Of a DNA stretch of 64,000 nucleotides, positions 1-64,000 are shown one piece after another. The stretch comes from Patescibacteria group bacterium (lineage in GTDB: Bacteria; Patescibacteriota; Patescibacteriia; 2-12-FULL-57-11), in contig SCUL01000001.1 in assembly GCA_004297205.1 (NCBI GenBank), positions 93,862 through 157,861 of the forward strand. The letters are read 5' to 3'. The notes beneath the pieces were generated by a model. The model was given only the letters and a program-made list of their open reading frames with translations, did not search any database and was not told where the DNA came from. Both the position numbers and the translations under genes were made by a program. Numbering within the stretch: position 1 is the stretch's first letter; each line of letters begins with the position of its first letter.

Positions 1-1073
1 TCGTCCCGGAGCATCTCCAGGCCGAGCATCATCGGCGGCAGGTCCGAGTCGCTGCCAGTGATGACCACCACGTGGGGCTTCGGCAGCGCCACGTCGATAC
101 CCATCGCCTCCTTCTGGTAGGCCTCGAGCTTGCGGCCGGTCAGCCGCCAGAAGATGTAGCGGTAGAGGCGCGCCGTCTGGACGAGCACCTCCGGCGGCAC
201 GATCTGGCCGTGGACCCAGCCGACGTCGTAGTCCGACTCCGGCTTCTTCTTGTCGATCCCGCGCGTCTTGCCCCAAATCCGGACGAACTGCTTGTCGTAG
301 CTCGTCGGGCTCTCCCGCCTGGCCTTGGCCTGGGCCGCGGCCCACTGCCGGCCGTCCCAGAAGCGGGACGAATCCGGGGTCAGCACCTCGTCGCCGACCG
401 TGAGCTGCCCGTCATCGTCGAAGCCGTACTCGAACTTCGTGTCGGCCAGGACGATGCCACGGTCCTGGGCGAACGCGCGCGCCTTCTCGAACAGGCGGAG
501 CGTCAGGTTCTCGACGACGTCGCCGTGCTGCTCGCGCACGCTCTCGGCCGAGATGTGCTCGTCGTGCCCGACCTCGGCCTTGGTGGTCGGGGTGAAGAGC
601 GGCGACTCGAGCCGATCACCGTCCTGGAGGCCCTCGGGCGGCTTGTGCCCGCAGACCTCGCCGGTCTTCTTGTAGGCCGCGAGCCCGCTGCCCGTCAGGC
701 AGCCGCGCGCGATGGCCTCGACCGGCAGCATCAGCAGCTTGCGGACCACTGTGGCCCGCATCTGGAGCATCTGATTGCCCTGGAGCGCCTCGGGCAGGTG
801 CGCGTCGATCGCGCTGCCGCTGGCGACGAGATCGTGCGCGAACTGCTCGCGCATCACCTCCGTCCGCCAGAAGCGGTTCATCGCCGTCAGCACCGCGCCC
901 TTCTGGGGCACCAGCGCGTTCAGGACGAAGTCGAAGATGCTGATGCGGTCGCTGGCGACCACGAGCAGCTTCGACGGGTCCGGGAGGGTGTAGGTGTCGC
1001 GCACCTTCCCCCGCCGCACCAGCTCCAGCCCCGCGAGGGGCTCCTTGATCAGACCATCTGGAATTTTCGTCAT
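1..1073 (-). CDS. purC: bifunctional SAICAR synthetase / AIR carboxylase (PurC-PurE fusion, PAICS-like). The 3' end (PurE domain) runs off the window start
   Basis: Hand translation of the reverse complement from ATG at ~1071-1073 gives MTKIPDGLIKEPLAGLELVRRGKVRDTYTL...LLVVASDRISIFDF (PurC signature). It continues in frame without a stop to ...EAMGIDVALPKPHVVVITGSDSDLPPMMLGLEML (PurE G-S-x-S-D motif). It is absent from the ORF track because it is edge-truncated. Track ORF 72..1115(+) is its antisense artefact. Confidence 0.8.
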   Translation of the reverse strand, partial: MTKIPDGLIKEPLAGLELVRRGKVRDTYTLPDPSKLLVVASDRISIFDFVLNALVPQKGAVLTAMNRFWRTEVMREQFAHDLVASGSAIDAHLPEALQGNQMLQMRATVVRKLLMLPVEAIARGCLTGSGLAAYKKTGEVCGHKPPEGLQDGDRLESPLFTPTTKAEVGHDEHISAESVREQHGDVVENLTLRLFEKARAFAQDRGIVLADTKFEYGFDDDGQLTVGDEVLTPDSSRFWDGRQWAAAQAKARRESPTSYDKQFVRIWGKTRGIDKKKPESDYDVGWVHGQIVPPEVLVQTARLYRYIFWRLTGRKLEAYQKEAMGIDVALPKPHVVVITGSDSDLPPMMLGLEMLRD

Positions 1074-1159
1074 CGCGTGCCCCTCCTGTTTGGGCGGACC
1101 CATCCAACCAAATAGGCGCTCCCTTGTCGAGAGGCGCCTATAAAGTGGTACTAGTATTG

Positions 1160-1999
1160 CTAGTATGCGACGCCGCTGATTTCCTGTTCGCGGCCGTCGG
1201 GGGTGACCCGCGTCACCGTGAACTCGCCCGGGCCGCTCCAATGCAGGTCCTTCCAGTACGGCAAGCGTTTCCCGCTCGCGTCGGTCGCCCAGGGCTCTTC
1301 GGCGGCCGTTTCGGTGGTCACGTCGTGCGAGCTGTCCGTCGCCAAGCTGTACATGGAAATCGGCTCAACACCGCAACCCGCACCGCCGCAGGTGTGCGGA
1401 TACGACAGCACGGTCCAACCCTGCGCACTCCAGATGGGCTTGCCGAACTGAGGAAAATTGTTGAGCGTCTTGTACCCCGCCAACGCGCCGTTATCGGGCT
1501 CGAGCGTGTACGTGCCGGTGACGTAGTTTTCCGGCAACCCGACGCCGCAGTAGTTCTCGTCCACCAGGCAGCCTTGCGGCGCAAAGGAGATCACCAGCCG
1601 CGCCGGACCCCGCGCGAAGTTCAGGGAATCCACGTCCAGTAAGAACGGAGCGTTGGCGTCCGTGTATACCTCGCCGGCGGTCAGGAGGACGTCGCTCTTC
1701 CCGACGACGCGGAGCACGAGCTTGTACTCGCCCAGGCAATAGCGCGTGTCCGCATCCTCCATCACGGCCTGTTTCACTTCGCCTTTGCACAGATAGACCA
1801 CGGCTGAGCCGGAGCCGTACGAAATCGTTCCCGCCTCCTTGTACTCGTCCGCCTGCGGGACGGGAGACGACGGGACGAGCGTGCCGATCCGACCCACCAA
1901 GTCGCGATACTGCGCTTCGCTCTGCCACCACACAAAGCCGATCATGCCGAGCATGATCACGAAGAGAAAGATGACCGCTGCGCCGAGGAGCTTGGACAT
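1160..1999 (-). CDS. hypothetical secreted or membrane-anchored protein (N-terminal TM helix, Cys-containing extracytoplasmic domain)
   Basis: 279-aa ORF with protein-like composition, an N-terminal hydrophobic segment MSKLLGAAVIFLFVIMLGMIGFVWW, and no family I recognise. Confidence 0.55.
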   Translation of the reverse strand: MSKLLGAAVIFLFVIMLGMIGFVWWQSEAQYRDLVGRIGTLVPSSPVPQADEYKEAGTISYGSGSAVVYLCKGEVKQAVMEDADTRYCLGEYKLVLRVVGKSDVLLTAGEVYTDANAPFLLDVDSLNFARGPARLVISFAPQGCLVDENYCGVGLPENYVTGTYTLEPDNGALAGYKTLNNFPQFGKPIWSAQGWTVLSYPHTCGGAGCGVEPISMYSLATDSSHDVTTETAAEEPWATDASGKRLPYWKDLHWSGPGEFTVTRVTPDGREQEISGVAY

Positions 2000-2058
2000 A
2001 GGGTGATGTGCGTTGCTGCCAGCATATCATACGCCGGTCGCCCCCGCGCGCCAGCACG

Positions 2059-2091
2059 ACAAAAAAGAGAACTCGCTGGAAAGCGAGTCTA
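2059..2091 (-). terminator. intrinsic terminator-like hairpin (agaactcgct-ggaa-agcgagtct) with a flanking A/T run, at the 3' end of the Ham1-like gene
   Basis: Inverted repeat plus aaaaaag on the plus strand, which is a T-run on the minus strand. It overlaps the stop codon. Confidence 0.45.
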
Positions 2092-2697
2092 TGCGACGCC
2101 GAGAAGTCGCTTCAATGCCGCGGTAACCGGTTGAAGTTCCAGCATCTCGTCTTCAGGTGTCTGGTCGACGACGTACTTTCCGCTTGGTTCGACGATGTAC
2201 AGCGAACGCGTCGGGAAATGTGGATCGACCTGTCCGTGGACCTCAGCGGTCAGCGTGACCGGCCGATGCGACCGATCTTCACGCACCGTACCGTCGGGCA
2301 GCGACAAAGCGAACGCGTCTTCCCAATGTGCCGGAACCCTTCCACCGTGGCGCACGGCGATCGACCCATAGAACGCGATGTATGCCGCGGCGACCTCGTC
2401 GCGGCTCATGGCCGTTTCGTCGAGTCCCGCCAAGGCGTTCCGTTTGACCATCGCCGGATCCAAATCCTCACTGGGAATGACGAATGCGTTGTCCATGCCG
2501 AGAATGGGCAGGTCGGTGAGCCCGCGGTATGCCAAGACCTTCCGCCGTGCGTTCTCCGCGATGTCGCTCCCTTCGTCGACATCAACCGGTTCCAGACCCA
2601 GATCCTGCGGCACCAGCAACTCCACGCCGGTGTCGCGCAACAACTTGCGGAAGCGTTCCACCTTCGCAGGATTCGTCGTGGCAATCAGAACGCGCAT
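2089..2697 (-). CDS. Ham1/RdgB-like non-canonical purine NTP pyrophosphatase (putative)
   Basis: Internal start MRVLIATTNPAKVERFRKLL resembles the RdgB/Ham1 N-terminus (LATGNxGK). The minus strand has GAGGAGA 5 nt upstream of this ATG. The N-terminal 15 codons of the track ORF are probably not translated. Confidence 0.5.
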   Translation of the reverse strand: MRVLIATTNPAKVERFRKLLRDTGVELLVPQDLGLEPVDVDEGSDIAENARRKVLAYRGLTDLPILGMDNAFVIPSEDLDPAMVKRNALAGLDETAMSRDEVAAAYIAFYGSIAVRHGGRVPAHWEDAFALSLPDGTVREDRSHRPVTLTAEVHGQVDPHFPTRSLYIVEPSGKYVVDQTPEDEMLELQPVTAALKRLLGVA

Positions 2698-2734
2698 ATT
2701 TCTCCTCGGCGCGAGGCTAACACCAACCGACGCT

Positions 2735-3781
2735 TCAGTCAACCAGTGCCAGCACCACGCCGATCACCGCCGCCACGGCGGAAATCACCCAGGCACGCAT
2801 GACGATCTTGGGTTCCGGCCAGCCCATGGCCTCCAGATGATGGTGGATGGGCGCCGACAGGAAGACTTTCTTCTTGCGGATCTTCTTGGACAGCACCTGG
2901 ATGATCACGGAGAGCGACTCGACGACGAAAACGATGCCGATCACGGGCAGGAGCAGTGCCGTGTTGGTGAGCATGGCCACGATGCCGAGCGTGACGCCGA
3001 GCGACATGGCGCCGGTGTCGCCCATGAAGAAACGCGCCGGCATGATGTTGAACCACAGGAACGCCAGGAGCGCCCCGGCGATGACGCCGCAGAACGCGGC
3101 CAGGTCGTAGCGGCCCTGAGCGAAGGCAATTGCTCCGTAGGCGGCGAAGCCGGTGAGCAAGGTGCCGCCGGCCAGACCGTCGAGTCCGTCGGTTTCGTTC
3201 ACGGAAAACGCGGTGGCCACGATCACCAGGAAGAACAGCGGGATGTACCACCAGCCGATGTCGAAAACGCCCAGGAACGGCACCTGGAACTGCGTCCATT
3301 CCAGCTTGAAGAAAAACCACCAGGCGCCGACCGCGGCGATGACGCTGTAGATGGCGAGGCGGTGCCGGGCGCGCAGGCCGCCGCCGTGCGCGCCGATCTT
3401 CCGGACGTTCCAATAGTCGTCGACGAGCCCGACCACGGCCGAGGCTACCAGCGCGCCCAGCGGCAACAGCGTTTCGCTGCGCGTCAGGAAGGAGAGCTGC
3501 GCGAAGATGCCGTCGAACCAGACGCCGAGCGCGGCCAGCGCCAGCGCCAGCACCGCCGTCGTCACCCAGACGAGCAACCCGCCCATGACCGGCGTGCCGG
3601 ACTTGGCGGCGTGGAGCTTGGCGTAAATCGGCGCCTCATCCGCCGAACGGATGCTCTTGCCGAGCTTGTACTTGTACAGGAAGTGGGTCAGCGCCGGCGT
3701 CCAGGCCATGGCCGCGACGAAGCTCAGCGTGGCAAGGACTCCGATTTTGATGACGGCGAAAGTGATGGGCATGTCAGGCAA
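2735..3781 (-). CDS. mraY: phospho-N-acetylmuramoyl-pentapeptide transferase MraY
   Basis: Motifs NETDGLDGLA, MGDTGA and APIHHHLE, in a polytopic membrane protein of about 348 aa. Confidence 0.9.
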   Translation of the reverse strand: MPDMPITFAVIKIGVLATLSFVAAMAWTPALTHFLYKYKLGKSIRSADEAPIYAKLHAAKSGTPVMGGLLVWVTTAVLALALAALGVWFDGIFAQLSFLTRSETLLPLGALVASAVVGLVDDYWNVRKIGAHGGGLRARHRLAIYSVIAAVGAWWFFFKLEWTQFQVPFLGVFDIGWWYIPLFFLVIVATAFSVNETDGLDGLAGGTLLTGFAAYGAIAFAQGRYDLAAFCGVIAGALLAFLWFNIMPARFFMGDTGAMSLGVTLGIVAMLTNTALLLPVIGIVFVVESLSVIIQVLSKKIRKKKVFLSAPIHHHLEAMGWPEPKIVMRAWVISAVAAVIGVVLALVD

Positions 3782-4154
3782 CGTTGAGCAGGGCGACGAG
3801 CGCCGAGGCGGCCAAGAGCACCACGAGGATGGCGACGGTGACTGCGGCGCTGACCCGGGCCACCAACGGTTCCTTCTCCGCGAAGGCGGCCACGAGCCCC
3901 AGGTTGATCAAGAAAATGGCGGTCGCGAGGTAGGCCGGCAGGAACACCTGCCACCACGGGCCGACGCGGTCCACGCCGAAGTAAATCGTGTAATGGACCG
4001 GAAAGATGCGCTCCTCCATGCGCAGCGGCCAGACCACCCAGCCGATCACCCCGTAGCTCGCCGCGAGCATCAGGATGCACAACGCGAGCCAGCCCGTCAT
4101 GAGCGGGCCGCGCACGGCGGCACGGAAGCGCGGAAGCACGGGCGGAAACGGCAT
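3774..4154 (-). CDS. small hypothetical membrane protein (3-4 TM helices). Start may be the internal Met at ~4100.
   Basis: Hydrophobic 126-aa ORF whose 5' end is directly upstream of mraY and overlaps it by 8 nt. No family recognised. Confidence 0.4.
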   Translation of the reverse strand: MPFPPVLPRFRAAVRGPLMTGWLALCILMLAASYGVIGWVVWPLRMEERIFPVHYTIYFGVDRVGPWWQVFLPAYLATAIFLINLGLVAAFAEKEPLVARVSAAVTVAILVVLLAASALVALLNVA

Positions 4155-4188
4155 GGGAACGCAGCCAGTATAGCCACGCGCCCCGCGC

Positions 4189-4217
4189 TTGACAAACCTG
4201 GGGCGGACAGGTAATTT
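4189..4217 (+). promoter_or_regulatory. near-consensus sigma70-type promoter TTGACA-17nt-TAATTT upstream of rpmA
   Basis: cTTGACAaacctggggcggacaggTAATTTgcgg lies ~27 nt upstream of the rpmA ATG. Confidence 0.5.
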
Positions 4218-4243
4218 GCGGGCAATTCTCTACCGAACCCCGT

Positions 4244-4531
4244 ATGGCACATAAGAAAGCAGGTGGCTCTACAGCACTCGGCCGCGATTCCCACGGCCAG
4301 CGTTTGGGCATCAAAGTGGCCGGCGGCGACCTGGCCAAGCCGGGCGCGATCATCGTCCGCCAGCGCGGCACCCGCATCTTCCCGGGCCGCAACGTGATGC
4401 GCGGCAGCGACGACACGCTGTTCGCCACGGCCGAAGGCGTCGTCTCCTTCCTGGACACCAAAAAGGAAAACTTCCACGGCATCCCGCGGACCATCAAGAC
4501 GGTCCACGTCGATCCCGTAAAGTCGAAGTAA
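4244..4531 (+). CDS. rpmA: 50S ribosomal protein L27
   Basis: [28 protein letters not shown]...[13 protein letters not shown] matches the L27 signature. Confidence 0.9.
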
Positions 4532-4540
4532 ACCGAACGA

Positions 4541-4580
4541 AAAGAAAGAGCGCCGGGTGCGAACCAGGCGCTCTTTGTTA
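4541..4580. terminator. bidirectional intrinsic terminator hairpin (AGAGCGCC-12nt loop-GGCGCTCT) between convergent rpmA and the surface-protein gene
   Basis: 8-bp perfect stem with aaagaaag upstream and ttgtta downstream. Confidence 0.55.
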
Positions 4581-4598
4581 TTCGGACTGACGGAGAGG

Positions 4599-6926
4599 TT
4601 ACGGGTATGGCAGCGCCAACCCGGACTCAAACCCGACAATGTCGACTCCGCTCGCGGGCAAACCCGTCCGTGAAGCGATGACAAACGTGGACGAGAAACG
4701 GTTCAAGGCGAGGACGTTTGCGCTCGCATGCCGGCGAACCTTGCCCGATGCGTCCGTGGAGATCCACCAGTACCCGCCGATCCCGTCGGCGACGACGGTT
4801 CCCGTCGGAATTTCTCCCAGAATCAGCGGTTCGCCGCTCGCATAGTCAGCGAACAACGTCGCATCGACATCGCGCACGCGCGCCGCCCATGACGACCCGT
4901 AGAGATCTTGGGCGATGCCCTCCGAGGGGATCCAGCGCAGCACGCCGCCCGGCTCGATGGCGTAGACCTTGGGGTCGGAGACGATCTTCACCGGATGCGT
5001 CCCCGGTCGCATGATGACGTTTTTCCCCAGCGGCAGCGCGGCCAGCGTCGCGTCGCTCACCGTCTTCACTCCCGAAAAGTCCGGGAACCACGTCCGATAG
5101 ACCGTTTCGTTCGGAAAGGCGTGCCGCTTGCCGTCGGAGGAGACGGCATAGACGGCAGCCGTGGTGCCACGGACGAGGTCGCCCGCGGCGACGCCCGCGG
5201 GGAGCGTGGGGGCGGCGGGCGAGGCCGGGGGCGCCGACGGAGGAGTCCCCGGTGGCGTGGCCGGCGGCGTGGATGTCGATGCCGTCACGACGAAGGGGTA
5301 TTCCGTCGCGTCGGTGCGCACGTTGCCGGCCGCATCAACCGGATGGAAGGTGTAGTAGTACGTCGCGCCCGCCGTCAAACCGAGGTCGGTGTAGGTGCCA
5401 GCAAGCGTCTCAGTGAGTGTCGTGCCGAGCGCCTGCGACACCGCGGCCCGCAGGACGCGCACGCCCGCGAGATCGGCGTCCGCGGGGTTTGTCCAGGCAA
5501 GAACCGCCGAATGCCCGTCGGTTCCGAGGGTCGCGCTCACGTTCGTGACGGGCCCCGGCGGGGTCGTATCCCCGCCGCCGGCGCCGGCCGGAGCGCTGAA
5601 GGTATCCGCGGCGACGGCCGTGTTCTCCTCGATCGTCGCGTTCCCCGTGGTCGTCGTCTTGATCTGATATGTCCCGCCGCTTCCCGATGTCGTCGGGTTC
5701 TTGATGTTCGCAATCGTGCAGCTCTCCGCGGCCGCGTTCTGGACGCTCCCGGCGGAACGCGTGATCGTCACGACCTGTCCGGAGACGGCGGTCGCAAAGC
5801 TGCCGTCCATGCTCGAGCAGGTACCACCGCTTGCCTGGCTGACGTCGAAGCCGGTCGGGAACGTCACGACGATCTTCCCGTCGACGGGAATCGCGCTTTG
5901 CGTGGTGAGGGAGACGTTGACCGTGCCGATGACTCCACGCGTCAAACTCACCGGCTCGACGTTCGCGGGGGTGAGACTCCCCGCAGTGAACGTGTCGGCA
6001 GTAACGGCCGCATCCTGCTCGATGGTCTGGGTAGCCCCGCCGGAGGCTTGCGTCTCAATGGCATAGGTTCCGGCCGCTCCCGTGCCCGGATTGATGACGC
6101 GGCCAATGGCGCAGGTCTGGACGCCATTGGGCTCGGTGGTGCCCCCGCTCCTGGTGATGCTCACGACCTGTCCGACGACGGCGGTCGCGAACGTACCGTC
6201 CATCGAGGTACACGTACCGTCGAGTACGGCCACGGACGTCAGGATGAAGTTGGAGGGGAAGGTCACCTGGATGATGCCGTTTGCCGGTGTCGACGTGGTC
6301 TGCGTGAATGTGATGGTCGAGGTCGTCATCCGACCCGCCACGAGGGAGGCAGGCTCCACGTTGGTGCTGGTGAGCGTCGCCGGCGTCACCGTGATCGCCG
6401 TGTTGACGTTCGCGGTGCCATACGCCGCTCCCCCGTCGATGGAGAATTCCAGCGCCGCGGCGGCGGTCTCGTAATTGACGCCGATGATGCCGAGGTCGGC
6501 GATGGTGAGGGTGGCAAGAGGAGAGAAACGTTCCGTGGCGTTGATGACCAGCACCTTGTTGTTGCTTTCGTATGAAACCGTCGCGGACGTCGAGGTGGAT
6601 GCCGTTCCGCCGATCGTCGCCGTCGTGTCGAAGGGGTTCCAAACGGCGTTCACGGCGGCCGGGATGCGGATGCGCAGGTCATTGGTCGCGGTGACTTCCG
6701 ACGGGCTGACGTCGGTGAAGGTCAGCGTGTTGATGGTCGACGTTGCCGCCCCGACAACGATGCTTTGGGCGGTGCCGGTGAGCGTGCCCGTGGGGGCCGC
6801 AGCCCGCGCCCTGTTCACAAAAAACAGGCCGAACGCCGTCAGTGCGAGAAGGGACAAAAAAACGACCGGCAACACCCCTCTCCGGAGTTGTCCGAACGCG
6901 CGACTTTGGCTGTACATATCTTCCAT
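4599..6926 (-). CDS. large secreted cell-surface protein: signal/TM anchor, FN3-like segment, Pro-rich linker and two ~130-aa tandem repeat domains
   Basis: 775-aa ORF with N-terminal VLPVVFLSLLALTAFGLFFV. The repeat units TLTSTNVEPASL...QTCAIGRVINPGTGAAGTYAIETQASGG and LTPANVEPVSL...SCTIANIKNPTTSGSGGTYQIKTTTTGN are about 50% identical. It also has the linker PPATPPGTPPSAPPASPAAP. Confidence 0.7.
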   Translation of the reverse strand: MEDMYSQSRAFGQLRRGVLPVVFLSLLALTAFGLFFVNRARAAAPTGTLTGTAQSIVVGAATSTINTLTFTDVSPSEVTATNDLRIRIPAAVNAVWNPFDTTATIGGTASTSTSATVSYESNNKVLVINATERFSPLATLTIADLGIIGVNYETAAAALEFSIDGGAAYGTANVNTAITVTPATLTSTNVEPASLVAGRMTTSTITFTQTTSTPANGIIQVTFPSNFILTSVAVLDGTCTSMDGTFATAVVGQVVSITRSGGTTEPNGVQTCAIGRVINPGTGAAGTYAIETQASGGATQTIEQDAAVTADTFTAGSLTPANVEPVSLTRGVIGTVNVSLTTQSAIPVDGKIVVTFPTGFDVSQASGGTCSSMDGSFATAVSGQVVTITRSAGSVQNAAAESCTIANIKNPTTSGSGGTYQIKTTTTGNATIEENTAVAADTFSAPAGAGGGDTTPPGPVTNVSATLGTDGHSAVLAWTNPADADLAGVRVLRAAVSQALGTTLTETLAGTYTDLGLTAGATYYYTFHPVDAAGNVRTDATEYPFVVTASTSTPPATPPGTPPSAPPASPAAPTLPAGVAAGDLVRGTTAAVYAVSSDGKRHAFPNETVYRTWFPDFSGVKTVSDATLAALPLGKNVIMRPGTHPVKIVSDPKVYAIEPGGVLRWIPSEGIAQDLYGSSWAARVRDVDATLFADYASGEPLILGEIPTGTVVADGIGGYWWISTDASGKVRRHASANVLALNRFSSTFVIASRTGLPASGVDIVGFESGLALPYP

Positions 6927-6988
6927 TCCTAAGATTCGTTATCGAAAGAATGATACACCACTCGGGGGAGGTGGCTGTGGACAACTCT

Positions 6989-8605
6989 CTACTTCCTCCG
7001 TTTGACCGCCGCGGCCAGGAAGGCGTGGAACAACGGATGCGGTTTGAGCGGGGTCGACTGGAATTCCGGATGAAATTGCACGCCGACGAAGAACGGATGG
7101 TCCTTGATCTCGATGATTTCCACCAAATGGCCGTCCGGCGACGTGCCGGAGACGACGAGCCCCTTGGCCTCAAGGCGCTTGCGGTAAGCGTTATTGAACT
7201 CGTACCGGTGGCGGTGGCGCTCCCCGACCGTTTCCTTGCCGTAGGCGGCGCGGCTGACGGTGCCACGGGCGATTTTGCAGGGCCAGGTGCCGAGCCGCAT
7301 GGTGGCGCCGTACTCCTGTTTGAGCAGCTTCTTTTCCTGCTCCGGCATGATGTGGATGACGGGGTGCTTGCTCTTGGGGTCGACTTCCGTGGTGTTGGCC
7401 TCTTTCAGCCCGGCGACGTTACGGGCGAACTCCACGCAGGCCAGCTGCATGCCGTAACACAGCCCGTAGTACGGAATCTTCTTTTCACGGGCATAGCGGA
7501 TGGCGGAGATGATGCCTTCGATGCCGCGGCTGCCGAAGCCGCCCGGCACGGCGATGGCGTCGACGCCGGACAGCACCTCGTCTGCGCCGAGTTTTTCGAT
7601 ACGCTGCGAATCGACCCAAACCAGCTCCGGCTTGCGGCCGAGCGCCCACGCCGCATGCTTCAGCGATTCGATGACCGAAATATAGACGTCGGAGAGCTGG
7701 TATTTGCCGCTGCCGAAATATTTGCCGACCACGGCGATCTTGATCGGCCGCCGCGCCCGCTTGATGCCCGTCACGAGCGCCCGCCACTTCTTGAGATCGA
7801 CTTTGCGGTTGCGCAGGCCGAGCTTGTTCAAAATCTTGTCAGCGAATTTCTGCTCTTCCAGGATCAAGGGAATCTCGTAAATCGAACCGACGTCCGGATT
7901 ACTGATGACGTCGCGCTTGTCGATGTTGCAAAACAGGGCGATGCGCTCCTTCCGCCGGTCGTCCATCGATTCCTCGGACCGACCGACCACGAATTCCGGC
8001 TGGATGCCCATGGAGTTCAACATGCGCACGCTCTGCTGGACCGGCTTGGTCTTCATCTCGCCCAAGTAGCCCGGCACCGGCAAATAGGCCACGTGGATCT
8101 GGATGATGTCCTTGGGCCGGCGCATCTTCATGATGCGGGTGGCCTCGAAGAAGATGCCGTTCTGGTACTCCCCGACCGTGCCGCCCAGCTCGACGATGAC
8201 GATGTCCGCGCCTTTGCCGGCGGCGTCGAAGCGGCGGATGATTTCGTCGGTGATGTGCGGGATGGCCTCGACGTCTTCGCCTTCATATGCAAAAGCCCGC
8301 TCCTTGCGCAGCACCTCGGCGTAGACCTGTCCGGTCGTGAGGTAGTTGACGCGATGGAGCGGGCGGCCGAGGAAACGTTCGTAATTGCCCAAGTCCTGGT
8401 CCGTTTCGAGTCCGTCTTCGGTGACGAAGACTTCGCCGTGTTCGACTGGTCGGATGGTGCCGGCGTCGACGTTCAGGTACATGTCGACCTTCATCGGCGA
8501 GACGCGGTAGCCGCGGGCTTGCAGGATCGTGCCGAGCGACGCGGTGGTGATCCCCTTGCCGAGGCCGGAGATGACGCCGCCGGAGATGAAGATGAACTTG
8601 GGCAT
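6989..8605 (-). CDS. pyrG: CTP synthase
   Basis: MPKFIFISGGVISGLGKGITTASLG at the N-terminus and a C-terminal glutamine amidotransferase domain (GLCYGMQLA, HPEF). The start was placed at the internal Met matching the PyrG N-terminus. Confidence 0.9.
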   Translation of the reverse strand: MPKFIFISGGVISGLGKGITTASLGTILQARGYRVSPMKVDMYLNVDAGTIRPVEHGEVFVTEDGLETDQDLGNYERFLGRPLHRVNYLTTGQVYAEVLRKERAFAYEGEDVEAIPHITDEIIRRFDAAGKGADIVIVELGGTVGEYQNGIFFEATRIMKMRRPKDIIQIHVAYLPVPGYLGEMKTKPVQQSVRMLNSMGIQPEFVVGRSEESMDDRRKERIALFCNIDKRDVISNPDVGSIYEIPLILEEQKFADKILNKLGLRNRKVDLKKWRALVTGIKRARRPIKIAVVGKYFGSGKYQLSDVYISVIESLKHAAWALGRKPELVWVDSQRIEKLGADEVLSGVDAIAVPGGFGSRGIEGIISAIRYAREKKIPYYGLCYGMQLACVEFARNVAGLKEANTTEVDPKSKHPVIHIMPEQEKKLLKQEYGATMRLGTWPCKIARGTVSRAAYGKETVGERHRHRYEFNNAYRKRLEAKGLVVSGTSPDGHLVEIIEIKDHPFFVGVQFHPEFQSTPLKPHPLFHAFLAAAVKRRK

Positions 8606-8606
8606 G

Positions 8607-9050
8607 TCAGGCAGGGATGATGGTGATATGCAGCGAGGCGACCTTGCCACCGCCGAGTTTGACCGGCACGTCGGCCGGACCGAGCTTCTTGATGGGGCCG
8701 GTCAGCGCGAGCTGTTCCTTGGCGATGATGAGCCCGGCCGCGGACGCCGCCTCAAGTATAGCGGAAACGCCGACCCCTGCGTACGGTTCGCCCTGGTCGT
8801 TGACGCGCACCCGCATGGTCAAAGCCGCAGCACCCAGCTGTTTGCCGAGGTCCTTGGCCGCCTTCTGCGCCTGGCGCTGCTCCTTTTCCTTGCGTTTGAC
8901 CCGCGCTTCGGCCTGGGCGAGCGCCGCAGGCGACGCCGGCACCGCCAATCCGCGCGGCAGCAGCATGTTGCGGGCCAGCCCGTTGGCCACGTCAACGAGG
9001 TCTCCGGTCCGGCCGACGTTCGGCACATCCTTCACCAAAACAACCTTCAT
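8607..9050 (-). CDS. rplI: 50S ribosomal protein L9
   Basis: C-terminal 147 aa of the track ORF: MKVVLVKDVPNVGRTGDLVDVANGLARNMLLPRGLAVPAS is the L9 signature. The upstream part of the track ORF is junk. The stop abuts the pyrG start with a 1-nt gap. Confidence 0.85.
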   Translation of the reverse strand: MKVVLVKDVPNVGRTGDLVDVANGLARNMLLPRGLAVPASPAALAQAEARVKRKEKEQRQAQKAAKDLGKQLGAAALTMRVRVNDQGEPYAGVGVSAILEAASAAGLIIAKEQLALTGPIKKLGPADVPVKLGGGKVASLHITIIPA

Positions 9051-9081
9051 ACGGCTGCAAGTATAGTCGCCCGGCCCCTGC

Positions 9082-9110
9082 TTGACAAAAGTACCTGCGA
9101 CCCGCAGTAT
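9082..9110 (+). promoter_or_regulatory. sigma70-like promoter TTGACA-17nt-CAGTAT. It shares the gCTTGACAAA motif with the rpmA promoter.
   Basis: ctgCTTGACAaaagtacctgcgacccgCAGTATgcg is followed by RBS AGGAGGA and the ATG at 9138. Confidence 0.4.
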
Positions 9111-9137
9111 GCGCCGCACGTCGGACCAGGAGGACAC

Positions 9138-9479
9138 ATGCAGACGTTGACCGAGACCGCCCTGTCGAAGGGTGTCGTGTATCCGGACGGCACGCCGGTG
9201 CGGATCCGTCACGGGTGGATCATCATCTTCCACCTGCAGTGCGGAACGCTGGCTCTCGCCGAGGGCATGACCAAGGGCTATTGGGCGAAGCCCGACAGCC
9301 TGGTGGGAAAGGACGACAAGCTCCTGCTCTGCCCCGGCGGCTTCTCGACGGATGACCTGCCCGCGATGGTCCGCCTCGCGGAGCGGATCGCGGCACGGCA
9401 CGGGTGCGGTGTGAAGCGCGTCACGCTCCCGTCCACGACCGTCGTCGCCTTCGATCTCGTCGCCTCCGCCGCGGCCTGA
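9138..9479 (+). CDS. hypothetical small protein (113 aa)
   Basis: Strong RBS AGGAGGA 6 nt upstream of the ATG. The sequence MQTLTETALSKGVVYPDGTPVRIRHGWIIIFHLQCGT has protein-like composition. This is the only real part of track ORF 8529..9479. Confidence 0.55.
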   Translation: MQTLTETALSKGVVYPDGTPVRIRHGWIIIFHLQCGTLALAEGMTKGYWAKPDSLVGKDDKLLLCPGGFSTDDLPAMVRLAERIAARHGCGVKRVTLPSTTVVAFDLVASAAA

Positions 9480-9505
9480 ACCCGCACGGACGCTCCCCGG
9501 CTTCA

Positions 9506-9545
9506 GTCGAGCCAAGCTCGACCGCGGCCGGCTCTTTTTTATGAG
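9506..9545. terminator. bidirectional terminator: hairpin GTCGAG-ccaag-CTCGAC plus a GC-rich stem, then TCTTTTTT
   Basis: Lies between the convergent small ORF (+) and ribH (-). There is a T-run on the plus strand and an A-run-equivalent on the minus strand. Confidence 0.5.
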
Positions 9546-9558
9546 AAAAGCCCCGGCA

Positions 9559-10026
9559 TCAGCCGAGGCTTCCGACCGCGGCAAGCATCTCCAGCGCCAC
9601 CTTGGCCGCTTCCCGCCCGCGGTTCATCTCCCCCGGACCGCTGCGCTCCTCCGCCTGCTCGCGCGTAAAACAGGTGATGACGCCGAAGACACAGGGTTTT
9701 CCGTGGCGAAGCCCGACCTGCATGATGCCGGAGGCGGCGGCCCGGCTAATGTATTCAAAATGCGGCGTGTCGCCTTGGATGAGCGCGCCCAGGCAGATCA
9801 CGGCGTCCGCGGCTTTGGCGGCAAAAAGCCGGTCGGCGGCCAGCGGCACTTCAAACGAGCCCGGCACTTCGACGACGCGGACCTTCTCCTGCGGGATGCC
9901 CGCTTCGCCGAGCGCCTCGAGCGCCCCGGCAAGCAATGCCGCGGTGATGTCCTCGTTGAAACGCGCCCGGACGATGGCGACGCGAACGTCGGCACTGCGC
10001 ATCTTTTGGAAGGTATTGTGTTTCAT
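9559..10026 (-). CDS. ribH: 6,7-dimethyl-8-ribityllumazine synthase
   Basis: 155 aa. VAIVRARFNEDIT...VPGSFEVP...ICLGALIQGDTPHFEYI are lumazine synthase motifs. Confidence 0.9.
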   Translation of the reverse strand: MKHNTFQKMRSADVRVAIVRARFNEDITAALLAGALEALGEAGIPQEKVRVVEVPGSFEVPLAADRLFAAKAADAVICLGALIQGDTPHFEYISRAAASGIMQVGLRHGKPCVFGVITCFTREQAEERSGPGEMNRGREAAKVALEMLAAVGSLG

Positions 10027-10083
10027 ATGTGAGGCCTACGAAAGTACGAACGACCGCGAAAATACGAATTCGTAGTTTTGTTG

Positions 10084-10692
10084 CTATTCGTAATTTCGTA
10101 GGACCCGTTTCACCGTGTCCACGATCGCCTGCGTCTGGCGGTCGATTTCCAGATTGACGCGCTCCCCCACTTTCCGCGATCCGAACGTGGTGAGACGCAG
10201 CGTTTCCGGAATCAGATGGACGGTGAAGATCGTATCTACGGGATCGACGACGGTCAGCGAGCAGCCGTCGAGCGCGACGAAGCCCTTGGGCAGGATGTAC
10301 GGCACGAGCGCGGCATCGACGCGGAACGTGATGCTGCGGTTGTTCGGTCGTTCCTCGACCGCGACGATCTGCGCCATGCCGTCGACGTGTCCGGACACGA
10401 TGTGGCCGCCCAGCTCGTCGCCGATTTTATACGACCGTTCGACGTTCACGGTATCGCGCATGGCCAGCGTGCCGATGGTGGTTTTCTTGAGCGTCTCGTC
10501 CATGGCGTCGAACCAGACGTCGCCGCCGTCGAGGTGCGTCACCGTCAGACAGACGCCGGCCACGGCCACGCTCGCCCCGGGCTGGAGTCCAGCATGCAGC
10601 TCGGACGGCAGGGATACGGAAAAGCGACGCAGACCGGATTTCTCCTCGATGTGCGTGATCGGATAGTGGCCTTGGACGATCCCCGTGAACAT
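10084..10692 (-). CDS. ribE: riboflavin synthase alpha chain
   Basis: The internal start MFTGIVQG is the canonical riboflavin synthase N-terminus, and the protein has two lumazine-binding repeats. Confidence 0.85.
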   Translation of the reverse strand: MFTGIVQGHYPITHIEEKSGLRRFSVSLPSELHAGLQPGASVAVAGVCLTVTHLDGGDVWFDAMDETLKKTTIGTLAMRDTVNVERSYKIGDELGGHIVSGHVDGMAQIVAVEERPNNRSITFRVDAALVPYILPKGFVALDGCSLTVVDPVDTIFTVHLIPETLRLTTFGSRKVGERVNLEIDRQTQAIVDTVKRVLRNYE

Positions 10693-10693
10693 A

Positions 10694-11050
10694 TCAACCA
10701 AATGCCGCGCGGGCATCTTCCACGTCTTTTTTGATCTGCGCAACCAACGCCGCCTCGTCCGTGAACGTCAGCAGATCGCGGAGTCTTTTGCCGATCGAGA
10801 CGGCGACCGTCTTGCCGTACAGCTCGCCCCTGAAGTCGAGCAGATGCGCCTCGAGCGACGGATGCCCGTTCACGTCGTCCGTCCACATGCCGACCACGGC
10901 CAGCGCCTGGTGGACGGCGGTGCCGACGAGCACATGGGCCAGGAACACGCCGGGTGAAAGCCCCGACGTCTCGTGCGCGATGTTGGCCGTCGGATAGCCG
11001 ATGCGGCGGGCTTCCCCTTTGCCGCGCACCACGACCCCGCGGACGGTCAT
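10694..11050 (-). CDS. monofunctional riboflavin kinase (RibF C-terminal-like domain only, no FAD-synthetase domain)
   Basis: 118 aa. GKGEARRIGYPTANI matches the riboflavin kinase motif GxGRGxxLGFPTAN. The stop is 1 nt from the ribE start. Confidence 0.75.
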   Translation of the reverse strand: MTVRGVVVRGKGEARRIGYPTANIAHETSGLSPGVFLAHVLVGTAVHQALAVVGMWTDDVNGHPSLEAHLLDFRGELYGKTVAVSIGKRLRDLLTFTDEAALVAQIKKDVEDARAAFG

Positions 11051-11688
11051 ACCTGGGCCGGCGGCTTTTTGTCCCGTGCGTCGTCACGGGACCCCCCGAG
11101 CTCGCGTCTGATGATGCGGACGGCTTTGCGCAGCAGGCCGACCGTGTTCGGATAAATCGGGACGCGGTGGACGCGGTTGAGCGGCACCCAGTCGAGTTTG
11201 TGGATCATCTCCTCTTTCTGCGGCCGGCCGCGGCTGCCCGACGTCGCCTCCAACAAGTAGTAGGTGATGAACTTGTGTACCAGCGCGCCTTTGTGTTCGA
11301 AACGGTCGCGGAACCAGATGTCGGTCGTGCCGAGTTTGGACACCACTTTCAGACCGGCCAGCCCCATCTCCTCTTCCGTTTCGCGGACCGCGGCTTCTTC
11401 CAACGTCTCCCCCTTGGCCATTTTGACGTGGCCCTTGGCGAACGACCATTTGCCGTGCGAATCCAAAATGAAGCCGACGTACGGCCCGTCCGGCCGACGC
11501 TGAAAGACGATCCCGCCCGCGGTGATTTCCACGCGGGCCTGTTCGCCCGGCTTGCGCGCCGGCACCCGCCGGCGGCGCGGCCTAGCGCCCGCTCCGTGCC
11601 GTCCCTGCGGCGATGAGTTCGAGCGCTTTTTCGAGTTGGGGGTCTCGGTCGGCATCAATGTCTTCTTTGGTGTATTCAACCTTTTCAT
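11047..11688 (-). CDS. NUDIX hydrolase. True start is probably downstream of the annotated one (in-frame GTG near 11532 or an internal Met).
   Basis: Nudix box GHVKMAKGETLEEAAVRETEEEMGL. The K/R-rich N-terminal ~50 codons overlap the 3' end of the Ctp gene and are probably not translated. Confidence 0.7.
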   Translation of the reverse strand: MKRLNTPKKTLMPTETPNSKKRSNSSPQGRHGAGARPRRRRVPARKPGEQARVEITAGGIVFQRRPDGPYVGFILDSHGKWSFAKGHVKMAKGETLEEAAVRETEEEMGLAGLKVVSKLGTTDIWFRDRFEHKGALVHKFITYYLLEATSGSRGRPQKEEMIHKLDWVPLNRVHRVPIYPNTVGLLRKAVRIIRRELGGSRDDARDKKPPAQV

Positions 11689-12868
11689 CCGGAGCGATAC
11701 CCGTTTCGTTGATGGTCCGTCCCTTGGGCGTCAACCATTCGGCGATGGTCAGCTTGAGCGCGCCGCCGTCGGACAGCTCTTCGTAATCCTGGACGGATCC
11801 CTTGCCGAAGGTCTGTTCGCCCACGAGCGTGGCGAGCTCCGCGTCCTGGAGCGCGCCTGCCACGATTTCCGAGCCGGAAGCGCTGCCGCCGTTGACGAGC
11901 ACGACCGTGGGGAACTCCGCCAGCCGGGCGCGCACCGCCGCGTCAAACGGCTCGTCGTTGCCGTCGCTGCGCCGTTCGATCACGACCGTGCCGCGGCCGA
12001 TCCACTCGCCGGCCACGTCGACTGCGGCGTCCAGGTAACCGCCGGGGTTGTTGCGCAGGTCGAGGATGACGGCGACCGGCTTCTGGCGCGTGAATTCGCG
12101 GATGGCCTTGTCGAAGAGCGGCACCGTCTCCTCGTTGAACTGGCGCATCTCCACATAGGCGACGTTGCGCCCGTCCGTGGTGCGCTTCATCTCCCAGGTC
12201 ACCGATTTCACGACGATGACGTCGCGCACGACCGACACTTCGAACGGTTCACCGCCGTTGTTCTCGCGGAACAGCAGGAGCTTCACGGTCGTCCCTTTCT
12301 CGCCGCGGATAAGGTCCACGGCCTCGTCCACGGTCATGCCGCTCGTGTCCGAGTCGTCGATGCGCAGGATCATGTCGCCGGCTTTGATGCCGGCGCGCGC
12401 CGCCGGCGTGTCGGAGAGCGGGGCGATCACCACGATACGCTCTTCACGCATGCCGATCTCGGCGCCGATACCGCCGAAGGTGCCCTTGAGGTCGTTGGAG
12501 AATTCCTCGGCCGACTCCGGATCGAAGTACACGGAGTACGGATCGCCGAGCGAGGCCACGATGCCCGCCAGCGCGCCGCGGAACAATTCGCCCTCGCTTA
12601 CCGGCTGGTGCACGTACTTGCGGCGGATGTCGTCCCAAATCTTCCAGAACAGGGTGAAGTCGACGTCGTCCGGCAAGCCGCGTCCCTCAGCCAATGCGCG
12701 GCGGGCCGCGACGGCTTCGGATTCGGCACGGTCGGCGCCGCGCTTCTCGCCGACCAGCACGCCGGCCACGAAACCGCCGGTCCCCAGAAGCAGGACCAGA
12801 TAGATCGTGACCAAGCTACGCAATAGCCGCGTCCCCCGTTTTGAGGGCGGGACTCCGGGTTCGTTCAT
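11582..12868 (-). CDS. C-terminal processing peptidase (S41 family, Ctp/Prc-like) with an N-terminal TM anchor and a PDZ domain
   Basis: LDLRNNPGGYLDAAV and NGGSASGSEIVAG are S41 motifs. The track start at 12874 appears to be TTG, and the first ATG is 2 codons in. Confidence 0.85.
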   Translation of the reverse strand: MNEPGVPPSKRGTRLLRSLVTIYLVLLLGTGGFVAGVLVGEKRGADRAESEAVAARRALAEGRGLPDDVDFTLFWKIWDDIRRKYVHQPVSEGELFRGALAGIVASLGDPYSVYFDPESAEEFSNDLKGTFGGIGAEIGMREERIVVIAPLSDTPAARAGIKAGDMILRIDDSDTSGMTVDEAVDLIRGEKGTTVKLLLFRENNGGEPFEVSVVRDVIVVKSVTWEMKRTTDGRNVAYVEMRQFNEETVPLFDKAIREFTRQKPVAVILDLRNNPGGYLDAAVDVAGEWIGRGTVVIERRSDGNDEPFDAAVRARLAEFPTVVLVNGGSASGSEIVAGALQDAELATLVGEQTFGKGSVQDYEELSDGGALKLTIAEWLTPKGRTINETGIAPDEKVEYTKEDIDADRDPQLEKALELIAAGTARSGR

Positions 12869-12978
12869 ACGCAAAAAACGGCAACCGACGAAAAAGAGAT
12901 CGCCCGCAGTGTATCAAAACGGGATCCGCTGGCAAGCCGGGATTCGGGTGAATAACGTTATCCACACCCACCTCTTGC

Positions 12979-12993
12979 GTTCGGTTTCTGTTC
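12979..12993. promoter_or_regulatory. candidate LexA/SOS box, direct-repeat type GTTC-N7-GTTC
   Basis: gcGTTCggtttctGTTCgg lies ~45 nt upstream of the lexA ATG. Confidence 0.4.
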
Positions 12994-13005
12994 GGAAGAT
13001 ACTAC

Positions 13006-13020
13006 GAACAAGAACCGAAC
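13006..13020. promoter_or_regulatory. second candidate LexA box GAAC-N7-GAAC (same motif, opposite orientation)
   Basis: ctacGAACaagaaccGAACata lies 15 nt upstream of the lexA ATG. Confidence 0.4.
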
Positions 13021-13034
13021 ATACCCCCACGCCC

Positions 13035-13643
13035 ATGCTCACCAAAAAACAGAAGGCCATCCTCGACTACATCATCTCCTTCACCCAGGAGAACGACGGG
13101 CCGCCCAGCTACCGGGACATCGCCGACGCGGTGGGGCTCTCCTCCCCTGCCACGGTCCACGAACACGTCGACAACCTCCGTTCCAAGGGCTACCTCGTGA
13201 ACGAAGGCGACGGACGCGCCGCCACGGTCAACCCGACCTTCCTGCGCTTCGGCCGGGCGCTCGAACTGCCGCTGGCCGGCCTCATCACCGCCGGCTCCCC
13301 GATCGAAGCCGTGCAGGACACCAATGAGACCTTCGCCGTGCCGGCCAAGCTCGTGGTCGACGGCGCCAACTCCTACGTCCTCAAAGTCAAAGGACGCTCC
13401 ATGATCGAAGACGGGATCCTCGACGGCGACTACGTGGTCGTGGAGCGCAACCCCTCGCCCAAGAACGGCGACGTGGTGGTGGCCCTGCTCGACAACGCCT
13501 ACGCCACGCTCAAACGCTTCTACCGCGAACCGACCCGCATCCGCCTGCAGCCCGCCAACCGCGAGATGGAACCGATTTATGTGAAAGACGTGATCGTCCA
13601 AGGAGTCGTCCGCGCTGTCATCCGCCAGTTCGCAACGTCATAA
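13035..13643 (+). CDS. lexA: LexA repressor (SOS regulator)
   Basis: MLTKKQKAILDYI...PPSYRDIADAVGLSSPATVHEHV (winged HTH) and ...AGSPIEA...VKGRSMIEDGILDGDYVVV (S24 peptidase with Ser/Lys dyad). The start was moved to the internal Met, because the track N-terminal extension is K/R-rich junk. Confidence 0.85.
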   Translation: MLTKKQKAILDYIISFTQENDGPPSYRDIADAVGLSSPATVHEHVDNLRSKGYLVNEGDGRAATVNPTFLRFGRALELPLAGLITAGSPIEAVQDTNETFAVPAKLVVDGANSYVLKVKGRSMIEDGILDGDYVVVERNPSPKNGDVVVALLDNAYATLKRFYREPTRIRLQPANREMEPIYVKDVIVQGVVRAVIRQFATS

Positions 13644-14238
13644 CGGCGAACGGCGTCCCGCAGCGGCCGGAGCGGGACCCGTGAGCCGTCAAAATCGTTT
13701 ATTCATCGCCTGTCCCGACCTGCCTACCGGCAGGCAGGCAGGCGCGTGTTTCCTGCACCCTCATATGTCACTCGCCCTCACCAACCGCTCCCGCCTCTTC
13801 TGGCCGCCGTTGAAGCGCGCGCTGCACCGCCCGGCCGCCCGCGAATACCGCGTCCATCGCCATGACAGGCGCTTCGAACGCTATTGGCACCGGCTGATGC
13901 GCCGCCACCGCCGTTTCGCCATCCTGCGCCGTCTCCCCTCTCTTCCTGCCGCCGTCCGCCGCGGCATACCCTCCGAATTCGGCGACCAAGGCGCATATCG
14001 GTTGATGCCGAATGCCATCTAGCTTCATTACCCAACGAGGCGGGGCGGCTGCGGATCGATGCGCGTCGCATTCCCGCGCCAGCGGGGCCGTCGCAGTTGG
14101 TCGAACATCCGCAACTAGGAATTGCACGGAGTCGGATGCGACCCGACGGCACCTATGCGACGCGCGGAGAGACGCAGCCGCCCCGCCGAGCGCCGCTCCA
14201 TGAATCGGAGAGTCGCGCGCGAAAAAAAATCACGCATT

Positions 14239-14490
14239 ATGCAAACCCTGTGTGACGATCCCGTCTCCGTCGTCGTGGCCTTCACCGATGACGGCAAGGT
14301 CCGACCATGGAAAATCCGCTGGGGCAACGCCCTGTACCATGTCCGGCGGGTCAACATGGTCCACGGCAGCCGCGAAGGCCGCACCCGCATCTTCTACTTC
14401 TCCTGCTCAAACGACACCAACGCCTGGAAACTGCGCCTCGACACGGAAACGCTGGAATGGCGGATGGTCGAACATTACGCAGGAGCATGA
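14239..14490 (+). CDS. hypothetical small protein (83 aa)
   Basis: MQTLCDDPVSVVVAFTDDGKVRPWKIRWGNALYHV... has protein-like composition. It sits downstream of lexA, and the N-terminal part of the track ORF is R-rich junk. Confidence 0.4.
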   Translation: MQTLCDDPVSVVVAFTDDGKVRPWKIRWGNALYHVRRVNMVHGSREGRTRIFYFSCSNDTNAWKLRLDTETLEWRMVEHYAGA

Positions 14491-14573
14491 TTGGTCGGGT
14501 CCCGGCATGGACCGATCAATAAAAAGAAGCGGTGACACGGGTCACCGCTCGGCTGCGGCCGACGCGTGGTGCG

Positions 14574-16049
14574 TCAGGTCGCGGGGAGTCGCTTGAAGTC
14601 GTCGCGGACGACGAACTGCTCGTAGATGGCGTCCTCTCCCTCCTGCACCCAGTCTCGCCAGACGAAGCAGGACTCGAAGTCCGGATGGAACTTCTTCGTC
14701 TCGGCGTTCCGGATGTGCGGGACGCCCATCTGGAGGAGCATCTCCGGAAGCGAGGCGTTGATGCCTGCCATCTTCTTCGTCGCCTCCTGGACCGTGCGGT
14801 AGGCCTCCTCGGCAGGCATCCCCCGCTCCTTGAGGAACATCTCCACGCGCTGCGAGGCGATCGCGCCGCGCGTCATCTCCAGATTGGCGGCCATCCGCTG
14901 CGGGAAGACCTCCAACCCGTCGACGATGCCCGCGAAGCGGCGGAGCACGTAGACCAGCAGTCCGAAGGCGTCGGGGAGCGCCATGCGCTCCACCGAGCTG
15001 TGGCAGATGTCACGCTCGTGGCGCGTGTCCACGTTCTCCATGGTCGGCGTCGCCTGAGCGCGGATCTCGCGACACAGTCCCCGGATGTTCTCGAGACCGA
15101 TCGCGTTCCGCTTGTGCGGCATCGCGCTCGACCCCTTCTGATCCGGTGCGAACGGCTCGCAGACCTCCGCGATCTCGGTCCGCGTCAGGTCGTGGAGGTC
15201 GCCGGCGATCTTCTCGATCACCGCGGCGATCTCCGCGCAGGTGTTCACGAACTGCGCCAGCCGGTCGAGCGGCACGATCTGGGTGGCGATCACGGGCGGG
15301 AGCCCGAGGATCTCACCGACCCGCTTCTCGATGCGCGGCTTGAGCGTGGTGAAGAGGCCCACAGCCCCCGCCAGCTTCATGACCTCCGCTTCGAGGCGGG
15401 ACGCCGCGAAACGCGTTCGCGCCCGGAGGATCATGTCCAGATACCACAGGCACTTCACCCCGAAGGTGATGGGCTGGGCGTGCTGAACATGGGTGCGACC
15501 GACCATGAGCGTGCCACGGTGCGCCGACGCCTGCTTCCAGAGAGCCAGCGCGAGCGCCGCCAGGGCGGCGTCGATGATGTCGGCCGTACGGCGCAGGAGA
15601 AGCCCCTTGGCCGGCTCCTGCGTGTCGTACGACGTCATGCCGTCGTGGAACAGCCCGGCCTCCCGGCAGGTCACCTGGTCGAGCTGCGCCTTGAACTCGA
15701 CGTTCCAGGCCTTCTCGATAGCTTTGGGCGCCGCGCCCTCCCCGGTGAGCCGGGCGGCGATCTCATTGCACGCGGCGAGCGCGACCTCGAAGCGGCCGCC
15801 GATCTGCAGGCGCATCACCTCGATGAAGGCGTTGAGATCGTGCCTGATCCACTCGTCTCGGCGCTCCATGACGCCGACGACCACCGGATCAATCCAGGTG
15901 CGACGACGGACGTAGTCCGTCGTCTCGGCCGGGATCTCGTCGAACTCCTCGCGCGCCTGGAGAACAGCGATCTCCGTATCGCGCCAGGCGCCGAACTTGC
16001 TGACGTTCTCCCAAAGCTCCTGCACTTCGGTTTCGTACCGCGGAATCAT
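14574..16049 (-). CDS. purB: adenylosuccinate lyase
   Basis: GSSAMPHKRNAIGLE matches the fumarate-lyase signature. The start was placed at MIPRYETEVQELW, with GGAGGAGGA 6 nt upstream. Confidence 0.9.
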   Translation of the reverse strand: MIPRYETEVQELWENVSKFGAWRDTEIAVLQAREEFDEIPAETTDYVRRRTWIDPVVVGVMERRDEWIRHDLNAFIEVMRLQIGGRFEVALAACNEIAARLTGEGAAPKAIEKAWNVEFKAQLDQVTCREAGLFHDGMTSYDTQEPAKGLLLRRTADIIDAALAALALALWKQASAHRGTLMVGRTHVQHAQPITFGVKCLWYLDMILRARTRFAASRLEAEVMKLAGAVGLFTTLKPRIEKRVGEILGLPPVIATQIVPLDRLAQFVNTCAEIAAVIEKIAGDLHDLTRTEIAEVCEPFAPDQKGSSAMPHKRNAIGLENIRGLCREIRAQATPTMENVDTRHERDICHSSVERMALPDAFGLLVYVLRRFAGIVDGLEVFPQRMAANLEMTRGAIASQRVEMFLKERGMPAEEAYRTVQEATKKMAGINASLPEMLLQMGVPHIRNAETKKFHPDFESCFVWRDWVQEGEDAIYEQFVVRDDFKRLPAT

Positions 16050-16089
16050 GTTGTCCTCCTCCCCTCTTGTGGGGCGCCGCCACCCTACC

Positions 16090-16445
16090 GAAATCACCAT
16101 AAAAAAGAAACGGCCACTCTCACAGGAGAGCAGCCGCGACGGCCTCGATGGCCGCGATGATGCCGAGCGGTCAACGACCGAAGACGACGGCGGCCCAGAC
16201 GACCGATGCGACCGCCGCGCCGATCAGGAAGCCGTAGAACAACTGGCTCGTGACGACGTCGCGCGCGTTCTGCTTGAGTTGGTCGCGGGCGATCGCCAGC
16301 ACGTCCCGCCAGGTGAGTCGGAACATATCCGTATTCCTCCTTTCTGTCGCACGGACAGTCCGTTCTACCACAAAACCGCCTCCTCGTCAACCATGCGCCG
16401 CTTCATTTTCCACATCGACATGAATTCGTATTTCGCCTCGGTGGC
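16090..16445. repeat. tandem segmental duplication, copy A (~355 nt): 3' end and terminator of the membrane-protein gene, a decayed gene copy, and a dinB 5' fragment
   Basis: The ~80-nt block aatcaccataaaaaagaaacggccactctcacaggagagcagccgcgacg... and the 54-nt block atgcgccgcttcattttccacatcgacatgaattcgtatttcgcctcggtggc both recur in copy B. The interior is ~75-85% similar. Confidence 0.7.
16171..16326 (-). pseudogene. decayed paralog fragment of the downstream aromatic-rich membrane protein gene
   Basis: The 51-aa ORF MFRLTWRDVLAIARDQLKQ... shares its N-terminus with MFQFTWRDALSLVWDRL... of the 16476..17093 gene. After its TGA, the in-frame remnant PLGIIAAIEAVAAALL matches the paralog C-terminus GLLGIIAAVEVVAAALL. 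It still has an RBS AGGAGGA. Confidence 0.45.
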
Positions 16446-17214
16446 GGAATCACCATAAAAAAGAAACGGCCACTCTCACAGGAGAGCAGCCGCGACGACC
16501 TCGACGGCCGCGATGATGCCGAGCAGGCCGATCGCCAGCCCTGCGCCGCGCAGACCGCGCGGAGCGAACGCCGCGAGCACCAGGACCCGCAGCAGCATGA
16601 GCGGATAGTCGCTCGGGACCGGTCCCCACCAGTCGGCGTGCCACCAGATGTGCTCCGGGGCGAACCGGCCGAGCCCGTAGTGGGGGTTCCAGACGAACCA
16701 CAGGAAGTCCTCAAGGACCGCCAGCAGGTGCGACCACATCAGCGCCTCGGCCGCCCGGGACCAAGTGATCTTCACCCCGAAACAGAACGGGATGAAGAAC
16801 AGCAGGTTCCAGAGCGCGAAAGCGAAGACGTGGTAGCCGGTCATGGGTTTGCCGCCCATGGCCGCATCCCACAGCCGCGCGTACCACTCGTGTCCTTCCG
16901 GCCGCCAGCAGGGCAGCTCGCCGGCCCAGCCGTGCGCGCCCTCGATCTGGATCTCGAGGCCGGCGACGACCGTGGCCAGCACCGCCACGCAGGCGGCGCG
17001 CAGGATCATCTCGTTGCGGCCCTCGGCGTCCAGCCGGGGAACCAGGCGGTCCCAGACCAGGCTGAGTGCGTCCCGCCAGGTGAATTGGAACATGTCCGCT
17101 TCCTCTCTTTCTTTGCGTACGGACCGCGCCTTGTACCACAAAAATGTTTCCCCGTCAACCATGCGCCGCTTCATTTTCCACATCGACATGAATTCGTATT
17201 TCGCCTCGGTGGCC
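16446..17214. repeat. tandem segmental duplication, copy B (~770 nt), containing the intact membrane-protein gene and the true dinB start
   Basis: See copy A. The junction is ...gcctcggtggc|ggaatcaccat... Confidence 0.7.
16476..17093 (-). CDS. hypothetical Trp/aromatic-rich polytopic membrane protein (205 aa)
   Basis: Internal start MFQFTWRD with RBS GAGAGGAAG. W-rich segments such as HIWWHADWWGPVPSDYP. The upstream 77 codons of the track ORF overlap the dinB 5' region and are probably not translated. Confidence 0.6.
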   Translation of the reverse strand: MFQFTWRDALSLVWDRLVPRLDAEGRNEMILRAACVAVLATVVAGLEIQIEGAHGWAGELPCWRPEGHEWYARLWDAAMGGKPMTGYHVFAFALWNLLFFIPFCFGVKITWSRAAEALMWSHLLAVLEDFLWFVWNPHYGLGRFAPEHIWWHADWWGPVPSDYPLMLLRVLVLAAFAPRGLRGAGLAIGLLGIIAAVEVVAAALL

Positions 17215-18393
17215 TGCCAGGCGAATCCGTTTTTGCGCGGCAAAGCCTTCGGGGTGGGCGGCAAACCGGGGACGCGCGGCATCATCGCCGCGGCCAGCCG
17301 CGAAGCCAAGAAACGCGGCGTCAAAACCGCGATGAATTCCTACGAAGCACTGCTCATCTGCCCGGAACTGGAAATCATCCACGGCGACCCGCGCATGTAC
17401 AGCGACATCACCAACCGTTTTCTGCGCATCTTCCGCCGCCACACCGAAGAGGTCGAAGTCTTCTCACTCGACGAAGCCTTCCTCGATCTGACCGGCTGGG
17501 TGCGCAACCTGGCCGAGGCCATGGCCGTGGCCTGGAAGATCAAAACGGAGATGCGCGAAGAGCTGGGCGATGAGCTGACCTGCTCGATCGGCATCGCTGA
17601 GAACAAACTGCTGGCGAAACTCGGCAGCGACCTCAAAAAACCGGATGGCATCGTGGTGCTCACTGCGGACGGCGCGCGGCGGCTCTGGCCGCAGCTTCCG
17701 GTAACGGACCTCTGCGGCATCGCCGGACGGCTCGGAGCGCGGCTCAGCGGCCGCTTCGGCGTGGCCACGGCCGGAGACCTGGGCGCCGTGCCGGTCGACA
17801 AATTGATCGACGAGTTCGGCCCGGTCATGGGCTACCACCTGCACCTCATGGGCCGCGGCGAAGATCCGTCTCCCGTCATTTCCACGGTGGCCGCCGCCAA
17901 ATCCTACAGCCACTCCTACACCCTGCCGCGCGACCTGACCGACCGTGACGAGCTGCGCAAGGTGCTGTTCGCGTTGGCGGAAAAAGTCTGCCGCCGGATG
18001 CGCGAAGACGCCGCCTGCGGACGGGTCATCTCGGCCTACGTCCGCTACGGCGACTTCAGCGGCGAGGGCGGCCGGACCACGCTGGCCGCGCCGATCGACG
18101 ATGGACTGGCCTTGTTTCGCGAGGGCTGGCGCATCGTCAAACCGCTCATCGCACGCAAGCCGGTGCGCCTGTTCGGCATCGGACTCGGCGACATACGCCC
18201 GATCCAGCAGCAGGCGTCCCTGTTCGAGAAGGATAACAAACGCCGCCGGGTCGTAGCGGCGGCGGATGCGGCGAACGACAAGTGGGGCGAACGGACCGTG
18301 GAGCCAGCGGCGACGGCCGGCACGGTGCTCAAACGGCACGTCTCAGGGTTCCATCACGCTTTGCCCGTCCACGTACGTCGCAAGGGGTTCTGA
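17161..18393 (+). CDS. dinB: DNA polymerase IV (Y-family translesion polymerase)
   Basis: MRRFIFHIDMNSYFASVA...GIIAAASREAKKRGVKTAM...SLDEAFLDL are Y-family polymerase motifs. The start is at the internal Met of track ORF 16843..18393. Confidence 0.9.
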   Translation: MRRFIFHIDMNSYFASVACQANPFLRGKAFGVGGKPGTRGIIAAASREAKKRGVKTAMNSYEALLICPELEIIHGDPRMYSDITNRFLRIFRRHTEEVEVFSLDEAFLDLTGWVRNLAEAMAVAWKIKTEMREELGDELTCSIGIAENKLLAKLGSDLKKPDGIVVLTADGARRLWPQLPVTDLCGIAGRLGARLSGRFGVATAGDLGAVPVDKLIDEFGPVMGYHLHLMGRGEDPSPVISTVAAAKSYSHSYTLPRDLTDRDELRKVLFALAEKVCRRMREDAACGRVISAYVRYGDFSGEGGRTTLAAPIDDGLALFREGWRIVKPLIARKPVRLFGIGLGDIRPIQQQASLFEKDNKRRRVVAAADAANDKWGERTVEPAATAGTVLKRHVSGFHHALPVHVRRKGF

Positions 18394-18412
18394 CCCTTTT
18401 TGTTCCTTGTTC

Positions 18413-18922
18413 TTAACGCTTCGCGCGGATCGTGGTGACGCCCAACTCGCTGTCGCAGGCGATCACTTCGATGCGGTTGCCGGACGTCTTATTGATGGCG
18501 TAGCGGGTATTTTCGGCCGTGCCCGTGTTCGGATCCATCGGGATCTCCGCCAGATAGGTTTCCACGAGGTCGCTGGTCAGATCGCTGCAGGCCGCCGTCA
18601 GAGATTCGACGGGGATGCCCGCACATGCCGTTGCATTGCAGCCGGTCGTCGCCGTACCGAGCATCTGGTAACTCGTCGCGAGCGCATCGATGTTCTTCGG
18701 GAACGTGTTGCGGTTGTCTTTCATGTACTCAAGCACGGCTTCCACGACGTCGCGCACGTCCTGGCGTCGGACCGCATTGCGCGCTTCCGCGAAGCGGCGC
18801 GCCGGGTCGACGGCGACCAGGATGACCGCGAAGAGAATGCCGATGATGCCGATGATGATGAGCAATTCAATGAGCGTGAACCCCTTCTGCTTCCGTTCCG
18901 TACGTATTTCTCCCCCCTGCAT
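18413..18922 (-). CDS. type IV pilin-like / pseudopilin protein (prepilin-type N-terminal cleavage/methylation domain)
   Basis: KGFTLIELLIIIGIIGILFAVILVAVDP is the prepilin signature G|FTLIEL. Confidence 0.8.
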   Translation of the reverse strand: MQGGEIRTERKQKGFTLIELLIIIGIIGILFAVILVAVDPARRFAEARNAVRRQDVRDVVEAVLEYMKDNRNTFPKNIDALATSYQMLGTATTGCNATACAGIPVESLTAACSDLTSDLVETYLAEIPMDPNTGTAENTRYAINKTSGNRIEVIACDSELGVTTIRAKR

Positions 18923-18978
18923 AGTGAGTCGCTTATATTACTTATGCACACGACCGTATTGCATCCAATATAGCACAC

Positions 18979-19482
18979 TCACCGGGCGGAATAGAGATCG
19001 GTGACCCCCGACTCCGGATCGCATGATCCGACGAGGACGCGCCCGTCGGCAGTGCGGTTGATGAAGTAGTCGGTGTTGGCGTCGGTCCCGGTTTTCGGGT
19101 CTTTCGGAACTTCGGCGATGTAGCCGCCGACCAGCGCGCCGCCGAGATCGAGACAGGAGGGAAGCGTCGTCGTCGCCGTGCAGGTGATGTCGCACCCCGA
19201 GGGAGCGGTGCCGATGACCTGCGAACTCGTGCCCGGGGAGTCGAGACCCGGCGGATCATTGCCGGTGTCGATCGTGAAGGCCAGCACCGCCTCCACGACG
19301 TCGCGCACGTCCTCGCGGCGGTTGGCGTTTCGCGTCTGCGCGAAACGGCCCGCCGGGTCGACGGCGACGAAGATGACGGAAAACAGGACGGCGACGATGC
19401 CGACGACCACGAGAAGCTCGATGAGGACGAATCCCTCGACGCGGCTCGGCGCACATGCTTTGTTGTGTCGCAGGTATCTCAT
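18979..19482 (-). CDS. type IV pilin-like protein, paralog 2
   Basis: EGFVLIELLVVVGIVAVLFSVIFVAVDP. Start placed at the internal Met MRYLRH. It is a tandem paralog of the adjacent pilin. Confidence 0.75.
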   Translation of the reverse strand: MRYLRHNKACAPSRVEGFVLIELLVVVGIVAVLFSVIFVAVDPAGRFAQTRNANRREDVRDVVEAVLAFTIDTGNDPPGLDSPGTSSQVIGTAPSGCDITCTATTTLPSCLDLGGALVGGYIAEVPKDPKTGTDANTDYFINRTADGRVLVGSCDPESGVTDLYSAR

Positions 19483-19517
19483 AGGAAAAATCTCGTTCCG
19501 TGCCGGCCCTGGGCGCC

Positions 19518-20789
19518 TCACGGCGTCATTTCGTCGAAAACGTCGTCGATCGTGGTCACGCCGGCAAGCACCTTGGCGATGCCGTCGTCGAACAAGGTGG
19601 TCATGCCCTTGCGGATGGCTTCCCGGCGGATGATGTCGGCGCCGGCCCGTGCCATGATCAGGTCGCGGATGGCCTCGTCCACCTCCATCGTCTCATAAAT
19701 GCCGACGCGGCCCAACGTGCCGCGGAAGCCGCAGGCGGCGCAGCCGACGCCTTTGGAGAGCTGGACCGTGCGCTTGCCCGCGAAGAGCGTCTTCTTTACG
19801 TCCTTCGGCAGGTTCTCCGGCAGCTGGTCTTCCTGGACGGTGTAGCTTTGGATGCAGTGGGGGCAGACGCGGCGCACCAGCCGCTGTGCGATGATGAGCG
19901 AAATCGTCGAGGCCATCAGGAACGGCGTGACGTTCATGTCCCGCAGGCGCGGAATGCACGCCGGCGCGTCGTTGGCGAGCAGTGCGGACAACACCAGATG
20001 GCCCGTGAGCGCGGCGTCGGCGGCGATGGAGGCGGTTTTCCGGTCGCGGATTTCCCCGACCATGATGACTTCGGGGTCCCGGCGGATGACGGACCGAAGC
20101 CCTTCGGCGAACGTCGGATGCGTTTCTGGGTTGACGTGGAGCTGGGTGACGTCGGCCAGTTGGTATTCGACCGGATCCTCGACGGTAGCGATGCCGGCCC
20201 CGCGTTCGTTCAGAACCTTCAACAGGGCGTAGAGCGTGGTCGTCTTGCCGGAGTCGGAGGGACCGGCGACGACGATCATGCCGAACGGACGGTCGAGGGC
20301 CGAGCGGACTTTTTTCATGTCTTCTTGGGACAATCCGAGGTCTTCGAGCGCATGCCGCCGGGACGTGCCGGCACGCAGCCGCATGATGACCTTTTCGCCT
20401 TCGATGACGGGGGTGGTCGAAACGCGGACGTCGACGCGCTGTTCGCCGGTCTTAATTTTGGCGAGGGTCTTGATGCGGGCGACGATCGGCTCGTGCAGCC
20501 GCTTCGGCAGGGTTACCACGTCGTGGAGCAGGCCGTCGACGCAGAACCGGACCGCCGTCTGCGTCTCCCGCGGCTCGATGTGGACGTCGGAGGCGCGGTT
20601 CTCGCAACCGTATGCCAGGATCGCATCGACGATCTTGACGATCGACGGATCTTCCGGATGGTGAACGCCGCCGACGGACCGGACCTGCGTGTCGATGAAC
20701 TTGGTGAACGCCGTTTCAAAGCCGGCCTCGGGGACCAATCCGAGGCCGAGCACCGTTTTTTTCAACGTGTCAGGAGCGACAAACGACAT
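19518..20789 (-). CDS. type II secretion / type IV pilus assembly ATPase (GspE/PilB family, short form)
   Basis: Walker A GPSDSGKTT, Walker B/Asp-box and His-box motifs, and a C-terminal CPHC...CAAC tetracysteine. Start at the internal Met, with GAGGGAGG upstream. Confidence 0.85.
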   Translation of the reverse strand: MSFVAPDTLKKTVLGLGLVPEAGFETAFTKFIDTQVRSVGGVHHPEDPSIVKIVDAILAYGCENRASDVHIEPRETQTAVRFCVDGLLHDVVTLPKRLHEPIVARIKTLAKIKTGEQRVDVRVSTTPVIEGEKVIMRLRAGTSRRHALEDLGLSQEDMKKVRSALDRPFGMIVVAGPSDSGKTTTLYALLKVLNERGAGIATVEDPVEYQLADVTQLHVNPETHPTFAEGLRSVIRRDPEVIMVGEIRDRKTASIAADAALTGHLVLSALLANDAPACIPRLRDMNVTPFLMASTISLIIAQRLVRRVCPHCIQSYTVQEDQLPENLPKDVKKTLFAGKRTVQLSKGVGCAACGFRGTLGRVGIYETMEVDEAIRDLIMARAGADIIRREAIRKGMTTLFDDGIAKVLAGVTTIDDVFDEMTP

Positions 20790-20815
20790 GTCATTCTTCG
20801 TAGCCTCCCTCGGCA

Positions 20816-21013
20816 TCAATCGTCCTCTTCATCCTCGGCGGATTCGTATTTCAAGGGTTCGATTTGAAAGCGTTCCTTGCATGTCTCCGTGTCGAACTCC
20901 CACACGTCGTCACCGCGGCGCAAAACGACCGGATTGCCGTTGATGGGCGCGGCGCACACCGGACACTTTTTGATCGGCGGTGGCGGAAGCGTCATATGTA
21001 GAAAGTATAGCAA
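20816..21013 (-). CDS. small YHS/TRASH-like metal-binding domain protein (putative)
   Basis: KKCPVCAAPINGNPVVLRRGDDVWEFDTETCKERF resembles the YHS/TRASH pattern (CPVC...yFCS..C...F). It has an acidic C-terminal tail and an apparent TTG/ATG start. Confidence 0.45.
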   Translation of the reverse strand: MLYFLHMTLPPPPIKKCPVCAAPINGNPVVLRRGDDVWEFDTETCKERFQIEPLKYESAEDEEDD

Positions 21014-21028
21014 AAAACGCGCCGGAGC

Positions 21029-22357
21029 TCACGGAGTGTCCCCCGCGGAACGGGATGGTACGGGCACGTCCGGCGGCATCGGGGCGCGTTGCGTCGAAAC
21101 GTACACGTACCCGTCGCGCGTGAGCGTCGGATAAAAGGGAACGCAGTCCTTGCGGAAGGCCGGCGGACCGCAGCCGTCTTTCGTGGAGTATTCCCAACCG
21201 TGCCAGGGGCAGACCAGGTGGCCTGCGGCGTTGAAGCTGCCTTTGTGGAGCGGCCCTTTCTGGTGGGCGCAGAAGTTCGACACCGCCAGGTAACGGTTCG
21301 TCAGCTTGAAAACGGCGATCGGCCGGCCGTCCAGGAAAAACTTCTCGCCGACGCGCGGCTGAAATTCGTCCTCGCGGGCCACGGCGACGTAGCGCACTCC
21401 CCCTTCGCTCAGCTCGCGGCCGAGCTTGATGACGCGTTCGCGCGCACGGCGATCCCCGGACCAGCGCAACACGAGGCCGACCAGATGCGAGCCTGCCACG
21501 AACGCCGCGAGCAGCACGAAGGCCGTCTGCAGCCAGCGGCCCTGGTATTGCACGACGCCGGCCCAGACATGGGCCACGGCCATGGCATAGGCGGCATAGA
21601 CCATGGCGTGCATCTGCTTCCAACCCCAGACGCGGCGGATGATCCGTGCGGTCAGCGGGTTGCGGACGACGAGCAGTCCGTACACGACCGTTCCGGCAGG
21701 AAGCGCCAGCGTCCACCACGGCAAACCCGGCTGCCGGGAGAGCACCCACCAGGCGATCGCGGCGTACCCCAGCACCATCATGAGGTGCGCGATCTGCCAG
21801 GTCCGCTCTTTGACGTGCTTCTGCCAGCGGTCGTTCGACGTCACCGCCAGGAAGAACAGGAAGTACGTGGCGGTGAAGCCGAAAAAGGTGAAAACCGCGC
21901 CGAACGCTTCCGTGAGCTGGCCGTTGTAGTAACTGCGCACCACGGTCGTGGCATGCAGCTCCGCCAGCAGGAACACGGTGACGCCCAGGTGGCGGCGGTG
22001 CGTGACGAGCCGCATGACCCACTTTTGCCACCACGACCACGGCCCGATCAAGAGAACGGCGTGGAACAGCAAGAAGGCGTCAATGGCCGCCGTACGCAGC
22101 ACGAGCGTCACCGGATCGAGGTCGGGAAAGGCAAAGTGCGCGACGATGAAGCTGACGGCGAGCACCGCGGCCAGAGCGACGTCGAACCAGGCGCGCAGGG
22201 CTGCCGAAACCGCGGCGACGATCAGGAAAAAAGCGACGACCGCGGCGAGATAGAAAACATCGAAGGCGCCGGCCACGCCCCCCAGGGCGATGAATCCTGC
22301 CGCCGCGATCAAGATGCCGCGGATGCGCCAACGCTCGCGGAGGTTCACGGCGGCCAT
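21029..22357 (-). CDS. polytopic membrane protein with a C-terminal Rieske [2Fe-2S] domain
   Basis: About 330 aa of TM helices (W-rich), then CAHQKGPLHKG...LVCPWHGWEY, which gives the Rieske CxH...CxxH ligands. Confidence 0.7.
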   Translation of the reverse strand: MAAVNLRERWRIRGILIAAAGFIALGGVAGAFDVFYLAAVVAFFLIVAAVSAALRAWFDVALAAVLAVSFIVAHFAFPDLDPVTLVLRTAAIDAFLLFHAVLLIGPWSWWQKWVMRLVTHRRHLGVTVFLLAELHATTVVRSYYNGQLTEAFGAVFTFFGFTATYFLFFLAVTSNDRWQKHVKERTWQIAHLMMVLGYAAIAWWVLSRQPGLPWWTLALPAGTVVYGLLVVRNPLTARIIRRVWGWKQMHAMVYAAYAMAVAHVWAGVVQYQGRWLQTAFVLLAAFVAGSHLVGLVLRWSGDRRARERVIKLGRELSEGGVRYVAVAREDEFQPRVGEKFFLDGRPIAVFKLTNRYLAVSNFCAHQKGPLHKGSFNAAGHLVCPWHGWEYSTKDGCGPPAFRKDCVPFYPTLTRDGYVYVSTQRAPMPPDVPVPSRSAGDTP

Positions 22358-22360
22358 AGG

Positions 22361-22906
22361 TCAGTTGAGGGATGCGGCGGTGAACACCACCTTGAACGGC
22401 ACGCAGTAGACGACGACGCTGCGCCAGTCTTCGTCCGCTTTATCGTCCGGAATCTCGTAGACCTGCCCGCCGGACGGCGACTTGAGCGCTCCCAGATCGA
22501 GGTCGCCCATGCTGTGCAGGTCGGTACTCGAGCCGGGATCCGGATGGCCGGCCAGAAAGACGTGCAACCGCGGGCCGGCATCGGTCTTGAACGCGGCATC
22601 GAGCACGAGATACGTCTTGCCGTCCTTGCGGGTGATCGTCGCCGTCCCCTGCCCCGCATGAGCCTTCTCCCGGAAGGTGCCGGAGCGCATCTTTTCTTCA
22701 CGCTTCAGCATGAGGGCGAAATCGTCCTCCATGGCCATCTCGATCTCCGGCAGGTACTGCGGCGGGTTCACGCGCATTTCCTCATCCATGGCACGCTGCA
22801 ACTGTTCCGGCGTCATGTTCGTGGTGTCCGGATACTCGTTGGTGGAGACGGAACAACCCGCCCCGAGCAGGGTGAACATGGAAAGCACGACGATCAGGCG
22901 TTTCAT
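22361..22906 (-). CDS. lipoprotein with a DM13-like domain (putative extracytoplasmic electron-transfer module)
   Basis: Signal peptide with lipobox LLGAGCS. The C-terminal half KDGKTYLVLDAAFKTDAGPRLHVFLAG...VVYCVPFKVVF resembles the DM13 pattern (F.t..GPdL.VyL). It overlaps the Dus gene stop by 4 nt. Confidence 0.55.
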   Translation of the reverse strand: MKRLIVVLSMFTLLGAGCSVSTNEYPDTTNMTPEQLQRAMDEEMRVNPPQYLPEIEMAMEDDFALMLKREEKMRSGTFREKAHAGQGTATITRKDGKTYLVLDAAFKTDAGPRLHVFLAGHPDPGSSTDLHSMGDLDLGALKSPSGGQVYEIPDDKADEDWRSVVVYCVPFKVVFTAASLN

Positions 22907-23889
22907 GCAGGCACCGGTGAGGATTCTTGGCCGAAGTATACCAAATCCAGAGCCGCCACCAGCTCGGCGCGCGAGGCGATGCGCACCAGGCGGCCGCGCA
23001 GCTCCTTGGCGCCGTGCGCACCCTTGTAGTACCAGGCCAAGTGCTTACGCATCAGAACCGCGGCCTGCGCCTCGCCGTGTTCCTCAGCCATCAAGTCGAA
23101 GTGTTCGAGGATGGTGCGGCGGCGCGTCGCCTCGTCGATCACGGTGCGGACTTCGCCGGAGCGCAGGATCTCCTCCATCTGCGCCATGCGCCAGGGATTG
23201 CCGAGCGCGCCGCGGGCCACGAGCACGCCGTCGGCGCCGCTGATGCGCAACGCTTCCACGGCTTGTTCCGGCCGGTGGATGTCGCCGTTGGCCAGTAACG
23301 GAATGTGTACACGTTTCGCAACCTCGCCGATGCGCGCCCAATCCGAGACGCCGGAGTAGCCCTGCGCCTTGGTCCGGCCGTGAACAGTGAGGAGCGCCGC
23401 CCCCGCCTGTTCCAAACGCGGTGCAAAATCCTTGGCTTCGTCCGGATCGCTCCAGCCGAGCCGGATCTTCACGGACACGGGCACCGGCACGGACGCCGCC
23501 ACCTGACGGACGATTTCCTCGGCCCGCTCCGGCTCCTTCATGAGCGCCGCGCCGTTGAAATCCGAGGTGATCTTGTAGACGGGACAGCCCATGTTGATGT
23601 CGATGGCGTCCGGTTGGTGCGTTTCATGGACGATGCGCGCCGCCTCGGCCATGACCGACGGATCCTTGCCGAAGATCTGCTGGACCATGGGCCGCTCTTC
23701 CGGATGGAACGCCGCCATCCGCAACGTTTTGGCGCTGCCGCGAACAATGGCTTCAGCCGAGACCATTTCGCGGAACACAATCTTGGCCCCGAAGCGCTTG
23801 GCGACGCGGCAGAACGGCGAATCGGTCATGTCGGCCATCGGGGACAGCGCCACGATGGGCCGCGGCTGGTCGTTCCAGGAAAACGGCAT
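22903..23889 (-). CDS. tRNA-dihydrouridine synthase
   Basis: LSPMADMTDSPFCRV...NMGCPV...VSVKIRLGW...HGRTKAQ are Dus family motifs. Confidence 0.85.
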   Translation of the reverse strand: MPFSWNDQPRPIVALSPMADMTDSPFCRVAKRFGAKIVFREMVSAEAIVRGSAKTLRMAAFHPEERPMVQQIFGKDPSVMAEAARIVHETHQPDAIDINMGCPVYKITSDFNGAALMKEPERAEEIVRQVAASVPVPVSVKIRLGWSDPDEAKDFAPRLEQAGAALLTVHGRTKAQGYSGVSDWARIGEVAKRVHIPLLANGDIHRPEQAVEALRISGADGVLVARGALGNPWRMAQMEEILRSGEVRTVIDEATRRRTILEHFDLMAEEHGEAQAAVLMRKHLAWYYKGAHGAKELRGRLVRIASRAELVAALDLVYFGQESSPVPA

Positions 23890-23959
23890 AAACGTGCGTA
23901 GGGGCGGGTTTTCCCCGCCCCTACCAGACCGTGAACCTACCAGAAAATTGCGTCCGTGT

Positions 23960-25450
23960 CTACTGTTTCACCCCGGCAATCGCTGCCTGAGCGCGGTAGG
24001 CCGAGACGGTCATCCGGCGCCAGTCAATCTGTCCCGACACTCCAGGCCTGACAGCCTTCAGCCGCTCGCAAGAAAACCTGCTGGTAAACGCCTCGTTGGG
24101 TGACGCCGTTGTGAATGGAGATACCTCGGCACAGGCAAACTCGGCCATGGTCGGAACCGCATCAGCGGACAAATGAAGCATGTATGGAACGTCCAACCTG
24201 TCTGTTTTTCCGCTTAAGATGCGTTCGGCGTTGAATCGCACGACGAACCCCTCAACGTTGAACAACAAGAGCGCCGAGACGACGACGAGCACGCCCGGAA
24301 AGGCGTACTTGGCCAGGTCGTGGTACTTCACCTTGGCCAATGCACCGACAAAGCAGGAGACGAGTACGGCCGCGATGATACCGATCGTCACCAGCGCCCA
24401 GTAGCGCGACACGGAAAGCCCGTACGCGTCGATGTAGAGCAGCAGGCGGTTGATCGCAGAAACGATCACCACGCCGGTCTGCGCGATGAGGAGCAGGGAC
24501 AGGCCCCGTGTCCCCCACTGCCGCAGTTCGGTTTGCCGGTAGATCGCCCAGATGACGCCGAAGACGATGCCGGCGACGGCCAAGAGCTGGAAGAATCCTT
24601 GCCGCGCGTACTCGGCGTAGGTCAGCCCCTGGCTTTCCACGAAGGCCTGGCCGCCGAAGAACGTGACCGTTTGGAACGCCAGGAACACCACGAACAGCGC
24701 GTTCAACAACCCAAGAAAGGTCATGACCACGGTGCGGTCGAGCGAGGCGTCGTGCGCGGCGGTCGAGGGTTTGCGCCCTTCGATGGCGCGGGTCAGCAGC
24801 AGCCAGCCGCCGCCCAGGAAGAACAGCAGGGCGACCGCATCACGGCACAGGCGGAACAGCGTCCGTGCCAGGTCCACGTCATCGAACACTCCCTCGATCC
24901 CCTTCCGGAACAGCGGATCAGCGCCGGCGAACAGCGCGCCGATGACGATCAAGAACGGAATCGCCAGAACGACGCCGCCGAGGACCGGCGTCCAGTCGCG
25001 CTTGCCGCTGCGCGTCGTCAGCATTTCCGCCGTTCCGCGCACCGGGAACAGGACTTCCGGCACGATGCGCCGCGGCCAGAGCGATTGCACCTCGTCGAAC
25101 CGCAGGCGCGGCACGGTCAACCAGTACGAGAAAAAGGTCAGTGACACGAACGTGATCAGGAAGCCGAGCGCGGCCACCACGTCGCTGGCATACAACGTTT
25201 CCGCCGCCAGCGTGAAGGCCACCGGAACCAGGAACAGGAATGCCCAGGTGTTCAGCGGCTTCGAGGACATGACGGCCAGCACCAGCATGCCGGCGATGAG
25301 AACCGCCGCGAACAGCACGAAACCGAATCCGTGCCCGGATGGAATCAACAAAAAGTGAAAGGCCAGCGTCGCGGCGAATGCCGTGAGCATGGTCGCGACG
25401 ACCAGATGAGCCTTGTGGTGCGGGTGCGGCGCGGACAGGTCAAAAGCCAT
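23960..25450 (-). CDS. hypothetical polytopic membrane protein (496 aa, more than 10 TM helices)
   Basis: Hydrophobic periodicity throughout. No family recognised with confidence. Confidence 0.55.
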   Translation of the reverse strand: MAFDLSAPHPHHKAHLVVATMLTAFAATLAFHFLLIPSGHGFGFVLFAAVLIAGMLVLAVMSSKPLNTWAFLFLVPVAFTLAAETLYASDVVAALGFLITFVSLTFFSYWLTVPRLRFDEVQSLWPRRIVPEVLFPVRGTAEMLTTRSGKRDWTPVLGGVVLAIPFLIVIGALFAGADPLFRKGIEGVFDDVDLARTLFRLCRDAVALLFFLGGGWLLLTRAIEGRKPSTAAHDASLDRTVVMTFLGLLNALFVVFLAFQTVTFFGGQAFVESQGLTYAEYARQGFFQLLAVAGIVFGVIWAIYRQTELRQWGTRGLSLLLIAQTGVVIVSAINRLLLYIDAYGLSVSRYWALVTIGIIAAVLVSCFVGALAKVKYHDLAKYAFPGVLVVVSALLLFNVEGFVVRFNAERILSGKTDRLDVPYMLHLSADAVPTMAEFACAEVSPFTTASPNEAFTSRFSCERLKAVRPGVSGQIDWRRMTVSAYRAQAAIAGVKQ

Positions 25451-25462
25451 ATGCGATGGACG

Positions 25463-26815
25463 TTACACGATCATGGACGGCGCTTCCAGTTCGGACGGCC
25501 GTTTGAAAATCACGTCTTCGATGCGGTAGGTGCCATGGGTCGGCGCTTCGATAAAGCCGTTCCAGGCCATGCGGGCCAGGCCGCCGGACTGCAACCAGTC
25601 GAACAACCATTCGTCCGTGTACCGCTCGTCGTTCTGGGCCACGCCGCCGCCGACCTGCTGCAGCCACAGCCGGTTGAAATCTTCCTGCGATCCCACCGAC
25701 GGCGCCAGGATGAGCGGGATGCCGAGACCCGTATAAAAGGACAGTTCGGACGGCTTGGTCCACAGCAGGTCCGTGGCGCGCAGCGTCTGGCTGAACTCGC
25801 GAAAGTAGGCGGGGCGGTCTTCGGCGAGCATCACGTTGATGCTCTTGCCGAGTTCCTTGCCGAGTCCGAGCGTTTTCACTTCGTCCCGGAAGAACCGCGC
25901 CACCTCGGCACGCACGCCGGCCACCAGGTTGATCTGCACGTCGTGGTGCTTGAGACGGCGGCGCAACGACTTGCAGATGTTGATACCCAGCTGCTTTTGC
26001 GCGCCGGCGCCGCCCACGCAGAAGGTGATGGTCAGCGGGTGGTCGGCTTTGGCCGGGCAGTACTTATTACCCAAAAAGAGGTCCAAGGTTTCCGCGTAGC
26101 GCATGCGGAAGGCGCCCGACGGGTCCAGGTTGCACAAACGGTTGCCCATGTCGCGCTTGATGATCGACGACCCCGGCCCGCCAATCAGCTCTTTCGGCAT
26201 CGGAAAACCGGTCAGGAAAATGTTCTTTTCCGGGACGCCGTACAGCTTCAGGCGCTCGACGACGCGGCCGTTCGACGCGAAGTACTTGATGCGGCTCTTC
26301 TTGGGGTCCTTGGCCACCCAGGCGCGGCTCATGTCCGCGTCGCAGACAACCATGTAAATGTCGTTCGGGTAGTCGTAGATTTCCGCGGCGAAGGCGGGAA
26401 TGAAAAACGTGGACACGAGCGGTCGGTCCGGATGTTCGCGCAGCCGCTCCACCAGGTCGCGTCCCAGTCCCCGCTTTTCGATCAGCGAGTAGGTCTGGCG
26501 CACCTGCAGGCTCGGCTCCGACAAATCGCGCCGCGGATAGAACTGCGGGATGCGCTGCAGCGAGTCGAGCACCTCGAAGACGTACGGGCCGATGACCGGC
26601 AGGGGTTTCAGGCGGGAAATCGTCTCGTAGACGGATTTGCCCTCATGCCACATGCGCTTGTCCTCGCGCGGGATGCCCGGATAGTTGTTGGCGATGATGT
26701 AGCCCTGCGGTCCGGCCAGGTCGCGCAGCGCATACGCGGCGCGCTCGTGGCCGTAGCCCATGTCCACGGCCACGACCCAGGCGCGCTTGTTTTTCGGCGC
26801 GGCGTGCGAATGCAT
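25463..26815 (-). CDS. hypothetical protein, possibly a GT-B-fold glycosyltransferase (MurG / MGDG-synthase-like N-terminal G-x-G-H motif)
   Basis: KRAWVVAVDMGYGHERAAYAL resembles the GT28 N-terminal motif. Assignment is tentative. Confidence 0.45.
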   Translation of the reverse strand: MHSHAAPKNKRAWVVAVDMGYGHERAAYALRDLAGPQGYIIANNYPGIPREDKRMWHEGKSVYETISRLKPLPVIGPYVFEVLDSLQRIPQFYPRRDLSEPSLQVRQTYSLIEKRGLGRDLVERLREHPDRPLVSTFFIPAFAAEIYDYPNDIYMVVCDADMSRAWVAKDPKKSRIKYFASNGRVVERLKLYGVPEKNIFLTGFPMPKELIGGPGSSIIKRDMGNRLCNLDPSGAFRMRYAETLDLFLGNKYCPAKADHPLTITFCVGGAGAQKQLGINICKSLRRRLKHHDVQINLVAGVRAEVARFFRDEVKTLGLGKELGKSINVMLAEDRPAYFREFSQTLRATDLLWTKPSELSFYTGLGIPLILAPSVGSQEDFNRLWLQQVGGGVAQNDERYTDEWLFDWLQSGGLARMAWNGFIEAPTHGTYRIEDVIFKRPSELEAPSMIV

Positions 26816-26872
26816 GCCGGCAGTATACCAAAACGCGCTCCCGCCGGGGAGCGCGTTTTTGCCGGTGTACGA

Positions 26873-27907
26873 TTACGAAGCCGACGGGCCGCCAAGGCGC
26901 TGGTTGGCGAGCTGTCCGCAGGCCGCGGCGATGTCCACGCCCGCCGAGTGGCGGATGGTGCAGGGCACGCCTTCGGCCATGACGGCTTCCTGGAACCGCT
27001 CGATCTCCGGGCGCGGCGTCGGCTTCCAGCTGAAAAAGGTCTGGTGGAACGGAATCAGGTTGACCTGCACGAGCGGCACGAACGGACGCAGCAGTTCGCC
27101 GAGTTCGCGCGCCAGCTCCGGCGTGTCGTTGATGCCGCGCAGCATGACGTATTCGATGAACAGCTTGCGGTTGGTCTTTTCGAGGTAGGTCTTGCAGGCG
27201 GCCATCAACTTCTCAAGCGGATAGGCCCTGTTGACCGGCATGATTTTGCTGCGCACCTCGTCGTTCGGCGCGTGCAGCGACACCGCCAGGTTGATCTGCA
27301 AGGGATAGTCGGCCAGTTTCAGGATGCCGGGCACGATGCCGCAGGTGGAAATGGAAATGCGGCGCGCGCCGAGCCCGAGTCCCTGCTCGTCGTTCATCTG
27401 CTCGACGGCGGGGAGGACCGCTTCCAGATTCTGGAGCGGCTCGCCCATGCCCATGAACACCACGTTCGTGACTTTCTCGCCCTCGCCGCGCGACTTCAAC
27501 AGCCGCTCAAAGTACAGCACCTGATCGACGATTTCGTCGGCCGTCAGGTTCCGCTTGAACCCCATGGTGCCGGTGGCACAAAAGCCGCACTTCATGGCGC
27601 AGCCCACCTGGGAGGAGACGCAGATCGTGCGGAACTCCTTGTTCGGGATCATCACGGCTTCGATTTCCTTGCCGTCCAGGAGCTTAAACAGGACTTTGAT
27701 CGTGCCGTCCTTGGACTGCGCGGTGTGCGACGGCTCCAGGGTCAGGGTCGGTTCATTTTCGAGCGCCGCGCGCAGCCCCTTGCTCAGCGTCGTGATATCA
27801 GAAAAACGCGCCACCTTCTGGACGTAGATGGCGTTCTCGATCTGCCGCATGCGGAAAGCGGGCTCTTTCCGCTCCTCCAGGATGGCTGCGATGCGCGCGC
27901 GGTCCAT
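26873..27907 (-). CDS. rlmN: 23S rRNA (adenine2503-C2)-methyltransferase RlmN (radical SAM)
   Basis: The radical-SAM cluster motif SSQVGCAMKCGFCATG and the RlmN C-terminal Cys. Confidence 0.9.
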   Translation of the reverse strand: MDRARIAAILEERKEPAFRMRQIENAIYVQKVARFSDITTLSKGLRAALENEPTLTLEPSHTAQSKDGTIKVLFKLLDGKEIEAVMIPNKEFRTICVSSQVGCAMKCGFCATGTMGFKRNLTADEIVDQVLYFERLLKSRGEGEKVTNVVFMGMGEPLQNLEAVLPAVEQMNDEQGLGLGARRISISTCGIVPGILKLADYPLQINLAVSLHAPNDEVRSKIMPVNRAYPLEKLMAACKTYLEKTNRKLFIEYVMLRGINDTPELARELGELLRPFVPLVQVNLIPFHQTFFSWKPTPRPEIERFQEAVMAEGVPCTIRHSAGVDIAAACGQLANQRLGGPSAS

Positions 27908-28713
27908 AGCCGCCGAGTTCTACCATCAAAAAACGAACGTGTCCAGTAGTGCGGCAAAAAAAATCGGCACCCCGCAGCGTCACCGGAAGCAGTCACATGC
28001 TCCGGAGAAACGCAGGATGCCTTCTCCGCGGATGCCCGCGGACGGAGTGCCCACCTCCGGGTACTTCGTGAATCACGCTACTTCCTCGGCGTCGCGCTGG
28101 CCGCGACGGTGATGGCCGGCCACCTCTTTGCTTTCCAGGCAGATGGCACCTGGGGCTGTGTCCCTCCTGCCGGTCACGGAATGGTCTTGGAACGGCGTGT
28201 GTGACGACGCCGTGTCCGCACATCCGCGCTGACCGACAGACCCTGCCAGGGCCCGTGCTTCTCCCTTCACCCGCAATGTTCTTCGAGAAGCGGGACTGTG
28301 ATGGTCTTTTGGACCGTACGGTCTCTCGGAGTCACGGAAGTCCACAAAAATGTGGGTGTCGAGTGACGTGGCTCCGGTCGCGTACTCGCACTTTTTGTGA
28401 CGCGCGGTGCTTGGCGCGGCCGTTCGTGGCGCTCGGATCGGCCACGACGCGGCGGAAGACGATCTCCTCTCGGGTTGGCGCCCCTCCAGAAGGGCGCGCA
28501 GGGTTGTGACGTGCCGGTCCTGCCTCCGCAGCCGGGCGGGCTGCGGACGCGACGGTTCTCAGAACCGTCGGCAGGCGGGCACACGATGACGGTTCGAGTC
28601 TCAACGGTCTACCGACCCATCTCACACACGCATAGGACGTACCTCCCGCGTTGTTCCCCGCTCTGGGGTACCTGCCTTATAGCAGATAGCCGTGGTCGTG
28701 TCAATCCTCGCAC
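27908..28713. other. ~800-bp GC-rich region with no convincing ORF in any frame. Candidate structured ncRNA locus or decayed gene.
   Basis: Only short R/A/G-rich ORFs occur, in all six frames. It contains a perfect hairpin GACGGTTC-tca-GAACCGTC (~28552) and several other stems. No rRNA, tRNA, tmRNA, RNase P or SRP signature could be confirmed by eye. Confidence 0.3.
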
Positions 28714-29124
28714 TTAGCGCCACCCTCGTTGTTCTTCTAGCTGATGCAGCTCCTCGTCATCCAACCCGTATTGATGGGCGACTTCGTGCCACAGCGTGCG
28801 GCGAATTTCTTCGCGGACATGGTCTTCGAGCGCGCCGCCCTCGTTGGCGTGGATGTCGGCGGCTTCGTCTTCGATCGCTTCTTGAAACAAGTAAATGCGC
28901 GATGGCAGCAGACCGGAAACCTCGGGGCCGCGGTCCACGTCGGCCACGCCTTCGAACAAGCCGAGCAGATCATCGGTGTCCGGGTCCATCCCCTGCTCCC
29001 GGATCTGCGCGTCGGTCGCGAACGGCTGCACCTCGACCACCAGTTCTTCCAGCCGGTCGCGCACCGGCGCCGGCAAGGCGGCGATGGCTTCACTGACCAA
29101 CCGGTCGAACTCCGCAGCGGTCAT
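28714..29124 (-). CDS. DUF1025-like putative zinc metallopeptidase (HExxH, LWHEVAHQYG)
   Basis: Start at the internal Met MTAAEFDRLVSEAIAALP. The HEVAH motif is present. The start is 1 nt from the pepF stop. Confidence 0.6.
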   Translation of the reverse strand: MTAAEFDRLVSEAIAALPAPVRDRLEELVVEVQPFATDAQIREQGMDPDTDDLLGLFEGVADVDRGPEVSGLLPSRIYLFQEAIEDEAADIHANEGGALEDHVREEIRRTLWHEVAHQYGLDDEELHQLEEQRGWR

Positions 29125-29125
29125 A

Positions 29126-30904
29126 CTAGGCGAGCGATTCCAGCTCGGCGACCAGCGCTTCGACCGAAGCGAGCGTCTGCGCGTACAGGTTCGGATCATC
29201 CAGCCGCAAGCCGAAGTCGGCGAGCAGTTCCTGCGGCGAGCGTGTTGCGCCGGCAGCGAGGAAGGCGCGGTAGGCGGGCACGAACCGCTCCCCCCTTTCG
29301 CCGCGCTTGGCGATCAGGGCGCGGACCACGCACATGCTCATGGCGTAGCTGTAGACGTAGAACGGATGGTCGAAGACGTGCGGGATGCGCGCCCACTCGT
29401 ATTGCTCAAACGGCAGCGTTTCGAGCGCGTCGCCGTTGCGTTCCGTGACGAGCCGGAGCCAGGTCGTGTTCAACCACTCGGCAGTGAGGCCGGTTTCGCG
29501 GACGCGGGCGTGCGCCTCCCGCTCGAAACGCGCAATCAATCCTTGGCGGAACAGCGCGTTCAGCACGTCGTCGATTTTGCCGGCCAACACGGTGCGAAAC
29601 TCCTCCGGTTTCAACGTCGTCCGGTAGCGCTCCAGCAGCAAATCCTCGTTGAGCTGGGAGGCCGTCTCGGCAATGACATACGCCGTGTGCCGGACCGCGT
29701 ACGGCGCTCCGGCCGCATGAAGCGCGTGCACGCCGTGACCGAGTTCGTGCGCCAAGGTAAAGGCATCACGCAGGGTCGGCTCCCAGTTCAGGAGCAGGTA
29801 GGGATGGTCCGGCGCGCCCCAGCAGTAGGCGCCTTTATATTTGGTTGCTTTGACCGGCACGTCGATCCACGGTTCGTCGCGGAAGCGGCGCGTCATGGCC
29901 GCATACTCCGCGTCGAACGAACCGAGCGCGGCTTCCACGTCCTCCCAGGCCGCGGCGTAACTGCGCGACGGCATGGCACCGCCGATCGGCGCGTAAATGT
30001 CGGCGCTCGTTTGTTTCTTCAAGCCGATCAGTTTGGCCTTGAGTCGGTAGAAGCGGCGGAACAATTCTTCGTTCTTTTCCAAAACGCCGAGCATGGCGTC
30101 GACGGCCGCCGGCGGCACGCCCGCTTCGGTGGCTTCCCGTTCCTGACCGCCGCCGTAGCTGCGCAGGTCGCGGCTTTCCGTCTCATAGTCGCCGACTACC
30201 TGGTTGTAGGCGTGCGCGTAGACGGCGATATCCGGCGCGTAAGATTCCTTCATGCGTTGATGCGCCTCGAGACGCACCGCCGAATCGGCATGATGGACGA
30301 GCTGCTGGATGTTGAGCCGGATGTCCGTGTCTTTGCCGTCGACGCGCATCGTCCCCGGCTTCTGGCGGTTGTCGAGCTCGAGGCGCAGGCGCGACCAGGC
30401 TTCATGCGAGGTGGCACGCTTCAGGGCCACAACCCGCTCTTCGCCGTCCGAGAGCGTGTGCGGAGCAAGCAGACGCGCCTGGGTGATCATCCAGCGGTAC
30501 GGAGCGAGTTCGGGAGCTGCCAGCGCGGCATCCGCGTAAGCGGCGTTCCAGGCCTGGATGCCGGACGTCAAAAAGACGAAGGCGGCGTGCCAACCGGCCA
30601 CTTCGCGGTCGATACGTTCCGAATACGACTTGGCGGCCGTGTCATCGGTGTCGCGGTGGTAGCGGAAGGTGGCCCAGGCATGAAGCGATTCAATCGCTTC
30701 TACGACGGTATTCCAACGGGCCAACAACGCCGCGAGCTCCACAACCGTCAGGGTCCCGGCGCGAAAAGTCTCCTTCTGCGCGACGATGGCGGCGGTTTCC
30801 CGCTCAATCGTCTCGCGCAGTTTCTTGTACCGCGCATCGTCCGGTCCGGTCGGAAAATCAGCCACGTGCCACTCGGGAAGTCTTTCAGTCATTGTCTTCT
30901 TCAT
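29126..30904 (-). CDS. pepF: oligoendopeptidase F (M3B family)
   Basis: HELGHGVH zinc-binding motif, about 590 aa. Confidence 0.85.
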   Translation of the reverse strand: MKKTMTERLPEWHVADFPTGPDDARYKKLRETIERETAAIVAQKETFRAGTLTVVELAALLARWNTVVEAIESLHAWATFRYHRDTDDTAAKSYSERIDREVAGWHAAFVFLTSGIQAWNAAYADAALAAPELAPYRWMITQARLLAPHTLSDGEERVVALKRATSHEAWSRLRLELDNRQKPGTMRVDGKDTDIRLNIQQLVHHADSAVRLEAHQRMKESYAPDIAVYAHAYNQVVGDYETESRDLRSYGGGQEREATEAGVPPAAVDAMLGVLEKNEELFRRFYRLKAKLIGLKKQTSADIYAPIGGAMPSRSYAAAWEDVEAALGSFDAEYAAMTRRFRDEPWIDVPVKATKYKGAYCWGAPDHPYLLLNWEPTLRDAFTLAHELGHGVHALHAAGAPYAVRHTAYVIAETASQLNEDLLLERYRTTLKPEEFRTVLAGKIDDVLNALFRQGLIARFEREAHARVRETGLTAEWLNTTWLRLVTERNGDALETLPFEQYEWARIPHVFDHPFYVYSYAMSMCVVRALIAKRGERGERFVPAYRAFLAAGATRSPQELLADFGLRLDDPNLYAQTLASVEALVAELESLA

Positions 30905-31045
30905 AGATAGGCGGTATGCGGATCAGACGGTACGCGTTGCTGCGGAGACGGTCCATCCGGCATTTCTTATCGCTGCCGGACCTTCATCCCAAGCCACCGG
31001 CAGCGAGCGCCGGATGGTTCGCGTACCGGATGAGACGCGTGCCGC

Positions 31046-31678
31046 CTATGTCTCCCCCGCGTCGTGCGCCGGGAACGGCTTGCTGCGCAAGAGGTTCGCC
31101 AAAATGACGAGATTGCGGACGAAGCGGCGGTTCATCTCGGCAACGTCCTGGTTCTGCGCCAGCCGCACGCGGGTCGGCGGCCGCTTCACGCCGACCTCGC
31201 CGACCCAGTAGCACAGGCTCTCCGGCGGAAAGGCGAACCCCAGGAACTGCAGCGTATTCATGATGTGCTGGCCGACCTGCTGCGCGCCGTCCTCGGAACC
31301 GGTCGTGAGCACGCCGGCGGCCTTGTTGTAGAGCTTGCTGGTGCGCGTGCGGAGGTATTCCTCATCGAACGCGTCCATCCGCTCCAAGGCACGCTGGACG
31401 AGCGAGGACGGCCCAGGCCCCCACCAGACCGGCGAGGCCATGATCAAGATGTCGCAGGCGGCGATGGCGCGGGCGATCTTCGGCCAATCGTCCCCCTTGC
31501 CCTCGTTGTGACGCAGGCCGGGCAGCACGTTCTCCCCGATCAAGCGGATGACGCGGCTGCGCACCCCCGCTTTGGAGAGCCGGTTGCGCGTCATGATGAC
31601 CAGATCTTCGATGCTTGAGCCGGACGTGCGGTTGAGTCCGCCCTCCAAGATGAGCGCGGTCAGAGGTTTCTTTGGCAT
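31046..31678 (-). CDS. NAD(P)H-dependent FMN reductase / flavodoxin-like fold oxidoreductase
   Basis: LIMASPVWWGPGPSSLVQRALERM is typical of the PF03358-like FMN reductase family. Confidence 0.7.
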   Translation of the reverse strand: MPKKPLTALILEGGLNRTSGSSIEDLVIMTRNRLSKAGVRSRVIRLIGENVLPGLRHNEGKGDDWPKIARAIAACDILIMASPVWWGPGPSSLVQRALERMDAFDEEYLRTRTSKLYNKAAGVLTTGSEDGAQQVGQHIMNTLQFLGFAFPPESLCYWVGEVGVKRPPTRVRLAQNQDVAEMNRRFVRNLVILANLLRSKPFPAHDAGET

Positions 31679-31734
31679 ATCACGGACAGCGTATCAGAAA
31701 AGCGCTCCGTTCGGGAGCGCTTTTCTGCCGACCG

Positions 31735-32025
31735 TTACATGCCGCCCATGGGCTTGGCACCGCCAGCGGCCGGAGCACCCGGCTCATTCTTGCACGCTCC
31801 GCCGCAGCAGGCCTTACAGCCCTTGCACATGCCCTTGGTGAGCATGAACAGCGCCGAGAGGCCGACCACGATGTAGACGATGCGTTCCACCATCGGCACG
31901 CTGCCGAGAATGGCGTTGACCAGGTTGAAGTCGAACGCGCCGATCAGACCCCAGTTCACCGCGCCGATCCACATCAGCCAGTAGGTGACCATGTGGACGC
32001 CGCACATCTTGTGATGTCCCATCAT
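31735..32025 (-). CDS. DUF378-family small membrane protein with a Cys-rich C-terminal tail
   Basis: WIGAVNWGLIGAFDFNLVNAILG...RIVYIVVGLSALFML is the DUF378 pattern. Tail CKGCKACCGGACK. Confidence 0.65.
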   Translation of the reverse strand: MMGHHKMCGVHMVTYWLMWIGAVNWGLIGAFDFNLVNAILGSVPMVERIVYIVVGLSALFMLTKGMCKGCKACCGGACKNEPGAPAAGGAKPMGGM

Positions 32026-32052
32026 ACTGCTGGATAAAAACGAACACCGTGC

Positions 32053-32325
32053 TTAGAGCACGGCGTCCTTCACTGCCTTGGCGAGGCGGAATTTAACCAC
32101 CGTCTTGGCCGGAATCTGGATCGAGGCGCCGGTCATCGGGTTGCGGCCGGTGCGCGCTTCACGGCGCTTCTTCACCAGCTTGCCGAAGCCCGGGAGGGCG
32201 AATTCCCCGCTCTTTTTGACCTCGTCGTAGGCCATGGCGGCGAGCTGATCCATGATCTCCCCGACCTGCTTCTTGGTCGTGCCGGTCTTTTCGGCCAGCA
32301 TTCCGAACAGCTGAGTCTTCGACAT
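32053..32325 (-). CDS. hup: DNA-binding protein HU
   Basis: MSKTQLFGMLAEKTGTTKKQVGEIMDQL...GFGKLVKKRREARTGRNPMTGASIQIPA. Start at Met 12 of the track ORF gives 90 aa. An alternative Met lies 3 codons upstream. Confidence 0.85.
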   Translation of the reverse strand: MSKTQLFGMLAEKTGTTKKQVGEIMDQLAAMAYDEVKKSGEFALPGFGKLVKKRREARTGRNPMTGASIQIPAKTVVKFRLAKAVKDAVL

Positions 32326-32370
32326 CTTTGCCATAAGGCGCGGACAGTAAGTTATCAACAGGGTCTATTA

Positions 32371-32406
32371 TTACAGAAAACGGGCGGTTTTTGAACACGC
32401 CGCCCG
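32371..32406 (-). terminator. intrinsic terminator hairpin CGGGCGG-loop-CCGCCCG followed on the minus strand by TTTTCTGTAATAAT
   Basis: Located at the 3' end of the 32415..32882 gene. The AT-rich tract may also serve as the hup promoter -10. Confidence 0.45.
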
Positions 32407-32414
32407 CGATCCGT

Positions 32415-32882
32415 CTAGGGGAGGAGGCCCGGAACGTTCTGGGCTTCAATCGTGAAGCAGGTGCGGCCCTGGCCGTGTTTCCAGAAATCCGCGCCTTGCC
32501 CGACGTAATACGGCCGCGCGTATTTGTCCTGTGCCGCCTCGGCGGTCGCGTCCGTTTCGAACGTCGCGCACATTTCGTAGGTTTTTCCGGCAGTCACGCG
32601 GTATTCGTAGGCTTCCTGGGTACGCGGATCAAGCAGCGACGGGACGTAGTATTCCCGGCGGTTCTGCAAGTCCGTCAGGGCTTCCGGCAAGCGGGCGTTG
32701 CGGGTCCAGTACTGGTCCACGGCTTGGGAGAGCTGCTGCAGATCGTTGATCCGGCGGGCGTCGAACTGCCGGGCCCGTTCCTGGCTGGGCGAACCGGCCA
32801 CGAACAATCCGCCGATGGCCGCCGCTGCCACGGCCAGGATGACCGCGCCCACGAAGATCTTTTTGCCCATGTCTTTTTGCAT
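32415..32882 (-). CDS. hypothetical membrane-anchored protein
   Basis: Start at the internal Met MQKDMGKKIFVGAVILAVAAAAIGG (TM anchor), with AAGGAAG 5 nt upstream. Confidence 0.5.
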   Translation of the reverse strand: MQKDMGKKIFVGAVILAVAAAAIGGLFVAGSPSQERARQFDARRINDLQQLSQAVDQYWTRNARLPEALTDLQNRREYYVPSLLDPRTQEAYEYRVTAGKTYEMCATFETDATAEAAQDKYARPYYVGQGADFWKHGQGRTCFTIEAQNVPGLLP

Positions 32883-32883
32883 G

Positions 32884-33519
32884 TCAAGCTTCCTTCTCTT
32901 CTTGGCGGAGATCCCACAGGTAGTACCCAAAGATGGTGCCGGCAATGCCGCCGACGACCAGCACCTTCAGGACGAAGCGCAGGGTCAGTTCGCCGCCCAG
33001 GACGTTGAAGACGAGCGTGATGAGGTCGCCGATGATGATGCCGGCGGCCACGAACAGCGTGAGGTACGTCAACCACTTGCGGACCTTGGAACCGCGCTTC
33101 TCCGGATCCTTCGCAATCGCCCTGTTCAGCATTCTGGAAAGCCACAGGAAGACCGGGAAGGCGATGATCAACGACGCCGTGGACCAACGGATGGCCTGCA
33201 GCGAGTTGTCGTAGACGTAGTCGCCCACCAGCGGGTCCGGCAACCAGCGATTGATGAACTGGAACAGCAATGTTCCGAAGCTGAAGGAGCTGATGTACAG
33301 CGTCAGGAAAAGCACCAGATACAGGAACGCTTCCCGGGCCGAGAGATACGGCTTGCGCCGCGGTACCGGCACGGGGAAGGTCACGTCGGCGTAGGCGCTG
33401 AGGGCGTTCTTGACCTCGTCGGCGTTCCAGCCGGCCTTGCCGAGCGTGTCCCGGATTTGTTCCCGGGTGGCGCCTTTCAGCAGCGCATCTCGGACGAACG
33501 ACTGCAATTCATTGGGCAT
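32884..33519 (-). CDS. DUF5671-like membrane protein
   Basis: Soluble N-terminal domain followed by four TM helices. The architecture is typical of DUF5671 proteins found in CPR-type genomes. Confidence 0.5.
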   Translation of the reverse strand: MPNELQSFVRDALLKGATREQIRDTLGKAGWNADEVKNALSAYADVTFPVPVPRRKPYLSAREAFLYLVLFLTLYISSFSFGTLLFQFINRWLPDPLVGDYVYDNSLQAIRWSTASLIIAFPVFLWLSRMLNRAIAKDPEKRGSKVRKWLTYLTLFVAAGIIIGDLITLVFNVLGGELTLRFVLKVLVVGGIAGTIFGYYLWDLRQEEKEA

Positions 33520-33578
33520 AGCAGGAAAAAAGTACCATTTTCAGCCGTTTTCCACAACGGCGCGCGGATCGCCGGGTC

Positions 33579-35021
33579 CTACTGGATATGGACGGTCGTG
33601 CCCAGCTCGGCCCAGTCGTAGACCCATTTGGAATCTGCCAGGGAGACGTTGATGCAACCGTGGCTCATGGGGACGCCGAAGTTGTTGTGCCAATAGGCGT
33701 CGTGAATGTAAAAACGCGGCTTGAAGTTGAGGTTCCACGGGACGTTCTTGAGGTTGTAGTTGTTGGGGTTGCCCGGCCCGTAGCTCCAGCGGTAATCCAT
33801 GAGCGGCACTTTGCGGAAGATCGCGAAGGTGCCGGTCGGCGACGGAAAGCGGGCCGTGCCCGAGCTGATCAGGAAGGTGTGGGCGAGACGGCCGTTCTCC
33901 CAGGCCCACAGCTGCTGGCGGGCAAGATTCACTTCGATATGCTTGCCCGATACGGATGCCGCGTCCGCCGCCGCGGTCGCCACCAACGACGGGGCCACCG
34001 TGCGCGGCGCCGGAGCGGCCACCAGTTCCGGCCGGGCGTCGCCGTCGACGTCGCCCGCGACGGCGCGGACCGCGTCGGCCTGGGTCGGACCGTACGGCTG
34101 CCAGCTGCGCAACAAGACGCCGCCCATGGTGTAGGCGCGCACCTCGGTCCCGACGAGCTGGGAGATGATGATGTCGACTTTGCCGTCGCCGCTGCCGTCC
34201 CCCGCGCTGAGCTCGACGCCCGAGGCGTAGGCCGGCTCCGACCCGCTGAAGGCGACGGCGAGCTCCGGCTTCCCCGAGGTGAAGCGGAAGACGCGCACTT
34301 CGCTCTCCCCCGCCCCCTGCCGGGCGACCGCGAGTTCGTCGCGGCCGTCGCCGTTGAAGTCGCCGCCGGCCACGGAAACGCCCTGGGTCATTGTCGCTTC
34401 GAAGGCGAAAAATTCCATGACCAGGGAGCCGTCCGGACGGAAGGCACGGATATGCGGCCCGCCGCCCGCGCCCGGCCCGGTGATGATTTCGTCGCTGCCG
34501 TCGCCGTCCACGTCCGCCGCGGTCACGGAAAGACCGCCGCGAAAGGCGCGGTCGTAAGCCGAGAATCCGTTCTCGTTGAAAAGCTCCGTGCCGGTGCGGT
34601 TCCAGACACGGACGTGCGGTCCGCCGCCGAAGCCGGGCGTGGTGACGATCTCCCGGGAATTGTCGTTGTTGAAGTCCCCGACCGCCACGTTGACGCCGCG
34701 GGCAAAGGCTTTGTCGTAGGCCAGGAAGGTTCCCAGCAACTTGGCGTCACCGGTCAGCACGCGCACCCGCGGTTCTTTCCCCAACCCCTCCGCAAGGACG
34801 ATCTCCAGTTTGCCGTCGCCGGTGAGCTCGCCGAGCGCGACATTCGCGCCGCCGACATCGAACCGGCCGAACGTGGAAAGCACCTGCTTGGCGGTGCTGG
34901 TGGTCGCGCCGTCGAAGACTTTGGCGGGCGGCAGCGGCAGATATTTGGCGTGCGCCGGAACGGAGACGGCGAAGACGGCCAGAACGCCCAAGACCACCGC
35001 CGCCGTGTCACGTCGTTTCAT
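33579..35021 (-). CDS. FG-GAP/VCBS repeat beta-propeller protein fused to a C-terminal L,D-transpeptidase (YkuD) domain
   Basis: Repeats of the form GDFNNDNSREIV / ADVDGDGSDEII / GDFNGDGRDELAV. The C-terminal YIHDAYWHNNFGVPMSHGCINVS carries the YkuD catalytic His/Cys. Start at the internal Met MKRRDTAAVVLGVL (signal peptide). Confidence 0.75.
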   Translation of the reverse strand: MKRRDTAAVVLGVLAVFAVSVPAHAKYLPLPPAKVFDGATTSTAKQVLSTFGRFDVGGANVALGELTGDGKLEIVLAEGLGKEPRVRVLTGDAKLLGTFLAYDKAFARGVNVAVGDFNNDNSREIVTTPGFGGGPHVRVWNRTGTELFNENGFSAYDRAFRGGLSVTAADVDGDGSDEIITGPGAGGGPHIRAFRPDGSLVMEFFAFEATMTQGVSVAGGDFNGDGRDELAVARQGAGESEVRVFRFTSGKPELAVAFSGSEPAYASGVELSAGDGSGDGKVDIIISQLVGTEVRAYTMGGVLLRSWQPYGPTQADAVRAVAGDVDGDARPELVAAPAPRTVAPSLVATAAADAASVSGKHIEVNLARQQLWAWENGRLAHTFLISSGTARFPSPTGTFAIFRKVPLMDYRWSYGPGNPNNYNLKNVPWNLNFKPRFYIHDAYWHNNFGVPMSHGCINVSLADSKWVYDWAELGTTVHIQ

Positions 35022-35085
35022 ATCTTCATATTGAATCAAATCCGCACATGCTCGTACAGGGGAAAACCGCGCGGACTCCCCCTCC

Positions 35086-37744
35086 TCACGGCGCGCCGCC
35101 GGAGGGAAACGCCGAATGTTCATCAATCAACTCGCCGGGGGACGGCAGTCCAAGTTCTTCGTCGATGGTGGTCTCCGAGGGAACCGGCTCGACCGTGGCC
35201 ACGTCGGCGACGTTCTGCCCGATGACGTAGTCGCCGAAGAAGATCGTGTTCACGAGCCACACGCTCGTCTGCGCCCAGGTGGGACCGAACAAGGCCTGCA
35301 GCACTCCCTCGGAAATCACGCGGCGCAACGTCCGTTGCTGGGCCACGAGATGATACTCGAGCGTGGTGCGGACCTGGACGGCGCGGCCGGGACGGATCGT
35401 GACGTTTTGGCCCACCGGAAACCGCGCCAGATGGTAATTCGGCCACGTGCGGATCTGCGGGGCGTCGCCGAACCAGGAAACGAGCACGGACGGTTCCGGA
35501 AAGGTATGCCGCTTGAAGTCGGTGCCGATGTAGGCGACCTGTCCGGATTGGCCGCGGACCAGGTCGCCCGGATGCGGGTGGTAGACCTTTTCGACGGAAC
35601 AAATCTCGGGATAGGCGTCGAGGTCGAAGGACCATTCCTCTCCGACGGCTCCGCTGACGTCCGTCCACAGGGGGAGGTCGTCGACAGCGAGGTCTCCCGC
35701 AAACACCACAGCGCGCAGCGCGTAGGCGGCGGTCGAGGTGGCGGACGGGATGTGGGCGTACGCCTTGCTCTCGAAATGTTCGATGTGGACGATGACATCC
35801 TCGAACTGCCCGTCGCCGTCGGCGTCGAACGCGTACGACGTCTCCGACGCGGATACCGACTCCACCCGGACCGCCGCCGAACCCGGCTTCAACGCGCGGC
35901 CGTCGGGAAACACCAGATACGGCAGGACCGCGGCATGGGCGAAGTCGGCGATGCAGGCCTCGTCCAGTTCGGGCGCGACGATGCGGCCTTCGCGCAGTTC
36001 GTGCTCGTGCGGTGGTGCAGCGCAGTTGTTCGTGAGGTCGACGCGGATGGACTCCGATTGCACGGGCGAAACGTCGTACGACGGACTGCGGAATTGAAAG
36101 TACGTGCTGTAGTTGCCGTCTTCCGCCGGGAACTCCACGTCGGTGTCCGCCATGACGCCGTCGAAGTTCAGCCAGGGCAGGTTCTCCAGATCGCTCGTCG
36201 GGCCGACGCGATACCACGCGGCGCTGTGGGCATGAATATGCAGTGTCGCCGTCGCGTCCGGACTGCAGCCGCCCTCGAGGTAGTAGGCTTCGATCTCCGT
36301 CGGCGCGGAGCCTTCCGGTTCGGTGACGCGCGGTTGCGGCGGAGGTTCCGGAGCCGGCGGCGAACTGACCATGACGGCGTCCACATCGTCGTCGATGCCG
36401 ACGGCGCCATCCGGTGCGGCCGCGTTGTCCGAGACGGTGACGGTCCAGTCGCCGGCCGTCTCATCGGCGTACCAGAACGCCGCGCTCGAAGCACCGGGGC
36501 CGATGGTCCGCGAGGTGATGGCGGAACCGCCGGATGCGGCGTCATAGAAATGCGGACCGGAACCCGATGAATCGGTGTACAGGGAGACGGTGTCAGACCC
36601 CGTGGTCACCGGGTCGCCGTCCTGGTCGACGCGGGAGACGGCGTACGCGAGGCGCGTCCCGGCGGTCATGTCGCCGGGGTCGGTGAGCTGGAACGCGACG
36701 ACGTCATTGAGGTCGCTGGAAAGGATGGCAACTTTGGCGTTATCGTAATTTGCTACGGCAAGATCGACATCATTGTCCCCGTCAAGATCAGCGGGAAAAG
36801 CGGACCACGGACCGCTGCCCGCCGAATACTGCACGGCTGCGGCGAAGGTGCCGTTGCCGTTGTTGAGGAGGACGGAGACGTTGTCACTGTCATAATTCGC
36901 CGTGACAAGATCGCGGTCGCCGTCGCCGTCGAGATCGGCGGTGAAGACCGAGGGAGGATGGGTTCCCACGGCGTAGTTCACGGGCGAAGCGAACGTGCCG
37001 TCGCCGTTGTTGAGGAGGACGGAGACGTTCGTTATGGTTGTCGTAATTCGCGGTGGCGATATCGACGTCGCCGTCGCCGTCGAGATCGGCGGCGTCGAGC
37101 GCGATGGGATATGCGGTGATTCCGTAATGCACCGCCGCGGCGAAGGTGCCGTCGCCGTTGTTGAGGAGGACGGAGACCGACGCACCGAAATAATCCGCGA
37201 CGACCAAATCCTGGTCGTTGTCCCCGTCAACATCGACGGTCTGGACGGACGCCGGTACGTCCAGCACTCCGTACGCCACCGCCGCGGCGAAGGTGCCGTC
37301 GCCGCTGTTCAGAAGAACGGAAACGCTGTCGCTCATGAAATTCGTGGCGGCCAAATCGAGATCGAAATCGCCGTCGAGATCGGCGGCGAAGACCGAACTG
37401 GGCCTGCTCCCCACGGCGTAATTCACGCTGGCGGCGAAGGCGCCGTCGGCGTTGTTGAGGAGAACCGAAACGGTATTGCTGTTATAGTTCGCGACCGCCA
37501 GATCACGATCGCCGTCGCCGTCGAGATCGGCGGCGAAGACCGAGCGAGGATTGTTGCCTACATCGTATGAAATGGGAGACCCGAAAGCCGCGTAGCTTGC
37601 TTGGGGAGCAAGCAGCACGGAAATGGTGAACAGAGCCGTACTGGATACAAACCCAACGAGCATGCCGACGGCGACGCGTCCGACGCGCGAAACATCCTTC
37701 TTGGCACGGAAACGACGCGTCCGTTTGGCATGTGGTCGGGACAT
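35086..37744 (-). pseudogene. FG-GAP/VCBS repeat surface protein (~886 aa) broken by a +1 frameshift near 37033. Either a pseudogene or a sequencing error.
   Basis: Track ORFs 36890..37822 and 35086..37233 are two frames of one repeat protein (DLDGDGDRDLAVANYNSNTVSVLLNN...). At ~37030 the sequence reads aaccataacgAacgtctcc. Deleting one A restores ...ANYDNHNDVSVLLNNGDGTF. Confidence 0.6.
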
Positions 37745-37962
37745 ATGCAGATGCCGAGTGCCGCAGCGGCGCCTTCCGCCAGGGCGTCCCATTCCTAGGA
37801 TGAACAATCCACCGGACAACACGTCTCTTTGGTCTCTCGCATTCTATCACGAATCGGCATTCTCATGAAAAACGCCAGGTGCCGGTTCTCGCACCGTCGC
37901 GTACCCCGTGTTGAACCAAACTCCGTGCCGCCGTATATAGTGGAGGCGTACCCAGGAGGACT

Positions 37963-38550
37963 GTGGCACACACAACGGCCAGCCAACACGCATTTGCGAC
38001 GGTGTTGTACGACACCCTGTTCGGGCTCGTGTTGTTCTTCAGTCTCGACTCTTTTTTGACCATCTCGGAGCCCGCGCACTTCCTCTTCTTTCTGTTCGCC
38101 ACGGCCGTGCTGGTCCACTGGTGGCTCATGTTCAAGGCCGCCGAAGACGAGTTCGGCAACGAATTCCGCACCGCGGCGGTTCATTTGGTGCTCAACCTTG
38201 CCGTCATCCTGCTGCTGGAGTTCTTCATCCTGAACGCGCGCACCTTCCATTACCTGGCTGCGGCGCTGTTCATGCTGGCGGTGTTCTGCGTGGACCTGGC
38301 GTGGGCCGGACTCGCCTTGCGCGCGCATCGCTTCAAAGCGAAGGGCCGGAGACTGGCCGCCATGCGCACGGAACTGCGCTCCATCATCGCGACCGACGCG
38401 CTTGTCGTCGCCTTGCTCGGTGCCCTGACCGCCGCCGCCTTCCTGTTCCCCCTGCCGCCGCTCGTCTTCGTACTCGGCTTCGTCGCCATCTACTTGTTCT
38501 ACATCCAGCTCAGTTTCAAGTTCCAGATCATCGACCTGAAGGCGTTCTAG
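37963..38550 (+). CDS. hypothetical membrane protein (195 aa)
   Basis: GTG start with AGGAGGA 4 nt upstream, and several TM helices. Confidence 0.6.
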   Translation: MAHTTASQHAFATVLYDTLFGLVLFFSLDSFLTISEPAHFLFFLFATAVLVHWWLMFKAAEDEFGNEFRTAAVHLVLNLAVILLLEFFILNARTFHYLAAALFMLAVFCVDLAWAGLALRAHRFKAKGRRLAAMRTELRSIIATDALVVALLGALTAAAFLFPLPPLVFVLGFVAIYLFYIQLSFKFQIIDLKAF

Positions 38551-38584
38551 AACATGGTGCGCGGAGGGTGGCGAGCGGCAGCAT

Positions 38585-40510
38585 TCAAACGGAAACTGCA
38601 GCCAAGGCGCCCTCGGCCATGGCGTCCGTCACCCGTCGCGGCTGTTTGGCGTCGCCCACGACCTGCAGCGAGCGCACCTTCCCCCGGAGTTCCGCGGCGA
38701 CGCCGTCATTGGGCGTGGCGCCCAGGCAAAGGACGACGGTATCCGCGGGCAACGTTCTTGGACCATGCGGACCCTCGACCGACACCGTCTGCGGGCCGAC
38801 GGCCATGACCTTGGTGTCCGTCAGGATGGCGACGTGGTGTTTTTTCAAACGTCCGAGCAGCAGGGCCCGGTCGTCGACCGGCCCGTCGGCGGCGACGGCG
38901 CCGCCGGCTTCGACGATCGTCACGCGATGCCCGTCGGCGGCGAGCGCCTCGGCCGTCTGCGCGCCCATGCAGCCGCCGCCCGCCACGACGACGCGGCCGG
39001 TCGCGTTCACCCAGCCTTCCAGCAGGTCGCGCGCAATGACCACGTTGGTCCGACCGACGCCCGGGATGTTCGGCCGGTTTGGCACGGACCCGATGGCGAT
39101 GATCGCGGCGTCGTACTGCCCCGCGCGGACGGCGCCGGGAACGAACTCGGCGTTCAGCCGGACCGTGATCGGCAGGCGCTTCACGTCCCGGACCAACGCA
39201 TCCCGCAATTCCGACCAGCCTTGGCGGTGCGGAGCCACCGCGGCGGCGGCCAGCTGCCCGCCGAGTTGTCCGTGCTTCTCGTACAACGTCACTGTGTGTC
39301 CGAGTTCCGCGGCCGTGCGCGCGGCGGACAATCCGGCCGGTCCCCCGCCGACCACGAGCACGCGTCTCTTCGTTTTGGGCTTCTTGGCGAATTGCCGTTC
39401 CCGCCCGTTGGCCGGATTCACGGTGCACCAGACGTCCTGCTGCGCGAACAACCGGCTGATGCAGCCCTGGTTGCAGGCGATGCAGGGCATGATTTCGCCG
39501 AGCCGCCCTTCGCGCACCTTGTTCGGCCACTCGGGGTCGGCGAGCAACGTTCGTCCGACGGCGATGAAATCAGCCTTCTTCTCTTTGATCGCGCGCTCTC
39601 CCGTCTCGGCGGACCGAATTTTTGCAACAGCAATGACAGGTATCTTCACGGCCTTTTTGACGCCCGCCGCGAGATGCAGCAGCGGGGCATCCGGCACGGC
39701 CATGGGCGGGATCATCATGCCGCGCGCGTAGGAGGCGTAGTTGCCGGCGGAAATGTGGAGCGCGTCGGCGCCGAGGTCCTGCAGCCGCTGGGCGATGCGG
39801 ACGGTGTCGGACAAACGGATGCCGCCCGCAACGAGCTCGTCGCCCGACAAGCGGACCGCGACCGGATAGCGTCCGCCGACGGCGCCGCGCACCGCGGCCA
39901 TGACCTCCGCCAGGAACCGGATGCGGTTGTCGAAACCGCCGCCGTAGCCGTCGGTGCGCCGGTTCGAAAACGGCGAGAGGAACTGCGTGATGAGGTAACC
40001 GTGGGCGCCGTGGACCTCCACGAAGTCCAGTCCGGCCTTTTTGGCGCGCAGCGCCGCGGCCCCGTAGGCGCGCACCAGCGACGTGATTTCCGCCGCGGTC
40101 AGCTCGTGCGGAATCTCGTTGACCGTGGGGTCCGGCAGCGGCGAGGGCGCTACCGGCTGCCTTCCCGTGGTCTTCGCGGACGTCTGCCGGCCGGCGTGGT
40201 AGAGCTGGATGCCGATCTTGGCGCCGTGGCGATGCGCCGCCGCGGCGAGTTTGCGCAGTCCCGGCACCATCGCATCGCTGTGGATGCCGAGCTCGTTGAC
40301 GAATCCCTTGCCGTCGGGACGGATGAAGCTCGCCTCCAAGATCATCATGCCGATGCCGCCGCGCGCCACCCGTTCGATGTGGTCGACGTAGCGCGGCGTG
40401 ACGCGACCGCGCGCGTCCGCATAGTTGCGGACCATGGGCGGCATGACGAGACGATTTTTGAGCGTCATCGTGCCGATGCGTCCTTGGCTGAACAGCGTGT
40501 GGAAGGACAT
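38585..40510 (-). CDS. NADH:flavin oxidoreductase (Old Yellow Enzyme domain) fused to an FAD/NAD(P)-binding domain (2,4-dienoyl-CoA reductase-like)
   Basis: N-terminal TIM-barrel OYE motifs (GRIGTMTLKNRLVMPPM, HGAHGYLITQFLSP), a Cys cluster CIACNQGC, and a C-terminal VLVVGGGPAGLSAA Rossmann fold. Confidence 0.8.
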   Translation of the reverse strand: MSFHTLFSQGRIGTMTLKNRLVMPPMVRNYADARGRVTPRYVDHIERVARGGIGMMILEASFIRPDGKGFVNELGIHSDAMVPGLRKLAAAAHRHGAKIGIQLYHAGRQTSAKTTGRQPVAPSPLPDPTVNEIPHELTAAEITSLVRAYGAAALRAKKAGLDFVEVHGAHGYLITQFLSPFSNRRTDGYGGGFDNRIRFLAEVMAAVRGAVGGRYPVAVRLSGDELVAGGIRLSDTVRIAQRLQDLGADALHISAGNYASYARGMMIPPMAVPDAPLLHLAAGVKKAVKIPVIAVAKIRSAETGERAIKEKKADFIAVGRTLLADPEWPNKVREGRLGEIMPCIACNQGCISRLFAQQDVWCTVNPANGRERQFAKKPKTKRRVLVVGGGPAGLSAARTAAELGHTVTLYEKHGQLGGQLAAAAVAPHRQGWSELRDALVRDVKRLPITVRLNAEFVPGAVRAGQYDAAIIAIGSVPNRPNIPGVGRTNVVIARDLLEGWVNATGRVVVAGGGCMGAQTAEALAADGHRVTIVEAGGAVAADGPVDDRALLLGRLKKHHVAILTDTKVMAVGPQTVSVEGPHGPRTLPADTVVLCLGATPNDGVAAELRGKVRSLQVVGDAKQPRRVTDAMAEGALAAVSV

Positions 40511-40605
40511 AGCTCCTGTGGTTTGCCCGCACTCTACCATGCTTGGCATTTCCCACGAAGAATGCCAGGATGCCGCCGCATCTTCACGGGGAAGATGCGG
40601 AGGGA

Positions 40606-42255
40606 ATGTTCTTGTCAGTCACATCAGGCAACGTGCACCGCTTCCCGTGGGCCGCCGGAAACGACGCCCAGATCCTGATCGTCCAGATGGGCTCCAAGTC
40701 CACCCCGACGATCAAGGAGCTGCTCATGAAGATCGGCTTCCGAAGCCGGGTCGTCGGGTGGCGGGAACTTCCGGACGTCTGGGCGCGGCAGGACCTCAAG
40801 CCGAACCTGGTCATCCTCTCCGGAGGCGAGCAGAGCGTCTACGACCCGGACGCGCCAGGCATGTCCGCCGAGCTCTTCCGGGCCATCATCCGGGAGTCGG
40901 TCATCCTCGGGATCTGCTACGGCGCCCAGCTGCTCGCGCAGCTCGGCGGAGGCGAGGTGCGCAAGGCGGCCAAGCCGGAAGTCGGCATGGTCGACGTCCG
41001 CGTCAAGAGTCCGCTCGGCCATTACAAGGGCGGAACCGTGGTCATGAACCATGGCGACGAGATCGTGCGGATGCCGGCCGACTGGAAGGTCGTCGGCTCC
41101 ACGCAGGACTGCGCGCACGCCCTGTGCGTCAGCCCGCGCGCCGTGGCGGTCCAGTTCCACCCGGAGATGGACCACACCGAGGGCGGGAACCACCTGCTCA
41201 AGTACGTGGCCAAGGCGATCGCCGACTGCCGCACCGACTTCTCCTTCCAGCCGAGCACCTTCATCACGGAGGCGGGCCGCTGGCTGCGGGAGACGATCCC
41301 GACCGGTCACGTCGTCTGCGGCGCTTCGGCCGGCGTCGACTCCACGTCGGCGCTGCTCATCGGCCGCCAGGCCTACGGCACGCGCATCCATGGCGTCTAC
41401 GTGGACAACGGGCTGATGCGCGAGGGCGAGACGGACGAAGCGCGCGGCATCTACGGAGCCGCGGGCATGACCTATGTCGACGCCCGCGAAGTGTTCTACG
41501 ACGCGCTCGAGGCCATTCCGTACCCCGCGGACGGCCGCCCGGCGCAACGCGAGAGCGCGTACTTCAAGGAAGTGCGCGCGGTGGTCGGCAAGACCTTCAT
41601 CGAGGTCTTCGCCCGGCAGACGCGGGTCATGGAGCTCCCCTTCCGGGCGCTCATGCAGGGCACCAACCGCGCCGACATCGTGGAGTCGGAGACGGGGCTC
41701 AAGGCGCACCACAACGTCGGGGCGCTGCCGCTCCGGCTCATGGAGGAGTTCGGCCTCGACGTCATCGAGCCGCTGGCCGACCTCTTCAAGTACCAGGTCC
41801 GGGAGGTCGCCGAGGCGCTCGGCCTGCCGGAGGAGGTGGCACGGCGCCAGCCGTTCCCCGGTCCGGGGCTCTCACTCCGGCTGTGGGGCAAGATCGACCG
41901 TTCGATCTTCCCGCCGCTGGCGCGCGCCAACCGGATCCTCCACGAGGTGGTGGTCAAGCACTACCCGGCGTTCAACCGGCGCCCGCACCAGTACTACGCG
42001 GCGTTCATGCCGCTGCCGTCGGTGGGGATCATGGGCGATGGGCGCGTCTCCGGTTACGGCTGGTGGATCCGCCTCGTCTCGGCCCGCAACCGGGAGAACT
42101 ACTCCTCGATCGGGAACTTCCTAGCCAGCGCCAAGTTCTACGCCGAGCTCACCCAGCGCCTGACGACCGAGACGCGCATGCCGGACGGCACGCCGTTCAT
42201 CCGGGTGGCGCAGGAGATGACGCCGAAGCCCCCGTCGACGACCGAGCTGCACTGA
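40606..42255 (+). CDS. guaA: GMP synthase (glutamine-hydrolysing)
   Basis: GATase domain (ILGICYGAQLL, HPE) and the ATP-PPase motif CGASAGVDSTS. The start is uncertain; candidates are 40543 (TTG), 40570 and 40606. Confidence 0.8.
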   Translation: MFLSVTSGNVHRFPWAAGNDAQILIVQMGSKSTPTIKELLMKIGFRSRVVGWRELPDVWARQDLKPNLVILSGGEQSVYDPDAPGMSAELFRAIIRESVILGICYGAQLLAQLGGGEVRKAAKPEVGMVDVRVKSPLGHYKGGTVVMNHGDEIVRMPADWKVVGSTQDCAHALCVSPRAVAVQFHPEMDHTEGGNHLLKYVAKAIADCRTDFSFQPSTFITEAGRWLRETIPTGHVVCGASAGVDSTSALLIGRQAYGTRIHGVYVDNGLMREGETDEARGIYGAAGMTYVDAREVFYDALEAIPYPADGRPAQRESAYFKEVRAVVGKTFIEVFARQTRVMELPFRALMQGTNRADIVESETGLKAHHNVGALPLRLMEEFGLDVIEPLADLFKYQVREVAEALGLPEEVARRQPFPGPGLSLRLWGKIDRSIFPPLARANRILHEVVVKHYPAFNRRPHQYYAAFMPLPSVGIMGDGRVSGYGWWIRLVSARNRENYSSIGNFLASAKFYAELTQRLTTETRMPDGTPFIRVAQEMTPKPPSTTELH

Positions 42256-42290
42256 ACCGACCGGGAACAGTGCGGCGGCTGCGCAGCAAT

Positions 42291-42312
42291 GCGCGGCTTC
42301 TTTTTTTATCCA
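42291..42312 (+). terminator. T-tract terminator-like element gcgcggcttctttttttatcca downstream of guaA. It is repeated identically after prs.
   Basis: 22-nt identical copy at ~43444-43465. Confidence 0.4.
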
Positions 42313-42393
42313 CCGACCATGGACGGGACGGCACGGTTTTTTGTAGGATGCGGCCGCGCCTTCATGGAGAAGGCGCGGGAGAGCGAGGGAGTG

Positions 42394-43410
42394 ATGAACG
42401 AAATTCTGGTCTTTTCAAACACGGCCGCCCACGCGCAGGCGCGACAGGTCATCGCCGCAAGCGCCGCGGCGGGGATGAACGGCTCCCTCACGCCCGGGAA
42501 GGCGGAGGTCGGCTTCCACAACGACGGCGAGCCCTGGGTGGAGATCCTCTCCCAGGTGCGCGGTCGCGATTGCGTCGTGATCGCGACGATCGCGCCGTTC
42601 GCGCAGGGGTCGGTCCGCCACAGCGTCAACGACATGGCCATGCAGATGCTGATCCTGCTCGATGCGCTGCGCAACGCCTCGGCGCGCATCGTGACGGTGG
42701 TCTTCCCCTACCTCGGGTATCTGCGGCAGGACCGCCGCAGCGGCAAGGTCACCCACCGCACCGCGGTGAGCGCCCGCGTCATCGCCGAGGCCGTGGAGGC
42801 CGTCAACCACCGGACGCCGCACGCCTGCGCCGTGGAAATCCACGCGCTGCAGGTCGAGGCGTTCTTCCGCACGATGTCCTTCGAGAACATCCCGGCGCTC
42901 CGGACCATCGCCGACCAGCTGCCCGCCGAGGCCCACCGCAACGCGGTGGTCGTGTCCCCGGACCGCGGGGGCGTGGACCGTGCCGCGGCGCTCAAGGAGC
43001 ACCTTGGGCTCCAGGACCTGGCGATCGTCTACAAGTCGCGCATCGAGCCGGGCAAAGCCAAGGCCGAACGGATCGCCGGCGACGTCCGCGGCCGCGACGT
43101 CATCGTCGTGGACGACATGATTGACACGGCGGGAACGCTGGTCTCGGCCGCGTCGTTCCTGCGCGCGGAAGGTGCCGCCCGCATCACGGTCGCCGCCTGC
43201 CACGGGCTGTTCTCCGGTCCGGCGCTCGAGCGCATCGCAGCCTCCGACATCGACCGCATCTACGTGCTCGACACGGTGCCGCCGGCGCCGGGGGTCGCCG
43301 AACACCCCAAAATCACCGTGCTGCCGGTGGCGCCGCTGCTGGCGCGCGCCATCCGGTCCATCCGCCAGGGCGAGTCCCTGCGCAGCCTCGGCAAGTCCGA
43401 ACCCCGATAG
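42394..43410 (+). CDS. prs: ribose-phosphate pyrophosphokinase
   Basis: VVVSPDRGGVDRA and VDDMIDTAGT (PRPP-binding). The start is at the internal Met, with GAGGGAG 4 nt upstream. Confidence 0.9.
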   Translation: MNEILVFSNTAAHAQARQVIAASAAAGMNGSLTPGKAEVGFHNDGEPWVEILSQVRGRDCVVIATIAPFAQGSVRHSVNDMAMQMLILLDALRNASARIVTVVFPYLGYLRQDRRSGKVTHRTAVSARVIAEAVEAVNHRTPHACAVEIHALQVEAFFRTMSFENIPALRTIADQLPAEAHRNAVVVSPDRGGVDRAAALKEHLGLQDLAIVYKSRIEPGKAKAERIAGDVRGRDVIVVDDMIDTAGTLVSAASFLRAEGAARITVAACHGLFSGPALERIAASDIDRIYVLDTVPPAPGVAEHPKITVLPVAPLLARAIRSIRQGESLRSLGKSEPR

Positions 43411-43443
43411 TCCGCCCCGCCGCCGCGGGACCGCCGTGCATCT

Positions 43444-43496
43444 GCGCGGCTTCTTTTTTTATCCAAAAACAAAACGCGACCCACACGGGTCGTGTT
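43444..43496. terminator. bidirectional terminator region: second copy of gcgcggcttctttttttatcca, plus a hairpin GCGACCC-acac-GGGTCG followed by a T-run on the minus strand
   Basis: Lies between convergent prs (+) and the NUDIX gene (-). Confidence 0.5.
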
Positions 43497-43499
43497 CGG

Positions 43500-44084
43500 T
43501 CAGGCGGCGACCGGATGCCAGACGTGCATGTGCTCCGCTGTCGGCGCGGCGCCGGTGGTCGAAGCCGCGGTGATGGCGGCGCGCATGCAGGCGTAGTCCG
43601 TAAGGAAGCCGTGGGTTCCCGCTTTCCAAGATTCGCCGGATGCGGATCGGCGCACGACCTCTTCCGGCCCGCACCACGCGAAGCGTTCCACCTCGCCCGG
43701 CTGCGGCGCGAAGGCCTCGACCGGCAGGTCCAACACGGCGACGAATTCCCGCATCCACAACCGCACTTCCGGGACGCGCGTGGTGCGCCAGGCGACGAGC
43801 GGCAGATGCGCCAGACGGATGCCAGCCTCCTCCTCGATCTCCTTGCGGGCGTTGCTCTCGTACGTCTCGCCCACGGCGACGTGGCCGCCGAGATGCGTCA
43901 TCCACGTTCCGGGTAGGCGTTCCTTGCCGAAAGAACGCTGGTGGCAAAGCACCTCCCCGGCATGATTGAGGATGAAGATGTTGGTGGAGCGGCACCAGGC
44001 GCGCTGGGCGATGGCATCCGCGCGCGGCAAACACACGCCGGTGCTCTGACCGGTGTCGGCGTGGACGATTTCAAGCATTTCCAT
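43500..44084 (-). CDS. NUDIX hydrolase
   Basis: Nudix box GGHVAVGETYESNARKEIEEEAGI. Start at the internal Met MEMLEIV. The upstream part of the track ORF is probably not translated. Confidence 0.7.
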   Translation of the reverse strand: MEMLEIVHADTGQSTGVCLPRADAIAQRAWCRSTNIFILNHAGEVLCHQRSFGKERLPGTWMTHLGGHVAVGETYESNARKEIEEEAGIRLAHLPLVAWRTTRVPEVRLWMREFVAVLDLPVEAFAPQPGEVERFAWCGPEEVVRRSASGESWKAGTHGFLTDYACMRAAITAASTTGAAPTAEHMHVWHPVAA

Positions 44085-44277
44085 ACGGGCGATAAAACAA
44101 AAGACTCTTCCCTGCCGGAAAAAGTCCCTTGCGGGGATCAAGCGGCTGGGTCCGCTTGTCCCAAGATCTTCCGCCATTTCACTCGGGTTGGGCAGATGCC
44201 CAAACCCGCGAAGATGCGTCAATCTTGTGGCAAACGGTTATCCGGAAGATAGCACGTCTGCCGGCCTTTTGCAAGGC

Positions 44278-44766
44278 CTATTCCACGGTCACCGCCGTGA
44301 CCATGCCCATGGCGCGGTGCACGCCCACGGAGCAATACGCCTCGAACGTTCCCGTCTTGTCCGGGGTGAATTCGACCGTCTCCGATTCGCCGGCCTTCAG
44401 CTTCTTCGTGGCCACGCCGAACTCGTCGAGCCGGAAGTCGTGCATGCCCTCGTTGTTCACGAAGGTCAGGCGGACCTTCTGCCCGCTCTTCAACGCCAGC
44501 GTCTTGGTGGAGAAGGCGAAGTTATCGCCGACAATGACCACTTCGCGCACGTCCTCGGCGTCCACGGCATCCGACGGCGGCGCCGTCTCCACCGGTGCGG
44601 CGGCGGCGCCCCCCGTGTTCGTCCCCTGGCCGGACCGCGGCAAGGCGCTCCCAATGTCGGCCTGCGCAGCCTCCGACGCGGGCGCCGGCGTCCGGGTCAG
44701 ATAAAATCCGCCGGCGGCGAAGACGGCGAAAACGAGAACAACGGCCGCGGCAATCTTGATGGACAT
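44278..44766 (-). CDS. cupredoxin-like (type 1 copper, plastocyanin/amicyanin-like) protein with an N-terminal TM/signal anchor
   Basis: Candidate copper ligands H(DF)...CSVGVHRAMGM, which is a C-x-x-H-x-x-x-M spacing. Start at the internal Met MSIKIAAAVVLVF. Confidence 0.6.
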   Translation of the reverse strand: MSIKIAAAVVLVFAVFAAGGFYLTRTPAPASEAAQADIGSALPRSGQGTNTGGAAAAPVETAPPSDAVDAEDVREVVIVGDNFAFSTKTLALKSGQKVRLTFVNNEGMHDFRLDEFGVATKKLKAGESETVEFTPDKTGTFEAYCSVGVHRAMGMVTAVTVE

Positions 44767-44792
44767 AGCCGGAGAGAAAAATGACGGCCCTA

Positions 44793-44809
44793 TACTACAA
44801 ATTGTAGTA
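44793..44809. promoter_or_regulatory. perfect inverted repeat TACTACAA-a-TTGTAGTA in an AT-rich divergent intergenic region. Candidate operator.
   Basis: 8-bp arms. The core TACA-N3-TGTA resembles CopY/BlaI-family boxes (TACAnnTGTA). It lies next to a TATACT -10-like hexamer. Confidence 0.4.
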
Positions 44810-44910
44810 AACACGCACAACGCACGGTCTGTGGATAGCTTGGCGCGTGGACGACATATGTACACGAAGCATCGGGGGCGGTTACACTGCTCCTCCACGC
44901 ACTATCTCCT

Positions 44911-46593
44911 ATGGCAAAAAAATCCAGCACCACCGCCCTGACTCCCGAACAACGCGACGCGCAGGACGCCCGTTACGCCCAGGGACACACGTACGACGTG
45001 GTGATCATCGGCACGGGCAGCTCGGCGCTGACCGCCGGTGCGCTTCTGGCCCACGCCGGTAAAAAGGTCTGCCTGCTGGAGGCGCATGACATTCCCGGCG
45101 GCTACGCCCAGACGTTCAAGGCCGGCGGCTTCGAGTTCTGCGCCCAGGTCCACTACATCTGGGGCTGCGCGCCCGGCGGCCGCATCTACGAATTCCTGAA
45201 ACGCATCGGTCTCGAGAACGACATCACCTTCGAGCTGTTTGATCCGGAGGGCTACGACCACATGGTCCTGCCGGACGGCAGGCGCGTGAAAATTCCCTAC
45301 GGCTGGGACAAGCTCGTGGAGAACGTCTGTGCGGCCTATCCCGACCAGCGCGTCCCGATGGAAAAGTTCGTCGGCGTGCTCCGGACGCTGCGCGACGAGT
45401 TCCGACATTTGCCGGCGCGCAAAGCCAAGTGGTGGGAGTACCTGCGCGCCTGGCGCGTCCGGCATATCATCAAATATCGGAAAGCCTCGCTCCAGGACCT
45501 GTTCGATGCGTGCAGGCTTTCCCGCGAAGCGCAGGCCGTGCTCGCCGCCAACGCCGGCGATTTCATGCTGCCGCCGGAGAAGCTCTCGCTCTTCATGTAC
45601 ATGGCGCTGTTCGGCGGCTACAACACCGGCGCCTACTCCCCCACCAAGCACTTCAAGTATTACGTCGAACGGTTGGCCCGCTTCATCACGGACCATCCGG
45701 GCTGCCACATCTATTACGAAACCGAAGTCACCGCGATCACCACCAACGGCGACCGCGTCAGCTCCGTCGGCACCAAAGACGGCAAAACGTTCACGGCCGA
45801 GACGTACGTCTGCAACGGCGACCCGCAGAAAATGGCCAAGATCATCGGCTGGGAAAAATTCCCGGCGGCCGAGCAGAAAAAACTGTCCTACCAGTATTCC
45901 GAGGCCGGCGTGGTCGTCTATCTCGGGCTCAAGGATATCGACCTGCGGAAGTTCGGCTTCGGCTCCTACAACATCTGGCATCTCGAAGGCTGGGACATGA
46001 ACCAGATGTGGCGCGAGATGGGCGCCTGCGACTTTTCCAAACCCTGGGTGTTCCTCTCCACGCCGACCTTGCACACCAGCGAAGGCGGAACCACGCCCGG
46101 ACCCGGCTACCAGATTCTGGAGCTGGCGTCGTTCGCGAACTATGCGCCGTTCAAGGATGCGCAGGACAAGGGGTATGCCGAATACTTCAAACTCAAACAG
46201 CGCGTCTCGGAACGGATGATCGACATCGCCGAAAAACGCTACATCCCGAACCTGCGCAAGCACATCGTCGTCAAACAGGTCGGCACGTCGACGACGAACG
46301 AGGATTTCGTGCTGGCGCCGAACGGCAACGCCTACGGCGCCGACATGATCCCCTCCCAGGTAACGCTGTCCCGCCTCAAGGCAACGACGCCCTTCAAAAA
46401 TTTCTGGTGGTGCAACGCCTCGAGCGGTTGGGCCGGCATGTTCGGCACGGTCTCGACCGGCATGAACCTGTACATGGACCTGACCGGCGACCGCTTCTTC
46501 GGCACGACTAAAGGCCCGACGGACGAGGAACTTATCGCGGCGCTGCCTCAGCCAGAGGCTGATCCGCCTCCGGCGGAGAAAACCGCGCGCTGA
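44911..46593 (+). CDS. FAD-dependent oxidoreductase, phytoene desaturase (CrtI)-like family
   Basis: YDVVIIGTGSSALTAGALLAHAGKKVCLLEAHDIPGGY is the dinucleotide-binding motif. About 560 aa. Confidence 0.7.
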   Translation: MAKKSSTTALTPEQRDAQDARYAQGHTYDVVIIGTGSSALTAGALLAHAGKKVCLLEAHDIPGGYAQTFKAGGFEFCAQVHYIWGCAPGGRIYEFLKRIGLENDITFELFDPEGYDHMVLPDGRRVKIPYGWDKLVENVCAAYPDQRVPMEKFVGVLRTLRDEFRHLPARKAKWWEYLRAWRVRHIIKYRKASLQDLFDACRLSREAQAVLAANAGDFMLPPEKLSLFMYMALFGGYNTGAYSPTKHFKYYVERLARFITDHPGCHIYYETEVTAITTNGDRVSSVGTKDGKTFTAETYVCNGDPQKMAKIIGWEKFPAAEQKKLSYQYSEAGVVVYLGLKDIDLRKFGFGSYNIWHLEGWDMNQMWREMGACDFSKPWVFLSTPTLHTSEGGTTPGPGYQILELASFANYAPFKDAQDKGYAEYFKLKQRVSERMIDIAEKRYIPNLRKHIVVKQVGTSTTNEDFVLAPNGNAYGADMIPSQVTLSRLKATTPFKNFWWCNASSGWAGMFGTVSTGMNLYMDLTGDRFFGTTKGPTDEELIAALPQPEADPPPAEKTAR

Positions 46594-47854
46594 CCTGGGC
46601 GGCGACACGCTTCCCGCAACGCAGCGCGCCTTCGGTCCAGGGACTGTTCAGCCAGTCGCCGGCGAAAAAGACGTTCTGCCCGCCCTGCCCGTGTTCCATG
46701 AACGTTTTCACGGCGCGCAGATGCCCGTGCGCGAACTTCGGCATGGCCAGCGGCCAACGTTCGAGGTCGTGTTCCCGCACGTCGGCCGGAGAGGAGACCC
46801 ACGGACAGATCGGGAGGAACGCTTTTTTCACGGCCGCAAAGATCTCGGCGTCGCTCTTGTCCATGATCTGCCGCGCGAAGTCCTCATGCAGCCAGAGGTT
46901 CAAGAGCGTGTCGCCGTCCTGCAGGGCGTCGTCGCCTTTCATGGCCTCATTGACGTAGCCGCAGATCTTTTCCGACTCGACGTACGGCACCCAGACCACG
47001 GCCGTGTCCGGCAGCAGCGCGCGCCGCACCCGGAAGGAAACGCTGATGGTCGCGGCGAAGCGGGAACCCGCCAGTATGTCGCGCTGCGCCGCCGTCGGAT
47101 TCTTGTACAGAGCGGCGATGGACGGCGCCGGCGCGGCGACGACAACGGCGTCAAACGCATCCTCCGAACCGTCGACGAAAACGCGCACCTGCTCCCCGCC
47201 CGTGACGGCGCTGACCGCGGCGTTCAAACGCACGTCGGGCAGACGCGCCGCCATGGCATCCGGCAACGCTTGCATGCCGCCGGCGGTGCGATGCAGATGC
47301 CAGCGGTCCTTGTCCTTTTGAATGGATTGCATGATGCCCAGGAGCGCACCCAGGCTGATCTCGCGGGCGCGGTGGAACTGGTAGGTCGTCGAGAACGCGT
47401 CCACGAAGTAGTCGCTGACCTCGCGGCCGGCGCGCACGCGCATGTAGTCATAGGCGTTGGCGTGGTCGTGGATGGCCAGGTCGTCGAGCCAGAGGAAATC
47501 GCCGACGTCGCGCATCAGCGCCTGTTGCGCGGCAAGACGCAGCTTGCTGAGCGGTCCGAGGGCGGCCTCGGGAGAAATGACCTTTCCTCCTTTGACGATG
47601 CCGTACTTCAAGAAACGCATCTTCTCCCAACCGACGCCGAACTCGCGGCAGGCGTCCTTGATGCCGTCGTACAGGTCGCACAGGTGGTCGGCGCCCAAAT
47701 CAAAGATGAAGCCGTCCTTGCTGCGGGACGACATGCGGCCGCCGACGTAGCCGTTTTTCTCAAACACCACCACGTCGAACCCCGCCTTCCGCAGATCGGT
47801 GGCGCAACTCAGGCCGGCGATGCCGGCGCCGATGACGGCAATCCGTTGAGGCAT
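46532..47854 (-). CDS. FAD-dependent amine oxidase / protoporphyrinogen oxidase (HemY)-like oxidoreductase
   Basis: IAVIGAGIAGLSCATDLRKAGFDVVVFEKNGYVGGR. It overlaps the convergent CrtI-like gene by ~62 nt. Confidence 0.7.
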   Translation of the reverse strand: MPQRIAVIGAGIAGLSCATDLRKAGFDVVVFEKNGYVGGRMSSRSKDGFIFDLGADHLCDLYDGIKDACREFGVGWEKMRFLKYGIVKGGKVISPEAALGPLSKLRLAAQQALMRDVGDFLWLDDLAIHDHANAYDYMRVRAGREVSDYFVDAFSTTYQFHRAREISLGALLGIMQSIQKDKDRWHLHRTAGGMQALPDAMAARLPDVRLNAAVSAVTGGEQVRVFVDGSEDAFDAVVVAAPAPSIAALYKNPTAAQRDILAGSRFAATISVSFRVRRALLPDTAVVWVPYVESEKICGYVNEAMKGDDALQDGDTLLNLWLHEDFARQIMDKSDAEIFAAVKKAFLPICPWVSSPADVREHDLERWPLAMPKFAHGHLRAVKTFMEHGQGGQNVFFAGDWLNSPWTEGALRCGKRVAAQVSARFSPPEADQPLAEAAPR

Positions 47855-47864
47855 GGGGAAACGA

Positions 47865-48116
47865 TCAGGAACCGGACGTCAGCATGTCCTCTTTTTCGAG
47901 GCGTGTCATCTGCTTGACGGCCGCCTCTTTTTTGCGCGCCGCGGTCGCAGAACGCATGGCCTGCGACCAGACCACGGTCACCGGCAACCGCGAGCGGGTG
48001 TACTTGGCGCCTTTCCCGGCGTTGTGCGCCGCGAGGCGCGCGGAAAGATCGTTGCTGATGCCGGCGTACAGCGTGCCGTCGGCGCAGCGCAACAAGTAAA
48101 CGTGCCAGCGGCTCAT
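47865..48116 (-). CDS. GIY-YIG nuclease domain protein (UPF0213-like, small)
   Basis: WHVYLLRCADGTLYAGISNDLSARLAAHNAGKGAKYTR. Start at the internal Met, and the ATGA start overlaps the ABC transporter gene. Confidence 0.7.
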   Translation of the reverse strand: MSRWHVYLLRCADGTLYAGISNDLSARLAAHNAGKGAKYTRSRLPVTVVWSQAMRSATAARKKEAAVKQMTRLEKEDMLTSGS

Positions 48117-49885
48117 GCCTCCGATCCAAGAAAGCCGCCCGCCTGGATGTTCCACAGGGTGGCGTACGTGCCTTTTTCCTGAAGCAACGTCTCATGCGTA
48201 CCCGTGGCGACGACGCGGCCGCGTTCGACGACCACGATGCGGTCCATTTCCATGATCGTGGACAGGCGGTGCGCGATAGCGATGACCGTCTTGTCGCGCA
48301 TCAGGGCGTGCAACGAGTCCTGGATCAACGCTTCGGATTCGGAGTCAAGCGACGAGGTGGCCTCGTCGAGCACCAGGATTGGCGCGTTCTTGAGGATGGC
48401 GCGGGCGATGGCCACGCGCTGGCGCTCGCCGCCCGAGAGCTTGATGCCGCGCTCGCCGACGTAGGTGCCGTAACCTTTCGGCAACGCGGCGATGAACTCG
48501 TCGCAATGCGCCCGCCTGGCCGCGGCGATCACCTCCTCGTCCGTGGCGTCGCGGCGGCCGTAGCGGATGTTTTCCATGAGCGTCCGATGGAAGAGCACCG
48601 GCTCCTGCGGCACGAGCGCGATCTGGGAGCGCAGCGAGTCCTGCGTGACCTTGGCGATGTCCTGTCCGTCGATCAGCACTTTGCCCTCCTGCACGTCGTA
48701 AAAACGGAACAGCAGTTTGGTGATGGTCGACTTTCCGGCCCCGGACGGACCGACCAGCGCGACCTTCTCGTGCGGTCTGATGGCCAGGGAGAAGCGTTCC
48801 AGGACCGGCTTGCGCCCGAAGGAGAAGGTGACGTTCCGGAAGGTGACGGCGCCGGACGTCACGCGCAACGGCTTGGCGCCGCGCGCATCCCGGACGCCGT
48901 GCGGCTGTTGCAGGATTTCCACCATCTCCTTACCGTCGGCGTAGGCGCCGAACAGATGGCGGAACGACCGGCTGATTTCCCAAACCTTATGGAACACCAG
49001 CGCCATGAAGGTCTGAATGAAGGCCAAATCGCCCAGCGAAAGGACGCCGGCGATCCAGGCGCGCACCCCCAGGTACATCAGGACGACTTCGATGACGATC
49101 ATCAGCACGCCCTGGATGGCGAAGATGGTGTCGTGACGCAACCAGCTCCGTATCTGGGCCCGGGCGCGGCGGCCGAGCACCTCGTCCAGTTTCTCCCGCT
49201 CATAACCATGCGCCGGGAACAGCTTGATGGTGACGGCGTTCGAGACGGCGTCCGCGAGCGCGCCGCCGACTTCGGAGTCGAGCTCCGCGCGCAGCGTGTC
49301 GGCCTGCACCGCCCAGCGCGCGGCAAGCACGTTGCAGAACAGGTACACGGCAGTCCAGGCCACGAACAGGACCGCCAACAAGGGCCATTGCAGTGCCAGG
49401 CCGACCGTCGCCGAAACGAGAACGATCGTCACCGGCAACATCCGGAAGGTGAGCTCGTCGGCGAACGTCTCAAAAGCCCGCGCCAGACGACCAATCTTCT
49501 TCACCAACGACCCGGCGAAGGTGTCGGCATAAAACTGGTACGAATGGCCGAGGAGGTAGTCGAACGCCTCCGACTCCAATTCGGCCATGACCGTCGGCTG
49601 GAGATTGTCGTTGATAAGCGCCTGGATGCGCCAACATACCCAGCCTGATACTTTGACCAAAACGAAGGCGGCAATGACCGGAAGGAAAAGGGCCATGGTG
49701 GCCACTGTGGGCGTCGTACCCTCGAGGAGGTCGAACAACCGCTTGATGATCCAAGGCTGCGCCGTTTCCAGTCCGATCGCGCCCGCCGTGAAGAGAAGCG
49801 TGAAAAACGTCCACCACGGATGGCGGAGCGCGGCGCGCACGAACAGCACGAAGACGTCCTTCACGGTGACCTGCTTCATAGCCAT
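48113..49885 (-). CDS. ABC transporter, fused permease/ATP-binding subunit (exporter type)
   Basis: Six TM helices, then Walker [10 protein letters not shown], signature [14 protein letters not shown] and Walker [10 protein letters not shown]. Confidence 0.85.
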
Positions 49886-49951
49886 ATTCTAGCACGACTC
49901 CCCTCCTTGACGCGTCCTCTCCGCGCTGGTAAGCCAGGGACGAGGTGTGAC

Positions 49952-51472
49952 ATGAACCCGACCGATCTCCGTTCGTTCTCCTACAGAATGAGCGCGACGC
50001 GACTCGGGGACATCACGTACCTTCCCGAGGAGCCGTCGCCGCACGCCTTCATCGGCGCGCATGAAGTCATACAGCAGCGGCTCGACCGGCTCCCCCCGGA
50101 GCTGGCGGCCGACATCCGCGCCCATCCGCGCGACCTGTACATCCGCATGGCCGTGGAAACGGCGGCGCACTTGGCGGCCTGGCCGCCGCACGGCGTGCCG
50201 CAATGGTTCGATGCGCTGCCCGAGGCCTACCGCCGCGAAGCGGAACGGCAGTACGCCATCCACGCCACGGAGGACCCGAACATCGCGCTCGGGTTCCCCT
50301 ACACGCGGCTCGGCGGGTACGTCGTGGACCTGGACGAGCGCGGCATGCTCGGGCAGGCCTACCACCTGTTCCGGCTGCAACGGCTGAACTTCATCCGGCA
50401 GCTGGCCTGGCTGACCCAGCCGGTCCTGCCGCAGGATGCGCACGACATCTACCCGGCGCGGTACGAACACAACCGGCTCAGCCACGTCGAAGATGTCGCC
50501 GCTGTCGCCAACCTGCTCGGCCACGGCCTCGGCTTGTCCGAGACCGAGGTCCGCACGCTGACCCTGGCGGCGATGACGCACGACGCGCGTACTCCGGCCG
50601 GCGGCGACACCACGAAGCTGCTCGACCGGGACTACTTCGACGAGGACAAGCACTACGGCGAACTCCTCGCGCGCGACGGCGTGGCCGACTTCCTCCGGGA
50701 GTTCGGCATCGACGCGGCCTTCCTCACGGCCACCGTGCAGGGAGAGGGGCTGCTCGGCACGCTCCTCGACCTGGCCGACAAGACGGCCTACCTCTCGCGC
50801 GACGCAGCCAGCTTCCACTACCGGTTCCGCAACGAGCTCGCGGACTGCCCGGAAGGACAGGCCGTCCACGACCTGCTCATCAAGCGGCCAGACGTCTGCG
50901 CCGCCTGGCGCTGCGCCGAGGTCCGCGGCGGCAAGCTCGTCCTCCGGGACCCGGAAGCGCTGGCCGAGATGCTGCGCCTGCGCGCGCTCCTGTTCCGCTC
51001 CCTGTATTTCCACCCGGGCGCGCGGTACACGGAGTGGATCGTCTCGCACATCGTTCTGCGCCATCTGGTGAAGAGCGGCGAGATCCGGAAAGAAGATCTT
51101 CTGGAATGGAACGACCAAGAGCTCGATCTGCACGTTCAGCGCTACACCAACTTCGGCCTCGGCAGCGTCTTCGGCGATCCCGTCTATGAAGGATTCGACG
51201 ACGAGGCCTCTGCCGAAGCGCGACGCACCGAGCTCCTGGCCGACAATGAAAACTGCGTGACCATCGAACGTCTGCCGGCGAAGATCGGCAGCGGCACCAA
51301 GTTCCTGGTGCTCGGACCACGGAAGCGGAAACCGTTGCCGTTGGCCGAGGCCTACCCGGAGCTCGCGGCCCCGGTCGACGCGCTGGCCCGCGTCGTCCAA
51401 CCCTACCGGCTGTACTGGGTGCCGACGGACTCGCTCCCCGGCCGCCTGCGGAAGTTCTTCGCGGACACCTGA
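49952..51472 (+). CDS. HD-domain phosphohydrolase family protein
   Basis: H...HD motif region NRLSHVEDVAAVANLLGH...LAAMTHDARTPAGGD. Start at the internal Met MNPTDLRSF. Confidence 0.65.
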   Translation: MNPTDLRSFSYRMSATRLGDITYLPEEPSPHAFIGAHEVIQQRLDRLPPELAADIRAHPRDLYIRMAVETAAHLAAWPPHGVPQWFDALPEAYRREAERQYAIHATEDPNIALGFPYTRLGGYVVDLDERGMLGQAYHLFRLQRLNFIRQLAWLTQPVLPQDAHDIYPARYEHNRLSHVEDVAAVANLLGHGLGLSETEVRTLTLAAMTHDARTPAGGDTTKLLDRDYFDEDKHYGELLARDGVADFLREFGIDAAFLTATVQGEGLLGTLLDLADKTAYLSRDAASFHYRFRNELADCPEGQAVHDLLIKRPDVCAAWRCAEVRGGKLVLRDPEALAEMLRLRALLFRSLYFHPGARYTEWIVSHIVLRHLVKSGEIRKEDLLEWNDQELDLHVQRYTNFGLGSVFGDPVYEGFDDEASAEARRTELLADNENCVTIERLPAKIGSGTKFLVLGPRKRKPLPLAEAYPELAAPVDALARVVQPYRLYWVPTDSLPGRLRKFFADT

Positions 51473-51508
51473 CAAGGTGTCCCTCTTTTTTGTGGTAGCA
51501 TCCTCGGC

Positions 51509-52756
51509 ATGCACATCGCCATCATCGGCGGCGGGGCGGCCGGACTCATGGCCGCCGCGGCCGCGCAGGAAACCACCCCCGCGGCCACCATCTCCCTCAT
51601 CGAGCGCAACCCGTCGCTCGGCAAGAAGGTCATCATCTCCGGCGGCGGACGCTGCAACGTCACGACCGGGCTCCACGATATCCGCGCCGTGCTTTCGCGT
51701 TACCCGCGCGGCGGCAAGTTCCTGTCCTCGGCCATGCGCCGTTTCCCGCCGGCCTGGACCATCGCCTGGTTCGAAGCGCACGGCGTGCCGCTCAAGACCG
51801 AAGAGGACCTGCGCGTCTTCCCCCGCTCCGACGACGGTAAAGACGTGGTGGCGGTCTTCGAACGGCTCTTCCGCGCGCCGGACTCGCACGTCCGTCCCCT
51901 GCTCGGCCGTCACGCCGTCGCCGTCGCCAAAACCGCGCACGGATTCGCGGTGTCGTTCCGCAGCGGCGCACCGCTCACGGCCGACCGCCTCATCCTGACC
52001 ACCGGCGGCCAGGCGTACCGGCAGACCGGTTCGACCGGCGACGGCTACGCCTTTGCTGAATCGCTCGGCCACCGCATCACGCCGCTCGCACCGAGTCTCA
52101 ACTCCTTCTTCAGCAAGGAGACCTGGCCCAAGGAACTGTCCGGGTTGTCCGTTCCCCGCGCCAAGCTCTCCGCGCCGGGCGTTCTGCACGCCGCGTACGT
52201 TGGCCCGTTCCTGTTCACGCACCGCGGCGTGAGCGGGCCGGCCGTCTTCGCACTGTCGGCGCTCGTGGCTTTCGAGCGCTTCGACGCCGCGCATCCCCTG
52301 CCGATCACCATCGACCTCTTTCCGGACGAAAAGGCGGAGGCGCTGGCCGCCCGACTGGCTGAAACATTCCGCGCCAACGGCAAGAAGAGCATCAAGACCG
52401 TCCTCGGTTTTCTGCTTCCCAAGGCGCTCGCTGCCGTCCTCGTCGCGGAAGTCGACGTGGAGGGCGAGGAACAGGCGGCGCAGGCATCGAAAAAAGACGT
52501 CACGGCATGCGTCCGCTGGATGAAAGGCATGCCGCTGACCGTCATCGGCCGCGGCGCCGGGGACGAATTCGTGACCGCGGGCGGCGTGGACACGGACGAG
52601 GTGAATCCGCGGACCATGGAGTCGCGCATCTGTCCCGGTCTCTTCTTCGCCGGGGAAATTCTGAACGTTGACGGCTTCACCGGCGGGTTCAACCTGCAGG
52701 CCTCCTGGGCTACGGGCCGCGTGGCCGGGGAGAACTCTGCCGGCGTGTTCCCGTAA
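51509..52756 (+). CDS. BaiN/HI0933-family flavoprotein (NAD(P)/FAD-dependent oxidoreductase)
   Basis: MHIAIIGGGAAGLMAA...ISGGGRCNVTTG...FFAGEILNVDGFTGGFNLQ. Confidence 0.8.
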   Translation: MHIAIIGGGAAGLMAAAAAQETTPAATISLIERNPSLGKKVIISGGGRCNVTTGLHDIRAVLSRYPRGGKFLSSAMRRFPPAWTIAWFEAHGVPLKTEEDLRVFPRSDDGKDVVAVFERLFRAPDSHVRPLLGRHAVAVAKTAHGFAVSFRSGAPLTADRLILTTGGQAYRQTGSTGDGYAFAESLGHRITPLAPSLNSFFSKETWPKELSGLSVPRAKLSAPGVLHAAYVGPFLFTHRGVSGPAVFALSALVAFERFDAAHPLPITIDLFPDEKAEALAARLAETFRANGKKSIKTVLGFLLPKALAAVLVAEVDVEGEEQAAQASKKDVTACVRWMKGMPLTVIGRGAGDEFVTAGGVDTDEVNPRTMESRICPGLFFAGEILNVDGFTGGFNLQASWATGRVAGENSAGVFP

Positions 52757-52763
52757 AAAACAC

Positions 52764-52788
52764 CCCCGCCACGGCGGGGGTATTTTTA
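52764..52788. terminator. rho-independent terminator CCCCCGCC-ac-GGCGGGGG followed by TATTTTTA
   Basis: Perfect 8-bp GC stem and T-tract, immediately after the stop at ~52754. It serves the convergent gene pair. Confidence 0.7.
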
Positions 52789-52802
52789 CGCGATCCTGCT
52801 CC

Positions 52803-53780
52803 CTACGGCAGGTTTACGTTGACGTTCAGATTGAGATTCGCGTTCGCGTTTGCATTGGCATTCACGTTCACGTTCTCATTTTCGTTCTCATTTTCGTTTT
52901 CGTTGTCGTTCTCATTGTCGTTTGTGTTGACGTTGACATTGGCGCGCGGGCCGGTACCCGTCGCCGCGCCCGAACCGACGCGCAACTCGATGCGCAGCCT
53001 CAGCTGGCTGGCGGCCATGATCTGGGCATCCTGGGCGGTACGATGGGCCTGGGAAGCCAGCTGGAAAGCCTCGCCGTTCGCCCCGGCCGCAAGTCGGGCG
53101 CGCGCCTCGACCAGCAGAGTGTCGGCGGCGGACAGACGCGCTTCGCCGCGGGCCGTCGCTTCGGCGGACAGACGCGCACGGACACCGGCAATGTAACGAC
53201 GGACCTCGGCGATCTTGTTGGTGGCGGCGCCGATGCGGCCCTCCGCCGCGGCCCGCACGTCGGCCTGCGCCTTCAGGCGCCCTTCGAGATCGACGCGGAT
53301 GCGCTCGAAGGCGCGTGCCTCCTCCCCCACGCGGCCCCGAAGCGCGGCGGTCTCGGCCGCCTCCGACTGGCTGTCGATGTCGGCTTCGAGCTGCGCCAAG
53401 ACCTGCTCATGTGCCTTGAGCGACGTCTCGAGGTTCGAGGCGATGTCGGCCGCGGCCCGCACGTCGGCGTCCTCCAGATCGTCAATCAGCGCCTGGACGC
53501 GCCCGGCATGATCGCTGAAGTTTGTCTCGACCTGGGCACGCGTCTGGCCGTCCAGCCGGCCGTCCACGGCCAGCCGTTCCGCTTCATTCAGCCGTTCCAC
53601 GGCGATCTCGCCGTTCGTGCCGGCCTTGGCTTCGGCCGAAACGGAGAGCCCGACGCGCACGCGCTCGTTGACCTGGACCTTGATCGGATGCAGGACGTCG
53701 CCGGGAAGGCTGGTGTTGGCGGCGACCGAAACGCCCCCGCCGAGGACCAGGGCTATGATGATAGCGATGATTGCGTTCAT
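52803..53780 (-). CDS. coiled-coil protein with an N-terminal TM anchor and a low-complexity Asn-rich C-terminus (DUF5667-like architecture). An alternative in-frame start at 53981 would add a 67-aa basic N-terminal extension.
   Basis: Start at MNAIIAIIIALVLGG with AAGGA upstream. Long Ala/Glu/Arg-rich heptad region. Tail NVNVNTNDNENDNENENENENENVNVNANANANANLNLNVNVN. The upstream in-frame MARYGKAAQKSVKRAVSKYKRRK... is K-rich and not junk-like. Confidence 0.55.
   Translation of the reverse strand: MNAIIAIIIALVLGGGVSVAANTSLPGDVLHPIKVQVNERVRVGLSVSAEAKAGTNGEIAVERLNEAERLAVDGRLDGQTRAQVETNFSDHAGRVQALIDDLEDADVRAAADIASNLETSLKAHEQVLAQLEADIDSQSEAAETAALRGRVGEEARAFERIRVDLEGRLKAQADVRAAAEGRIGAATNKIAEVRRYIAGVRARLSAEATARGEARLSAADTLLVEARARLAAGANGEAFQLASQAHRTAQDAQIMAASQLRLRIELRVGSGAATGTGPRANVNVNTNDNENDNENENENENENVNVNANANANANLNLNVNVNLP
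52806..52935. repeat. imperfect hexanucleotide repeat (~20 units, NNCGTT-type) encoding the (N-V/N-E/N-A) tail
   Basis: cgttcagattgagattcgcgttcgcgtttgcattggcattcacgttcacgttctcattttcgttctcattttcg... Confidence 0.6.
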
Positions 53781-54040
53781 ATAAACGAATCCTTTAGCGG
53801 CGCCGACGCGGGGCGGCGGCACCTTGGCGCCTTTCTTGCGCGCCATGGATAAACCAATAGCAATGGCTTGCGCACGGCTGCGGACCACGCGCCGCGCTTT
53901 GCCGCTGTGGAGTTTCCTTCTTTTATATTTGCTGACCGCCCGTTTGACCGACTTTTGGGCGGCTTTCCCGTATCTCGCCATACGCGGGAGAAAAGAAAAG
54001 GAGCAAGAATTCGATTATACACTTTTTGTGTCCCGCCGGA

Positions 54041-55069
54041 CTATACGATCTGCTCAAACAGCCGGGCGTAGGCCTGCCCCACCCGCCGCCGGTCGAAGCG
54101 CGTCTCCGCTTCCGTGCGGCATGCTTCACGAGAAAGACGGCCGACATTGCCGATCCTATCCTTGAAATCCTCAAAGGAGTCAACGATATAGCCGGTCACG
54201 CCGTCGCGCAACACCTCCGGCACGGAACCGTTGTTGAAGGCCACGACCGGCGTGCCGCAGGCCAGGGACTCGATCATCACCAGCCCGAACGCCTCCTGCC
54301 AGCGGCTCGGGAACAGCAGGGCTTTGGCGCCGGCGAAGAGGGCGGACTTTTCCGCCTGGCTGATTTCGCCGACATAGCGGATCTGCTCGCCGTCCACGAA
54401 GGAGAACACCTCCTTTTGCACGAAGGCCTCGTCTTCCTTCCGATACACGCCGGCGATGACCAGCCGTTCCCCGAGCTCGCGCGCCGCCCGAACGGCAAGA
54501 TCGACGCCCTTGTCGTGCGTCATGAGACCGATGAAAAGCAGATACCCGTCGCCCGGGGAGAAATCCGGGATATAGGCCGAGGTGTCGATCCCGTGCGGAA
54601 TGGTGGCGACGTAGTTCAGCGCGGGGGCCAACCGGCGCTGCGCCTCGCTGATCGACACGAACGGCCGGTCCTTAAAGCGCTCGGCCAGGTAGGGAAAGTC
54701 CGGCGGCTTGCTGCCGTGCAGCGTGGTGACGATCGGCGCGTCGACCACCCGGCTCAAGACGAGCGGATGGATACCGGCATGATTATGGATGACGTCGAAC
54801 TCGCCCGCGCGCGCCAGGAGCTCGTCGAACGCCAGGAACTCGTATGCCGGGACGGCGTTCCAGGAGAATCCGCCGAGCAGTTCGAGCATCGGCTTCCCGA
54901 TGACTTGCACCAGCGTGGCGGGGGTCTTCGATCCGCCGCAGGCGAACAGCGTCACCTCGTGACCCAACTCGTGCAGGGCCGTGGAGATGTCGGAGACGGC
55001 CAGCTCCGTGCCGCCGTATTTGGGCGGCGGGACCGGGACCCACAGCGGGGCGAATTCGGCGATCCTCAT
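54041..55069 (-). CDS. glycosyltransferase family 4 (GT-B, retaining)
   Basis: EAFGLVMIESLACGTPVVA is the EX7E region. 342 aa. Confidence 0.8.
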   Translation of the reverse strand: MRIAEFAPLWVPVPPPKYGGTELAVSDISTALHELGHEVTLFACGGSKTPATLVQVIGKPMLELLGGFSWNAVPAYEFLAFDELLARAGEFDVIHNHAGIHPLVLSRVVDAPIVTTLHGSKPPDFPYLAERFKDRPFVSISEAQRRLAPALNYVATIPHGIDTSAYIPDFSPGDGYLLFIGLMTHDKGVDLAVRAARELGERLVIAGVYRKEDEAFVQKEVFSFVDGEQIRYVGEISQAEKSALFAGAKALLFPSRWQEAFGLVMIESLACGTPVVAFNNGSVPEVLRDGVTGYIVDSFEDFKDRIGNVGRLSREACRTEAETRFDRRRVGQAYARLFEQIV

Positions 55070-56538
55070 AGACGGGTCCTGGTTTCTAATTCCTTAAGCA
55101 ACATCGCGGAAACACGTTTGGTGAAGCGGGTCTCGGCGTCGACCATGACCACCGACGCATGAAGCGCAAACACGAGGACGGCGGCGGCCGCGATCGCCGG
55201 GCGTCCTTCGGCGACGGCGATCATCCCGAGCACGGCGCTGACGATGCTCATGCCGATCTCGAAAATCGAGTGTTCGACGGCCGGGGGAACGCGCGGAATG
55301 ATGAACTTGTTGGTGCGCTCAAACTTGCCGCCGAGGCGGAAGACGCCCAGGAAGAGCGCGGTGGCGTACGTCCAATTCATGCCGAAGTGGACGGCCAGGG
55401 CCCGCAGGATGTCCGTCCAGGAGTATCTCCCATGGAACAGCAGGCCGAAGGCAACCGTCTTCGTCGCGACGTGGATGGCCAAGGCTGCCGCGGACACCAG
55501 GATGATCCGTTCGGTGAAGCGCCCTTCGCCGATGCCGGCCATCTCCGCCAAGGAAAAGGCGACGATGCACAGGCTCGGGAGCAACGTAAAATTCGTCCAG
55601 GCGCCGAGTTGCGACAAGAGCGCCAGCTTCTGGGCCCACGACAGGTCGCTGGGGAAGACGATGTCCGTGAAACGCCGCATCAGGACCTCCATGTTCCCGC
55701 GCGCCCACCGCTTCTTCTGTTTCTTGTAGGCGACGAAGTCGTACGGCATCACCCCGCGGCCCATGACCCGGTCGACAAAGACGCCGCGATACCCCGCAAA
55801 GAACAGCCGTGCGCCCATCTCGGCGTCCTCCGTCATCGAAGTGGGCGTGTAGGGCCCGACGTGCCGCAGCACCGCGGCGCGGAAGACGGTCAGCGTACCC
55901 GTCGCCGTGACGCACCCGAAACGGTTGCCGGCGTTCAGGTAATTCTGGAAGAAGTGCTCATACTCGATGCGCAGACCCCGGTTCCCGGAACCGATGTTTT
56001 GGTAGGTCTGCGGAAACTGCACGAAGGCCACGCGCTCGTCGCTGAAATACCGCAGCGCTTCCGTGAGGAAGTCCGGCTGGACCTCGTAGTCGGCGTCGAC
56101 CACGGCGATGAATTCCGCGCGCGGGTCGGTCTTCTCCCGCAACAGATTCAACGCTCCGGCCTTGAATCCGGACAACTTGTCGACGTGATAGAACCGGAAG
56201 GGCGCCCCGAGCTCCTTGCAGTAGGCCTGGATGGGTCTCCAGACGGCGGGGTCCGCGGTGTTGTTGTCCAGGACGATCACCTCGAAGTCGCCGTGCCGCA
56301 ACCCGTGCAGCGAGCGCAGGGTGTTCTTGAGCAGGACGGGCGGTTCGTTGCAGGTCGGCACGTGGATCGAGACGAAGCCGGTGCGCGGTCGGGCCGAGCG
56401 CCGCGGCGGTCTCTTGGGGAGCAGGGCGCCGACGATCTGTAATCCGCCCTGCACGGCCACGAGGGAAACCGAGCCGTATGTCAGCAAAAGCAGGGCGCCG
56501 ACAAAAATGTCATGTGCGGCCGTGACATACAGGGGCAT
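55066..56538 (-). CDS. glycosyltransferase family 2, processive (cellulose-synthase-like), with a C-terminal TM domain
   Basis: VIVLDNNTAD, VVDADYEV, TEDAEMG and the QxxRW-type KKQKKRWARG. The 4-nt overlap with the GT4 gene suggests an operon. Confidence 0.8.
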   Translation of the reverse strand: MPLYVTAAHDIFVGALLLLTYGSVSLVAVQGGLQIVGALLPKRPPRRSARPRTGFVSIHVPTCNEPPVLLKNTLRSLHGLRHGDFEVIVLDNNTADPAVWRPIQAYCKELGAPFRFYHVDKLSGFKAGALNLLREKTDPRAEFIAVVDADYEVQPDFLTEALRYFSDERVAFVQFPQTYQNIGSGNRGLRIEYEHFFQNYLNAGNRFGCVTATGTLTVFRAAVLRHVGPYTPTSMTEDAEMGARLFFAGYRGVFVDRVMGRGVMPYDFVAYKKQKKRWARGNMEVLMRRFTDIVFPSDLSWAQKLALLSQLGAWTNFTLLPSLCIVAFSLAEMAGIGEGRFTERIILVSAAALAIHVATKTVAFGLLFHGRYSWTDILRALAVHFGMNWTYATALFLGVFRLGGKFERTNKFIIPRVPPAVEHSIFEIGMSIVSAVLGMIAVAEGRPAIAAAAVLVFALHASVVMVDAETRFTKRVSAMLLKELETRTRL

Positions 56539-56659
56539 AGTTGGTCGTGGACCATTATGCCATCCGGACGGGAAAATGGCCACTCGCCGCATGTCGCCGC
56601 CGCAGGAGCTGCGGGAGCTGAGCGGTCAGGGGCGGTAGGAATCGGTTTGCTGCCGCAAA

Positions 56660-56692
56660 CGAAAACACCAGCCACATCGGCTGGTGTTTTCG
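56660..56692. terminator. bidirectional terminator hairpin AACACCAGCC-acat-GGCTGGTGTT with T-runs on both strands
   Basis: Perfect 10-bp stem at the left edge of the low-GC island. Confidence 0.5.
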
Positions 56693-56832
56693 TGACAGGC
56701 CAACTCGCCTGAAAACTGACACTTTCAGGGGGGTTCAAGCTACTTTCGGGGTTTGACCGCTGGATACTCGGTCGGAAGAGAAAAGTGGAAAAAGTGGGAC
56801 TCCGGGTGAGGGGCGTGTCTCACTTTTAGAGG

Positions 56833-57345
56833 TTACAGGAGCCGCGCGGTCGAAAGCTTGATGGAGAGTGCCTGGGCACTGACAAGGTATTTCTTCGCCA
56901 GCGAAGGAATGTCCGGCGTGGCCGCGAGATCCTTCTTTAGCATCTTCGCGGGCATCAGCAATTCGCCAGCAAAGAGGTTCGCCTCCTTTTCGGCGTGCGA
57001 GGCCGGACCGTCTTCGCTACAGCTACCGTGCCTCATGAGCATGTGTCCGATTTCATGCGCCAGTGTAAAGCGGCGGCGACACCCTGGGTGGTTCTCGTTG
57101 AACACAATCGTGACGAATTCATCGTCCGCCTTTTTACACACGACCAGAAGTCCAGAGACCTTTTCGGTGAACTTCTGGCTGCCGACCACGTCTAGGTTTG
57201 TTTTGGACTGAAGATGCTCAATGACTTGGCGCAGGGACACGGGTGCGGTCGAGATGCGCGCATGCTTCAGAAGATTTTGAGCTGTGACTTCAGCAAACTT
57301 CTTCCGAGGCCCGAGATCGACCCCGCCCTCATCCATTCTTTGCAT
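56833..57345 (-). CDS. ImmA/IrrE-family metallopeptidase (anti-repressor protease)
   Basis: HEIGH motif in RFTLAHEIGHMLMRHG. Start at the internal Met overlaps the XRE gene's 3' end, as in immR-immA pairs. Confidence 0.75.
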   Translation of the reverse strand: MQRMDEGGVDLGPRKKFAEVTAQNLLKHARISTAPVSLRQVIEHLQSKTNLDVVGSQKFTEKVSGLLVVCKKADDEFVTIVFNENHPGCRRRFTLAHEIGHMLMRHGSCSEDGPASHAEKEANLFAGELLMPAKMLKKDLAATPDIPSLAKKYLVSAQALSIKLSTARLL

Positions 57346-57679
57346 TCCCTTTTCGCTTAGCCATTTCAATAATCCGCTCGATCGCTTCCCGATCTTGTTT
57401 GGAAATATTCTTCTCCGCCCTAAGCGCAACTATGACGTCCATCTTTGTGTCTTTGCCCAGCAAAGAATCCACGTCGATCTTAAGGATGCTTGCGATGCGA
57501 CCCAGATTCTCCGCCGTCACCCCGCGCTGGTCGTTTTCTATGAGGGAGATGGCGGTAGCGGTTTCGAAATCCAGCGCCTTCGCAAGGTCAAGCTGTGAAT
57601 AACCTGCGGCCTCCCGTGCAGCCCGTATGCGCTGACCAATTGTTTTCGCCTTATTCTCATCGGTTTTCATACGTTTCAT
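57329..57679 (-). CDS. XRE-family helix-turn-helix transcriptional regulator (ImmR/Cro-C1-like)
   Basis: IGQRIRAAREAAGYSQLDLAKALDFETATAISLIENDQRGVTAENLGRIASIL is an HTH_XRE domain. Confidence 0.8.
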   Translation of the reverse strand: MKRMKTDENKAKTIGQRIRAAREAAGYSQLDLAKALDFETATAISLIENDQRGVTAENLGRIASILKIDVDSLLGKDTKMDVIVALRAEKNISKQDREAIERIIEMAKRKGNAKNG

Positions 57680-57707
57680 GTTGGCATGATAGCATCATCG
57701 TTTCGAT

Positions 57708-57755
57708 TTGACAAGGGTATTTCGTATTGATATACTTCTATTGTCATAATGACAA
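57708..57755 (+). promoter_or_regulatory. consensus-like promoter TTGACA-17nt-TATACT followed by a perfect palindrome TTGTCAT-a-ATGACAA (candidate repressor operator). A divergent promoter for the XRE gene overlaps it on the other strand.
   Basis: gatTTGACAagggtatttcgtattgaTATACTtctaTTGTCATAATGACAAtatcc lies 25 nt upstream of the operon's first ATG. In reverse it reads TTGTCA-17-TATCAT before the XRE ATG. Confidence 0.55.
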
Positions 57756-57778
57756 TATCCCCCGTAGGGGTCACCCAC

Positions 57779-58051
57779 ATGAACACCTACCTCGTGTCGT
57801 ACGACCTTCGGAAGCCGGGAAAGGATTACGCCCCGCTGCACGCGTTCCTCAAAAAGTATTCGGCATACGCGAAGCCCCTTGAGTCGCTGTGGTTCGTGAA
57901 GAGCCCGCTGACCGCCGAGGGCGTCCGCAACGAGATCATGACCCAAATCGACTCCAACGACCGCCTCTTCGTCGTGAACGTCACCAAGGCGGGTGCGGCT
58001 TGGACCGGCGTGGACAACGCAAATTCTAACTGGATTAAGGCTAACATGTAA
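57779..58051 (+). CDS. hypothetical small protein with a Cas2/VapD-like beta-alpha-beta-alpha-beta sequence pattern (putative ferredoxin-fold nuclease-like)
   Basis: MNTYLVSYDLRKPGKDYAPLHAFLKKYSAYAKPLESLWFVKSPLTAEGVRNEIMTQIDSNDRLFVVNV. Compare the Cas2 pattern LVxYDI..kRraKv.k.L..yG.RvQnSVFec.l......l...i..ii...DsvriY.l. There is no cas1 or CRISPR array in the window. Confidence 0.45.
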   Translation: MNTYLVSYDLRKPGKDYAPLHAFLKKYSAYAKPLESLWFVKSPLTAEGVRNEIMTQIDSNDRLFVVNVTKAGAAWTGVDNANSNWIKANM

Positions 58052-58056
58052 CCCCT

Positions 58057-58278
58057 ATGGCAAACCAGCACATAGTGCAGCGCGAGGAAGGTTGGGCGGT
58101 CCGGCGCGAGAAGGCCGGACGCGATACCGCCGTCCTCGACACCCAAGCGGAGGCAATCAAAGAGGCGAAGCGCATCGCGGACAACCAGGGCGGCGAGGTG
58201 CTCATCCACGGGCGTGACGGCAAGATCCGCAACAAGGATACGCACAGCAAGGTCGACCATCACCCACCTAAAGGCTAA
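58057..58278 (+). CDS. DUF2188-family small protein
   Basis: HIVQREEGWAVRREKAGRDTAVLDTQAEAIKEAKRIADNQGGEVLIHGRDGKIRNKD matches the DUF2188 pattern. Confidence 0.6.
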   Translation: MANQHIVQREEGWAVRREKAGRDTAVLDTQAEAIKEAKRIADNQGGEVLIHGRDGKIRNKDTHSKVDHHPPKG

Positions 58279-58283
58279 CCCCC

Positions 58284-58502
58284 ATGAACATCGGCGAAGT
58301 TAAGAACAAGGCAGAGTGCCCCGCCTGCAAGGCTGCGGTCGAGTTCACCCTGGTGGAGATCGCTGCGGAATCGTCCGTGACATGTGGCGGCTGCGGGGCA
58401 TCAATCAAGCTCACCGACAAGGACGGCGGCGCAAAGAAGCTCATCAAGGAGATGAACGATATCACCTCCCAATTCCCCAAGAAGATCACCCTCAAGTTCT
58501 AA
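58284..58502 (+). CDS. small zinc-ribbon protein (CPAC...CGGC)
   Basis: 72 aa with four Cys in two CxxC pairs. The 5-nt spacing from the previous gene suggests it is in an operon. Confidence 0.5.
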   Translation: MNIGEVKNKAECPACKAAVEFTLVEIAAESSVTCGGCGASIKLTDKDGGAKKLIKEMNDITSQFPKKITLKF

Positions 58503-58526
58503 TCCATCACCGACCCAAACGACCGT

Positions 58527-58835
58527 ATGATTTACGACTTCAAGGGTCCGTACACCTTCTCTGAAAAGGTCATATCGGACTGGGACAGCGACTCGATCGG
58601 CGTCTACTACTGCGGATACAAAAATGCGGATGGAAAGCTCGCTATCTGCTACATCGGCAGGGCAGTCGCCGAAGGCGGTATGCGCGGACGCCTCCTCGAG
58701 CACCTCGGTGAGGACAAGTGGTCCGATGTTACTCACTTTGGCTTCCATCGTTGCGACACCGCCACGGAGGCCAAGAACCACGAGATTGCCGAAATCGTTC
58801 TCTACAAACCCAAATACAACACGGTCGGCAAGTGA
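58527..58835 (+). CDS. stand-alone GIY-YIG nuclease domain protein
   Basis: GVYYCGYKNADGKLAICYIGRA...RLLEH...NHEIAEI carries the GIY-YIG motif, the Arg and the Glu. It has no additional DNA-binding domain. Confidence 0.65.
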   Translation: MIYDFKGPYTFSEKVISDWDSDSIGVYYCGYKNADGKLAICYIGRAVAEGGMRGRLLEHLGEDKWSDVTHFGFHRCDTATEAKNHEIAEIVLYKPKYNTVGK

Positions 58836-58937
58836 GTGTGGTGCCGCACCTCGCCGAGAAGTACACGAGGTAGCTCGCGGAATAAAAAACGTAACGCCCT
58901 CGAACATGCTGAGGGCGCGGTAGTGATCCATAATCGT

Positions 58938-59014
58938 GCTTTGCTTATCGGGCTAAAAACTTATCTACTTGTTCGATAAGCCGAGCCCATGTAACTAGGT
59001 GTGACCTTTGTTTA
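58938..59014. promoter_or_regulatory. AT-rich region upstream of the methyltransferase gene with an inverted repeat GCTTATCG...CGATAAGC and a palindrome TTTGTT-tat-AACAAA. Candidate promoter/operator.
   Basis: Seen directly in the sequence. It is preceded by a terminator-like hairpin CGCCCTC-gaacatgct-GAGGGCG at ~58895. Confidence 0.35.
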
Positions 59015-59030
59015 TAACAAATAGATAGTT

Positions 59031-59810
59031 ATGGGAAATTCCTATACAATTCCAATGTTAATCGCTATGCCAGAAGCAGTAGCTACAAAACGACGGATCC
59101 AGGGAGGGGTCGCTACGACCAACCTAGTCTTGTCAGCCCATGTAACGGGAAATGCCGATGTCTTCCCGACAGTTATTGATTTGCATGTGGCTCCGGGATC
59201 AAAGGTGGCTGACGTCACTTACGGAAAGGGTGTTTTTTGGAAAAAGGTTCCGCCGGGAAAGTACCAACTTTTCCCGAGCGATCTGAAAACCGGAATTGAT
59301 TGCACAAAATTACCCTACGAAAACGAGAGTCTTGATTGCGTCGTTCTTGATCCCCCCTACATGGAGGGGCTATTCCGCGGATCAAAGAATCAGCTGGCCG
59401 GATCTGGTACCCACGCAGCCTTCCGCGAAAACTATTCCAACGGTCAAGCATCCTCAATTGATGGGCCGAAATGGCACGACGCTGTTCTCGACCTGTACTT
59501 CCGTGCTGGCATCGAGGCCAGGAGGGTTCTAAGAAATGGCGGTACGCTCATCGTCAAATGCCAAGATGAAGTGAGCGCAAACAGGCAGAGACTTACTCAC
59601 GTTGAGATCATCAACGAGTACGTTGGGTATGGATACTACGCGAAAGATATTTTCGTAGTCGTACGGACGAACAGGCCGGTCATGAGCCGACTAAAGAAGC
59701 AGGTTCACGCTCGAAAAAACCATTCTTACTTCCTCGTGTTCGTGAAGGTCCCTGTCAACAAAAATCCGCGTCTTTATCGACCGCGAAGCAATTCGTCGAG
59801 CAACGGATAG
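59031..59810 (+). CDS. DNA methyltransferase (N6-adenine or N4-cytosine class, DPPY motif). Probable modification subunit of a type II R-M system.
   Basis: [10 protein letters not shown] (motif IV) followed by LAGSGT (motif I-like), which is a beta-class order. The gene is low-GC. Confidence 0.75.
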
Positions 59811-60352
59811 GGATCGGTGGTAAAGGGAGGCTCAGGAGGCCAAGAGACGTTGACTGTAGTGGCCAGCAGGTGTTGCTGCTGCTCGGGGGTATACTTTTTG
59901 GATTTAGATCTCGGAAGGTCTTTGTTTTTTGCAAAAATGAACCTCCAACCCTCCCCGAACGAGAAGAGATTCACCGCCAAGATATCGAACTCGCCCACAA
60001 GCAGGCACGTGGTTTCGACAACTGACCCGTCAAACAGCTTGACTGGCCGCCGGTCGCTTGCGTCAACTTGGGCTTTTCCGCACATCACCTTGTCAACACA
60101 ACGGATACTATTCGTTTGAAGCGACTTCACTTCGATGAAGAACTCTCTGCCACCGTAAGTAACGGAAATATCGCCTTTCTTAGTGCGGTCGTGATCATCA
60201 TACTTTTTTACATTTGTCACTTCCTTACGGCCATCGAACCACGTCTTCTTGGCCTTGGTCTCGCCGAGATAACCAAGAAGCATCCCGCGCAGGCTGGGAT
60301 TCGTGTCTATTACTTCGGTGAGATCATCCGCTGTGATCTCCCATCTCTGCAA
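59774..60352 (-). CDS. putative restriction endonuclease (PD-(D/E)xK-like motif), convergent with and overlapping the methyltransferase gene
   Basis: [17 protein letters not shown] gives D...E-x-K. The call rests on position and motif only, with no recognisable family. Confidence 0.4.
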
Positions 60353-60569
60353 GATGTCCTTCTTGGGGTCACTCAGATCGAGAGAGTATTACCACAAATT
60401 GACAGATGAGTCCAGTATAGCGCCCAACCATCTTCGGCGACTAGCCACACAGTAATTGAAAAAGCACCAACCGAAGATGGCGGCTTTCAGCAACTGGCTT
60501 GGGACTCCGATCTTTGGAACCGGCGCGCAACTTCCGCTGGGAAGCCGGATTTTGACGCAAGTCATCTCT

Positions 60570-60616
60570 TGGCAGGGGCGGTAGGAATCGAACCCACGCA
60601 AGGGGTTTTGGAGACC
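60570..60616 (-). repeat. partial tRNA-Trp gene copy (3' 47 nt: acceptor, T-arm and part of the anticodon stem). An att-like direct repeat of the intact tRNA-Trp 1.4 kb away.
   Basis: tggcaggggcggtaggaatcgaacccacgcaaggggttttggagacc is identical to 62026..62072 and lies at the right edge of the low-GC island. Confidence 0.7.
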
Positions 60617-60627
60617 TTGCGCGAGTG

Positions 60628-60664
60628 ATAAAAAAGTAGGCTCTCAGCATTTCTGCTGAGAGCC
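60628..60664 (-). terminator. intrinsic terminator hairpin GGCTCTCAGCA-tttc-TGCTGAGAGCC plus a T-run, minus-strand orientation, downstream of rtcB
   Basis: 11-bp perfect stem, with TACTTTTTT on the minus strand. Confidence 0.55.
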
Positions 60665-60689
60665 CGGTGCTGTCGCGTCGTCGAGGCGA

Positions 60690-61877
60690 TCACCCCTTGA
60701 CGCAGAGCACCTGCTTGAGCTCGGCCACGATCTCGACCAGGTCCGCCTGGTTGGCCATCACCCGCTCGATGTCCTTGTAGGCCGCGGGGATCTCGTCGAG
60801 GACCCCTTCGTCCTTGCGGCACTCCACGCCGGCGGTCTGCGCGGCGAGGTCCGCCGTCGTGTAGGCCTTCTTGGCCTTGTTGCGGCTCATCCGCCGACCG
60901 GCGCCATGCGAGGCGCTCTGGTAGGACTCGGCGTTGCCGCGGCCGCGCACGATGTAGCTCTTCGCGCCCATCGACCCGGGGATGATCCCGAGATCGCCGG
61001 CACCCGCGCGGATCGCGCCCTTGCGGGTGATGAAGAGCTGCTCGCCGAAGTGCGTCTCCTCGGCCACGTAGTTGTGGTGGCAGAGTACCGGTGCCTCGCA
61101 GGTCATGTGCGGAAAGGACCCGCGCAGCACCGCGAGGCAGCGCTCCAGCATCACGGTCCGGTTGATCCGCGCGTACTCCTGCGCCCAGTAGAGGTCGCGT
61201 CGGTACGCGGCCATCTGGGGCGTTCCGGCGAGGAACACCGCGAGGTCGCGGTCCGGAAGCTCGGCGTTGTGGGCCAGCTTCTTGGCCGCGGCGATGTGGA
61301 AGTCGGCGAGCTCCTTGCCGATGTAGCGGCTGCCCGAGTGCAGCATCACCCACACCCGGCCCTCCGTGTCGAGACACAGCTCGACGAAGTGATTACCGCC
61401 GCCGAGCGTTCCGAGCTGCTTCGCAGCGCGGCTGGCCAGCTGCCCGACCTTCGGCGACAGCTCGGCGAACCGCGCCATGAGCTCGGCGCCGGCGCGAGCC
61501 GTCTCTGCCGCGCATGCCGCGAACACCGGCTCCTCGTAGGTGGCGAAGCCCACGGGGATCGCCGCCTCGATCGCGAGCCGAATCTCGCGCAGCGACTCCG
61601 GCAGGTCGCCCGCGGTGAGGTTGGTCCTCACCGCGCCCATGCCGCAGCCGATGTCGACACCGACCGCGGCCGGCGACACGGCGTCGCGCATGGCCACGAC
61701 GGAACCGACCGTCGCGCCCTTGCCGAAGTGGACGTCCGGCATGATGGCGACGTGGTGCACGCACCACGGCAACCGGGCGATGTTCTTCAGCTGCTCGAGC
61801 GCCTCGGCCTCGACGTCGGCGACGTCGGTCCAGAGCTTCACGGGTACCCGACCACCGACGATCTCACTGCGTGCCAT
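60690..61877 (-). CDS. rtcB: RNA-splicing ligase RtcB
   Basis: GGGNHF, HGAGR and MPDVHFGKGATVGS are RtcB motifs. 395 aa. High GC, host-like. Confidence 0.9.
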   Translation of the reverse strand: MARSEIVGGRVPVKLWTDVADVEAEALEQLKNIARLPWCVHHVAIMPDVHFGKGATVGSVVAMRDAVSPAAVGVDIGCGMGAVRTNLTAGDLPESLREIRLAIEAAIPVGFATYEEPVFAACAAETARAGAELMARFAELSPKVGQLASRAAKQLGTLGGGNHFVELCLDTEGRVWVMLHSGSRYIGKELADFHIAAAKKLAHNAELPDRDLAVFLAGTPQMAAYRRDLYWAQEYARINRTVMLERCLAVLRGSFPHMTCEAPVLCHHNYVAEETHFGEQLFITRKGAIRAGAGDLGIIPGSMGAKSYIVRGRGNAESYQSASHGAGRRMSRNKAKKAYTTADLAAQTAGVECRKDEGVLDEIPAAYKDIERVMANQADLVEIVAELKQVLCVKG

Positions 61878-62025
61878 AGCTGTTTTCTCCCTGTGGTGTT
61901 TGTTATGGAAAGAGAAGCGAATTGTTCAGGAACGACGCGACAGTAAATCACATTTTCTCTGGAAAGTCAAGCCTGTGCGCATGTACAAGAAAAGCGCGGC
62001 CGTCAGTACGACGGTCGCGCTTTTC

Positions 62026-62099
62026 TGGCAGGGGCGGTAGGAATCGAACCCACGCAAGGGGTTTTGGAGACCCCTGTACTACCATTATACGACGCCCCC
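62026..62099 (-). tRNA. tRNA-Trp (anticodon CCA), with the 3' CCA encoded
   Basis: The reverse complement GGGGGCGTCGTATAATGGTAGTACAGGGGTCTCCAAAACCCCTTGCGTGGGTTCGATTCCTACCGCCCCTGCCA folds as a cloverleaf. The anticodon loop is CTCCAAA and the T-loop is GGTTCGATTCC. Confidence 0.85.
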
Positions 62100-62147
62100 A
62101 GGCGCGGAAGACGTTACGCGAAAATGTCCGACAGGGCAAGACTGCCA

Positions 62148-63671
62148 CTATTTGAACGAGTCCGCGAACACCGGCGCGATCATGGTGTCGACCGGGACGT
62201 AATCGTCGGTCAGGACGAGCCCCTTCTTCTCCGTAACGAATCGGTCGAGCTCGTCGGCGGGAATCAGGTAGTGCATGCGCTCCCAAAGATCCGCGGCGTT
62301 CTCGCCGTCGATGCGCACGCCCGTGGGAGCGCTCCCCTTCCAGTCTCCCGGCAACTGCGCGTCGCTCGCCAGCACCACGAAGGTGTTGCGGCCTTTGTCC
62401 CGCCAGTTCTCGCCGAGCGGCAGCACCAGAACGGTGGCGAATTGCGCGCGCAGCGTTGCCACGGTCGAAGCCAGGAAGCGGCCGTGCCGCGCGTCGTCGA
62501 TGATGTTCACGGCGTACCAGCCGTCGGACGCGAGATGTTCCTTCACGAGTCCGTGGAACTCGCGCGTCGTCAGGTGGTACGGCACCGAGTAGTCGTTGAA
62601 GGCGTCGCCGAACACGAAGTCGTAGCTCTCGTCGGCGGGCATGCGCATCAAGGCGATGCGCGCGTCGCGGTTGACGCTGACGATGTCCGTGTCGCGCGGC
62701 AGGCCGAACCGTTCATGGACGATCTCGGTCACGCCGGGGTCGATTTCGAGCACCGTGTTCGCCGATCCGGGGTACTGCGCGGCGACGTACCGCGGCATGG
62801 TGTATCCCCCGCCGCCGATATAGAGCGCGCGCGGCGCCGCTTTGCCGACCGCGGCCATCAGCACGGCGTACACTTTCTCGTATTCGTACCCGAGCTCGCT
62901 CGGGTCGGTCTTGGAGACGTAGCTGTGCACGAGGTGGTCCAGACGCAGGATGGAAAAATCCTCCTGCTCGGTGACGCGGATGCAGTAATACTGCGTCTCG
63001 GCCGTGCACTGCGCCGGCAGGAACAGCGTCGAGATGAACAGCAACCCGGCGGCAGCGGATTTCTTGCCCGGTCGCAACCCCTGCGCGTGAACGAAGGCCG
63101 CGAGGAGCAAAAGCACCACCGCGGACAGACGCACGATGGTGGCCGTGCCGATGAGGTCGATCAGGACGAAGCCGGTCGTGAACGTGCCGAGGATGCTCCC
63201 CAGCGTGCCGAGCGCCGAGATGCGGCCGACCGTGCGCCCGGTCCGCGACAGGTCGGTCAGGTCGAACTTCACGACGAGCGGCGAGACGGCCCCGAGCAGG
63301 ATGCTCGCCGGCAGGAAGGTGAAGATGGAAAACACCAAGGCTGCGACCATCAACGGCAGCGGCGTAAACGTCAGGGTGTTGCCGAGCACCGGCACGATGA
63401 ACAGCACCAGGATGGTGGCGATACCGGCCGCGAAAAAAAGCACCGCCACATGCGCGCGCTTCAGCTCCGTGTCCGCCACTTTGCCGCCCAGCCAGGCGCC
63501 GATGCTGATGCCGGCCAGGATGACCCCGATGATGGCCGTCCAGGTGAAAATCGAGACGCCCAGGTACGGCGCCATGACCCGGCCGGCCACCAGCTCCAGC
63601 GTCATCAATACGAAACTCGCCAGGAAGACGATCGTCCCTCCGAAGCGCAAGGATTCCCTCCCCTGATCCAT
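62148..63671 (-). CDS. polytopic membrane domain fused to a spermidine-synthase-like (PABS) aminopropyltransferase domain
   Basis: N-terminal ~200 aa of TM helices, then LYIGGGGYTMPRYV...DFVFGDAFND, which are spermidine synthase family motifs. Confidence 0.7.
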   Translation of the reverse strand: MDQGRESLRFGGTIVFLASFVLMTLELVAGRVMAPYLGVSIFTWTAIIGVILAGISIGAWLGGKVADTELKRAHVAVLFFAAGIATILVLFIVPVLGNTLTFTPLPLMVAALVFSIFTFLPASILLGAVSPLVVKFDLTDLSRTGRTVGRISALGTLGSILGTFTTGFVLIDLIGTATIVRLSAVVLLLLAAFVHAQGLRPGKKSAAAGLLFISTLFLPAQCTAETQYYCIRVTEQEDFSILRLDHLVHSYVSKTDPSELGYEYEKVYAVLMAAVGKAAPRALYIGGGGYTMPRYVAAQYPGSANTVLEIDPGVTEIVHERFGLPRDTDIVSVNRDARIALMRMPADESYDFVFGDAFNDYSVPYHLTTREFHGLVKEHLASDGWYAVNIIDDARHGRFLASTVATLRAQFATVLVLPLGENWRDKGRNTFVVLASDAQLPGDWKGSAPTGVRIDGENAADLWERMHYLIPADELDRFVTEKKGLVLTDDYVPVDTMIAPVFADSFK

Positions 63672-63708
63672 AGAAACGCAAAGTCCGCTTTAAAAAGCGG
63701 ACTCGCCG

Positions 63709-63864
63709 TTACTTCGTTTCTTTGTGCACTTTGTGCGTCTTGCACCAGCGGCAGAACTTGGAAAGCTCGAGCCGGGCCTTGATGGTCTTCTTGTTCTTCT
63801 GGGAGTAGTAGCCAATCCGGTGGCATTGCGTGCACTCCATCTTGATCAGGTTGTCCTGGGACAT
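63709..63864 (-). CDS. rpmG: 50S ribosomal protein L33
   Basis: MSQDNLIKMECTQCHRIGYYSQKNKKTIKARLELSKFCRWCKTHKVHKETK is an L33 zinc ribbon. Start at the internal Met of the track ORF. Confidence 0.8.
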   Translation of the reverse strand: MSQDNLIKMECTQCHRIGYYSQKNKKTIKARLELSKFCRWCKTHKVHKETK

Positions 63865-63921
63865 ACGGGGGAAATTGAAAGCCGGGAAGAATGTATCAAA
63901 CCGGGCCGGGGCTGGCAAGGG

Positions 63922-64000
63922 TCAGGCGCTGTGCAGCTCGTCAAAGCCCTCAGCCATGCCCGGCGGTTCATAGACCGCGGCCATCCGGCGGATCAGGTCC
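63922..64000 (-). CDS. 3' end of an unidentified gene that continues beyond the window edge
   Basis: The reverse complement translates to ...DLIRRMAAVYEPPGMAEGFDELHSA* with protein-like composition. It is not in the ORF track because it is edge-truncated. Confidence 0.3.
   Translation of the reverse strand, partial: DLIRRMAAVYEPPGMAEGFDELHSA

Follow-up and report, generated by a model that had tools for sequence, protein, structure and literature searches.

Homology-facilitated illegitimate recombination was first described in Acinetobacter, S. pneumoniae and P. stutzeri (as cited in PMC5361080). Also documented (PMC3240628) are homologous recombination on one side only and integration by a single crossover, the latter duplicating 109-950 bp of the anchor. 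In the displacement arrays formed by T6SS effector-immunity modules, Rhs and CDI orphan fragments, the resident gene is displaced by a newcomer with which it has a conserved segment in common, and a truncated piece of it stays behind in the array (PMC5361080). A different kind of tandem is the haplotype-type false duplication, described in diploid eukaryote assemblies and usually associated with gaps or overlapping contig ends (PMC9516828).

Here, we describe a tandem in the gap between purB and dinB, within a 64-kb stretch of Patescibacteria DNA (the window, meaning the whole stretch analysed). A repeat search, global alignment and BLAST show two adjacent units in direct orientation with a single new junction: a short cassette (unit A), containing a 51-aa gene and a dinB stub, and a long cassette (unit B), containing a 205-aa gene next to the intact dinB (Table 1). 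The tandem is most likely an ordinary recombination product, arising from a known kind of event, and represents neither a new system nor a new mechanism.

As in the single-crossover integrations (PMC3240628), dinB or the terminator block appears to have served as a homologous anchor on one side, the other side may have been joined illegitimately with little or no microhomology, and the insert would then be flanked by a duplicated piece of the anchor, 61 and 77 nt here against 109-950 bp there. In contrast to those events, two blocks are duplicated instead of one, the microhomology is 1-2 nt, and the event is read from the sequence rather than observed experimentally. The displacement arrays (PMC5361080) are similar in that alternative cassettes occupy the same slot across strains and that an incoming module sharing a conserved segment may have displaced the resident, leaving a truncated fragment; they differ in their toxin-immunity logic, which has no equivalent here, and in that the truncated piece derives from the 5′ end of a translesion polymerase gene of the housekeeping type and only two cassettes are involved. 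With haplotype-type false duplications the tandem shares two diverged alleles side by side and identical flanks, but its junction is gap-free and novel and its block lengths do not fit one k-mer size.

When gene conversion makes tandem paralogues evolve in concert, copies from the same genome resemble each other in certain tracts more than either resembles its orthologue. Similarly, the dinB block of unit A equals that of unit B while those of the related loci L001, L084 and L085 differ. Unlike in the classical cases, the identical tracts are very short and border directly on a junction without homology, and conversion is here a candidate process.

Anatomy of the tandem

The sequence-only reading had described two head-to-tail units with near-identical ends, which is borne out, the ends being 97-100% identical. 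The end block estimated at about 80 nt (gene 3′ end and terminator) measures 77 nt and is identical at 75 positions (97.4%; BLAST within the window, E=1e-34). Its mismatches lie at 16142 and 16149 and, since unit B agrees with L001 at both, the changes are derived in unit A. A terminator hairpin with a 12-bp stem, trailed by a T-run, is common to both copies and aligns with the terminator of the L086 small gene; the predicted RNA folds reach -22.1 kcal/mol (z=-4.0) in unit A and -20.4 kcal/mol (z=-3.5) for the 205-aa gene. The other end block, given as 54 nt from the dinB start to codon 18, extends 8 nt upstream of dinB and is identical at 61 of 61 positions (BLAST, E=6e-30). The 21-codon stub of dinB is present exactly as described.

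Microhomology at the junction amounts to just 1-2 nt (C16445, G16446), with one mismatch, G16447 versus A16091. The left breakpoint of the duplication coincides with the edge of a conserved spacer upstream of purB, which is alignable with both L001 and L086 although purB of L086 is only 45% identical.

Table 1. Features of the purB-dinB region, in window coordinates.
Feature	Coordinates	Strand	Length	Description
purB (adenylosuccinate lyase)	14574-16049	minus		Left neighbour; TIGR00928, Pfam Lyase_1
Conserved spacer	16050-16089			Upstream of purB, …CGCCGCCACCCTACC…; just outside the repeat
Unit A, short cassette	16090-16445		356 nt	Repeat search, global alignment, BLAST
Left block, copy 1	16092-16168			Terminator and final 16 codons of a 205-aa-type gene
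Intrinsic terminator, unit A	16100-16137	minus		12-bp stem 16110-16137, then TTTCTTTTTT; terminator scan
In-frame post-stop tail	16120-16170	minus	16 codons	PLGIIAAIEAVAAALL*, from the 205-aa gene C-terminus (translation)
51-aa small membrane-protein gene	16171-16326	minus		TGA stop included in coordinates
Intergenic region, unit A	16327-16392			Divergent promoter region
Right block, copy 1	16385-16445			8 nt upstream and dinB nt 1-53
dinB stub	16393-16458	plus	21 codons	MRRFIFHIDMNSYFASVAESP*; 18 dinB codons and E-S-P, stop from the junction
Novel junction	16445-16448			…GTGGC/GG/AATCACC…
Unit B, long cassette	16446-17213		768 nt	Repeat search, global alignment, BLAST
Left block, copy 2	16448-16524			205-aa gene 3′ end and terminator
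Intrinsic terminator, 205-aa gene	16456-16493	minus		Terminator scan
205-aa membrane-protein gene	16476-17093	minus		Uncharacterised family
Intergenic region, unit B	17094-17160			Promoter region between the divergent 205-aa gene and dinB
Right block, copy 2	17153-17213			Start of functional dinB
dinB, Y-family DNA polymerase IV	17161-18393	plus	410 aa	Intact; Pfam IMS and IMS_C

The flanking genes were assigned by profile searches: purB scores 333 bits with TIGR00928 (cut-off 326), and DinB contains the IMS (PF00817, 5.7e-41) and IMS_C (PF11799, 8e-22) domains, its score with the NCBIfam DNA polymerase IV models (276 bits) lying below the equivalog cut-offs. A diversity-generating retroelement was rejected as the source of the differences between the units, which are of all kinds, include a 411-nt gap and do not fall mainly at adenines. 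A mobile-element origin of unit A was also rejected, with 0 matches in phage records, plasmid records and viral contigs. No second copy of the unit A interior was found within the window.

The cassette genes

The 51-aa gene is preceded by a strong Shine-Dalgarno sequence, AAGGAGGA, located 7-8 nt upstream. Its GC content at codon positions 1, 2 and 3 (0.65/0.43/0.90) resembles that of host genes, and the protein has a predicted transmembrane helix at residues 32-50 (Kyte-Doolittle 2.16). A word-indexed protein search with this ORF alone gave no match; the family was recovered by exhaustive HMMER search only, at E=2e-4 with phmmer among 1.84 billion representative proteins, and at E=1e-28 to 3e-15 for P0121, P0122 and P0123 in a profile search. 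These three homologues have 51-52 aa, are 43-47% identical to the window's protein and share its ...VFGR-stop end; the family alignment has 15 invariant columns and a common C-terminal ...(V/A)FGR-stop. The dN/dS of the family is 0.45-0.7, over just 51 codons, a length at which 50% of the genome's windows hold an open frame by chance. The three further members come from related Patescibacteria lineages and all adjoin dinB.

In relatives (L084, L085 and L086-L091), the small gene is divergent from dinB with a homologous intergenic region, while that of the window adjoins the stub rather than intact dinB. It had been read as a remnant followed by an in-frame tail of the long gene. The ORF and its 205-type tail are confirmed, but its reading as a remnant is not supported, a conserved 51-52-aa family being found beside dinB in three other lineages. 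The L086 small gene is without 30 nt of the post-stop tail and shares the hairpin position.

The 205-aa protein has no match in Pfam or NCBIfam. It belongs to a widespread membrane-protein family, counting 122 protein homologues and, among species-representative genomes, 324 loci. Glu, Cys-Trp-Arg-Pro, His and Asp positions are invariant in the family, and the 205-aa protein of the window has in addition an N-terminal extension that is specific to its lineage and homologous to the small protein. P0122 aligns ungapped to its residues 1-43 (E=1e-6). By sequence comparison, the small gene derived long ago from the N-terminal part of the long gene and consists of the extension and the first transmembrane helix. 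None of the 324 loci exceeds 45-48% identity or has dinB, purB or lexA nearby, and the pairing with dinB is therefore specific to a narrow clade. The locus brings out two uncharacterised protein families, the 205-aa membrane family, which is without a Pfam or NCBIfam model, and its 51-aa derivative, which gene callers mostly miss.

Uneven divergence between the units

The interiors of the two units had been estimated at about 75-85% similarity, which does not hold. Only the first 30 coding nt (90%) and the 66-nt intergenic region (67% by MAFFT alignment, 76% by gapped pairwise alignment) can be aligned; positions 16169-16296 of unit A (about 125 nt) are 43% identical to unit B without gaps, which is chance level, and 411 nt of unit B have no counterpart in unit A. 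Divergence of the ends and the interior differs significantly (61/61 versus 62/83 identical, Fisher p=4e-6). Furthermore, the unit A ORF is 59-64% identical over 153 nt to the small genes of other lineages and 51% to the N-terminus of the unit B gene. The unit A intergenic region is 80-82% identical to those beside the L084 and L085 small genes, against 76% to that of unit B.

A simple tandem duplication followed by uniform divergence is rejected by these values, with ends at 97-100%, an intergenic region at 67-76%, an ORF at 51% and unit A nearer in its ORF to other lineages than to its neighbour. Measured against unit B, the interior of unit A is no closer than orthologous regions of other species, and the earlier suggestion that recombination or gene conversion lies behind the identical ends agrees with this. 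The comparison thus supports recombination or gene conversion, rather than uniform divergence following one duplication, as the source of the identical ends.

At the dinB start, units A and B agree at 53 of 53 nt, whereas 2, 3 and 5 of 54 nt are different in L084, L085 and L001, respectively; copies within the genome that are identical where relatives differ are what gene conversion would leave. The dinB 5′ end evolves slowly between lineages (51-52/54 nt identical). A functional constraint particular to this region had been put forward as an alternative; no evidence for it was found, several other 54-nt windows of dinB being at least as conserved.

One cassette per slot in relatives

A comparison of related genomes for one or two copies had been suggested; in relatives, a single cassette, long or short, occupies the same slot. 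The order is purB, 205-aa gene, dinB in L001, and purB, small gene, dinB in L086-L091, where the wider synteny is as in the window (lexA, an 82-aa gene and pilins). In L085, the small gene adjoins a dinB that is 92% identical to that of the window. The alternative cassette in relatives adjoins a dinB start 94-96% identical and a homologous terminator.

A metagenome DNA scan, the species-representative genomes and a profile search yielded no other genome in which the two cassettes stand in tandem, and neither the stub nor the junction was found conserved outside the genome of the window. Exact-protein look-ups with the 205-aa protein, DinB and PurB returned no independent contig on record. When metagenome DNA was scanned for a 22-nt pattern peculiar to unit A, the single match was a chance one, in an unrelated arsenic-resistance contig (L003).

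In another lineage, six separate assemblies show an independent 12-codon dinB 5′ stub beside the small gene, suggesting that illegitimate joins inside the dinB start recur in the clade. The L086 stub is identical at 34 of 36 positions to the start of the working dinB of L001 and is far from the dinB start of L086 itself. In addition, the same-slot purB is 45% identical in one relative and missing in another, which points to the locus as a recombination hot spot. The locus is a clean small example of gene-content turnover in candidate-phyla-radiation genomes, in which two apparently ancient alternative cassettes share one slot and one genome was caught with both, and in which dinB-stub scars point to repeated illegitimate joining within the conserved start of a gene.

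Origin of the tandem

The reading we favour, with a probability of roughly 0.45, is that two old alternative versions of one cassette were set head to tail by recombination. The dinB-adjacent slot of the clade holds either the long cassette (205-aa gene and divergent promoter region) or the short one (51-52-aa gene), whose gene would be an ancient internal-deletion derivative that kept the N-terminal extension, first transmembrane helix, terminator and promoter region of the long gene. Recombination would later have joined codon 18 of the short-cassette dinB to a point 2 nt past the T-run of the long-cassette terminator. This may have taken the form of an unequal illegitimate exchange between two alleles, or of one-sided homologous recombination or single-crossover integration involving a fragment that had been taken up from a close relative. 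In that case, the near-identical ends of 77 and 61 nt would be flanks common to both alleles and young relative to the interiors, later gene conversion being another possible source of their likeness, and the 21-codon stub would be a non-functional by-product. The model would need a short-cassette allele bearing a long-gene tail 96% identical to that of its neighbour, and hence requires flank homogenisation in a recombining population.

A recent origin of the junction is suggested by the identity of the short blocks only (0/61 and 2/77 differences). The lack of differences in the dinB start is just moderately surprising if the stub was recently working, because the dinB 5′ end is slow (2-3/54). 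Pilin-like genes (N_methyl) lie beside dinB and are the one indication that the organism may be competent.

The sequence-only reading preferred an old tandem duplication, retained in the lineage, that took in the complete long unit and reached from the terminator as far as dinB codon 18, an explanation that we consider possible but doubtful. The purB-side copy would have lost its core by internal deletion, giving rise to the small gene, relatives would have lost one copy via left-left or right-right repeat recombination, and repeated gene conversion would keep the 77-nt and 61-nt ends nearly identical. Such a history offers one scheme for the origin of the small gene (collinear N-terminus, 205-type tail after the stop and homologous terminator in L086), accounts for all single-cassette relatives by simple repeat-mediated deletions, and makes the block boundaries natural homology limits, namely the junction and the deletion breakpoint; that both left-block mismatches are derived in unit A is also expected of drift since the last conversion. 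However, direct repeats of 61-77 nt flanking 0.3-0.7 kb are deletion-prone and would persist for long only if both genes were under selection. It would be unexpected for conversion tracts to run up to the last base before the non-homologous junction (16445), the stubs of the clade look young, since that of L086 resembles the L001 dinB start and not its own, and no other tandem carrier is known.

An assembly artefact, in which strains with short and long cassettes and identical purB and dinB flanks were placed in series as a haplotype-type false duplication, is unlikely. The source is a metagenome-assembled genome, both cassette types occur naturally in the same slot, and the mismatch G16447 lies directly beside the junction. 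The left block is exactly 77 nt long, and 77 is a common largest k-mer size (SPAdes defaults). Identical ends around diverged interiors are, moreover, the signature of heterozygous or mixed-haplotype false duplications (PMC9516828). Nevertheless, the sequence GTGGC/GG/AATCACC is absent from either haplotype, so that k-mers spanning the junction must exist in the reads. No single-k exact overlap fits blocks of 77 and 61 nt, the former with two internal mismatches, and none of the k-mer false-duplication models that were tried (k = 55, 59-62 and 77-80) yields both block lengths and the junction. There are 0 Ns at the junction, no similar tandem occurs in the 64-kb window apart from the duplicated part of tRNA-Trp around rtcB, and the comparable dinB stub of another lineage is found in six independent assemblies. 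If it were an artefact, the locus would be a useful warning on strain mixtures in metagenome-assembled genomes.

A functional device, with the dinB 5′ duplicate and the repeat blocks held by selection as a second upstream promoter with a dinB leader peptide, an antisense transcript over the 205-aa gene or a repeat-mediated promoter switch for the error-prone polymerase, is highly improbable. In its favour, the stub's start codon and the 8 upstream nt are perfectly kept, and the promoter-type region before them is intact and contains a strong palindrome; transcripts started in unit A would cross the 205-aa gene in antisense and continue into dinB, and left-left or right-right block deletion would give the two single-cassette states of relatives. 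Against it, neither stub nor junction was found conserved in other genomes, relatives do with one cassette and without this stub, several other parts of dinB are at least as conserved as its start, the RNA fold at the stub junction is unexceptional (z=-2.0) and no sigma-70-type promoter was detected. We give equally little credence to a contingency switch toggling expression of the error-prone polymerase and its membrane-protein neighbour, in which the long cassette would be lost through recombination of the 61-nt blocks, leaving dinB behind the promoter region of the short one, whereas recombination of the 77-nt blocks would remove the short cassette together with the stub, and in which stub and repeats would be kept since the intermediate state is useful.

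Sequences upstream of dinB and elsewhere in the window

The palindrome of the unit A intergenic region, ACGGACAGTCCGT, is perfect, lies at 16351-16363 and is unique in the window; it is not conserved in relatives. A LexA operator at dinB was rejected, neither dinB upstream region having a motif like the clear inverted repeat located upstream of lexA (12979-13020). Elsewhere in the window, the 3′ part of tRNA-Trp is duplicated around rtcB, and tRNA was the sole match of the window in Rfam.

Structure of the tandem

Between purB and dinB, two cassettes lie head to tail, a short one (unit A) and a long one (unit B). When the entire window was searched with unit A by BLAST, three matches were found in unit B, of 75/77 nts at one end (16092-16168 and 16448-16524), 61/61 at the other (16385-16445 and 17153-17213) and 27/30 in between (16302-16331 and 17069-17098), and no further significant match. 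The near-identical ends described in the sequence-only reading are thus confirmed, as is its 21-codon dinB stub. The 77-nt block contains the final 16 codons of a membrane gene on the minus strand and its intrinsic terminator, with a 12-bp stem and a T-run in both copies (-20 to -22 kcal/mol, z about -3.5 to -4), while the 61-nt block contains nts 1-53 of dinB preceded by 8 nts of upstream sequence. The units meet at GTGGC/GG/AATCACC, with 1-2 nts of microhomology.

The interiors, which the same reading had put at 75-85% similarity, are far less alike. Alignment is possible solely over the first 10 codons, at about 90%, and over the intergenic region, at 67% with MAFFT and 76% in a gapped pairwise comparison; from codon 11 to codon 51, unit A reaches 43% ungapped, not above other offsets, and 411 nts of unit B have no counterpart in unit A. 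This unevenness is significant (62/83 for the start and intergenic segment versus 61/61 for the dinB block, Fisher p=4e-6).

The join also creates a hairpin, in which a parental A in place of G16447 would make both 8-nt arms perfectly complementary; it could be due to chance or hint at how the join formed. A palindrome in unit A has no other exact occurrence in the window; unit B and all relatives have degenerate versions of it.

Features of the window, in window positions
Feature	Position	Strand	Remarks
Candidate LexA operator	12979-13020		Inverted repeat GTTCGGTTTCTGTTCG … CGAACAAGAACCGAAC, upstream of lexA (ATG 13036)
purB	14574-16049	minus	
Unit A	16090-16445		356 nt
51-aa ORF	16171-16326		In unit A
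Palindrome	16351-16363		Perfect, 13 nt, ACGGACAGTCCGT; intergenic region of unit A
dinB stub	16393-16458		21 codons, MRRFIFHIDMNSYFASVAESP and stop; end of unit A, crosses the junction
Junction hairpin	16430-16450		ATTTCGCC-TCGGT-GGCGGAAT
Unit B	16446-17213		768 nt
205-aa gene	16476-17093		In unit B
dinB	17161-18393	plus	
Pilin-like paralogues	18413-18922, 18979-19521		Adjacent, directly after dinB
Tandem repeat	36680-37619		Six copies, unit about 147 nt, 62-75% identical
DNA methylase	59031-59810		Low GC, N6_N4_Mtase; left of the 47-nt repeat
47-nt direct repeat	60570-60616, 62026-62072		Exact
rtcB	60690-61877		Pfam RtcB, 5.5e-125
tRNA-Trp	62026-62099	minus	

The short and long genes

The 51-aa ORF had been taken for a remnant; as judged from its homologues, it is a conserved gene. 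No match came from a word-indexed search; phmmer, run exhaustively against 1.84 billion representative proteins, recovered one full-length 51-aa homologue, P0121 (E=2e-4). Searching with a profile built from both sequences added P0122 (51 aa) and P0123 (52 aa). All four proteins begin with MF..(T/S)W.D.L and end with ...AS(V/A)(V/I)W..(V/A)(V/A)FGR before the stop, and in the three members tested, residues 32-50 are predicted to form a hydrophobic helix. The ORF is preceded by a Shine-Dalgarno sequence, AAGGAGGA, its codon-position GC (0.65/0.43/0.90) matches that of purB and the 205-aa gene, and dN/dS between family members is 0.45-0.7. By itself, the open frame counts for little, since 51-codon windows in this genome are free of stops in half of all cases.

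The 205-aa protein has the same sequence as 'hypothetical protein EPO33_00625', and neither Pfam nor NCBIfam has a model for its family. In species-representative genomes, 324 family loci were found, spread over Patescibacteria, Dehalococcoidia and Planctomycetota as well as Labrys, Geobacter and Glaciimonas. Positions that do not vary include E47, E51, G55-W56, P61-C62-W63-R64-P65, G86-Y87-H88, D129-F130, W132 and N136. Of these loci, 80 were retrieved for inspection, and none has a dinB nearby; the pairing of dinB with the 205-aa gene is apparently specific to the clade of the window.

P0122 aligns without gaps to residues 1-43 of the 205-aa protein (37% identity, E=1e-6), a lineage-specific N-terminal extension and first transmembrane helix, which runs into the family motif LEIQIEG. 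Furthermore, the terminator hairpin 3′ of the small gene of L086, a Hainich groundwater locus, aligns with that of the 77-nt block. From this collinearity and the homologous hairpin, the small gene, by all indications, arose long ago from the long gene by an internal deletion. As the sequence-only reading had noted, the frame continues after the stop of the 51-aa ORF into a 16-codon tail matching the C-terminus of the 205-aa gene; unit A has 30 nts more of this tail than L086.

Over 153 nts, the ORF of unit A is 59-64% identical to the small genes of other lineages versus 51% to the start of B, and its intergenic region is closest to those of L084 and L085, two related loci (80-82%, versus 76% to B). 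Since A is closer to other lineages than to B, both must be old on this sequence comparison, and their shared ends (0/61 and 2/77 differences) young relative to the interiors. L001, a related locus, agrees with B at both mismatches of the 77-nt block.

The slot next to dinB in related genomes

A small gene precedes dinB in L084 (divergent dinB, intact beyond codon 18), in L085 (lexA, 82-aa gene, small gene, dinB; without purB and the 205-aa gene) and in L086-L091, six assemblies of one Hainich groundwater population (lexA, 72-aa gene, 82-aa gene, purB, small gene, dinB, Wzy/TPR gene, pilins), whose neighbourhood resembles that of the window. The dinB of L085 is 92% identical to that of the window. 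The 205-aa gene takes this position in L001 (purB, 205-aa gene, dinB; single copy, protein 83% identical) and in L002, next to a divergent dinB. These gene orders argue that one slot holds either the small or the long gene; relatives have one cassette and, among the loci compared, both occur together only in the window.

That recombination has a hot spot here is plain from purB, which is only 45% identical in the same slot of L086 (5256-6710) and absent from L085. Between window and L086, lexA (73%), pilin (74%) and dinB (76%) are closer. The terminator-purB spacer (…CGCCGC(C/T)ACCCTACCGAA…) is conserved despite purB divergence. The pilin-like paralogues, the first with a Pfam N_methyl match, are 75% identical over 178 nts, and the same pair occurs in L086-L088. 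No motif like the lexA inverted repeat was found upstream of dinB.

An independent dinB 5′ stub, identical across the six assemblies, adjoins the small gene in L086-L091 (L086 4854-4935). Its 12 codons (ATGCGCCGCGTCATTTTCCATATCGAC, CATGAACTCG) are interrupted by a 32-nt element (CCTTCGACTCGCTGCGCTTCGCTCAGGGCAGG), which is not present in the window, and are followed by CCTC and the true dinB start, ATGAAACGC. Because the L086 stub is near the working dinB start of L001 (34/36) and far from its own, such stubs seem to be scars left recently by allele replacement. Across lineages, 51-52 of 54 nts of the dinB start are conserved, yet several other 54-nt windows of the gene are at least as conserved; no sign of constraint on the stub itself was seen.

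Origin of the tandem

Short- and long-cassette alleles with common flanks would coexist in one recombining population, and one of each would recently have been joined by unequal illegitimate exchange. Alternatively, the join could stem from one-sided homologous recombination or single-crossover integration of a circularised fragment, for which duplication of part of the anchor is documented (PMC3240628); such processes have been suggested as the source of fragments of displaced genes at other loci (PMC5361080). A recent join is weakly favoured over an old tandem duplication retained in this lineage, with ends homogenised by gene conversion, because short direct repeats that enclose 0.3-0.7 kb do not stay stable in the long term, recombination has a hot spot here and the L086-L091 stub looks like a recent scar.

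Serial placement of the cassettes of two co-occurring strains during assembly would resemble a tandem, as in false duplications (PMC9516828). The source is a Patescibacteria metagenome-assembled genome and both cassette types are found in nature, but this artefact is unlikely: the junction is a new adjacency contained in neither allele, the blocks are of unequal length and mismatches occur inside one of them, so that no single k-mer overlap fits, no Ns occur at the junction, and the analogous L086 stub is reproduced in six assemblies. Simple duplication followed by divergence does not fit, because the divergence is not uniform.

The structure would behave like products of one-sided homologous and illegitimate recombination or, alternatively, like tandem paralogues in concerted evolution. 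The tandem is a further instance of a kind of event already known, and it exposes two uncharacterised protein families, a widespread membrane family and its 51-aa derivative.

Other repeats in the window

The second copy of the 47-nt repeat is the 3′ part of tRNA-Trp, and the copies flank a 1.4-kb segment with rtcB as its sole gene, an arrangement suggestive of an att-type duplication produced by integration at the tRNA. A 192-aa ORF without family match also lies just left of the repeat, and GC is 0.53-0.58 at 56-60 kb. The 147-nt tandem units presumably encode a 49-aa protein repeat.

Follow-up and report, generated by a model that had tools for sequence, protein, structure and literature searches.

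A Rieske-tailed ferric-reductase protein and its DM13 lipoprotein neighbor as a candidate transmembrane electron-transfer module in Patescibacteria and DPANN archaea

What would a membrane protein with a Rieske [2Fe-2S] domain and a DM13 lipoprotein do together in an ultra-small bacterium whose group, like the DPANN archaea, is regarded as ancestrally without electron-transport chains? The two genes lie side by side in the window, the 64,000-nucleotide stretch of a Patescibacteria group bacterium analysed here, and the original prediction took them for a redox module at the cell surface. The reading we favor, with somewhat more than even confidence, is a two-gene transmembrane electron-transfer module resembling MsrPQ, in which electrons would pass from the Rieske domain to a flavin, then to an outer heme b, and finally to the DM13 lipoprotein. 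It rests on what the domains are, on which residues are conserved, on the predicted topology, and on the repeated adjacency of the two genes in bacteria and archaea. The features of the membrane protein are as follows (FRD, ferric-reductase domain).

21029..22357, minus strand: FRD-Rieske fusion gene, 442-aa product; open reading frame, identical to NCBI EPO33_00655 of Patescibacteria group bacterium
21083..21418, minus strand: Rieske-type [2Fe-2S] ferredoxin domain (aa 314-425), predicted cytoplasmic; from Pfam, Foldseek and topology
21464..22189, minus strand: MsrQ/STEAP-type ferric-reductase core (aa 57-298); from PF01794 in homologs, the STEAP2 profile match, hhalign to MsrQ and residue mapping
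21641..21808, minus strand: two-helix insertion (aa 184-239) between FRD TM4 and TM5; from the alignment of long and short forms and AF2 helices

Both open reading frames, 21029..22357 (442 aa) and 22361..22906 (181 aa), are exactly those of the original prediction, and both have a GC3-rich coding signature (GC3 of 0.86 and 0.84, respectively). The Rieske assignment was borne out. Pfam Rieske PF00355 matches aa 324-395 of the 442-aa protein (E=1.1e-13, 51.3 bits against a cutoff of 20.3), and the motif CAH-x17-CPWH (C363-A-H365 and C383-P-W-H386) supplies C363, H365, C383 and H386, all invariant in 53 homologs. Neither CAHQKGP nor CPWHGW holds an extra Cys, so that on reading the sequence the bc1-type disulfide cysteines are absent. 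The AF2 model of the full protein is confident (pLDDT 92.8, pTM 0.90), and a Foldseek search with it gave the ferredoxins CarAc, BphA3, TodB and T4moC as top matches. These proteins and NirD have the same fold (TM ~0.83) and the CxH-x17-CxxH motif. The domain is thus of the low-potential ferredoxin type, nearest to the ferredoxins of oxygenase systems, although here it is tethered to a membrane heme protein and no oxygenase is encoded nearby.

The N-terminal ~300 residues had been described as a polytopic Trp-rich membrane domain, and they are indeed rich in Trp (17 W in 310 aa, 5.5%). They appear to be a divergent ferric-reductase heme domain of the MsrQ/YedZ-STEAP branch. When the whole FRD-Rieske model was submitted to Foldseek, the top 50 matches were Rieske proteins only, and the membrane domain was identified instead by profile searches. 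PF01794 is matched by 34 of the 53 aligned homologs (best 2.3e-15). The window protein itself has no PF01794 match at E<=0.01, so its FRD homology is transitive or profile-based. A family profile of the TM domain matches STEAP2 (7tai, E=1.7e-5), the one solved structure that the profile search returned, with R-R/K-x-L-G...H aligned, and hhalign against E. coli MsrQ gives a probability of 94.9% (E=4.7e-8). AF2 places two further extra helices at the N-terminus (aa 6-53), in addition to the insertion at aa 184-239, which is confined to a long form of the family found in Patescibacteria and DPANN.

All of the MsrQ cofactor residues that PMC12525009 names have counterparts in the window protein: R77/R121, R78/R122, H91/H135, L131/L170, S135/S174, W147/W246, H151/H250 and H164/H263 (MsrQ/window). 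The counterparts are invariant in the family alignments, L170 excepted. H135 is aligned with MsrQ H91 by hhalign, while the TM5 counterparts, including H263/H164, were matched by eye on the motif, since the hhalign alignment stops at residue 184. We propose that H135 (core TM3) and H263 (core TM5), both invariant in 53 sequences, would be the ligands of an outer heme b, and that R121, R122, L170, S174, W246 and H250 would line a flavin pocket. A further invariant His, H123, makes a second heme instead of the flavin a possibility. The invariant R121 lies 14 residues ahead of H135 and is aligned with MsrQ R77 and the STEAP2 Arg. As far as the available part of Zhang et al. 2013 describes it, an Arg in place of the first canonical TM3 His is the signature of the YedZ/STEAP branch, and R121 appears to be that signature residue. 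An Arg at the first His position, together with a C-terminal domain that is Rieske and no Pfam match to an FAD or NAD domain in the 442-aa protein, rules out a NOX-type FRD of the NADPH oxidase/FRE kind.

The architecture is not as unusual as was first thought. Zhang et al. 2013 (PLoS One 8:e58126) list FRD+Rieske as model M4 among bacterial FRD extensions and count the Rieske domain among electron-transfer agents, and we find FRD-Rieske relatives in at least 350 species genomes, in about 200 clusters at 50% identity. In the available part of that paper M4 is catalogued only; topology, cofactor mapping, a partner, the 10-TM Patescibacteria/DPANN form and DM13 do not appear there. The fusion has been known since 2013 and, judging from the same part of the paper, was never characterised; a literature search for experimental work on FRD-Rieske proteins found none. 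Nor did searches on DM13 with Rieske, or on Rieske or ferric reductase in Patescibacteria or DPANN, turn up any account of the pairing with DM13 or of the 10-TM form.

The second gene of the pair encodes the putative outer partner.

22361..22906, minus strand: DM13 lipoprotein gene, 181 aa, directly upstream of FRD-Rieske; open reading frame and Pfam DM13
22853..22906, minus strand: signal peptide and lipobox (aa 1-18, MKRLIVVLSMFTLLGAGC); from sequence reading
22367..22678, minus strand: DM13 domain (aa 77-180); from Pfam and alignments of 11 and 90 DM13 proteins

Pfam DM13 PF10517 matches aa 77-180 (E=5.6e-16, 59.5 bits against a cutoff of 25), confirming the original assignment, and Pfam finds no other domain in the protein. 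The export signal that had been noted is also present. LLGAGC, which we take to agree with the PROSITE-type lipobox pattern, is preceded by a basic n-region and a hydrophobic h-region, as in a predicted lipoprotein. Bacterial DM13 orthologs conserve it, LTSC takes its place in the archaeal ortholog, and DM13 proteins further removed are anchored by an N-terminal TM segment. In the alignments of 11 and 90 DM13 proteins, C168 (across all 90 sequences), G111-P112 and Y150 are invariant, and H83, H115, D137 and K142 are nearly so. The AF2 model (pLDDT 90.4) has two helices and an 8-strand beta-sandwich. By strand alternation, we infer that the invariant Cys and the near-invariant His residues would sit at one pole of the domain. 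The only Foldseek matches of this model were to Cu,Zn-SOD and were weak (E>=0.015, TM 0.3-0.47), a lead and not a result.

A role in electron transfer was predicted for the DM13 domain in 2007. In plant cytochrome b561-DM13-DOMON (At5g54830), a fusion known to us by protein name, and in insect Knickkopf/Skeletor (DM13-DOMON), DM13 likewise lies outside the membrane in combination with a transmembrane b-heme carrier or DOMON, and these eukaryotic proteins also have the conserved Cys. Here, in contrast, DM13 is a separate lipoprotein, no DOMON domain was found in any locus examined, and the partner is an FRD instead of cytochrome b561.

Only 3 nt separate the two genes, and the stop codon of Dus, the gene upstream of DM13, shares ATGA with the DM13 start. 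Around FRD-Rieske lie genes for Dus, DM13, the YHS-like protein and a T2SSE ATPase. Gene density in this genome is high, so adjacency seen only in the window carries little weight. Scanning for promoters and terminators was of no help, with 0 promoters and 7 terminator-like sites where 9.1 were expected, and tRNA and Rfam scans returned only a tRNA-Trp at 62026-62099.

Examination of the neighborhood in related genomes, proposed with the original prediction, gave the pair more weight. DM13 is followed by FRD-Rieske, at gaps of -4 to 31 nt, in 7 contigs that represent at least four lineages among Patescibacteria and DPANN archaea: the window, L001 (Woesearchaeota), L009, L010, L015 (Uhrbacteria), L091 and L092. 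This recurrence, archaea included, upholds the suggestion of a redox module made up of the two genes. The FRD-Rieske-linked DM13 proteins are each other's closest relatives. As a test by prediction, the closest DM13 relatives with available context (P0070 and P0071) were both found directly upstream of FRD-Rieske genes. More distant DM13 proteins are not upstream of FRD-Rieske and occur in unrelated contexts. DM13 is absent from 8 of the 13 long-form loci, a set found through FRD-Rieske, including two syntenic relatives (L006, compared with the window, and L094, compared with L092), and is therefore not obligatory. A sensitive DM13 HMM found no hidden copy in the DM13-less loci. A mirror-tree comparison of DM13 and FRD-Rieske identities was driven by three close relatives, without which Spearman rho is 0.14 and non-significant. 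DM13 is a recurrent but optional partner of long-form FRD-Rieske.

All of the ~70 short-form loci lack DM13. In this sister clade a membrane-anchored Cys-motif protein is encoded directly downstream in 66 loci and is also fused to FRD-Rieske in ~600-aa proteins. The fusion indicates that the FRD-Rieske family works with an extracytoplasmic partner.

Two further genes in the window had been suggested as relatives of the pair.

20816..20995, minus strand: YHS/TRASH-like Cys-rich protein, 59 aa from ATG, directly downstream of FRD-Rieske; sub-threshold Pfam matches
44278..44766, minus strand: membrane-anchored cupredoxin; start assumed at an internal Met, inferred from the translation

Both open reading frames exist, but their links to the pair are weak. 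The YHS/TRASH match of the 59-aa protein is below threshold (E=0.004, 17.5 bits against a cutoff of 30.3), as is that of its L006 ortholog (24.5 bits). Orthologs lie directly downstream of FRD-Rieske in L006 and L010 only, which with the window makes three loci, all of the closest clade, and it is uncertain whether the protein belongs to the module. The cupredoxin (open reading frame 44278..44898; Cupredoxin_1 E=3e-9, Copper-bind E=1.3e-7) is 21 kb away. A related cupredoxin, 34% identical, is found beside the cassette in one other contig only (L092), where it is convergent with DM13-FRD-Rieske. A role as downstream acceptor is possible but unproven.

These genes bear on the strongest alternative, that FRD-Rieske is a stand-alone STEAP/FRE-like metalloreductase that reduces Fe(III) or Cu(II) outside the cell so that the metal can be taken up, with the DM13, YHS-like and cupredoxin proteins as metal-handling accessories. 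The nearest solved structure by sequence is STEAP2. The STEAP metalloreductases (STEAP2, PDB 7tai) have the R-K/R-x-L-G...H motif in common with the window protein, and their one outer heme and inner flavin resemble the cofactors we propose. The DM13-less long-form loci suggest that the protein can function with no DM13 beside it, a metal-binding-like gene follows it in three loci, and a cupredoxin adjoins the cassette in L092. On the other hand, the YHS/TRASH matches fall short of the Pfam thresholds, the YHS-like protein has no signal peptide, and no locus examined has an adjacent metal transporter. STEAPs also differ in having an N-terminal F420-type NADPH domain, in reducing metal ions directly, and in carrying Gln at the position of H250. 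The fusion of the sister clade to an extracytoplasmic protein partner favors transfer from protein to protein, and we consider the metalloreductase explanation unlikely.

Less probable again is that the adjacency of DM13 has nothing to do with redox chemistry, the lipoprotein serving at the surface in structure, adhesion or signalling and sharing an operon by chance. The precedent is S. aureus SaeP/SaeQ, in which the DM13 lipoprotein SaeP lies at the surface and its gene adjoins that of SaeQ, a membrane protein from DoxX, a putative oxidoreductase family. SaeQ does not belong to the FRDs, however, and the characterised role of the pair is regulatory, in modulation of the SaeS kinase and not in electron transfer. 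The variable presence of DM13 between syntenic relatives and the unrelated contexts of DM13 proteins in general fit this explanation. So does the fact that no DM13 cofactor has ever been shown: we found no report of a DM13 cofactor or partner in the literature, and PDB sequence searches with the single sequence and with a 90-sequence profile returned nothing meaningful and no solved structure. Against it stand the same order and near-zero spacing in at least four divergent lineages of two domains of life, the close relationship among the linked DM13 proteins, and the clustering of conserved Cys and His that strand alternation suggests.

The preferred reading, a transmembrane module, depends on which side of the membrane the Rieske domain faces. 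The 442-aa protein has 10 predicted TM helices, a 6-TM core and 4 extra (AF2 model, pTM 0.90). K+R residues number 13 inside (+7 after TM10) and 2 outside. An even number of TM helices and this bias lead to a predicted cytoplasmic Rieske domain, so the module would span the membrane instead of lying at the cell surface. Of the two findings that were together to count against the original prediction, a cytoplasmic Rieske domain and the lack of a DM13 match, the first occurred and the second did not. An outward-facing Rieske domain forming a cell-surface redox module with DM13 would have a precedent in dual Sec-Tat proteins, in which certain Rieske proteins are Tat-exported after the final TM helix, but it is scarcely credible here: the even TM count, the strongly positive N-terminus and post-TM10 segment, and the loop ahead of TM10 (VQYQGRW), which has no twin-arginine motif, rule out Tat export of this type, and in all characterised FRDs the C-terminus and electron-input module are cytoplasmic.

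With the Rieske domain inside, the closest parallel is E. coli MsrPQ (YedYZ), which has a homologous membrane core with the heme-ligand and FMN-pocket residues conserved. The plan is also shared: electrons from the cytoplasm, an FRD in the membrane to carry them and, outside, a partner whose gene adjoins that of the FRD. The differences are substantial: the partner here is a DM13 lipoprotein instead of the periplasmic molybdoenzyme MsrP, electron input is through a fused Rieske domain instead of the soluble flavin reductase Fre, the membrane protein has four extra TM helices and the extra invariant H123, and the host lacks a quinone-based respiratory chain. There is no MsrP-type gene at the locus. 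Membership of the MsrPQ system is thereby ruled out, although the locus would work in a similar way.

In the module as we picture it, a cytoplasmic reductase or a soluble ferredoxin, the candidate donor, would reduce the Rieske cluster. Electrons would then move to a flavin at the inner membrane face (R121/R122/S174/W246/H250), from there across to the outer face, where one heme b (H135/H263) would take them up, and on to the lipid-anchored DM13 protein encoded immediately upstream. The His/His/Cys pole of DM13 might finally pass them to a substrate outside the cytoplasm, for which O2, a metal ion or an oxidised protein would be candidates. What we infer in this scheme is the set of cofactors, the direction in which electrons flow, the substrate, and a physical contact of FRD-Rieske with DM13. 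No electron donor was identified within the window; soluble Rieske ferredoxins, a Pyr_redox_2 reductase or an FMN reductase are encoded near the L001, L091, L002, L092 and L094 loci, and are possible donors.

Two traits of the group count against such a module: Patescibacteria in general have no electron-transport chains, and heme synthesis too is usually absent from them.

A broader proposal can be held only tentatively. DM13 might represent a new class of extracytoplasmic redox domain, a Greek-key beta-sandwich with a His/His/Cys site, and the cassette a minimal, quinone-independent means of electron export that spread among Patescibacteria and DPANN by horizontal transfer. If so, the cassette might serve in O2/ROS detoxification, in repair of oxidised surface proteins, or in metal reduction at the cell or host interface. 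DM13 also resembles Cu,Zn superoxide dismutase in structure, weakly though consistently, and might have a role in superoxide handling beside a NOX-related heme domain.

A two-gene prokaryotic cassette in which DM13 lies beside an MsrQ-type heme protein offers a tractable test of the 2007 prediction. A conserved transmembrane electron conduit in Patescibacteria and DPANN would also matter for the way in which these episymbionts withstand oxidants or interact with their hosts.

The DM13 and FRD-Rieske genes (FRD, ferric reductase domain) are adjacent on one strand:

21029-22357, minus strand: FRD-Rieske gene, ORF of 442 aa
22361-22906, minus strand: DM13 gene, ORF of 181 aa

Both ORFs carry a GC3-rich coding signature (the window is 64% GC), the gap from DM13 to FRD-Rieske is 3 nt, and the gene upstream of DM13, for a dihydrouridine synthase, has a stop codon that overlaps the DM13 start. 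NCBI EPO33_00655 (Patescibacteria group bacterium) is identical to the 442-aa sequence. The predicted C-terminal Rieske domain on a membrane domain and the adjacent lipobox-bearing DM13 protein were both confirmed. Pfam matches to Rieske (E=1.1e-13, aa 324-395) and DM13 (E=5.6e-16, aa 77-180) are well over the curated cutoffs, the larger protein has the CAH...CPWH ligands and a membrane region rich in Trp (17 of 310 aa), and the smaller one carries an MKR...LLGAGC lipobox.

The membrane domain, first described as polytopic and Trp-rich, resolves to a ferric-reductase core. Its first 320 residues have no Pfam match, probably because of a two-helix insertion; in the alignment, the protein differs from the ~350-aa short forms of a sister clade by this insertion between core TM4 and TM5 and by two extra N-terminal helices. 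PF01794, the ferric-reductase transmembrane component, is matched by 34 of 53 homologs. A profile of the membrane region only matches human STEAP2 (PDB 7tai, E=1.7e-5), aligning the R-R/K-x-L-G...H motif, and E. coli MsrQ (hhalign probability 94.9%, E=4.7e-8). Residues invariant in 53 sequences include R121, R122, H123, H135, S174, W246, K247, H250 and H263. The R121-H135 and H250-H263 spacings (14 and 13) equal those of NOX2 H101/H115 and H209/H222. A NOX identity is ruled out, since the four-His pattern and the FAD/NADPH domain of NOX are both missing. The Arg at the first position, R121, matches the YedZ/STEAP branch signature published in a 2013 survey (Zhang et al. 2013, PLoS One 8:e58126).

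A 2025 study of MsrQ defined an FMN pocket of R77, R78, L131, S135, W147 and H151, with FMN lost in R77A and R78A, and assigned a single outer heme to H91 and H164 (PMC12525009). The pocket counterparts here are R121, R122, L170, S174, W246 and H250, with L170 outside the listed invariants; the heme-ligand counterparts, H135 (H91) and H263 (H164), are both invariant. Because the hhalign alignment stops at residue 184, the TM5 residues were paired by eye. Profile matches and conserved cofactor residues thus identify an MsrQ-type flavocytochrome b core, in which a single flavin would sit on the inner side of the membrane and a single heme b on the outer side. A second heme is a possibility, given the extra invariant His, H123.

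The AlphaFold2 model of the 442-aa protein (53-sequence alignment, pLDDT 92.8, pTM 0.90) shows ten TM helices, of which TM10 is long, and a C-terminal domain rich in beta structure. Inside-assigned loops hold 13 K+R, with 7 more in the 25 residues after TM10, versus 2 outside. With this charge-based orientation, R121/R122 lie on the inner side of the membrane and H135/H263 on the outer side, an arrangement shared with MsrQ, STEAP and NOX. The predicted location of the Rieske domain is the cytoplasm, contrary to the cell-surface location first proposed. The dual Sec-Tat route taken by some Rieske proteins is inapplicable, because TM10 is not preceded by a twin-arginine motif, and a Tat-exported Rieske domain was rejected on topology. 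The reading as a surface redox module is partly supported: the Rieske and DM13 identities stand and their adjacency recurs, and an outward-facing Rieske is not supported.

The closest structures to the Rieske domain, by sequence as well, are the soluble oxygenase-system ferredoxins CarAc, BphA3, TodB and T4moC (TM ~0.83). Rieske domains without the bc1-type extra cysteines belong to a low-potential electron carrier class. Those cysteines are absent here, which points to such a role.

In the DM13 model (90 sequences, pLDDT 90.4), the lipoprotein tether is disordered, aa 33-68 form two helices, and eight strands make up a beta-sandwich. C168, G111-P112 and Y150 are invariant, and H83, H115, D137 and K142 nearly so; judged by strand alternation, these residues would lie at one sandwich pole. 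No solved structure matching DM13 by sequence was found, and its best fold matches (E>=0.015, TM 0.3-0.47) are weak and without exception to Cu,Zn superoxide dismutases.

The gene directly upstream of FRD-Rieske, in the same orientation and separated from it by -4 to 31 nt, encodes a DM13 protein in the window, in two relatives at 81% (L009) and 66% (L010) identity, and in a Woesearchaeota (L001) and a Uhrbacteria (L015) contig. As a check of the prediction, P0070 (51% identity) and P0071 (43%), the closest DM13 relatives for which a usable contig existed, were looked up; both are directly upstream of FRD-Rieske genes of the ten-helix long form (L091, L092). More distant DM13 proteins showed no such adjacency. 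The link is not obligatory: DM13 is absent within 6 kb in 8 of the 13 long-form loci ascertained through FRD-Rieske, all of the ~70 short-form loci lack it, and the DM13 gene is the sole difference within two syntenic pairs (window and L006, L092 and L094). Conserved upstream neighbours in the window (23960-26815) and its 48%-identity relative L006 (1965-4922) encode, besides RlmN and Dus, a DUF6938 protein and a DUF4153 membrane protein. In L092 (4074-4568) and L094 (3962-4920), the DM13/FRD-Rieske position is closely preceded by a gene of a ~160-aa cytoplasmic family that has an N-terminal CxxC and matches no Pfam model; in both contigs this gene comes after an FMN reductase and an MGMT-like gene.

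The short forms have a different, unannotated but conserved cluster:

L019-L088 (e.g. L019:5250-7811, L021:5568-7736, L007:5694-7906): SDR, ~80-aa 2-TM protein, ~60-aa 1-TM protein, FRD-Rieske, ~250-aa membrane-anchored protein

Hosts include Acidobacteriota, Hyphomonadaceae, Planctomycetota and Saprospiraceae. The ~250-aa partner (motif SKCYLG..PG.GK.HR.CA..C..GG.PP) has no Pfam family and is seen in 66 loci. Some ~600-aa proteins combine it with FRD-Rieske in one chain; one of them, P0049, aligns to the partner at 38% identity (E=7e-37). This fusion shows that FRD-Rieske proteins in general operate with an extracytoplasmic partner tethered to the membrane, and it supports reading DM13 in the same way. 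About 2.5 kb upstream of short-form FRD-Rieske, on the opposite strand, a separate gene for a soluble Rieske ferredoxin recurs (L021:3464-3769, L027:3469-3768 and ~20 other Hyphomonadaceae-type loci); its product may be an electron donor.

Candidate donors also occur near long forms: convergent downstream soluble Rieske ferredoxins (L001, L091), a Rieske and Pyr_redox_2 reductase (L002) and an FMN reductase (L092, L094). None is adjacent to the window module. Long-form FRD proteins of ~310-320 aa apparently without any Rieske domain (P0190, P0195) suggest that a separate protein can provide the Rieske module in trans. Other genes of the window are:

38585-40549: 654-aa fusion of an Old-Yellow-Enzyme-type NADH:flavin oxidoreductase and Pyr_redox_2
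20816-20995: 59-aa protein downstream of FRD-Rieske, sub-threshold YHS/TRASH matches only
44278-44898, minus strand: membrane-anchored cupredoxin
19518-20819, strand of the module: T2SSE/PilB-type ATPase
18979-19521, strand of the module: pseudopilin-like gene
18413-18922, strand of the module: pseudopilin-like gene, N-terminal methylation motif
56833-57429, minus strand: IrrE/ImmA-like Peptidase_M78 gene

The 654-aa flavoprotein, which resembles 2,4-dienoyl-CoA reductase or NADH oxidase, belongs to the small number of cytoplasmic redox enzymes that the window encodes, and could conceivably supply electrons. The suggested links of a YHS-like protein and a cupredoxin to the module are both weak. 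The cupredoxin is genuine and shares 34% identity with one whose gene is convergent with the L092 cassette, but 21 kb separate it from the module, and the 59-aa protein is conserved in no more than two related loci. The cupredoxin gene forms a divergent pair (44278-46593) with a plus-strand gene for a 560-aa flavoprotein that resembles amine oxidase or phytoene desaturase (44911-46593). Immediately downstream of the module, the ATPase and pseudopilin-like genes make up a type IV pilus-like set (18413-20819). The peptidase lies in a low-GC stretch (56833-60352; 0.53-0.58 versus ~0.64 elsewhere), probably a mobile or foreign island, where several small ORFs have no Pfam match.

The fusion is less unusual than first thought. 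FRD+Rieske was catalogued as bacterial architecture M4 in the 2013 FRD superfamily survey, with no further analysis in the available text (Zhang et al. 2013, PLoS One 8:e58126), and 350 of 185,579 species genomes contain relatives. JGI pipelines label short forms Rieske-ferredoxin/YedZ fusions. The membrane-domain profile recovers 199 clusters at 50% identity (E<=1e-30), a few long-form ones apparently without Rieske. MsrPQ works alike, but the module is not a member because it has no MsrP. DM13 is joined to a transmembrane b-heme carrier in plant cytochrome b561-DM13-DOMON (a fusion by name) and combined with DOMON in insect Knickkopf, and the S. aureus DM13 lipoprotein SaeP is paired with the DoxX-family membrane protein SaeQ. 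A literature search found no description of DM13 beside an FRD or Rieske protein.

The domain identities and topology of the module are well supported; we infer its cofactors, direction of flow, DM13 contact and function. The most likely mechanism, in which we have moderate confidence, is outward electron transfer: the cytoplasmic Rieske domain would reduce the flavin, the flavin would pass electrons to the outer heme b, and the heme to the DM13 lipoprotein. An ancestral lack of electron-transport chains has been reported for both Patescibacteria and DPANN. This bears on where the heme would come from, and makes a transmembrane electron module common to both groups noteworthy.

Follow-up and report, generated by a model that had tools for sequence, protein, structure and literature searches.

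The segment at positions 56645-60569 of the window, i.e., the 64,000-nt stretch of a Patescibacteria genome analysed here, is likely a small, horizontally acquired, integrase-less islet that lies in tandem with an rtcB cassette on the variable 3' side of a tRNA-Trp gene. This grading applies to the explanation as a whole, comprising the islet, its inferred origin and the inferred function of its cargo. As an island it is of the ordinary, tRNA-linked kind, and it carries an XRE/ImmA-type regulatory pair, a divergent operon of four small genes, two of them nuclease-like, and a convergent restriction-modification (R-M) pair.

The GC content of 56645-60569 is 52.9%, versus 64.6% elsewhere in the window. 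Specifically, all 1-kb windows with starts from 56501 to 60001 have a GC fraction below 0.58, no others in the 64 kb do so, and the tetranucleotide distance from the remaining window is also maximal at this low-GC island. The GC drop at ~56.7-60.6 kb that an earlier sequence-only reading had described is thus borne out by sliding-window analysis of both GC and tetranucleotide usage, as the sole such dip in a window whose composition deviates at the island and is not uniform.

Two exact copies of tRNA-Trp 3' sequence form the boundaries of the island. The distal (left) boundary is an 18-nt copy at 56627-56644 that extends from the T-loop to the discriminator base (CAGGGGCGGTAGGAATCG); three copies are present in the window versus 0.11 expected, with up to three mismatches allowed. 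The low-GC island meets the rtcB cassette at a 47-nt copy of the tRNA-Trp 3' half at 60570-60616, which extends from the anticodon stem to CCA and is identical to 62026-62072. The sequence-only reading was right about this 47-nt direct repeat of the tRNA-Trp 3' end, an exact match, and about the 47-nt pair bracketing rtcB only; it had left the island boundaries unresolved, with a degenerate second att copy to be sought near 56.6-56.9 kb. That copy is present as an exact 18-mer rather than a degenerate one, and the 18-nt/47-nt pair now brackets the island. Two features count against the best explanation here. The boundary repeats are unequal, 18 nt on the left and 47 nt on the right. Additionally, a native-type tRNA tail and hairpin terminator (56650-56701, minus strand; CCTGTCACG, the hairpin, then TCGTTTGCGG) lies just inside the 18-nt copy, which would not be expected from simple integration. 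Alignment and blastn show homology of this segment to the native tRNA-Trp end of the relative L097, comprising the last 7 nt and the terminator behind them, and the segment also terminates the XRE-ImmA operon.

The site was compared in four related Patescibacteria genomes (L097, L099, L102 and L103), which share 66-90% amino acid identity in the flanking MFS/spermidine-synthase gene. All four keep the backbone L33 - MFS/SpdSyn ... tRNA-Trp ... HI0933-like - ABC, and the gene content downstream of tRNA-Trp differs in each of them. The same backbone with different genes downstream of tRNA-Trp in four relatives marks the site as an insertion hot spot. None of the island genes is present at this site in the four relatives, which contradicts the core synteny that the sequence-only reading had held up as the competing outcome. 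A core, vertically inherited region whose low GC reflects gene-specific constraints therefore has nothing in its favour except a position beside conserved genes, and the deviant composition and tetranucleotide usage, together with the tRNA-fragment repeats at the flanks, also speak against it; we regard it as hardly credible.

The tRNA-Trp(CCA) gene (62026-62099, minus strand) yielded an unexpected result. Its body is non-orthologous, being identical at only 54 of 75 positions to the tRNA-Trp of the four relatives, which is 100% identical among them, and the ~60 nt upstream of the gene (62100-62160) are orthologous. Judged by these alignments, the tRNA-Trp gene body is itself foreign. Between the two 47-nt copies, rtcB (RNA ligase; 60690-61877, minus strand; Pfam RtcB, 5.5e-125; GC 0.695) is a separate tandem cassette with its own terminator at 60638-60665. 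Its best relatives, from other phyla, reach only 74% identity, and none of the 13 checked adjoins a tRNA. The island is therefore located on the 3' side of tRNA-Trp, though the rtcB cassette intervenes between the two.

The left part of the island encodes, on the minus strand, an XRE-family, CapH/ImmR-like repressor (57329-57679; 116 aa; Pfam HTH_3, 1.2e-11) and an ImmA/IrrE-type M78 zinc peptidase with an HEIGH motif (56833-57345; 170 aa; Pfam PF06114, 1.5e-16), the XRE gene overlapping the ImmA start by 17 nt. The HTH_3 and Peptidase_M78 matches establish the immR-immA-like pair that had been proposed previously. Profile scans of the island proteins return capH, capP and PDC-S16 matches in PADLOC. 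CapH/CapP are the best PADLOC matches of the pair; the XRE protein matches capH over its full length (1.2e-13) and the peptidase matches capP at profile positions 6-151 of 242 (1.3e-22). CapP consists of a Zn peptidase, then an HTH and then a C-terminal GAF domain (Lau et al. 2022, 10.1101/2022.04.27.489752). The island peptidase has neither HTH nor GAF domain, which counts against the best explanation, and it is ImmA-like rather than a full CapP.

Upstream of the repressor gene, the region 57686-57757 contains back-to-back promoters and a palindrome. The promoter scan finds TTGACA-17-TATACT on the plus strand (11/12 matches) and TTGTCA-17-TATCAT on the minus strand (10/12 matches), the two promoters spanning 57686-57736. 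Right after the plus-strand -10 box, a perfect 9-1-9 palindrome, TATTGTCAT-A-ATGACAATA (57739-57757), constitutes a putative operator. The triad of M78 peptidase, XRE repressor and divergent Cas2-like gene is kept in the modules L082-L087, where alignment shows its promoter region to be conserved at the DNA level and where the cargo varies from TIR+8xMP to methyltransferases and small ORFs.

On the plus strand, four tightly packed ORFs, separated by gaps of 5, 5 and 24 nt, make up the divergent operon of small proteins, in agreement with the sequence-only reading. The first encodes a stand-alone Cas2/VapD-fold protein (57779-58051; 90 aa) of the family phrog_1090, which has 4,794 cluster representatives and whose members sit in phage and island contexts. 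The protein has a Cas2 fold with the strand-1 Asp; its Pfam Cas2 score of 15.4 bits lies under the threshold of 23.8, and the top Foldseek match of its model is GhoS, a type V antitoxin. The gene does not have the setting of a CRISPR-associated Cas2: it adjoins XRE/ImmA and DUF2188 rather than cas1, and no repeat array is present in 52-64 kb. The second gene encodes a DUF2188 protein (58057-58278; 73 aa; Pfam PF09954, 7e-21; PADLOC candidate PDC-S16, 6e-27); for CapH/CapP-like pairs, a position ahead of DUF2188 operons and on the other strand has been described (Lau et al. 2022, 10.1101/2022.04.27.489752). The third encodes a zinc-ribbon protein (58284-58502; 72 aa), whose CxxC...CxxC pattern was read from the sequence and which has only weak zinc-ribbon and Lar-like matches. 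The fourth encodes a GIY-YIG-like protein (58527-58835; 102 aa), for which the family alignment A5 shows invariant GVYY, Y[IV]G, R53, R55, H59, E86, E89 and N98, among them the residues known as catalytic in GIY-YIG enzymes. It matches a phrog endonuclease (5.6e-4) and gives no Pfam GIY-YIG match, only DUF123 (E 0.065), and its AF2 model is poor, with a pLDDT of 57.6 that is too low for a fold search. After the operon, where the sequence-only reading had placed a terminator, a hairpin is indeed present at about 58893-58915. However, on the plus strand it is preceded by an A-run and lacks a following T-run, the consensus terminator scan does not call it, and by eye it fits minus-strand termination better.

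From knowledge of these families, we propose that the XRE repressor would bind the palindrome, which overlaps the rightward transcript start, and keep the four-gene operon off. A DNA damage or infection signal would activate the ImmA-type metalloprotease to cleave the repressor, thereby derepressing the Cas2/VapD-fold protein, the DUF2188 protein, the zinc ribbon and the minimal GIY-YIG nuclease. The small genes would provide a second line of defence through nucleases that are probably toxic, behind the R-M pair as constitutive first-line restriction.

The R-M pair is found on the right of the island. Its methyltransferase (59031-59810, plus strand) is a gamma-class DPPY amino-methyltransferase of the M.NruI/M.Sbo13I family, with 61% identity to the methylase of pSB13 over practically its entire length (PMC2890505), a phrog_24333 match (1e-68) and a Pfam N6_N4 methyltransferase match; translation may in fact begin at the Met codon at 59052 or 59064. 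The restriction endonuclease candidate (59774-60352, minus strand; 192 aa) contains a D...EVK motif by eye and overlaps the 3' end of the methyltransferase gene by 37 nt in convergent orientation. Sbo13I is encoded on the 5.4-kb Shigella boydii plasmid pSB13, where an ORF converges on the methylase gene; the candidate aligns with this ORF from end to end at 54% identity. A homologous R-M pair is also carried by a Leptospira plasmid. The convergent DPPY methyltransferase and putative endonuclease noted previously are thus confirmed, the latter as a homologue of the ORF that the Sbo13I plasmid pairs with its methylase. Judged by homology, the pair appears intact and belongs to the NruI/Sbo13I type II family described in PMC2890505, and by analogy it probably recognises TCGCGA. 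The 17 occurrences of TCGCGA in the window amount to 0.30 of the number expected from a dinucleotide model and 0.64 of that from a maximal-order model; the site ranks 15th of 64 palindromes, so its avoidance is not distinctive, which counts against the best explanation.

An unexpected result is that the layout of switch, small genes and R-M genes recurs in many metagenomes. Among 68 metagenome loci surveyed for the neighbourhood of the GIY-YIG-like gene, 30 have this gene in divergent arrangement with a homologous XRE gene (25 with ImmA) and 13 with a LexA-like S24 repressor gene. The 98 ORFs that encode 150 aa or more and lie up to 3.5 kb downstream comprise 19 N6_N4 and 11 D12 methyltransferases and also include ScaI, EcoRI, TdeIII, DpnII and DpnI endonucleases and GmrSD; on the regulator side, R-M-related genes account for 1 of 61 ORFs, and the remainder are housekeeping genes. 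Since the GIY-YIG gene and its repressor lie beside unrelated R-M types in dozens of loci, their adjacency in the island is not accidental, and the LexA-like S24 partner in 13 loci points to damage control. We found no published description of the cassette architecture carried by the island. These loci also bear on the idea that XRE/ImmA and the small nucleases stabilise the R-M cassette as a toxin-antitoxin or addiction module and are not a damage-induced switch. The genes are small and nuclease-like, GhoS tops the Foldseek list, and the best NCBIfam match of the peptidase is the spr1629 repressor/antitoxin family, with RmrA matches in PADLOC. Yet the LexA-like partner, the variable cargo downstream of the Cas2-like gene, and two separate ImmR/ImmA-like regulators with divergent promoters as in CapH/CapP and ICEBs1 make such a module improbable.

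A Pfam scan of the island ORFs finds no recombinase, and tblastn searches of the 64 kb with three recombinases (one tyrosine, two serine) are negative, which upholds the earlier remark that no integrase is visible. As neither the island nor the remainder of the 64 kb contains an integrase or a remnant of one, any mobility would lie in the past, a point against the best explanation. On the other hand, L178, a close relative of the left block, contains 1.44 kb with 72% nucleotide identity to 56836-58276, encoding ImmA, XRE, Cas2-like and DUF2188 proteins with 70%, 85%, 66% and 67% amino acid identity, respectively, and a tyrosine integrase (PF00589) lies 1 kb beyond this homologous block. The L178 element is only about 4 kb and has no phage genes. 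The suspicion of an integrative mobile or defence island is supported by the absence from relatives, the tRNA-derived repeats and the mobile/defence-type cargo.

The L178 homology is limited to the left 1.44 kb and ends after DUF2188, and GC3 is 0.73-0.82 in the four small genes versus 0.54-0.67 in the XRE, ImmA and R-M genes. Both observations count against the best explanation, and the islet may thus be a mosaic that combines two or more acquisitions. In its full form, this alternative holds that the ImmA-XRE-Cas2-like-DUF2188 block, a zinc-ribbon/GIY-YIG piece and a plasmid-type R-M cassette were joined by separate hot-spot events, and that the tRNA-derived repeats are scars of elements since remodelled. 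It gains from the sharp GC3 differences between sub-blocks, the carriage of R-M pair homologues by small plasmids, the different content at the tRNA-Trp site in every relative and the native-type terminator within the left boundary. Because the GIY-YIG gene with its repressor adjoins unrelated R-M types in dozens of independent loci, and the two repeats alone bracket 3.9 kb in which a search found no internal tRNA fragments, we consider it a real possibility that falls somewhat short of even.

Alternatively, a prophage or phage satellite might have decayed to its lysogeny-control end, in which case the small genes would be leftover early genes or morons, not defence genes. Homologues of phrog_1090 occur in immunity/early regions of temperate phages (phiFL1A gp05, Staphylococcus SN8 gp35 and Mannheimia 587AP2) and singly, in opposite orientation, within prophage structural regions, the DUF2188 protein belongs to phrog_3220 and the methyltransferase to phrog_24333, and RusA and a large serine recombinase lie near the L082 module. 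This origin is unlikely, as the island has no structural, replication or lysis genes, the integrase-bearing L178 element is small and free of phage genes, and the GIY-YIG loci are flanked by housekeeping genes (regulator side) and R-M genes rather than phage genes.

Returning to the integrase-less islet, we propose that its ancestor belonged to a family of ~4-kb integrative elements that combine the ImmA/XRE pair and the divergent Cas2-like-DUF2188 genes with a tyrosine integrase. It would have entered at the 3' end of the tRNA through site-specific recombination, with the 18-nt and 47-nt tRNA copies left behind, and the integrase would then have been lost or never retained, so that the present islet would be immobile unless an integrase acts in trans.

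Among known systems, the islet resembles tRNA-associated islands and CIMEs that form by tandem accretion at a tRNA attB, with which it shares deviant GC, a tRNA 3'-end position, direct repeats of tRNA 3' fragments, absence from relatives and two tandem cassettes with the middle repeat in common. It differs in having no integrase in the island or the 64 kb, repeats of 18 versus 47 nt, a non-orthologous tRNA body and a native-type tRNA tail and terminator at the far edge. With ImmR/ImmA of ICEBs1 and phage phi105 and with CapH/CapP, it has in common the order of an XRE repressor gene and then an M78/COG2856 peptidase gene, the location of this pair ahead of the controlled operon on the other strand, and a putative palindromic operator at the promoter; as for some CapH/CapP-like pairs (Lau et al. 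2022), the controlled operon contains a DUF2188 gene. Unlike CapP, the island peptidase is a 170-aa protein without HTH/GAF; unlike in ICEBs1, no int or xis follows XRE/ImmA; and Cas2-fold, DUF2188, zinc-ribbon and GIY-YIG-like genes would be controlled instead of CBASS or excision genes. Stand-alone Cas2/VapD-fold nucleases, such as the DNase BPSL1038 (PMC10491678), and GhoS share only 11-23% sequence identity with the Cas2-like protein. Finally, the R-M pair shares with NruI/Sbo13I systems (PMC2890505) a gamma-class methyltransferase with DPPY as motif IV, a homologous endonuclease ORF and the convergent order. Unlike pSB13, where a controller (C) protein gene precedes that of the endonuclease, the island pair is without one, and it is chromosomal, in a Patescibacteria genome.

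Sliding-window profiling shows that GC content falls from approximately 0.64 to 0.48–0.60 across roughly 56.6–60.6 kb. Each 1-kb window with a start between 56501 and 60001 has a GC content below 0.58, which none elsewhere in the 64 kb has. The low-GC stretch at 56645–60569 has a GC content of 0.529, compared with 0.646 in the remaining window, and the tetranucleotide distance to the rest of the window reaches its maximum within it; the drop at approximately 56.7–60.6 kb described in the sequence-only reading is therefore a unique dip. The window has a GC content of 64%, though the annotation places its source among Patescibacteria (CPR) MAGs. The sole tRNA gene in the window is tRNA-Trp(CCA) at 62026–62099 on the minus strand (ARAGORN and Rfam). 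Specifically, 60570–60616 is identical to 62026–62072, an exact 47-nt repeat extending from the anticodon stem through the encoded CCA, and a third copy at 56627–56644 is an exact 18-mer, CAGGGGCGGTAGGAATCG, reaching from the T-loop to the discriminator base. With three mismatches allowed, the 18-mer occurs three times in the window against an expectation of 0.11. The direct repeat of the tRNA-Trp 3' end noted earlier is thus exact, and the search then proposed for a second att copy near 56.6–56.9 kb succeeded with the 18-mer. Owing to this third copy, the low-GC stretch lies between the 18-nt copy and the 47-nt copy at 60570–60616, which now define the ends of the island, and rtcB is bracketed separately by both 47-nt copies, the only gene that the repeat pair had been said to enclose. 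These tRNA-derived boundaries bear on the earlier proposal of an integrative mobile or defence island, which is supported: we read the stretch as a mosaic defence islet that lacks an integrase, descends from mobile elements and occupies a tRNA-Trp hot spot in a Patescibacteria genome.

Four relatives were found through the fused MFS/spermidine synthase gene of the right flank (90, 87, 86 and 66% amino-acid identity), and all four share the backbone PrsW – L33 – MFS/SpdSyn … tRNA-Trp … HI0933-like – ABC – small GIY-YIG. Between the 3' end of tRNA-Trp and the HI0933-like gene lie one small gene in L103, HicB-like, C39 peptidase and LRR genes in L097, and a Bro-N gene with two other ORFs in L102. 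In L099, the closest relative (90% in the flanking gene), the tRNA-Trp CCA is directly followed by an insert (5458–12018) with a large serine recombinase and a C5-methylase/Vsr system; here another element occupies the hot spot. None of the variable-region genes of the four relatives was found in the window by tblastn, and rtcB, the island genes, GT2, GT4 and the DUF6496/DUF5667 gene are missing from this site in all four. Conserved synteny at tRNA-Trp was not seen in this comparison, in agreement with the insertion proposed from the sequence. The tRNA-Trp site is an insertion hot spot, and 52.8–62.0 kb of the window is lineage-specific. The GT2, GT4 and DUF6496/DUF5667 genes (52803–56592) have host-like GC, and because they are missing from the site in the relatives, the lineage-specific stretch runs from the HI0933-like gene, which ends at 52756, to the tRNA. 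Direct repeats of 12-nt periodicity (GTTTACGTTGACGTTCAGATTG and variants of it, spaced by 48, 36 and 24) at 52812–52941 fall within the DUF6496/DUF5667 ORF, which points to repetitive coding sequence there. In the host backbone, a conserved 83-aa stand-alone GIY-YIG gene (47868–48116; PF01541 in relatives) follows the ABC transporter gene and is distinct from the 102-aa GIY-YIG-like gene of the island.

The four relatives, the 66% one included, carry an identical 75-nt tRNA-Trp, to which the window tRNA-Trp agrees at 54 of 75 positions (72%), with compensatory differences in the stems. Within the 62026–62160 region, approximately 60 nt upstream of the gene align as clearly orthologous to the relatives. 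The window tRNA-Trp is closer, at 82–84%, to Bacillota-type tRNA-Trp genes in phage and plasmid records; an exact 33-mer from it had no match in IMG/VR or JGI metagenomes. All three repeat copies carry the foreign-type sequence. From these comparisons, the tRNA-Trp gene body is non-orthologous and has been replaced by a foreign type. Additionally, 56650–56701, just inside the 18-nt copy, consists of CCTGTCACG, a hairpin and TCGTTTGCGG, and is homologous (blastn and alignment) to the last 7 nt and terminator of the native tRNA-Trp in L097. About 5.4 kb separates this native-type tail and terminator from the tRNA gene now in place. Given the homology, the block that reaches from tRNA position 7 to the ImmA side occupies the position of the tRNA interior in the relatives. 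Such an order of pieces is not readily derived from a single simple integration. The element may previously have resided at a native-type tRNA-Trp, or the whole locus may have been replaced via recombination with a related donor. The segment 56702–56775 was considered as a decayed native tRNA and rejected (local alignment score 7 vs 7.2 ± 1.4 for shuffles; no tRNA there by Rfam).

The rtcB gene is intact (Pfam, 5.5e-125), with its own terminator, a GC content of 0.695 and a host-like GC3 of 0.93. Among the species-representative genomes scanned, the closest RtcB proteins belong to other phyla and come from a gammaproteobacterial MAG (74%), Leptonemataceae (68%) and actinomycetes (about 65%), and DNA similarity to them is limited to the coding region; none of the 13 loci checked for these relatives adjoins a tRNA or carries the 18-mer. 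rtcB is most plausibly a distinct one-gene cassette flanked by two perfect 47-nt repeats, and a functional tie to the island, such as the repair of nuclease-cut tRNA, is speculation. The sole match in an exact RtcB look-up was a Logan contig (L001, SRR8426588), whose length of 1,469 nt equals that of the unique rtcB segment with 30 nt of the repeat at each end; the assembly graph thus appears to break at the 47-nt repeats, which makes fragmentation or mis-joining likely in short-read assemblies of this locus.

Within the island, an XRE/ImmA (immR-immA-like) pair, a divergent four-gene operon of small proteins, a terminator, and a convergent DPPY methyltransferase with a putative endonuclease had been described, and all of these except the terminator were recovered. 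The M78/ImmA peptidase (56833–57345, minus strand; 170 aa) carries an HEIGH motif and has capP as its best PADLOC match (1.3e-22, covering only profile positions 6–151 of 242). Its start overlaps by 17 nt the gene for the 116-aa XRE repressor (57329–57679, minus strand), whose best match is capH over its full length (1.2e-13). Two promoters stand back-to-back, TTGACA-17-TATACT rightward on the plus strand (11 of 12 consensus matches) and TTGTCA-17-TATCAT leftward on the minus strand (10 of 12), and a perfect 9-1-9 palindrome at 57739–57757 lies directly 3' of the rightward −10 box. The rightward operon (57779–58835, plus strand; intergenic gaps of 5, 5 and 24 nt) encodes a 90-aa Cas2/VapD-fold protein (57779–58051; phrog_1090, E 1.6e-26), a DUF2188 protein (58057–58278; PADLOC candidate PDC-S16), a zinc ribbon protein (58284–58502) and a 102-aa GIY-YIG-like protein with GIY…YIG…R…E…N motif residues (58527–58835). 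The hairpin at about 58893–58915, previously taken for a terminator after the operon, is preceded by an A-run, has no T-run after it and was not called as a plus-strand terminator by the scan.

A word-indexed search returned 20 homologues of the 90-aa protein, including the identical EPO33_00820 of a Patescibacteria group bacterium MAG, and an exact look-up of the window protein gave no record. Exhaustive profile searching yielded 4,794 cluster representatives at E ≤ 1e-3 and 1,689 at 1e-10; almost all are close to 90 aa in length. In four metagenomic or MAG settings, M78 (166–171 aa) and XRE (113–116 aa) genes remain divergent from the 90-aa gene, with DNA-level conservation of the intergenic promoter region. 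The cargo that follows this triad varies (43- and 85-aa ORFs and then a methyltransferase; a 115-aa ORF; ThsB-TIR with 8xMP and two methyltransferases), and in two of the four settings large serine recombinases are encoded close by. Homologues also occur in temperate phages of Enterococcus, Staphylococcus and Mannheimia, within the immunity or early regions, and in prophage structural regions, where the gene stands alone in the opposite orientation; some records annotate the phage copies as Cas2. The 4,031-nt Logan contig L178 is collinear with 56836–58276 at 72% nucleotide identity (amino-acid identity: ImmA 70%, XRE 85%, Cas2-fold 66%, DUF2188 67%), and beyond DUF2188 it carries two small genes and then a 373-aa tyrosine integrase (PF14659 and PF00589). 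L178 is the best evidence for a small integrative element as the probable source of the left block. Its end resembles a tRNA 3' end by eye, and Rfam gave no tRNA fragment there; bounding by att repeats was rejected, the sole end-to-end repeat being a 10-mer matched in 44 of 500 shuffles. As the sequence-only reading had it, no integrase is visible: tblastn with the L178 integrase and two serine recombinases from related loci found no match or remnant in the island or the 64 kb.

In the right half, the DPPY N6_N4 methyltransferase gene (59031–59810, plus strand) converges with a 192-aa ORF (59774–60352, minus strand), a restriction endonuclease candidate with no Pfam match. PDB sequence searches with this candidate and with the GIY-YIG-like protein gave no significant match. 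A tblastn search of plasmids places homologues of the 192-aa ORF on pSB13 of Shigella boydii (5,424 bp) and on one plasmid from Leptospira, and each homologue is convergent with a methylase gene; identities to the pSB13 pair are 61% (methylase) and 54% (192-aa ORF) over essentially full-length alignments. Sbo13I, an NruI isoschizomer that cuts TCG/CGA, is encoded on the 5.4-kb resident plasmid of S. boydii C13, and M.NruI and M.Sbo13I are gamma-group enzymes whose motif IV is DPPY (PMC2890505). Based on this homology, the window pair is filed as a putative intact NruI/Sbo13I-family type II system, with its specificity predicted accordingly. TCGCGA occurs 17 times in the window, with observed/expected ratios of 0.30 under a dinucleotide model and 0.64 under the maximal-order model. 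Because of the latter ratio and a rank of 15th among 64 palindromes, its avoidance was rejected as uninformative about specificity. Under the dinucleotide model, TCGCGA and several further palindromes (ATCGAT, CACGTG, GGGCCC) are 3- to 6-fold under-represented.

The 102-aa GIY-YIG-like family comprises 16 proteins by word-indexed search, in whose alignment GVYY, Y[IV]G, R53, R55, H59, E86, E89 and N98 are invariant. Its AlphaFold model is poor (pLDDT 57.6, too low for structure search), so the protein is placed in the GIY-YIG superfamily by its motifs and by weak profile matches. A metagenome scan with this protein returned 68 loci, in which the divergent upstream partner is a homologue of the window XRE in 30 (an ImmA-like peptidase homologue comes next in 25 of these), a LexA-like protein (LexA DNA-binding domain plus Peptidase_S24) in 13 and a longer XRE fusion protein in 7. 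Downstream within 3.5 kb, 98 ORFs of at least 150 aa include methyltransferase genes (19 N6_N4, 11 D12 and 2 Eco57I/MmeI-type) and endonucleases of ScaI (4), DpnII (3), TdeIII (2), EcoRI (2) and DpnI type, as well as GmrSD and ResIII. On the regulator side, 61 ORFs are of housekeeping character (SHMT, ClpP, SufB, trigger factor, thymidylate synthase and others), with 1 related to R-M and no integrase. Additionally, a tRNA gene lies 0.5–3 kb downstream in 8 loci and, as in the window, its 3' end faces the cassette in 7 of them. The window layout of switch, small nuclease-like genes, R-M and tRNA thus exemplifies a compact, integrase-less arrangement that recurs with varying R-M types and a constant switch-plus-GIY-YIG unit. 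Three contigs (L131, L132 and L135; 7284–7917 in L132) have tRNA-Lys beside a switch/GIY-YIG/ScaI-type R-M cassette. At a distance of about 160 nt from it lies a 19-nt copy of the tRNA-Lys 3' end, and at about 400 nt a second partial tRNA-Lys; the window shows tRNA-fragment scarring of the same kind.

Switch-plus-nuclease cassettes adjoin unrelated type II R-M systems far above chance neighbourhood, a finding that suggests R-M defence carries an additional regulated layer. It is conceivable, though we consider it improbable, that the window holds the two-nuclease version of an undescribed damage-triggered module, functionally coupled to type II R-M systems of many unrelated specificities, in which an ImmR/ImmA or LexA-like S24 repressor is divergent from an approximately 100-aa GIY-YIG gene and/or a 90-aa Cas2-fold gene. 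Such a module might be a back-up effector firing on restriction failure or R-M self-damage; alternatively, it might move or stabilise R-M cassettes in small Patescibacteria-type genomes. For the island itself, the most likely operation would be constitutive NruI-type restriction, together with an ImmR/ImmA-type switch that would release the small nuclease-like proteins upon a damage or infection signal. The locus records a hot spot with tandem tRNA-fragment scars and a replaced tRNA-Trp body in Patescibacteria (CPR), a group with very small genomes, and ties two widespread uncharacterised small families, phrog_1090 (Cas2/VapD-fold, about 4,800 cluster representatives, frequently misannotated as Cas2) and the 102-aa GIY-YIG-like one, to DNA-damage-type switches.

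No published description of a cassette combining the switch, the GIY-YIG-like gene and R-M was found in the literature. CapH/CapP-like pairs opposite DUF2188 operons were recorded by Lau et al. 2022 (10.1101/2022.04.27.489752), in which CapP comprises peptidase, HTH and GAF domains; unlike CapP, the 170-aa window peptidase does not have this architecture. Likewise, pSB13 carries a controller-protein gene upstream of the endonuclease, whereas the window carries none. Compared with what is already known, the island is a genomic island of an ordinary kind, and what is worth following is its cassette architecture and the replaced tRNA gene.
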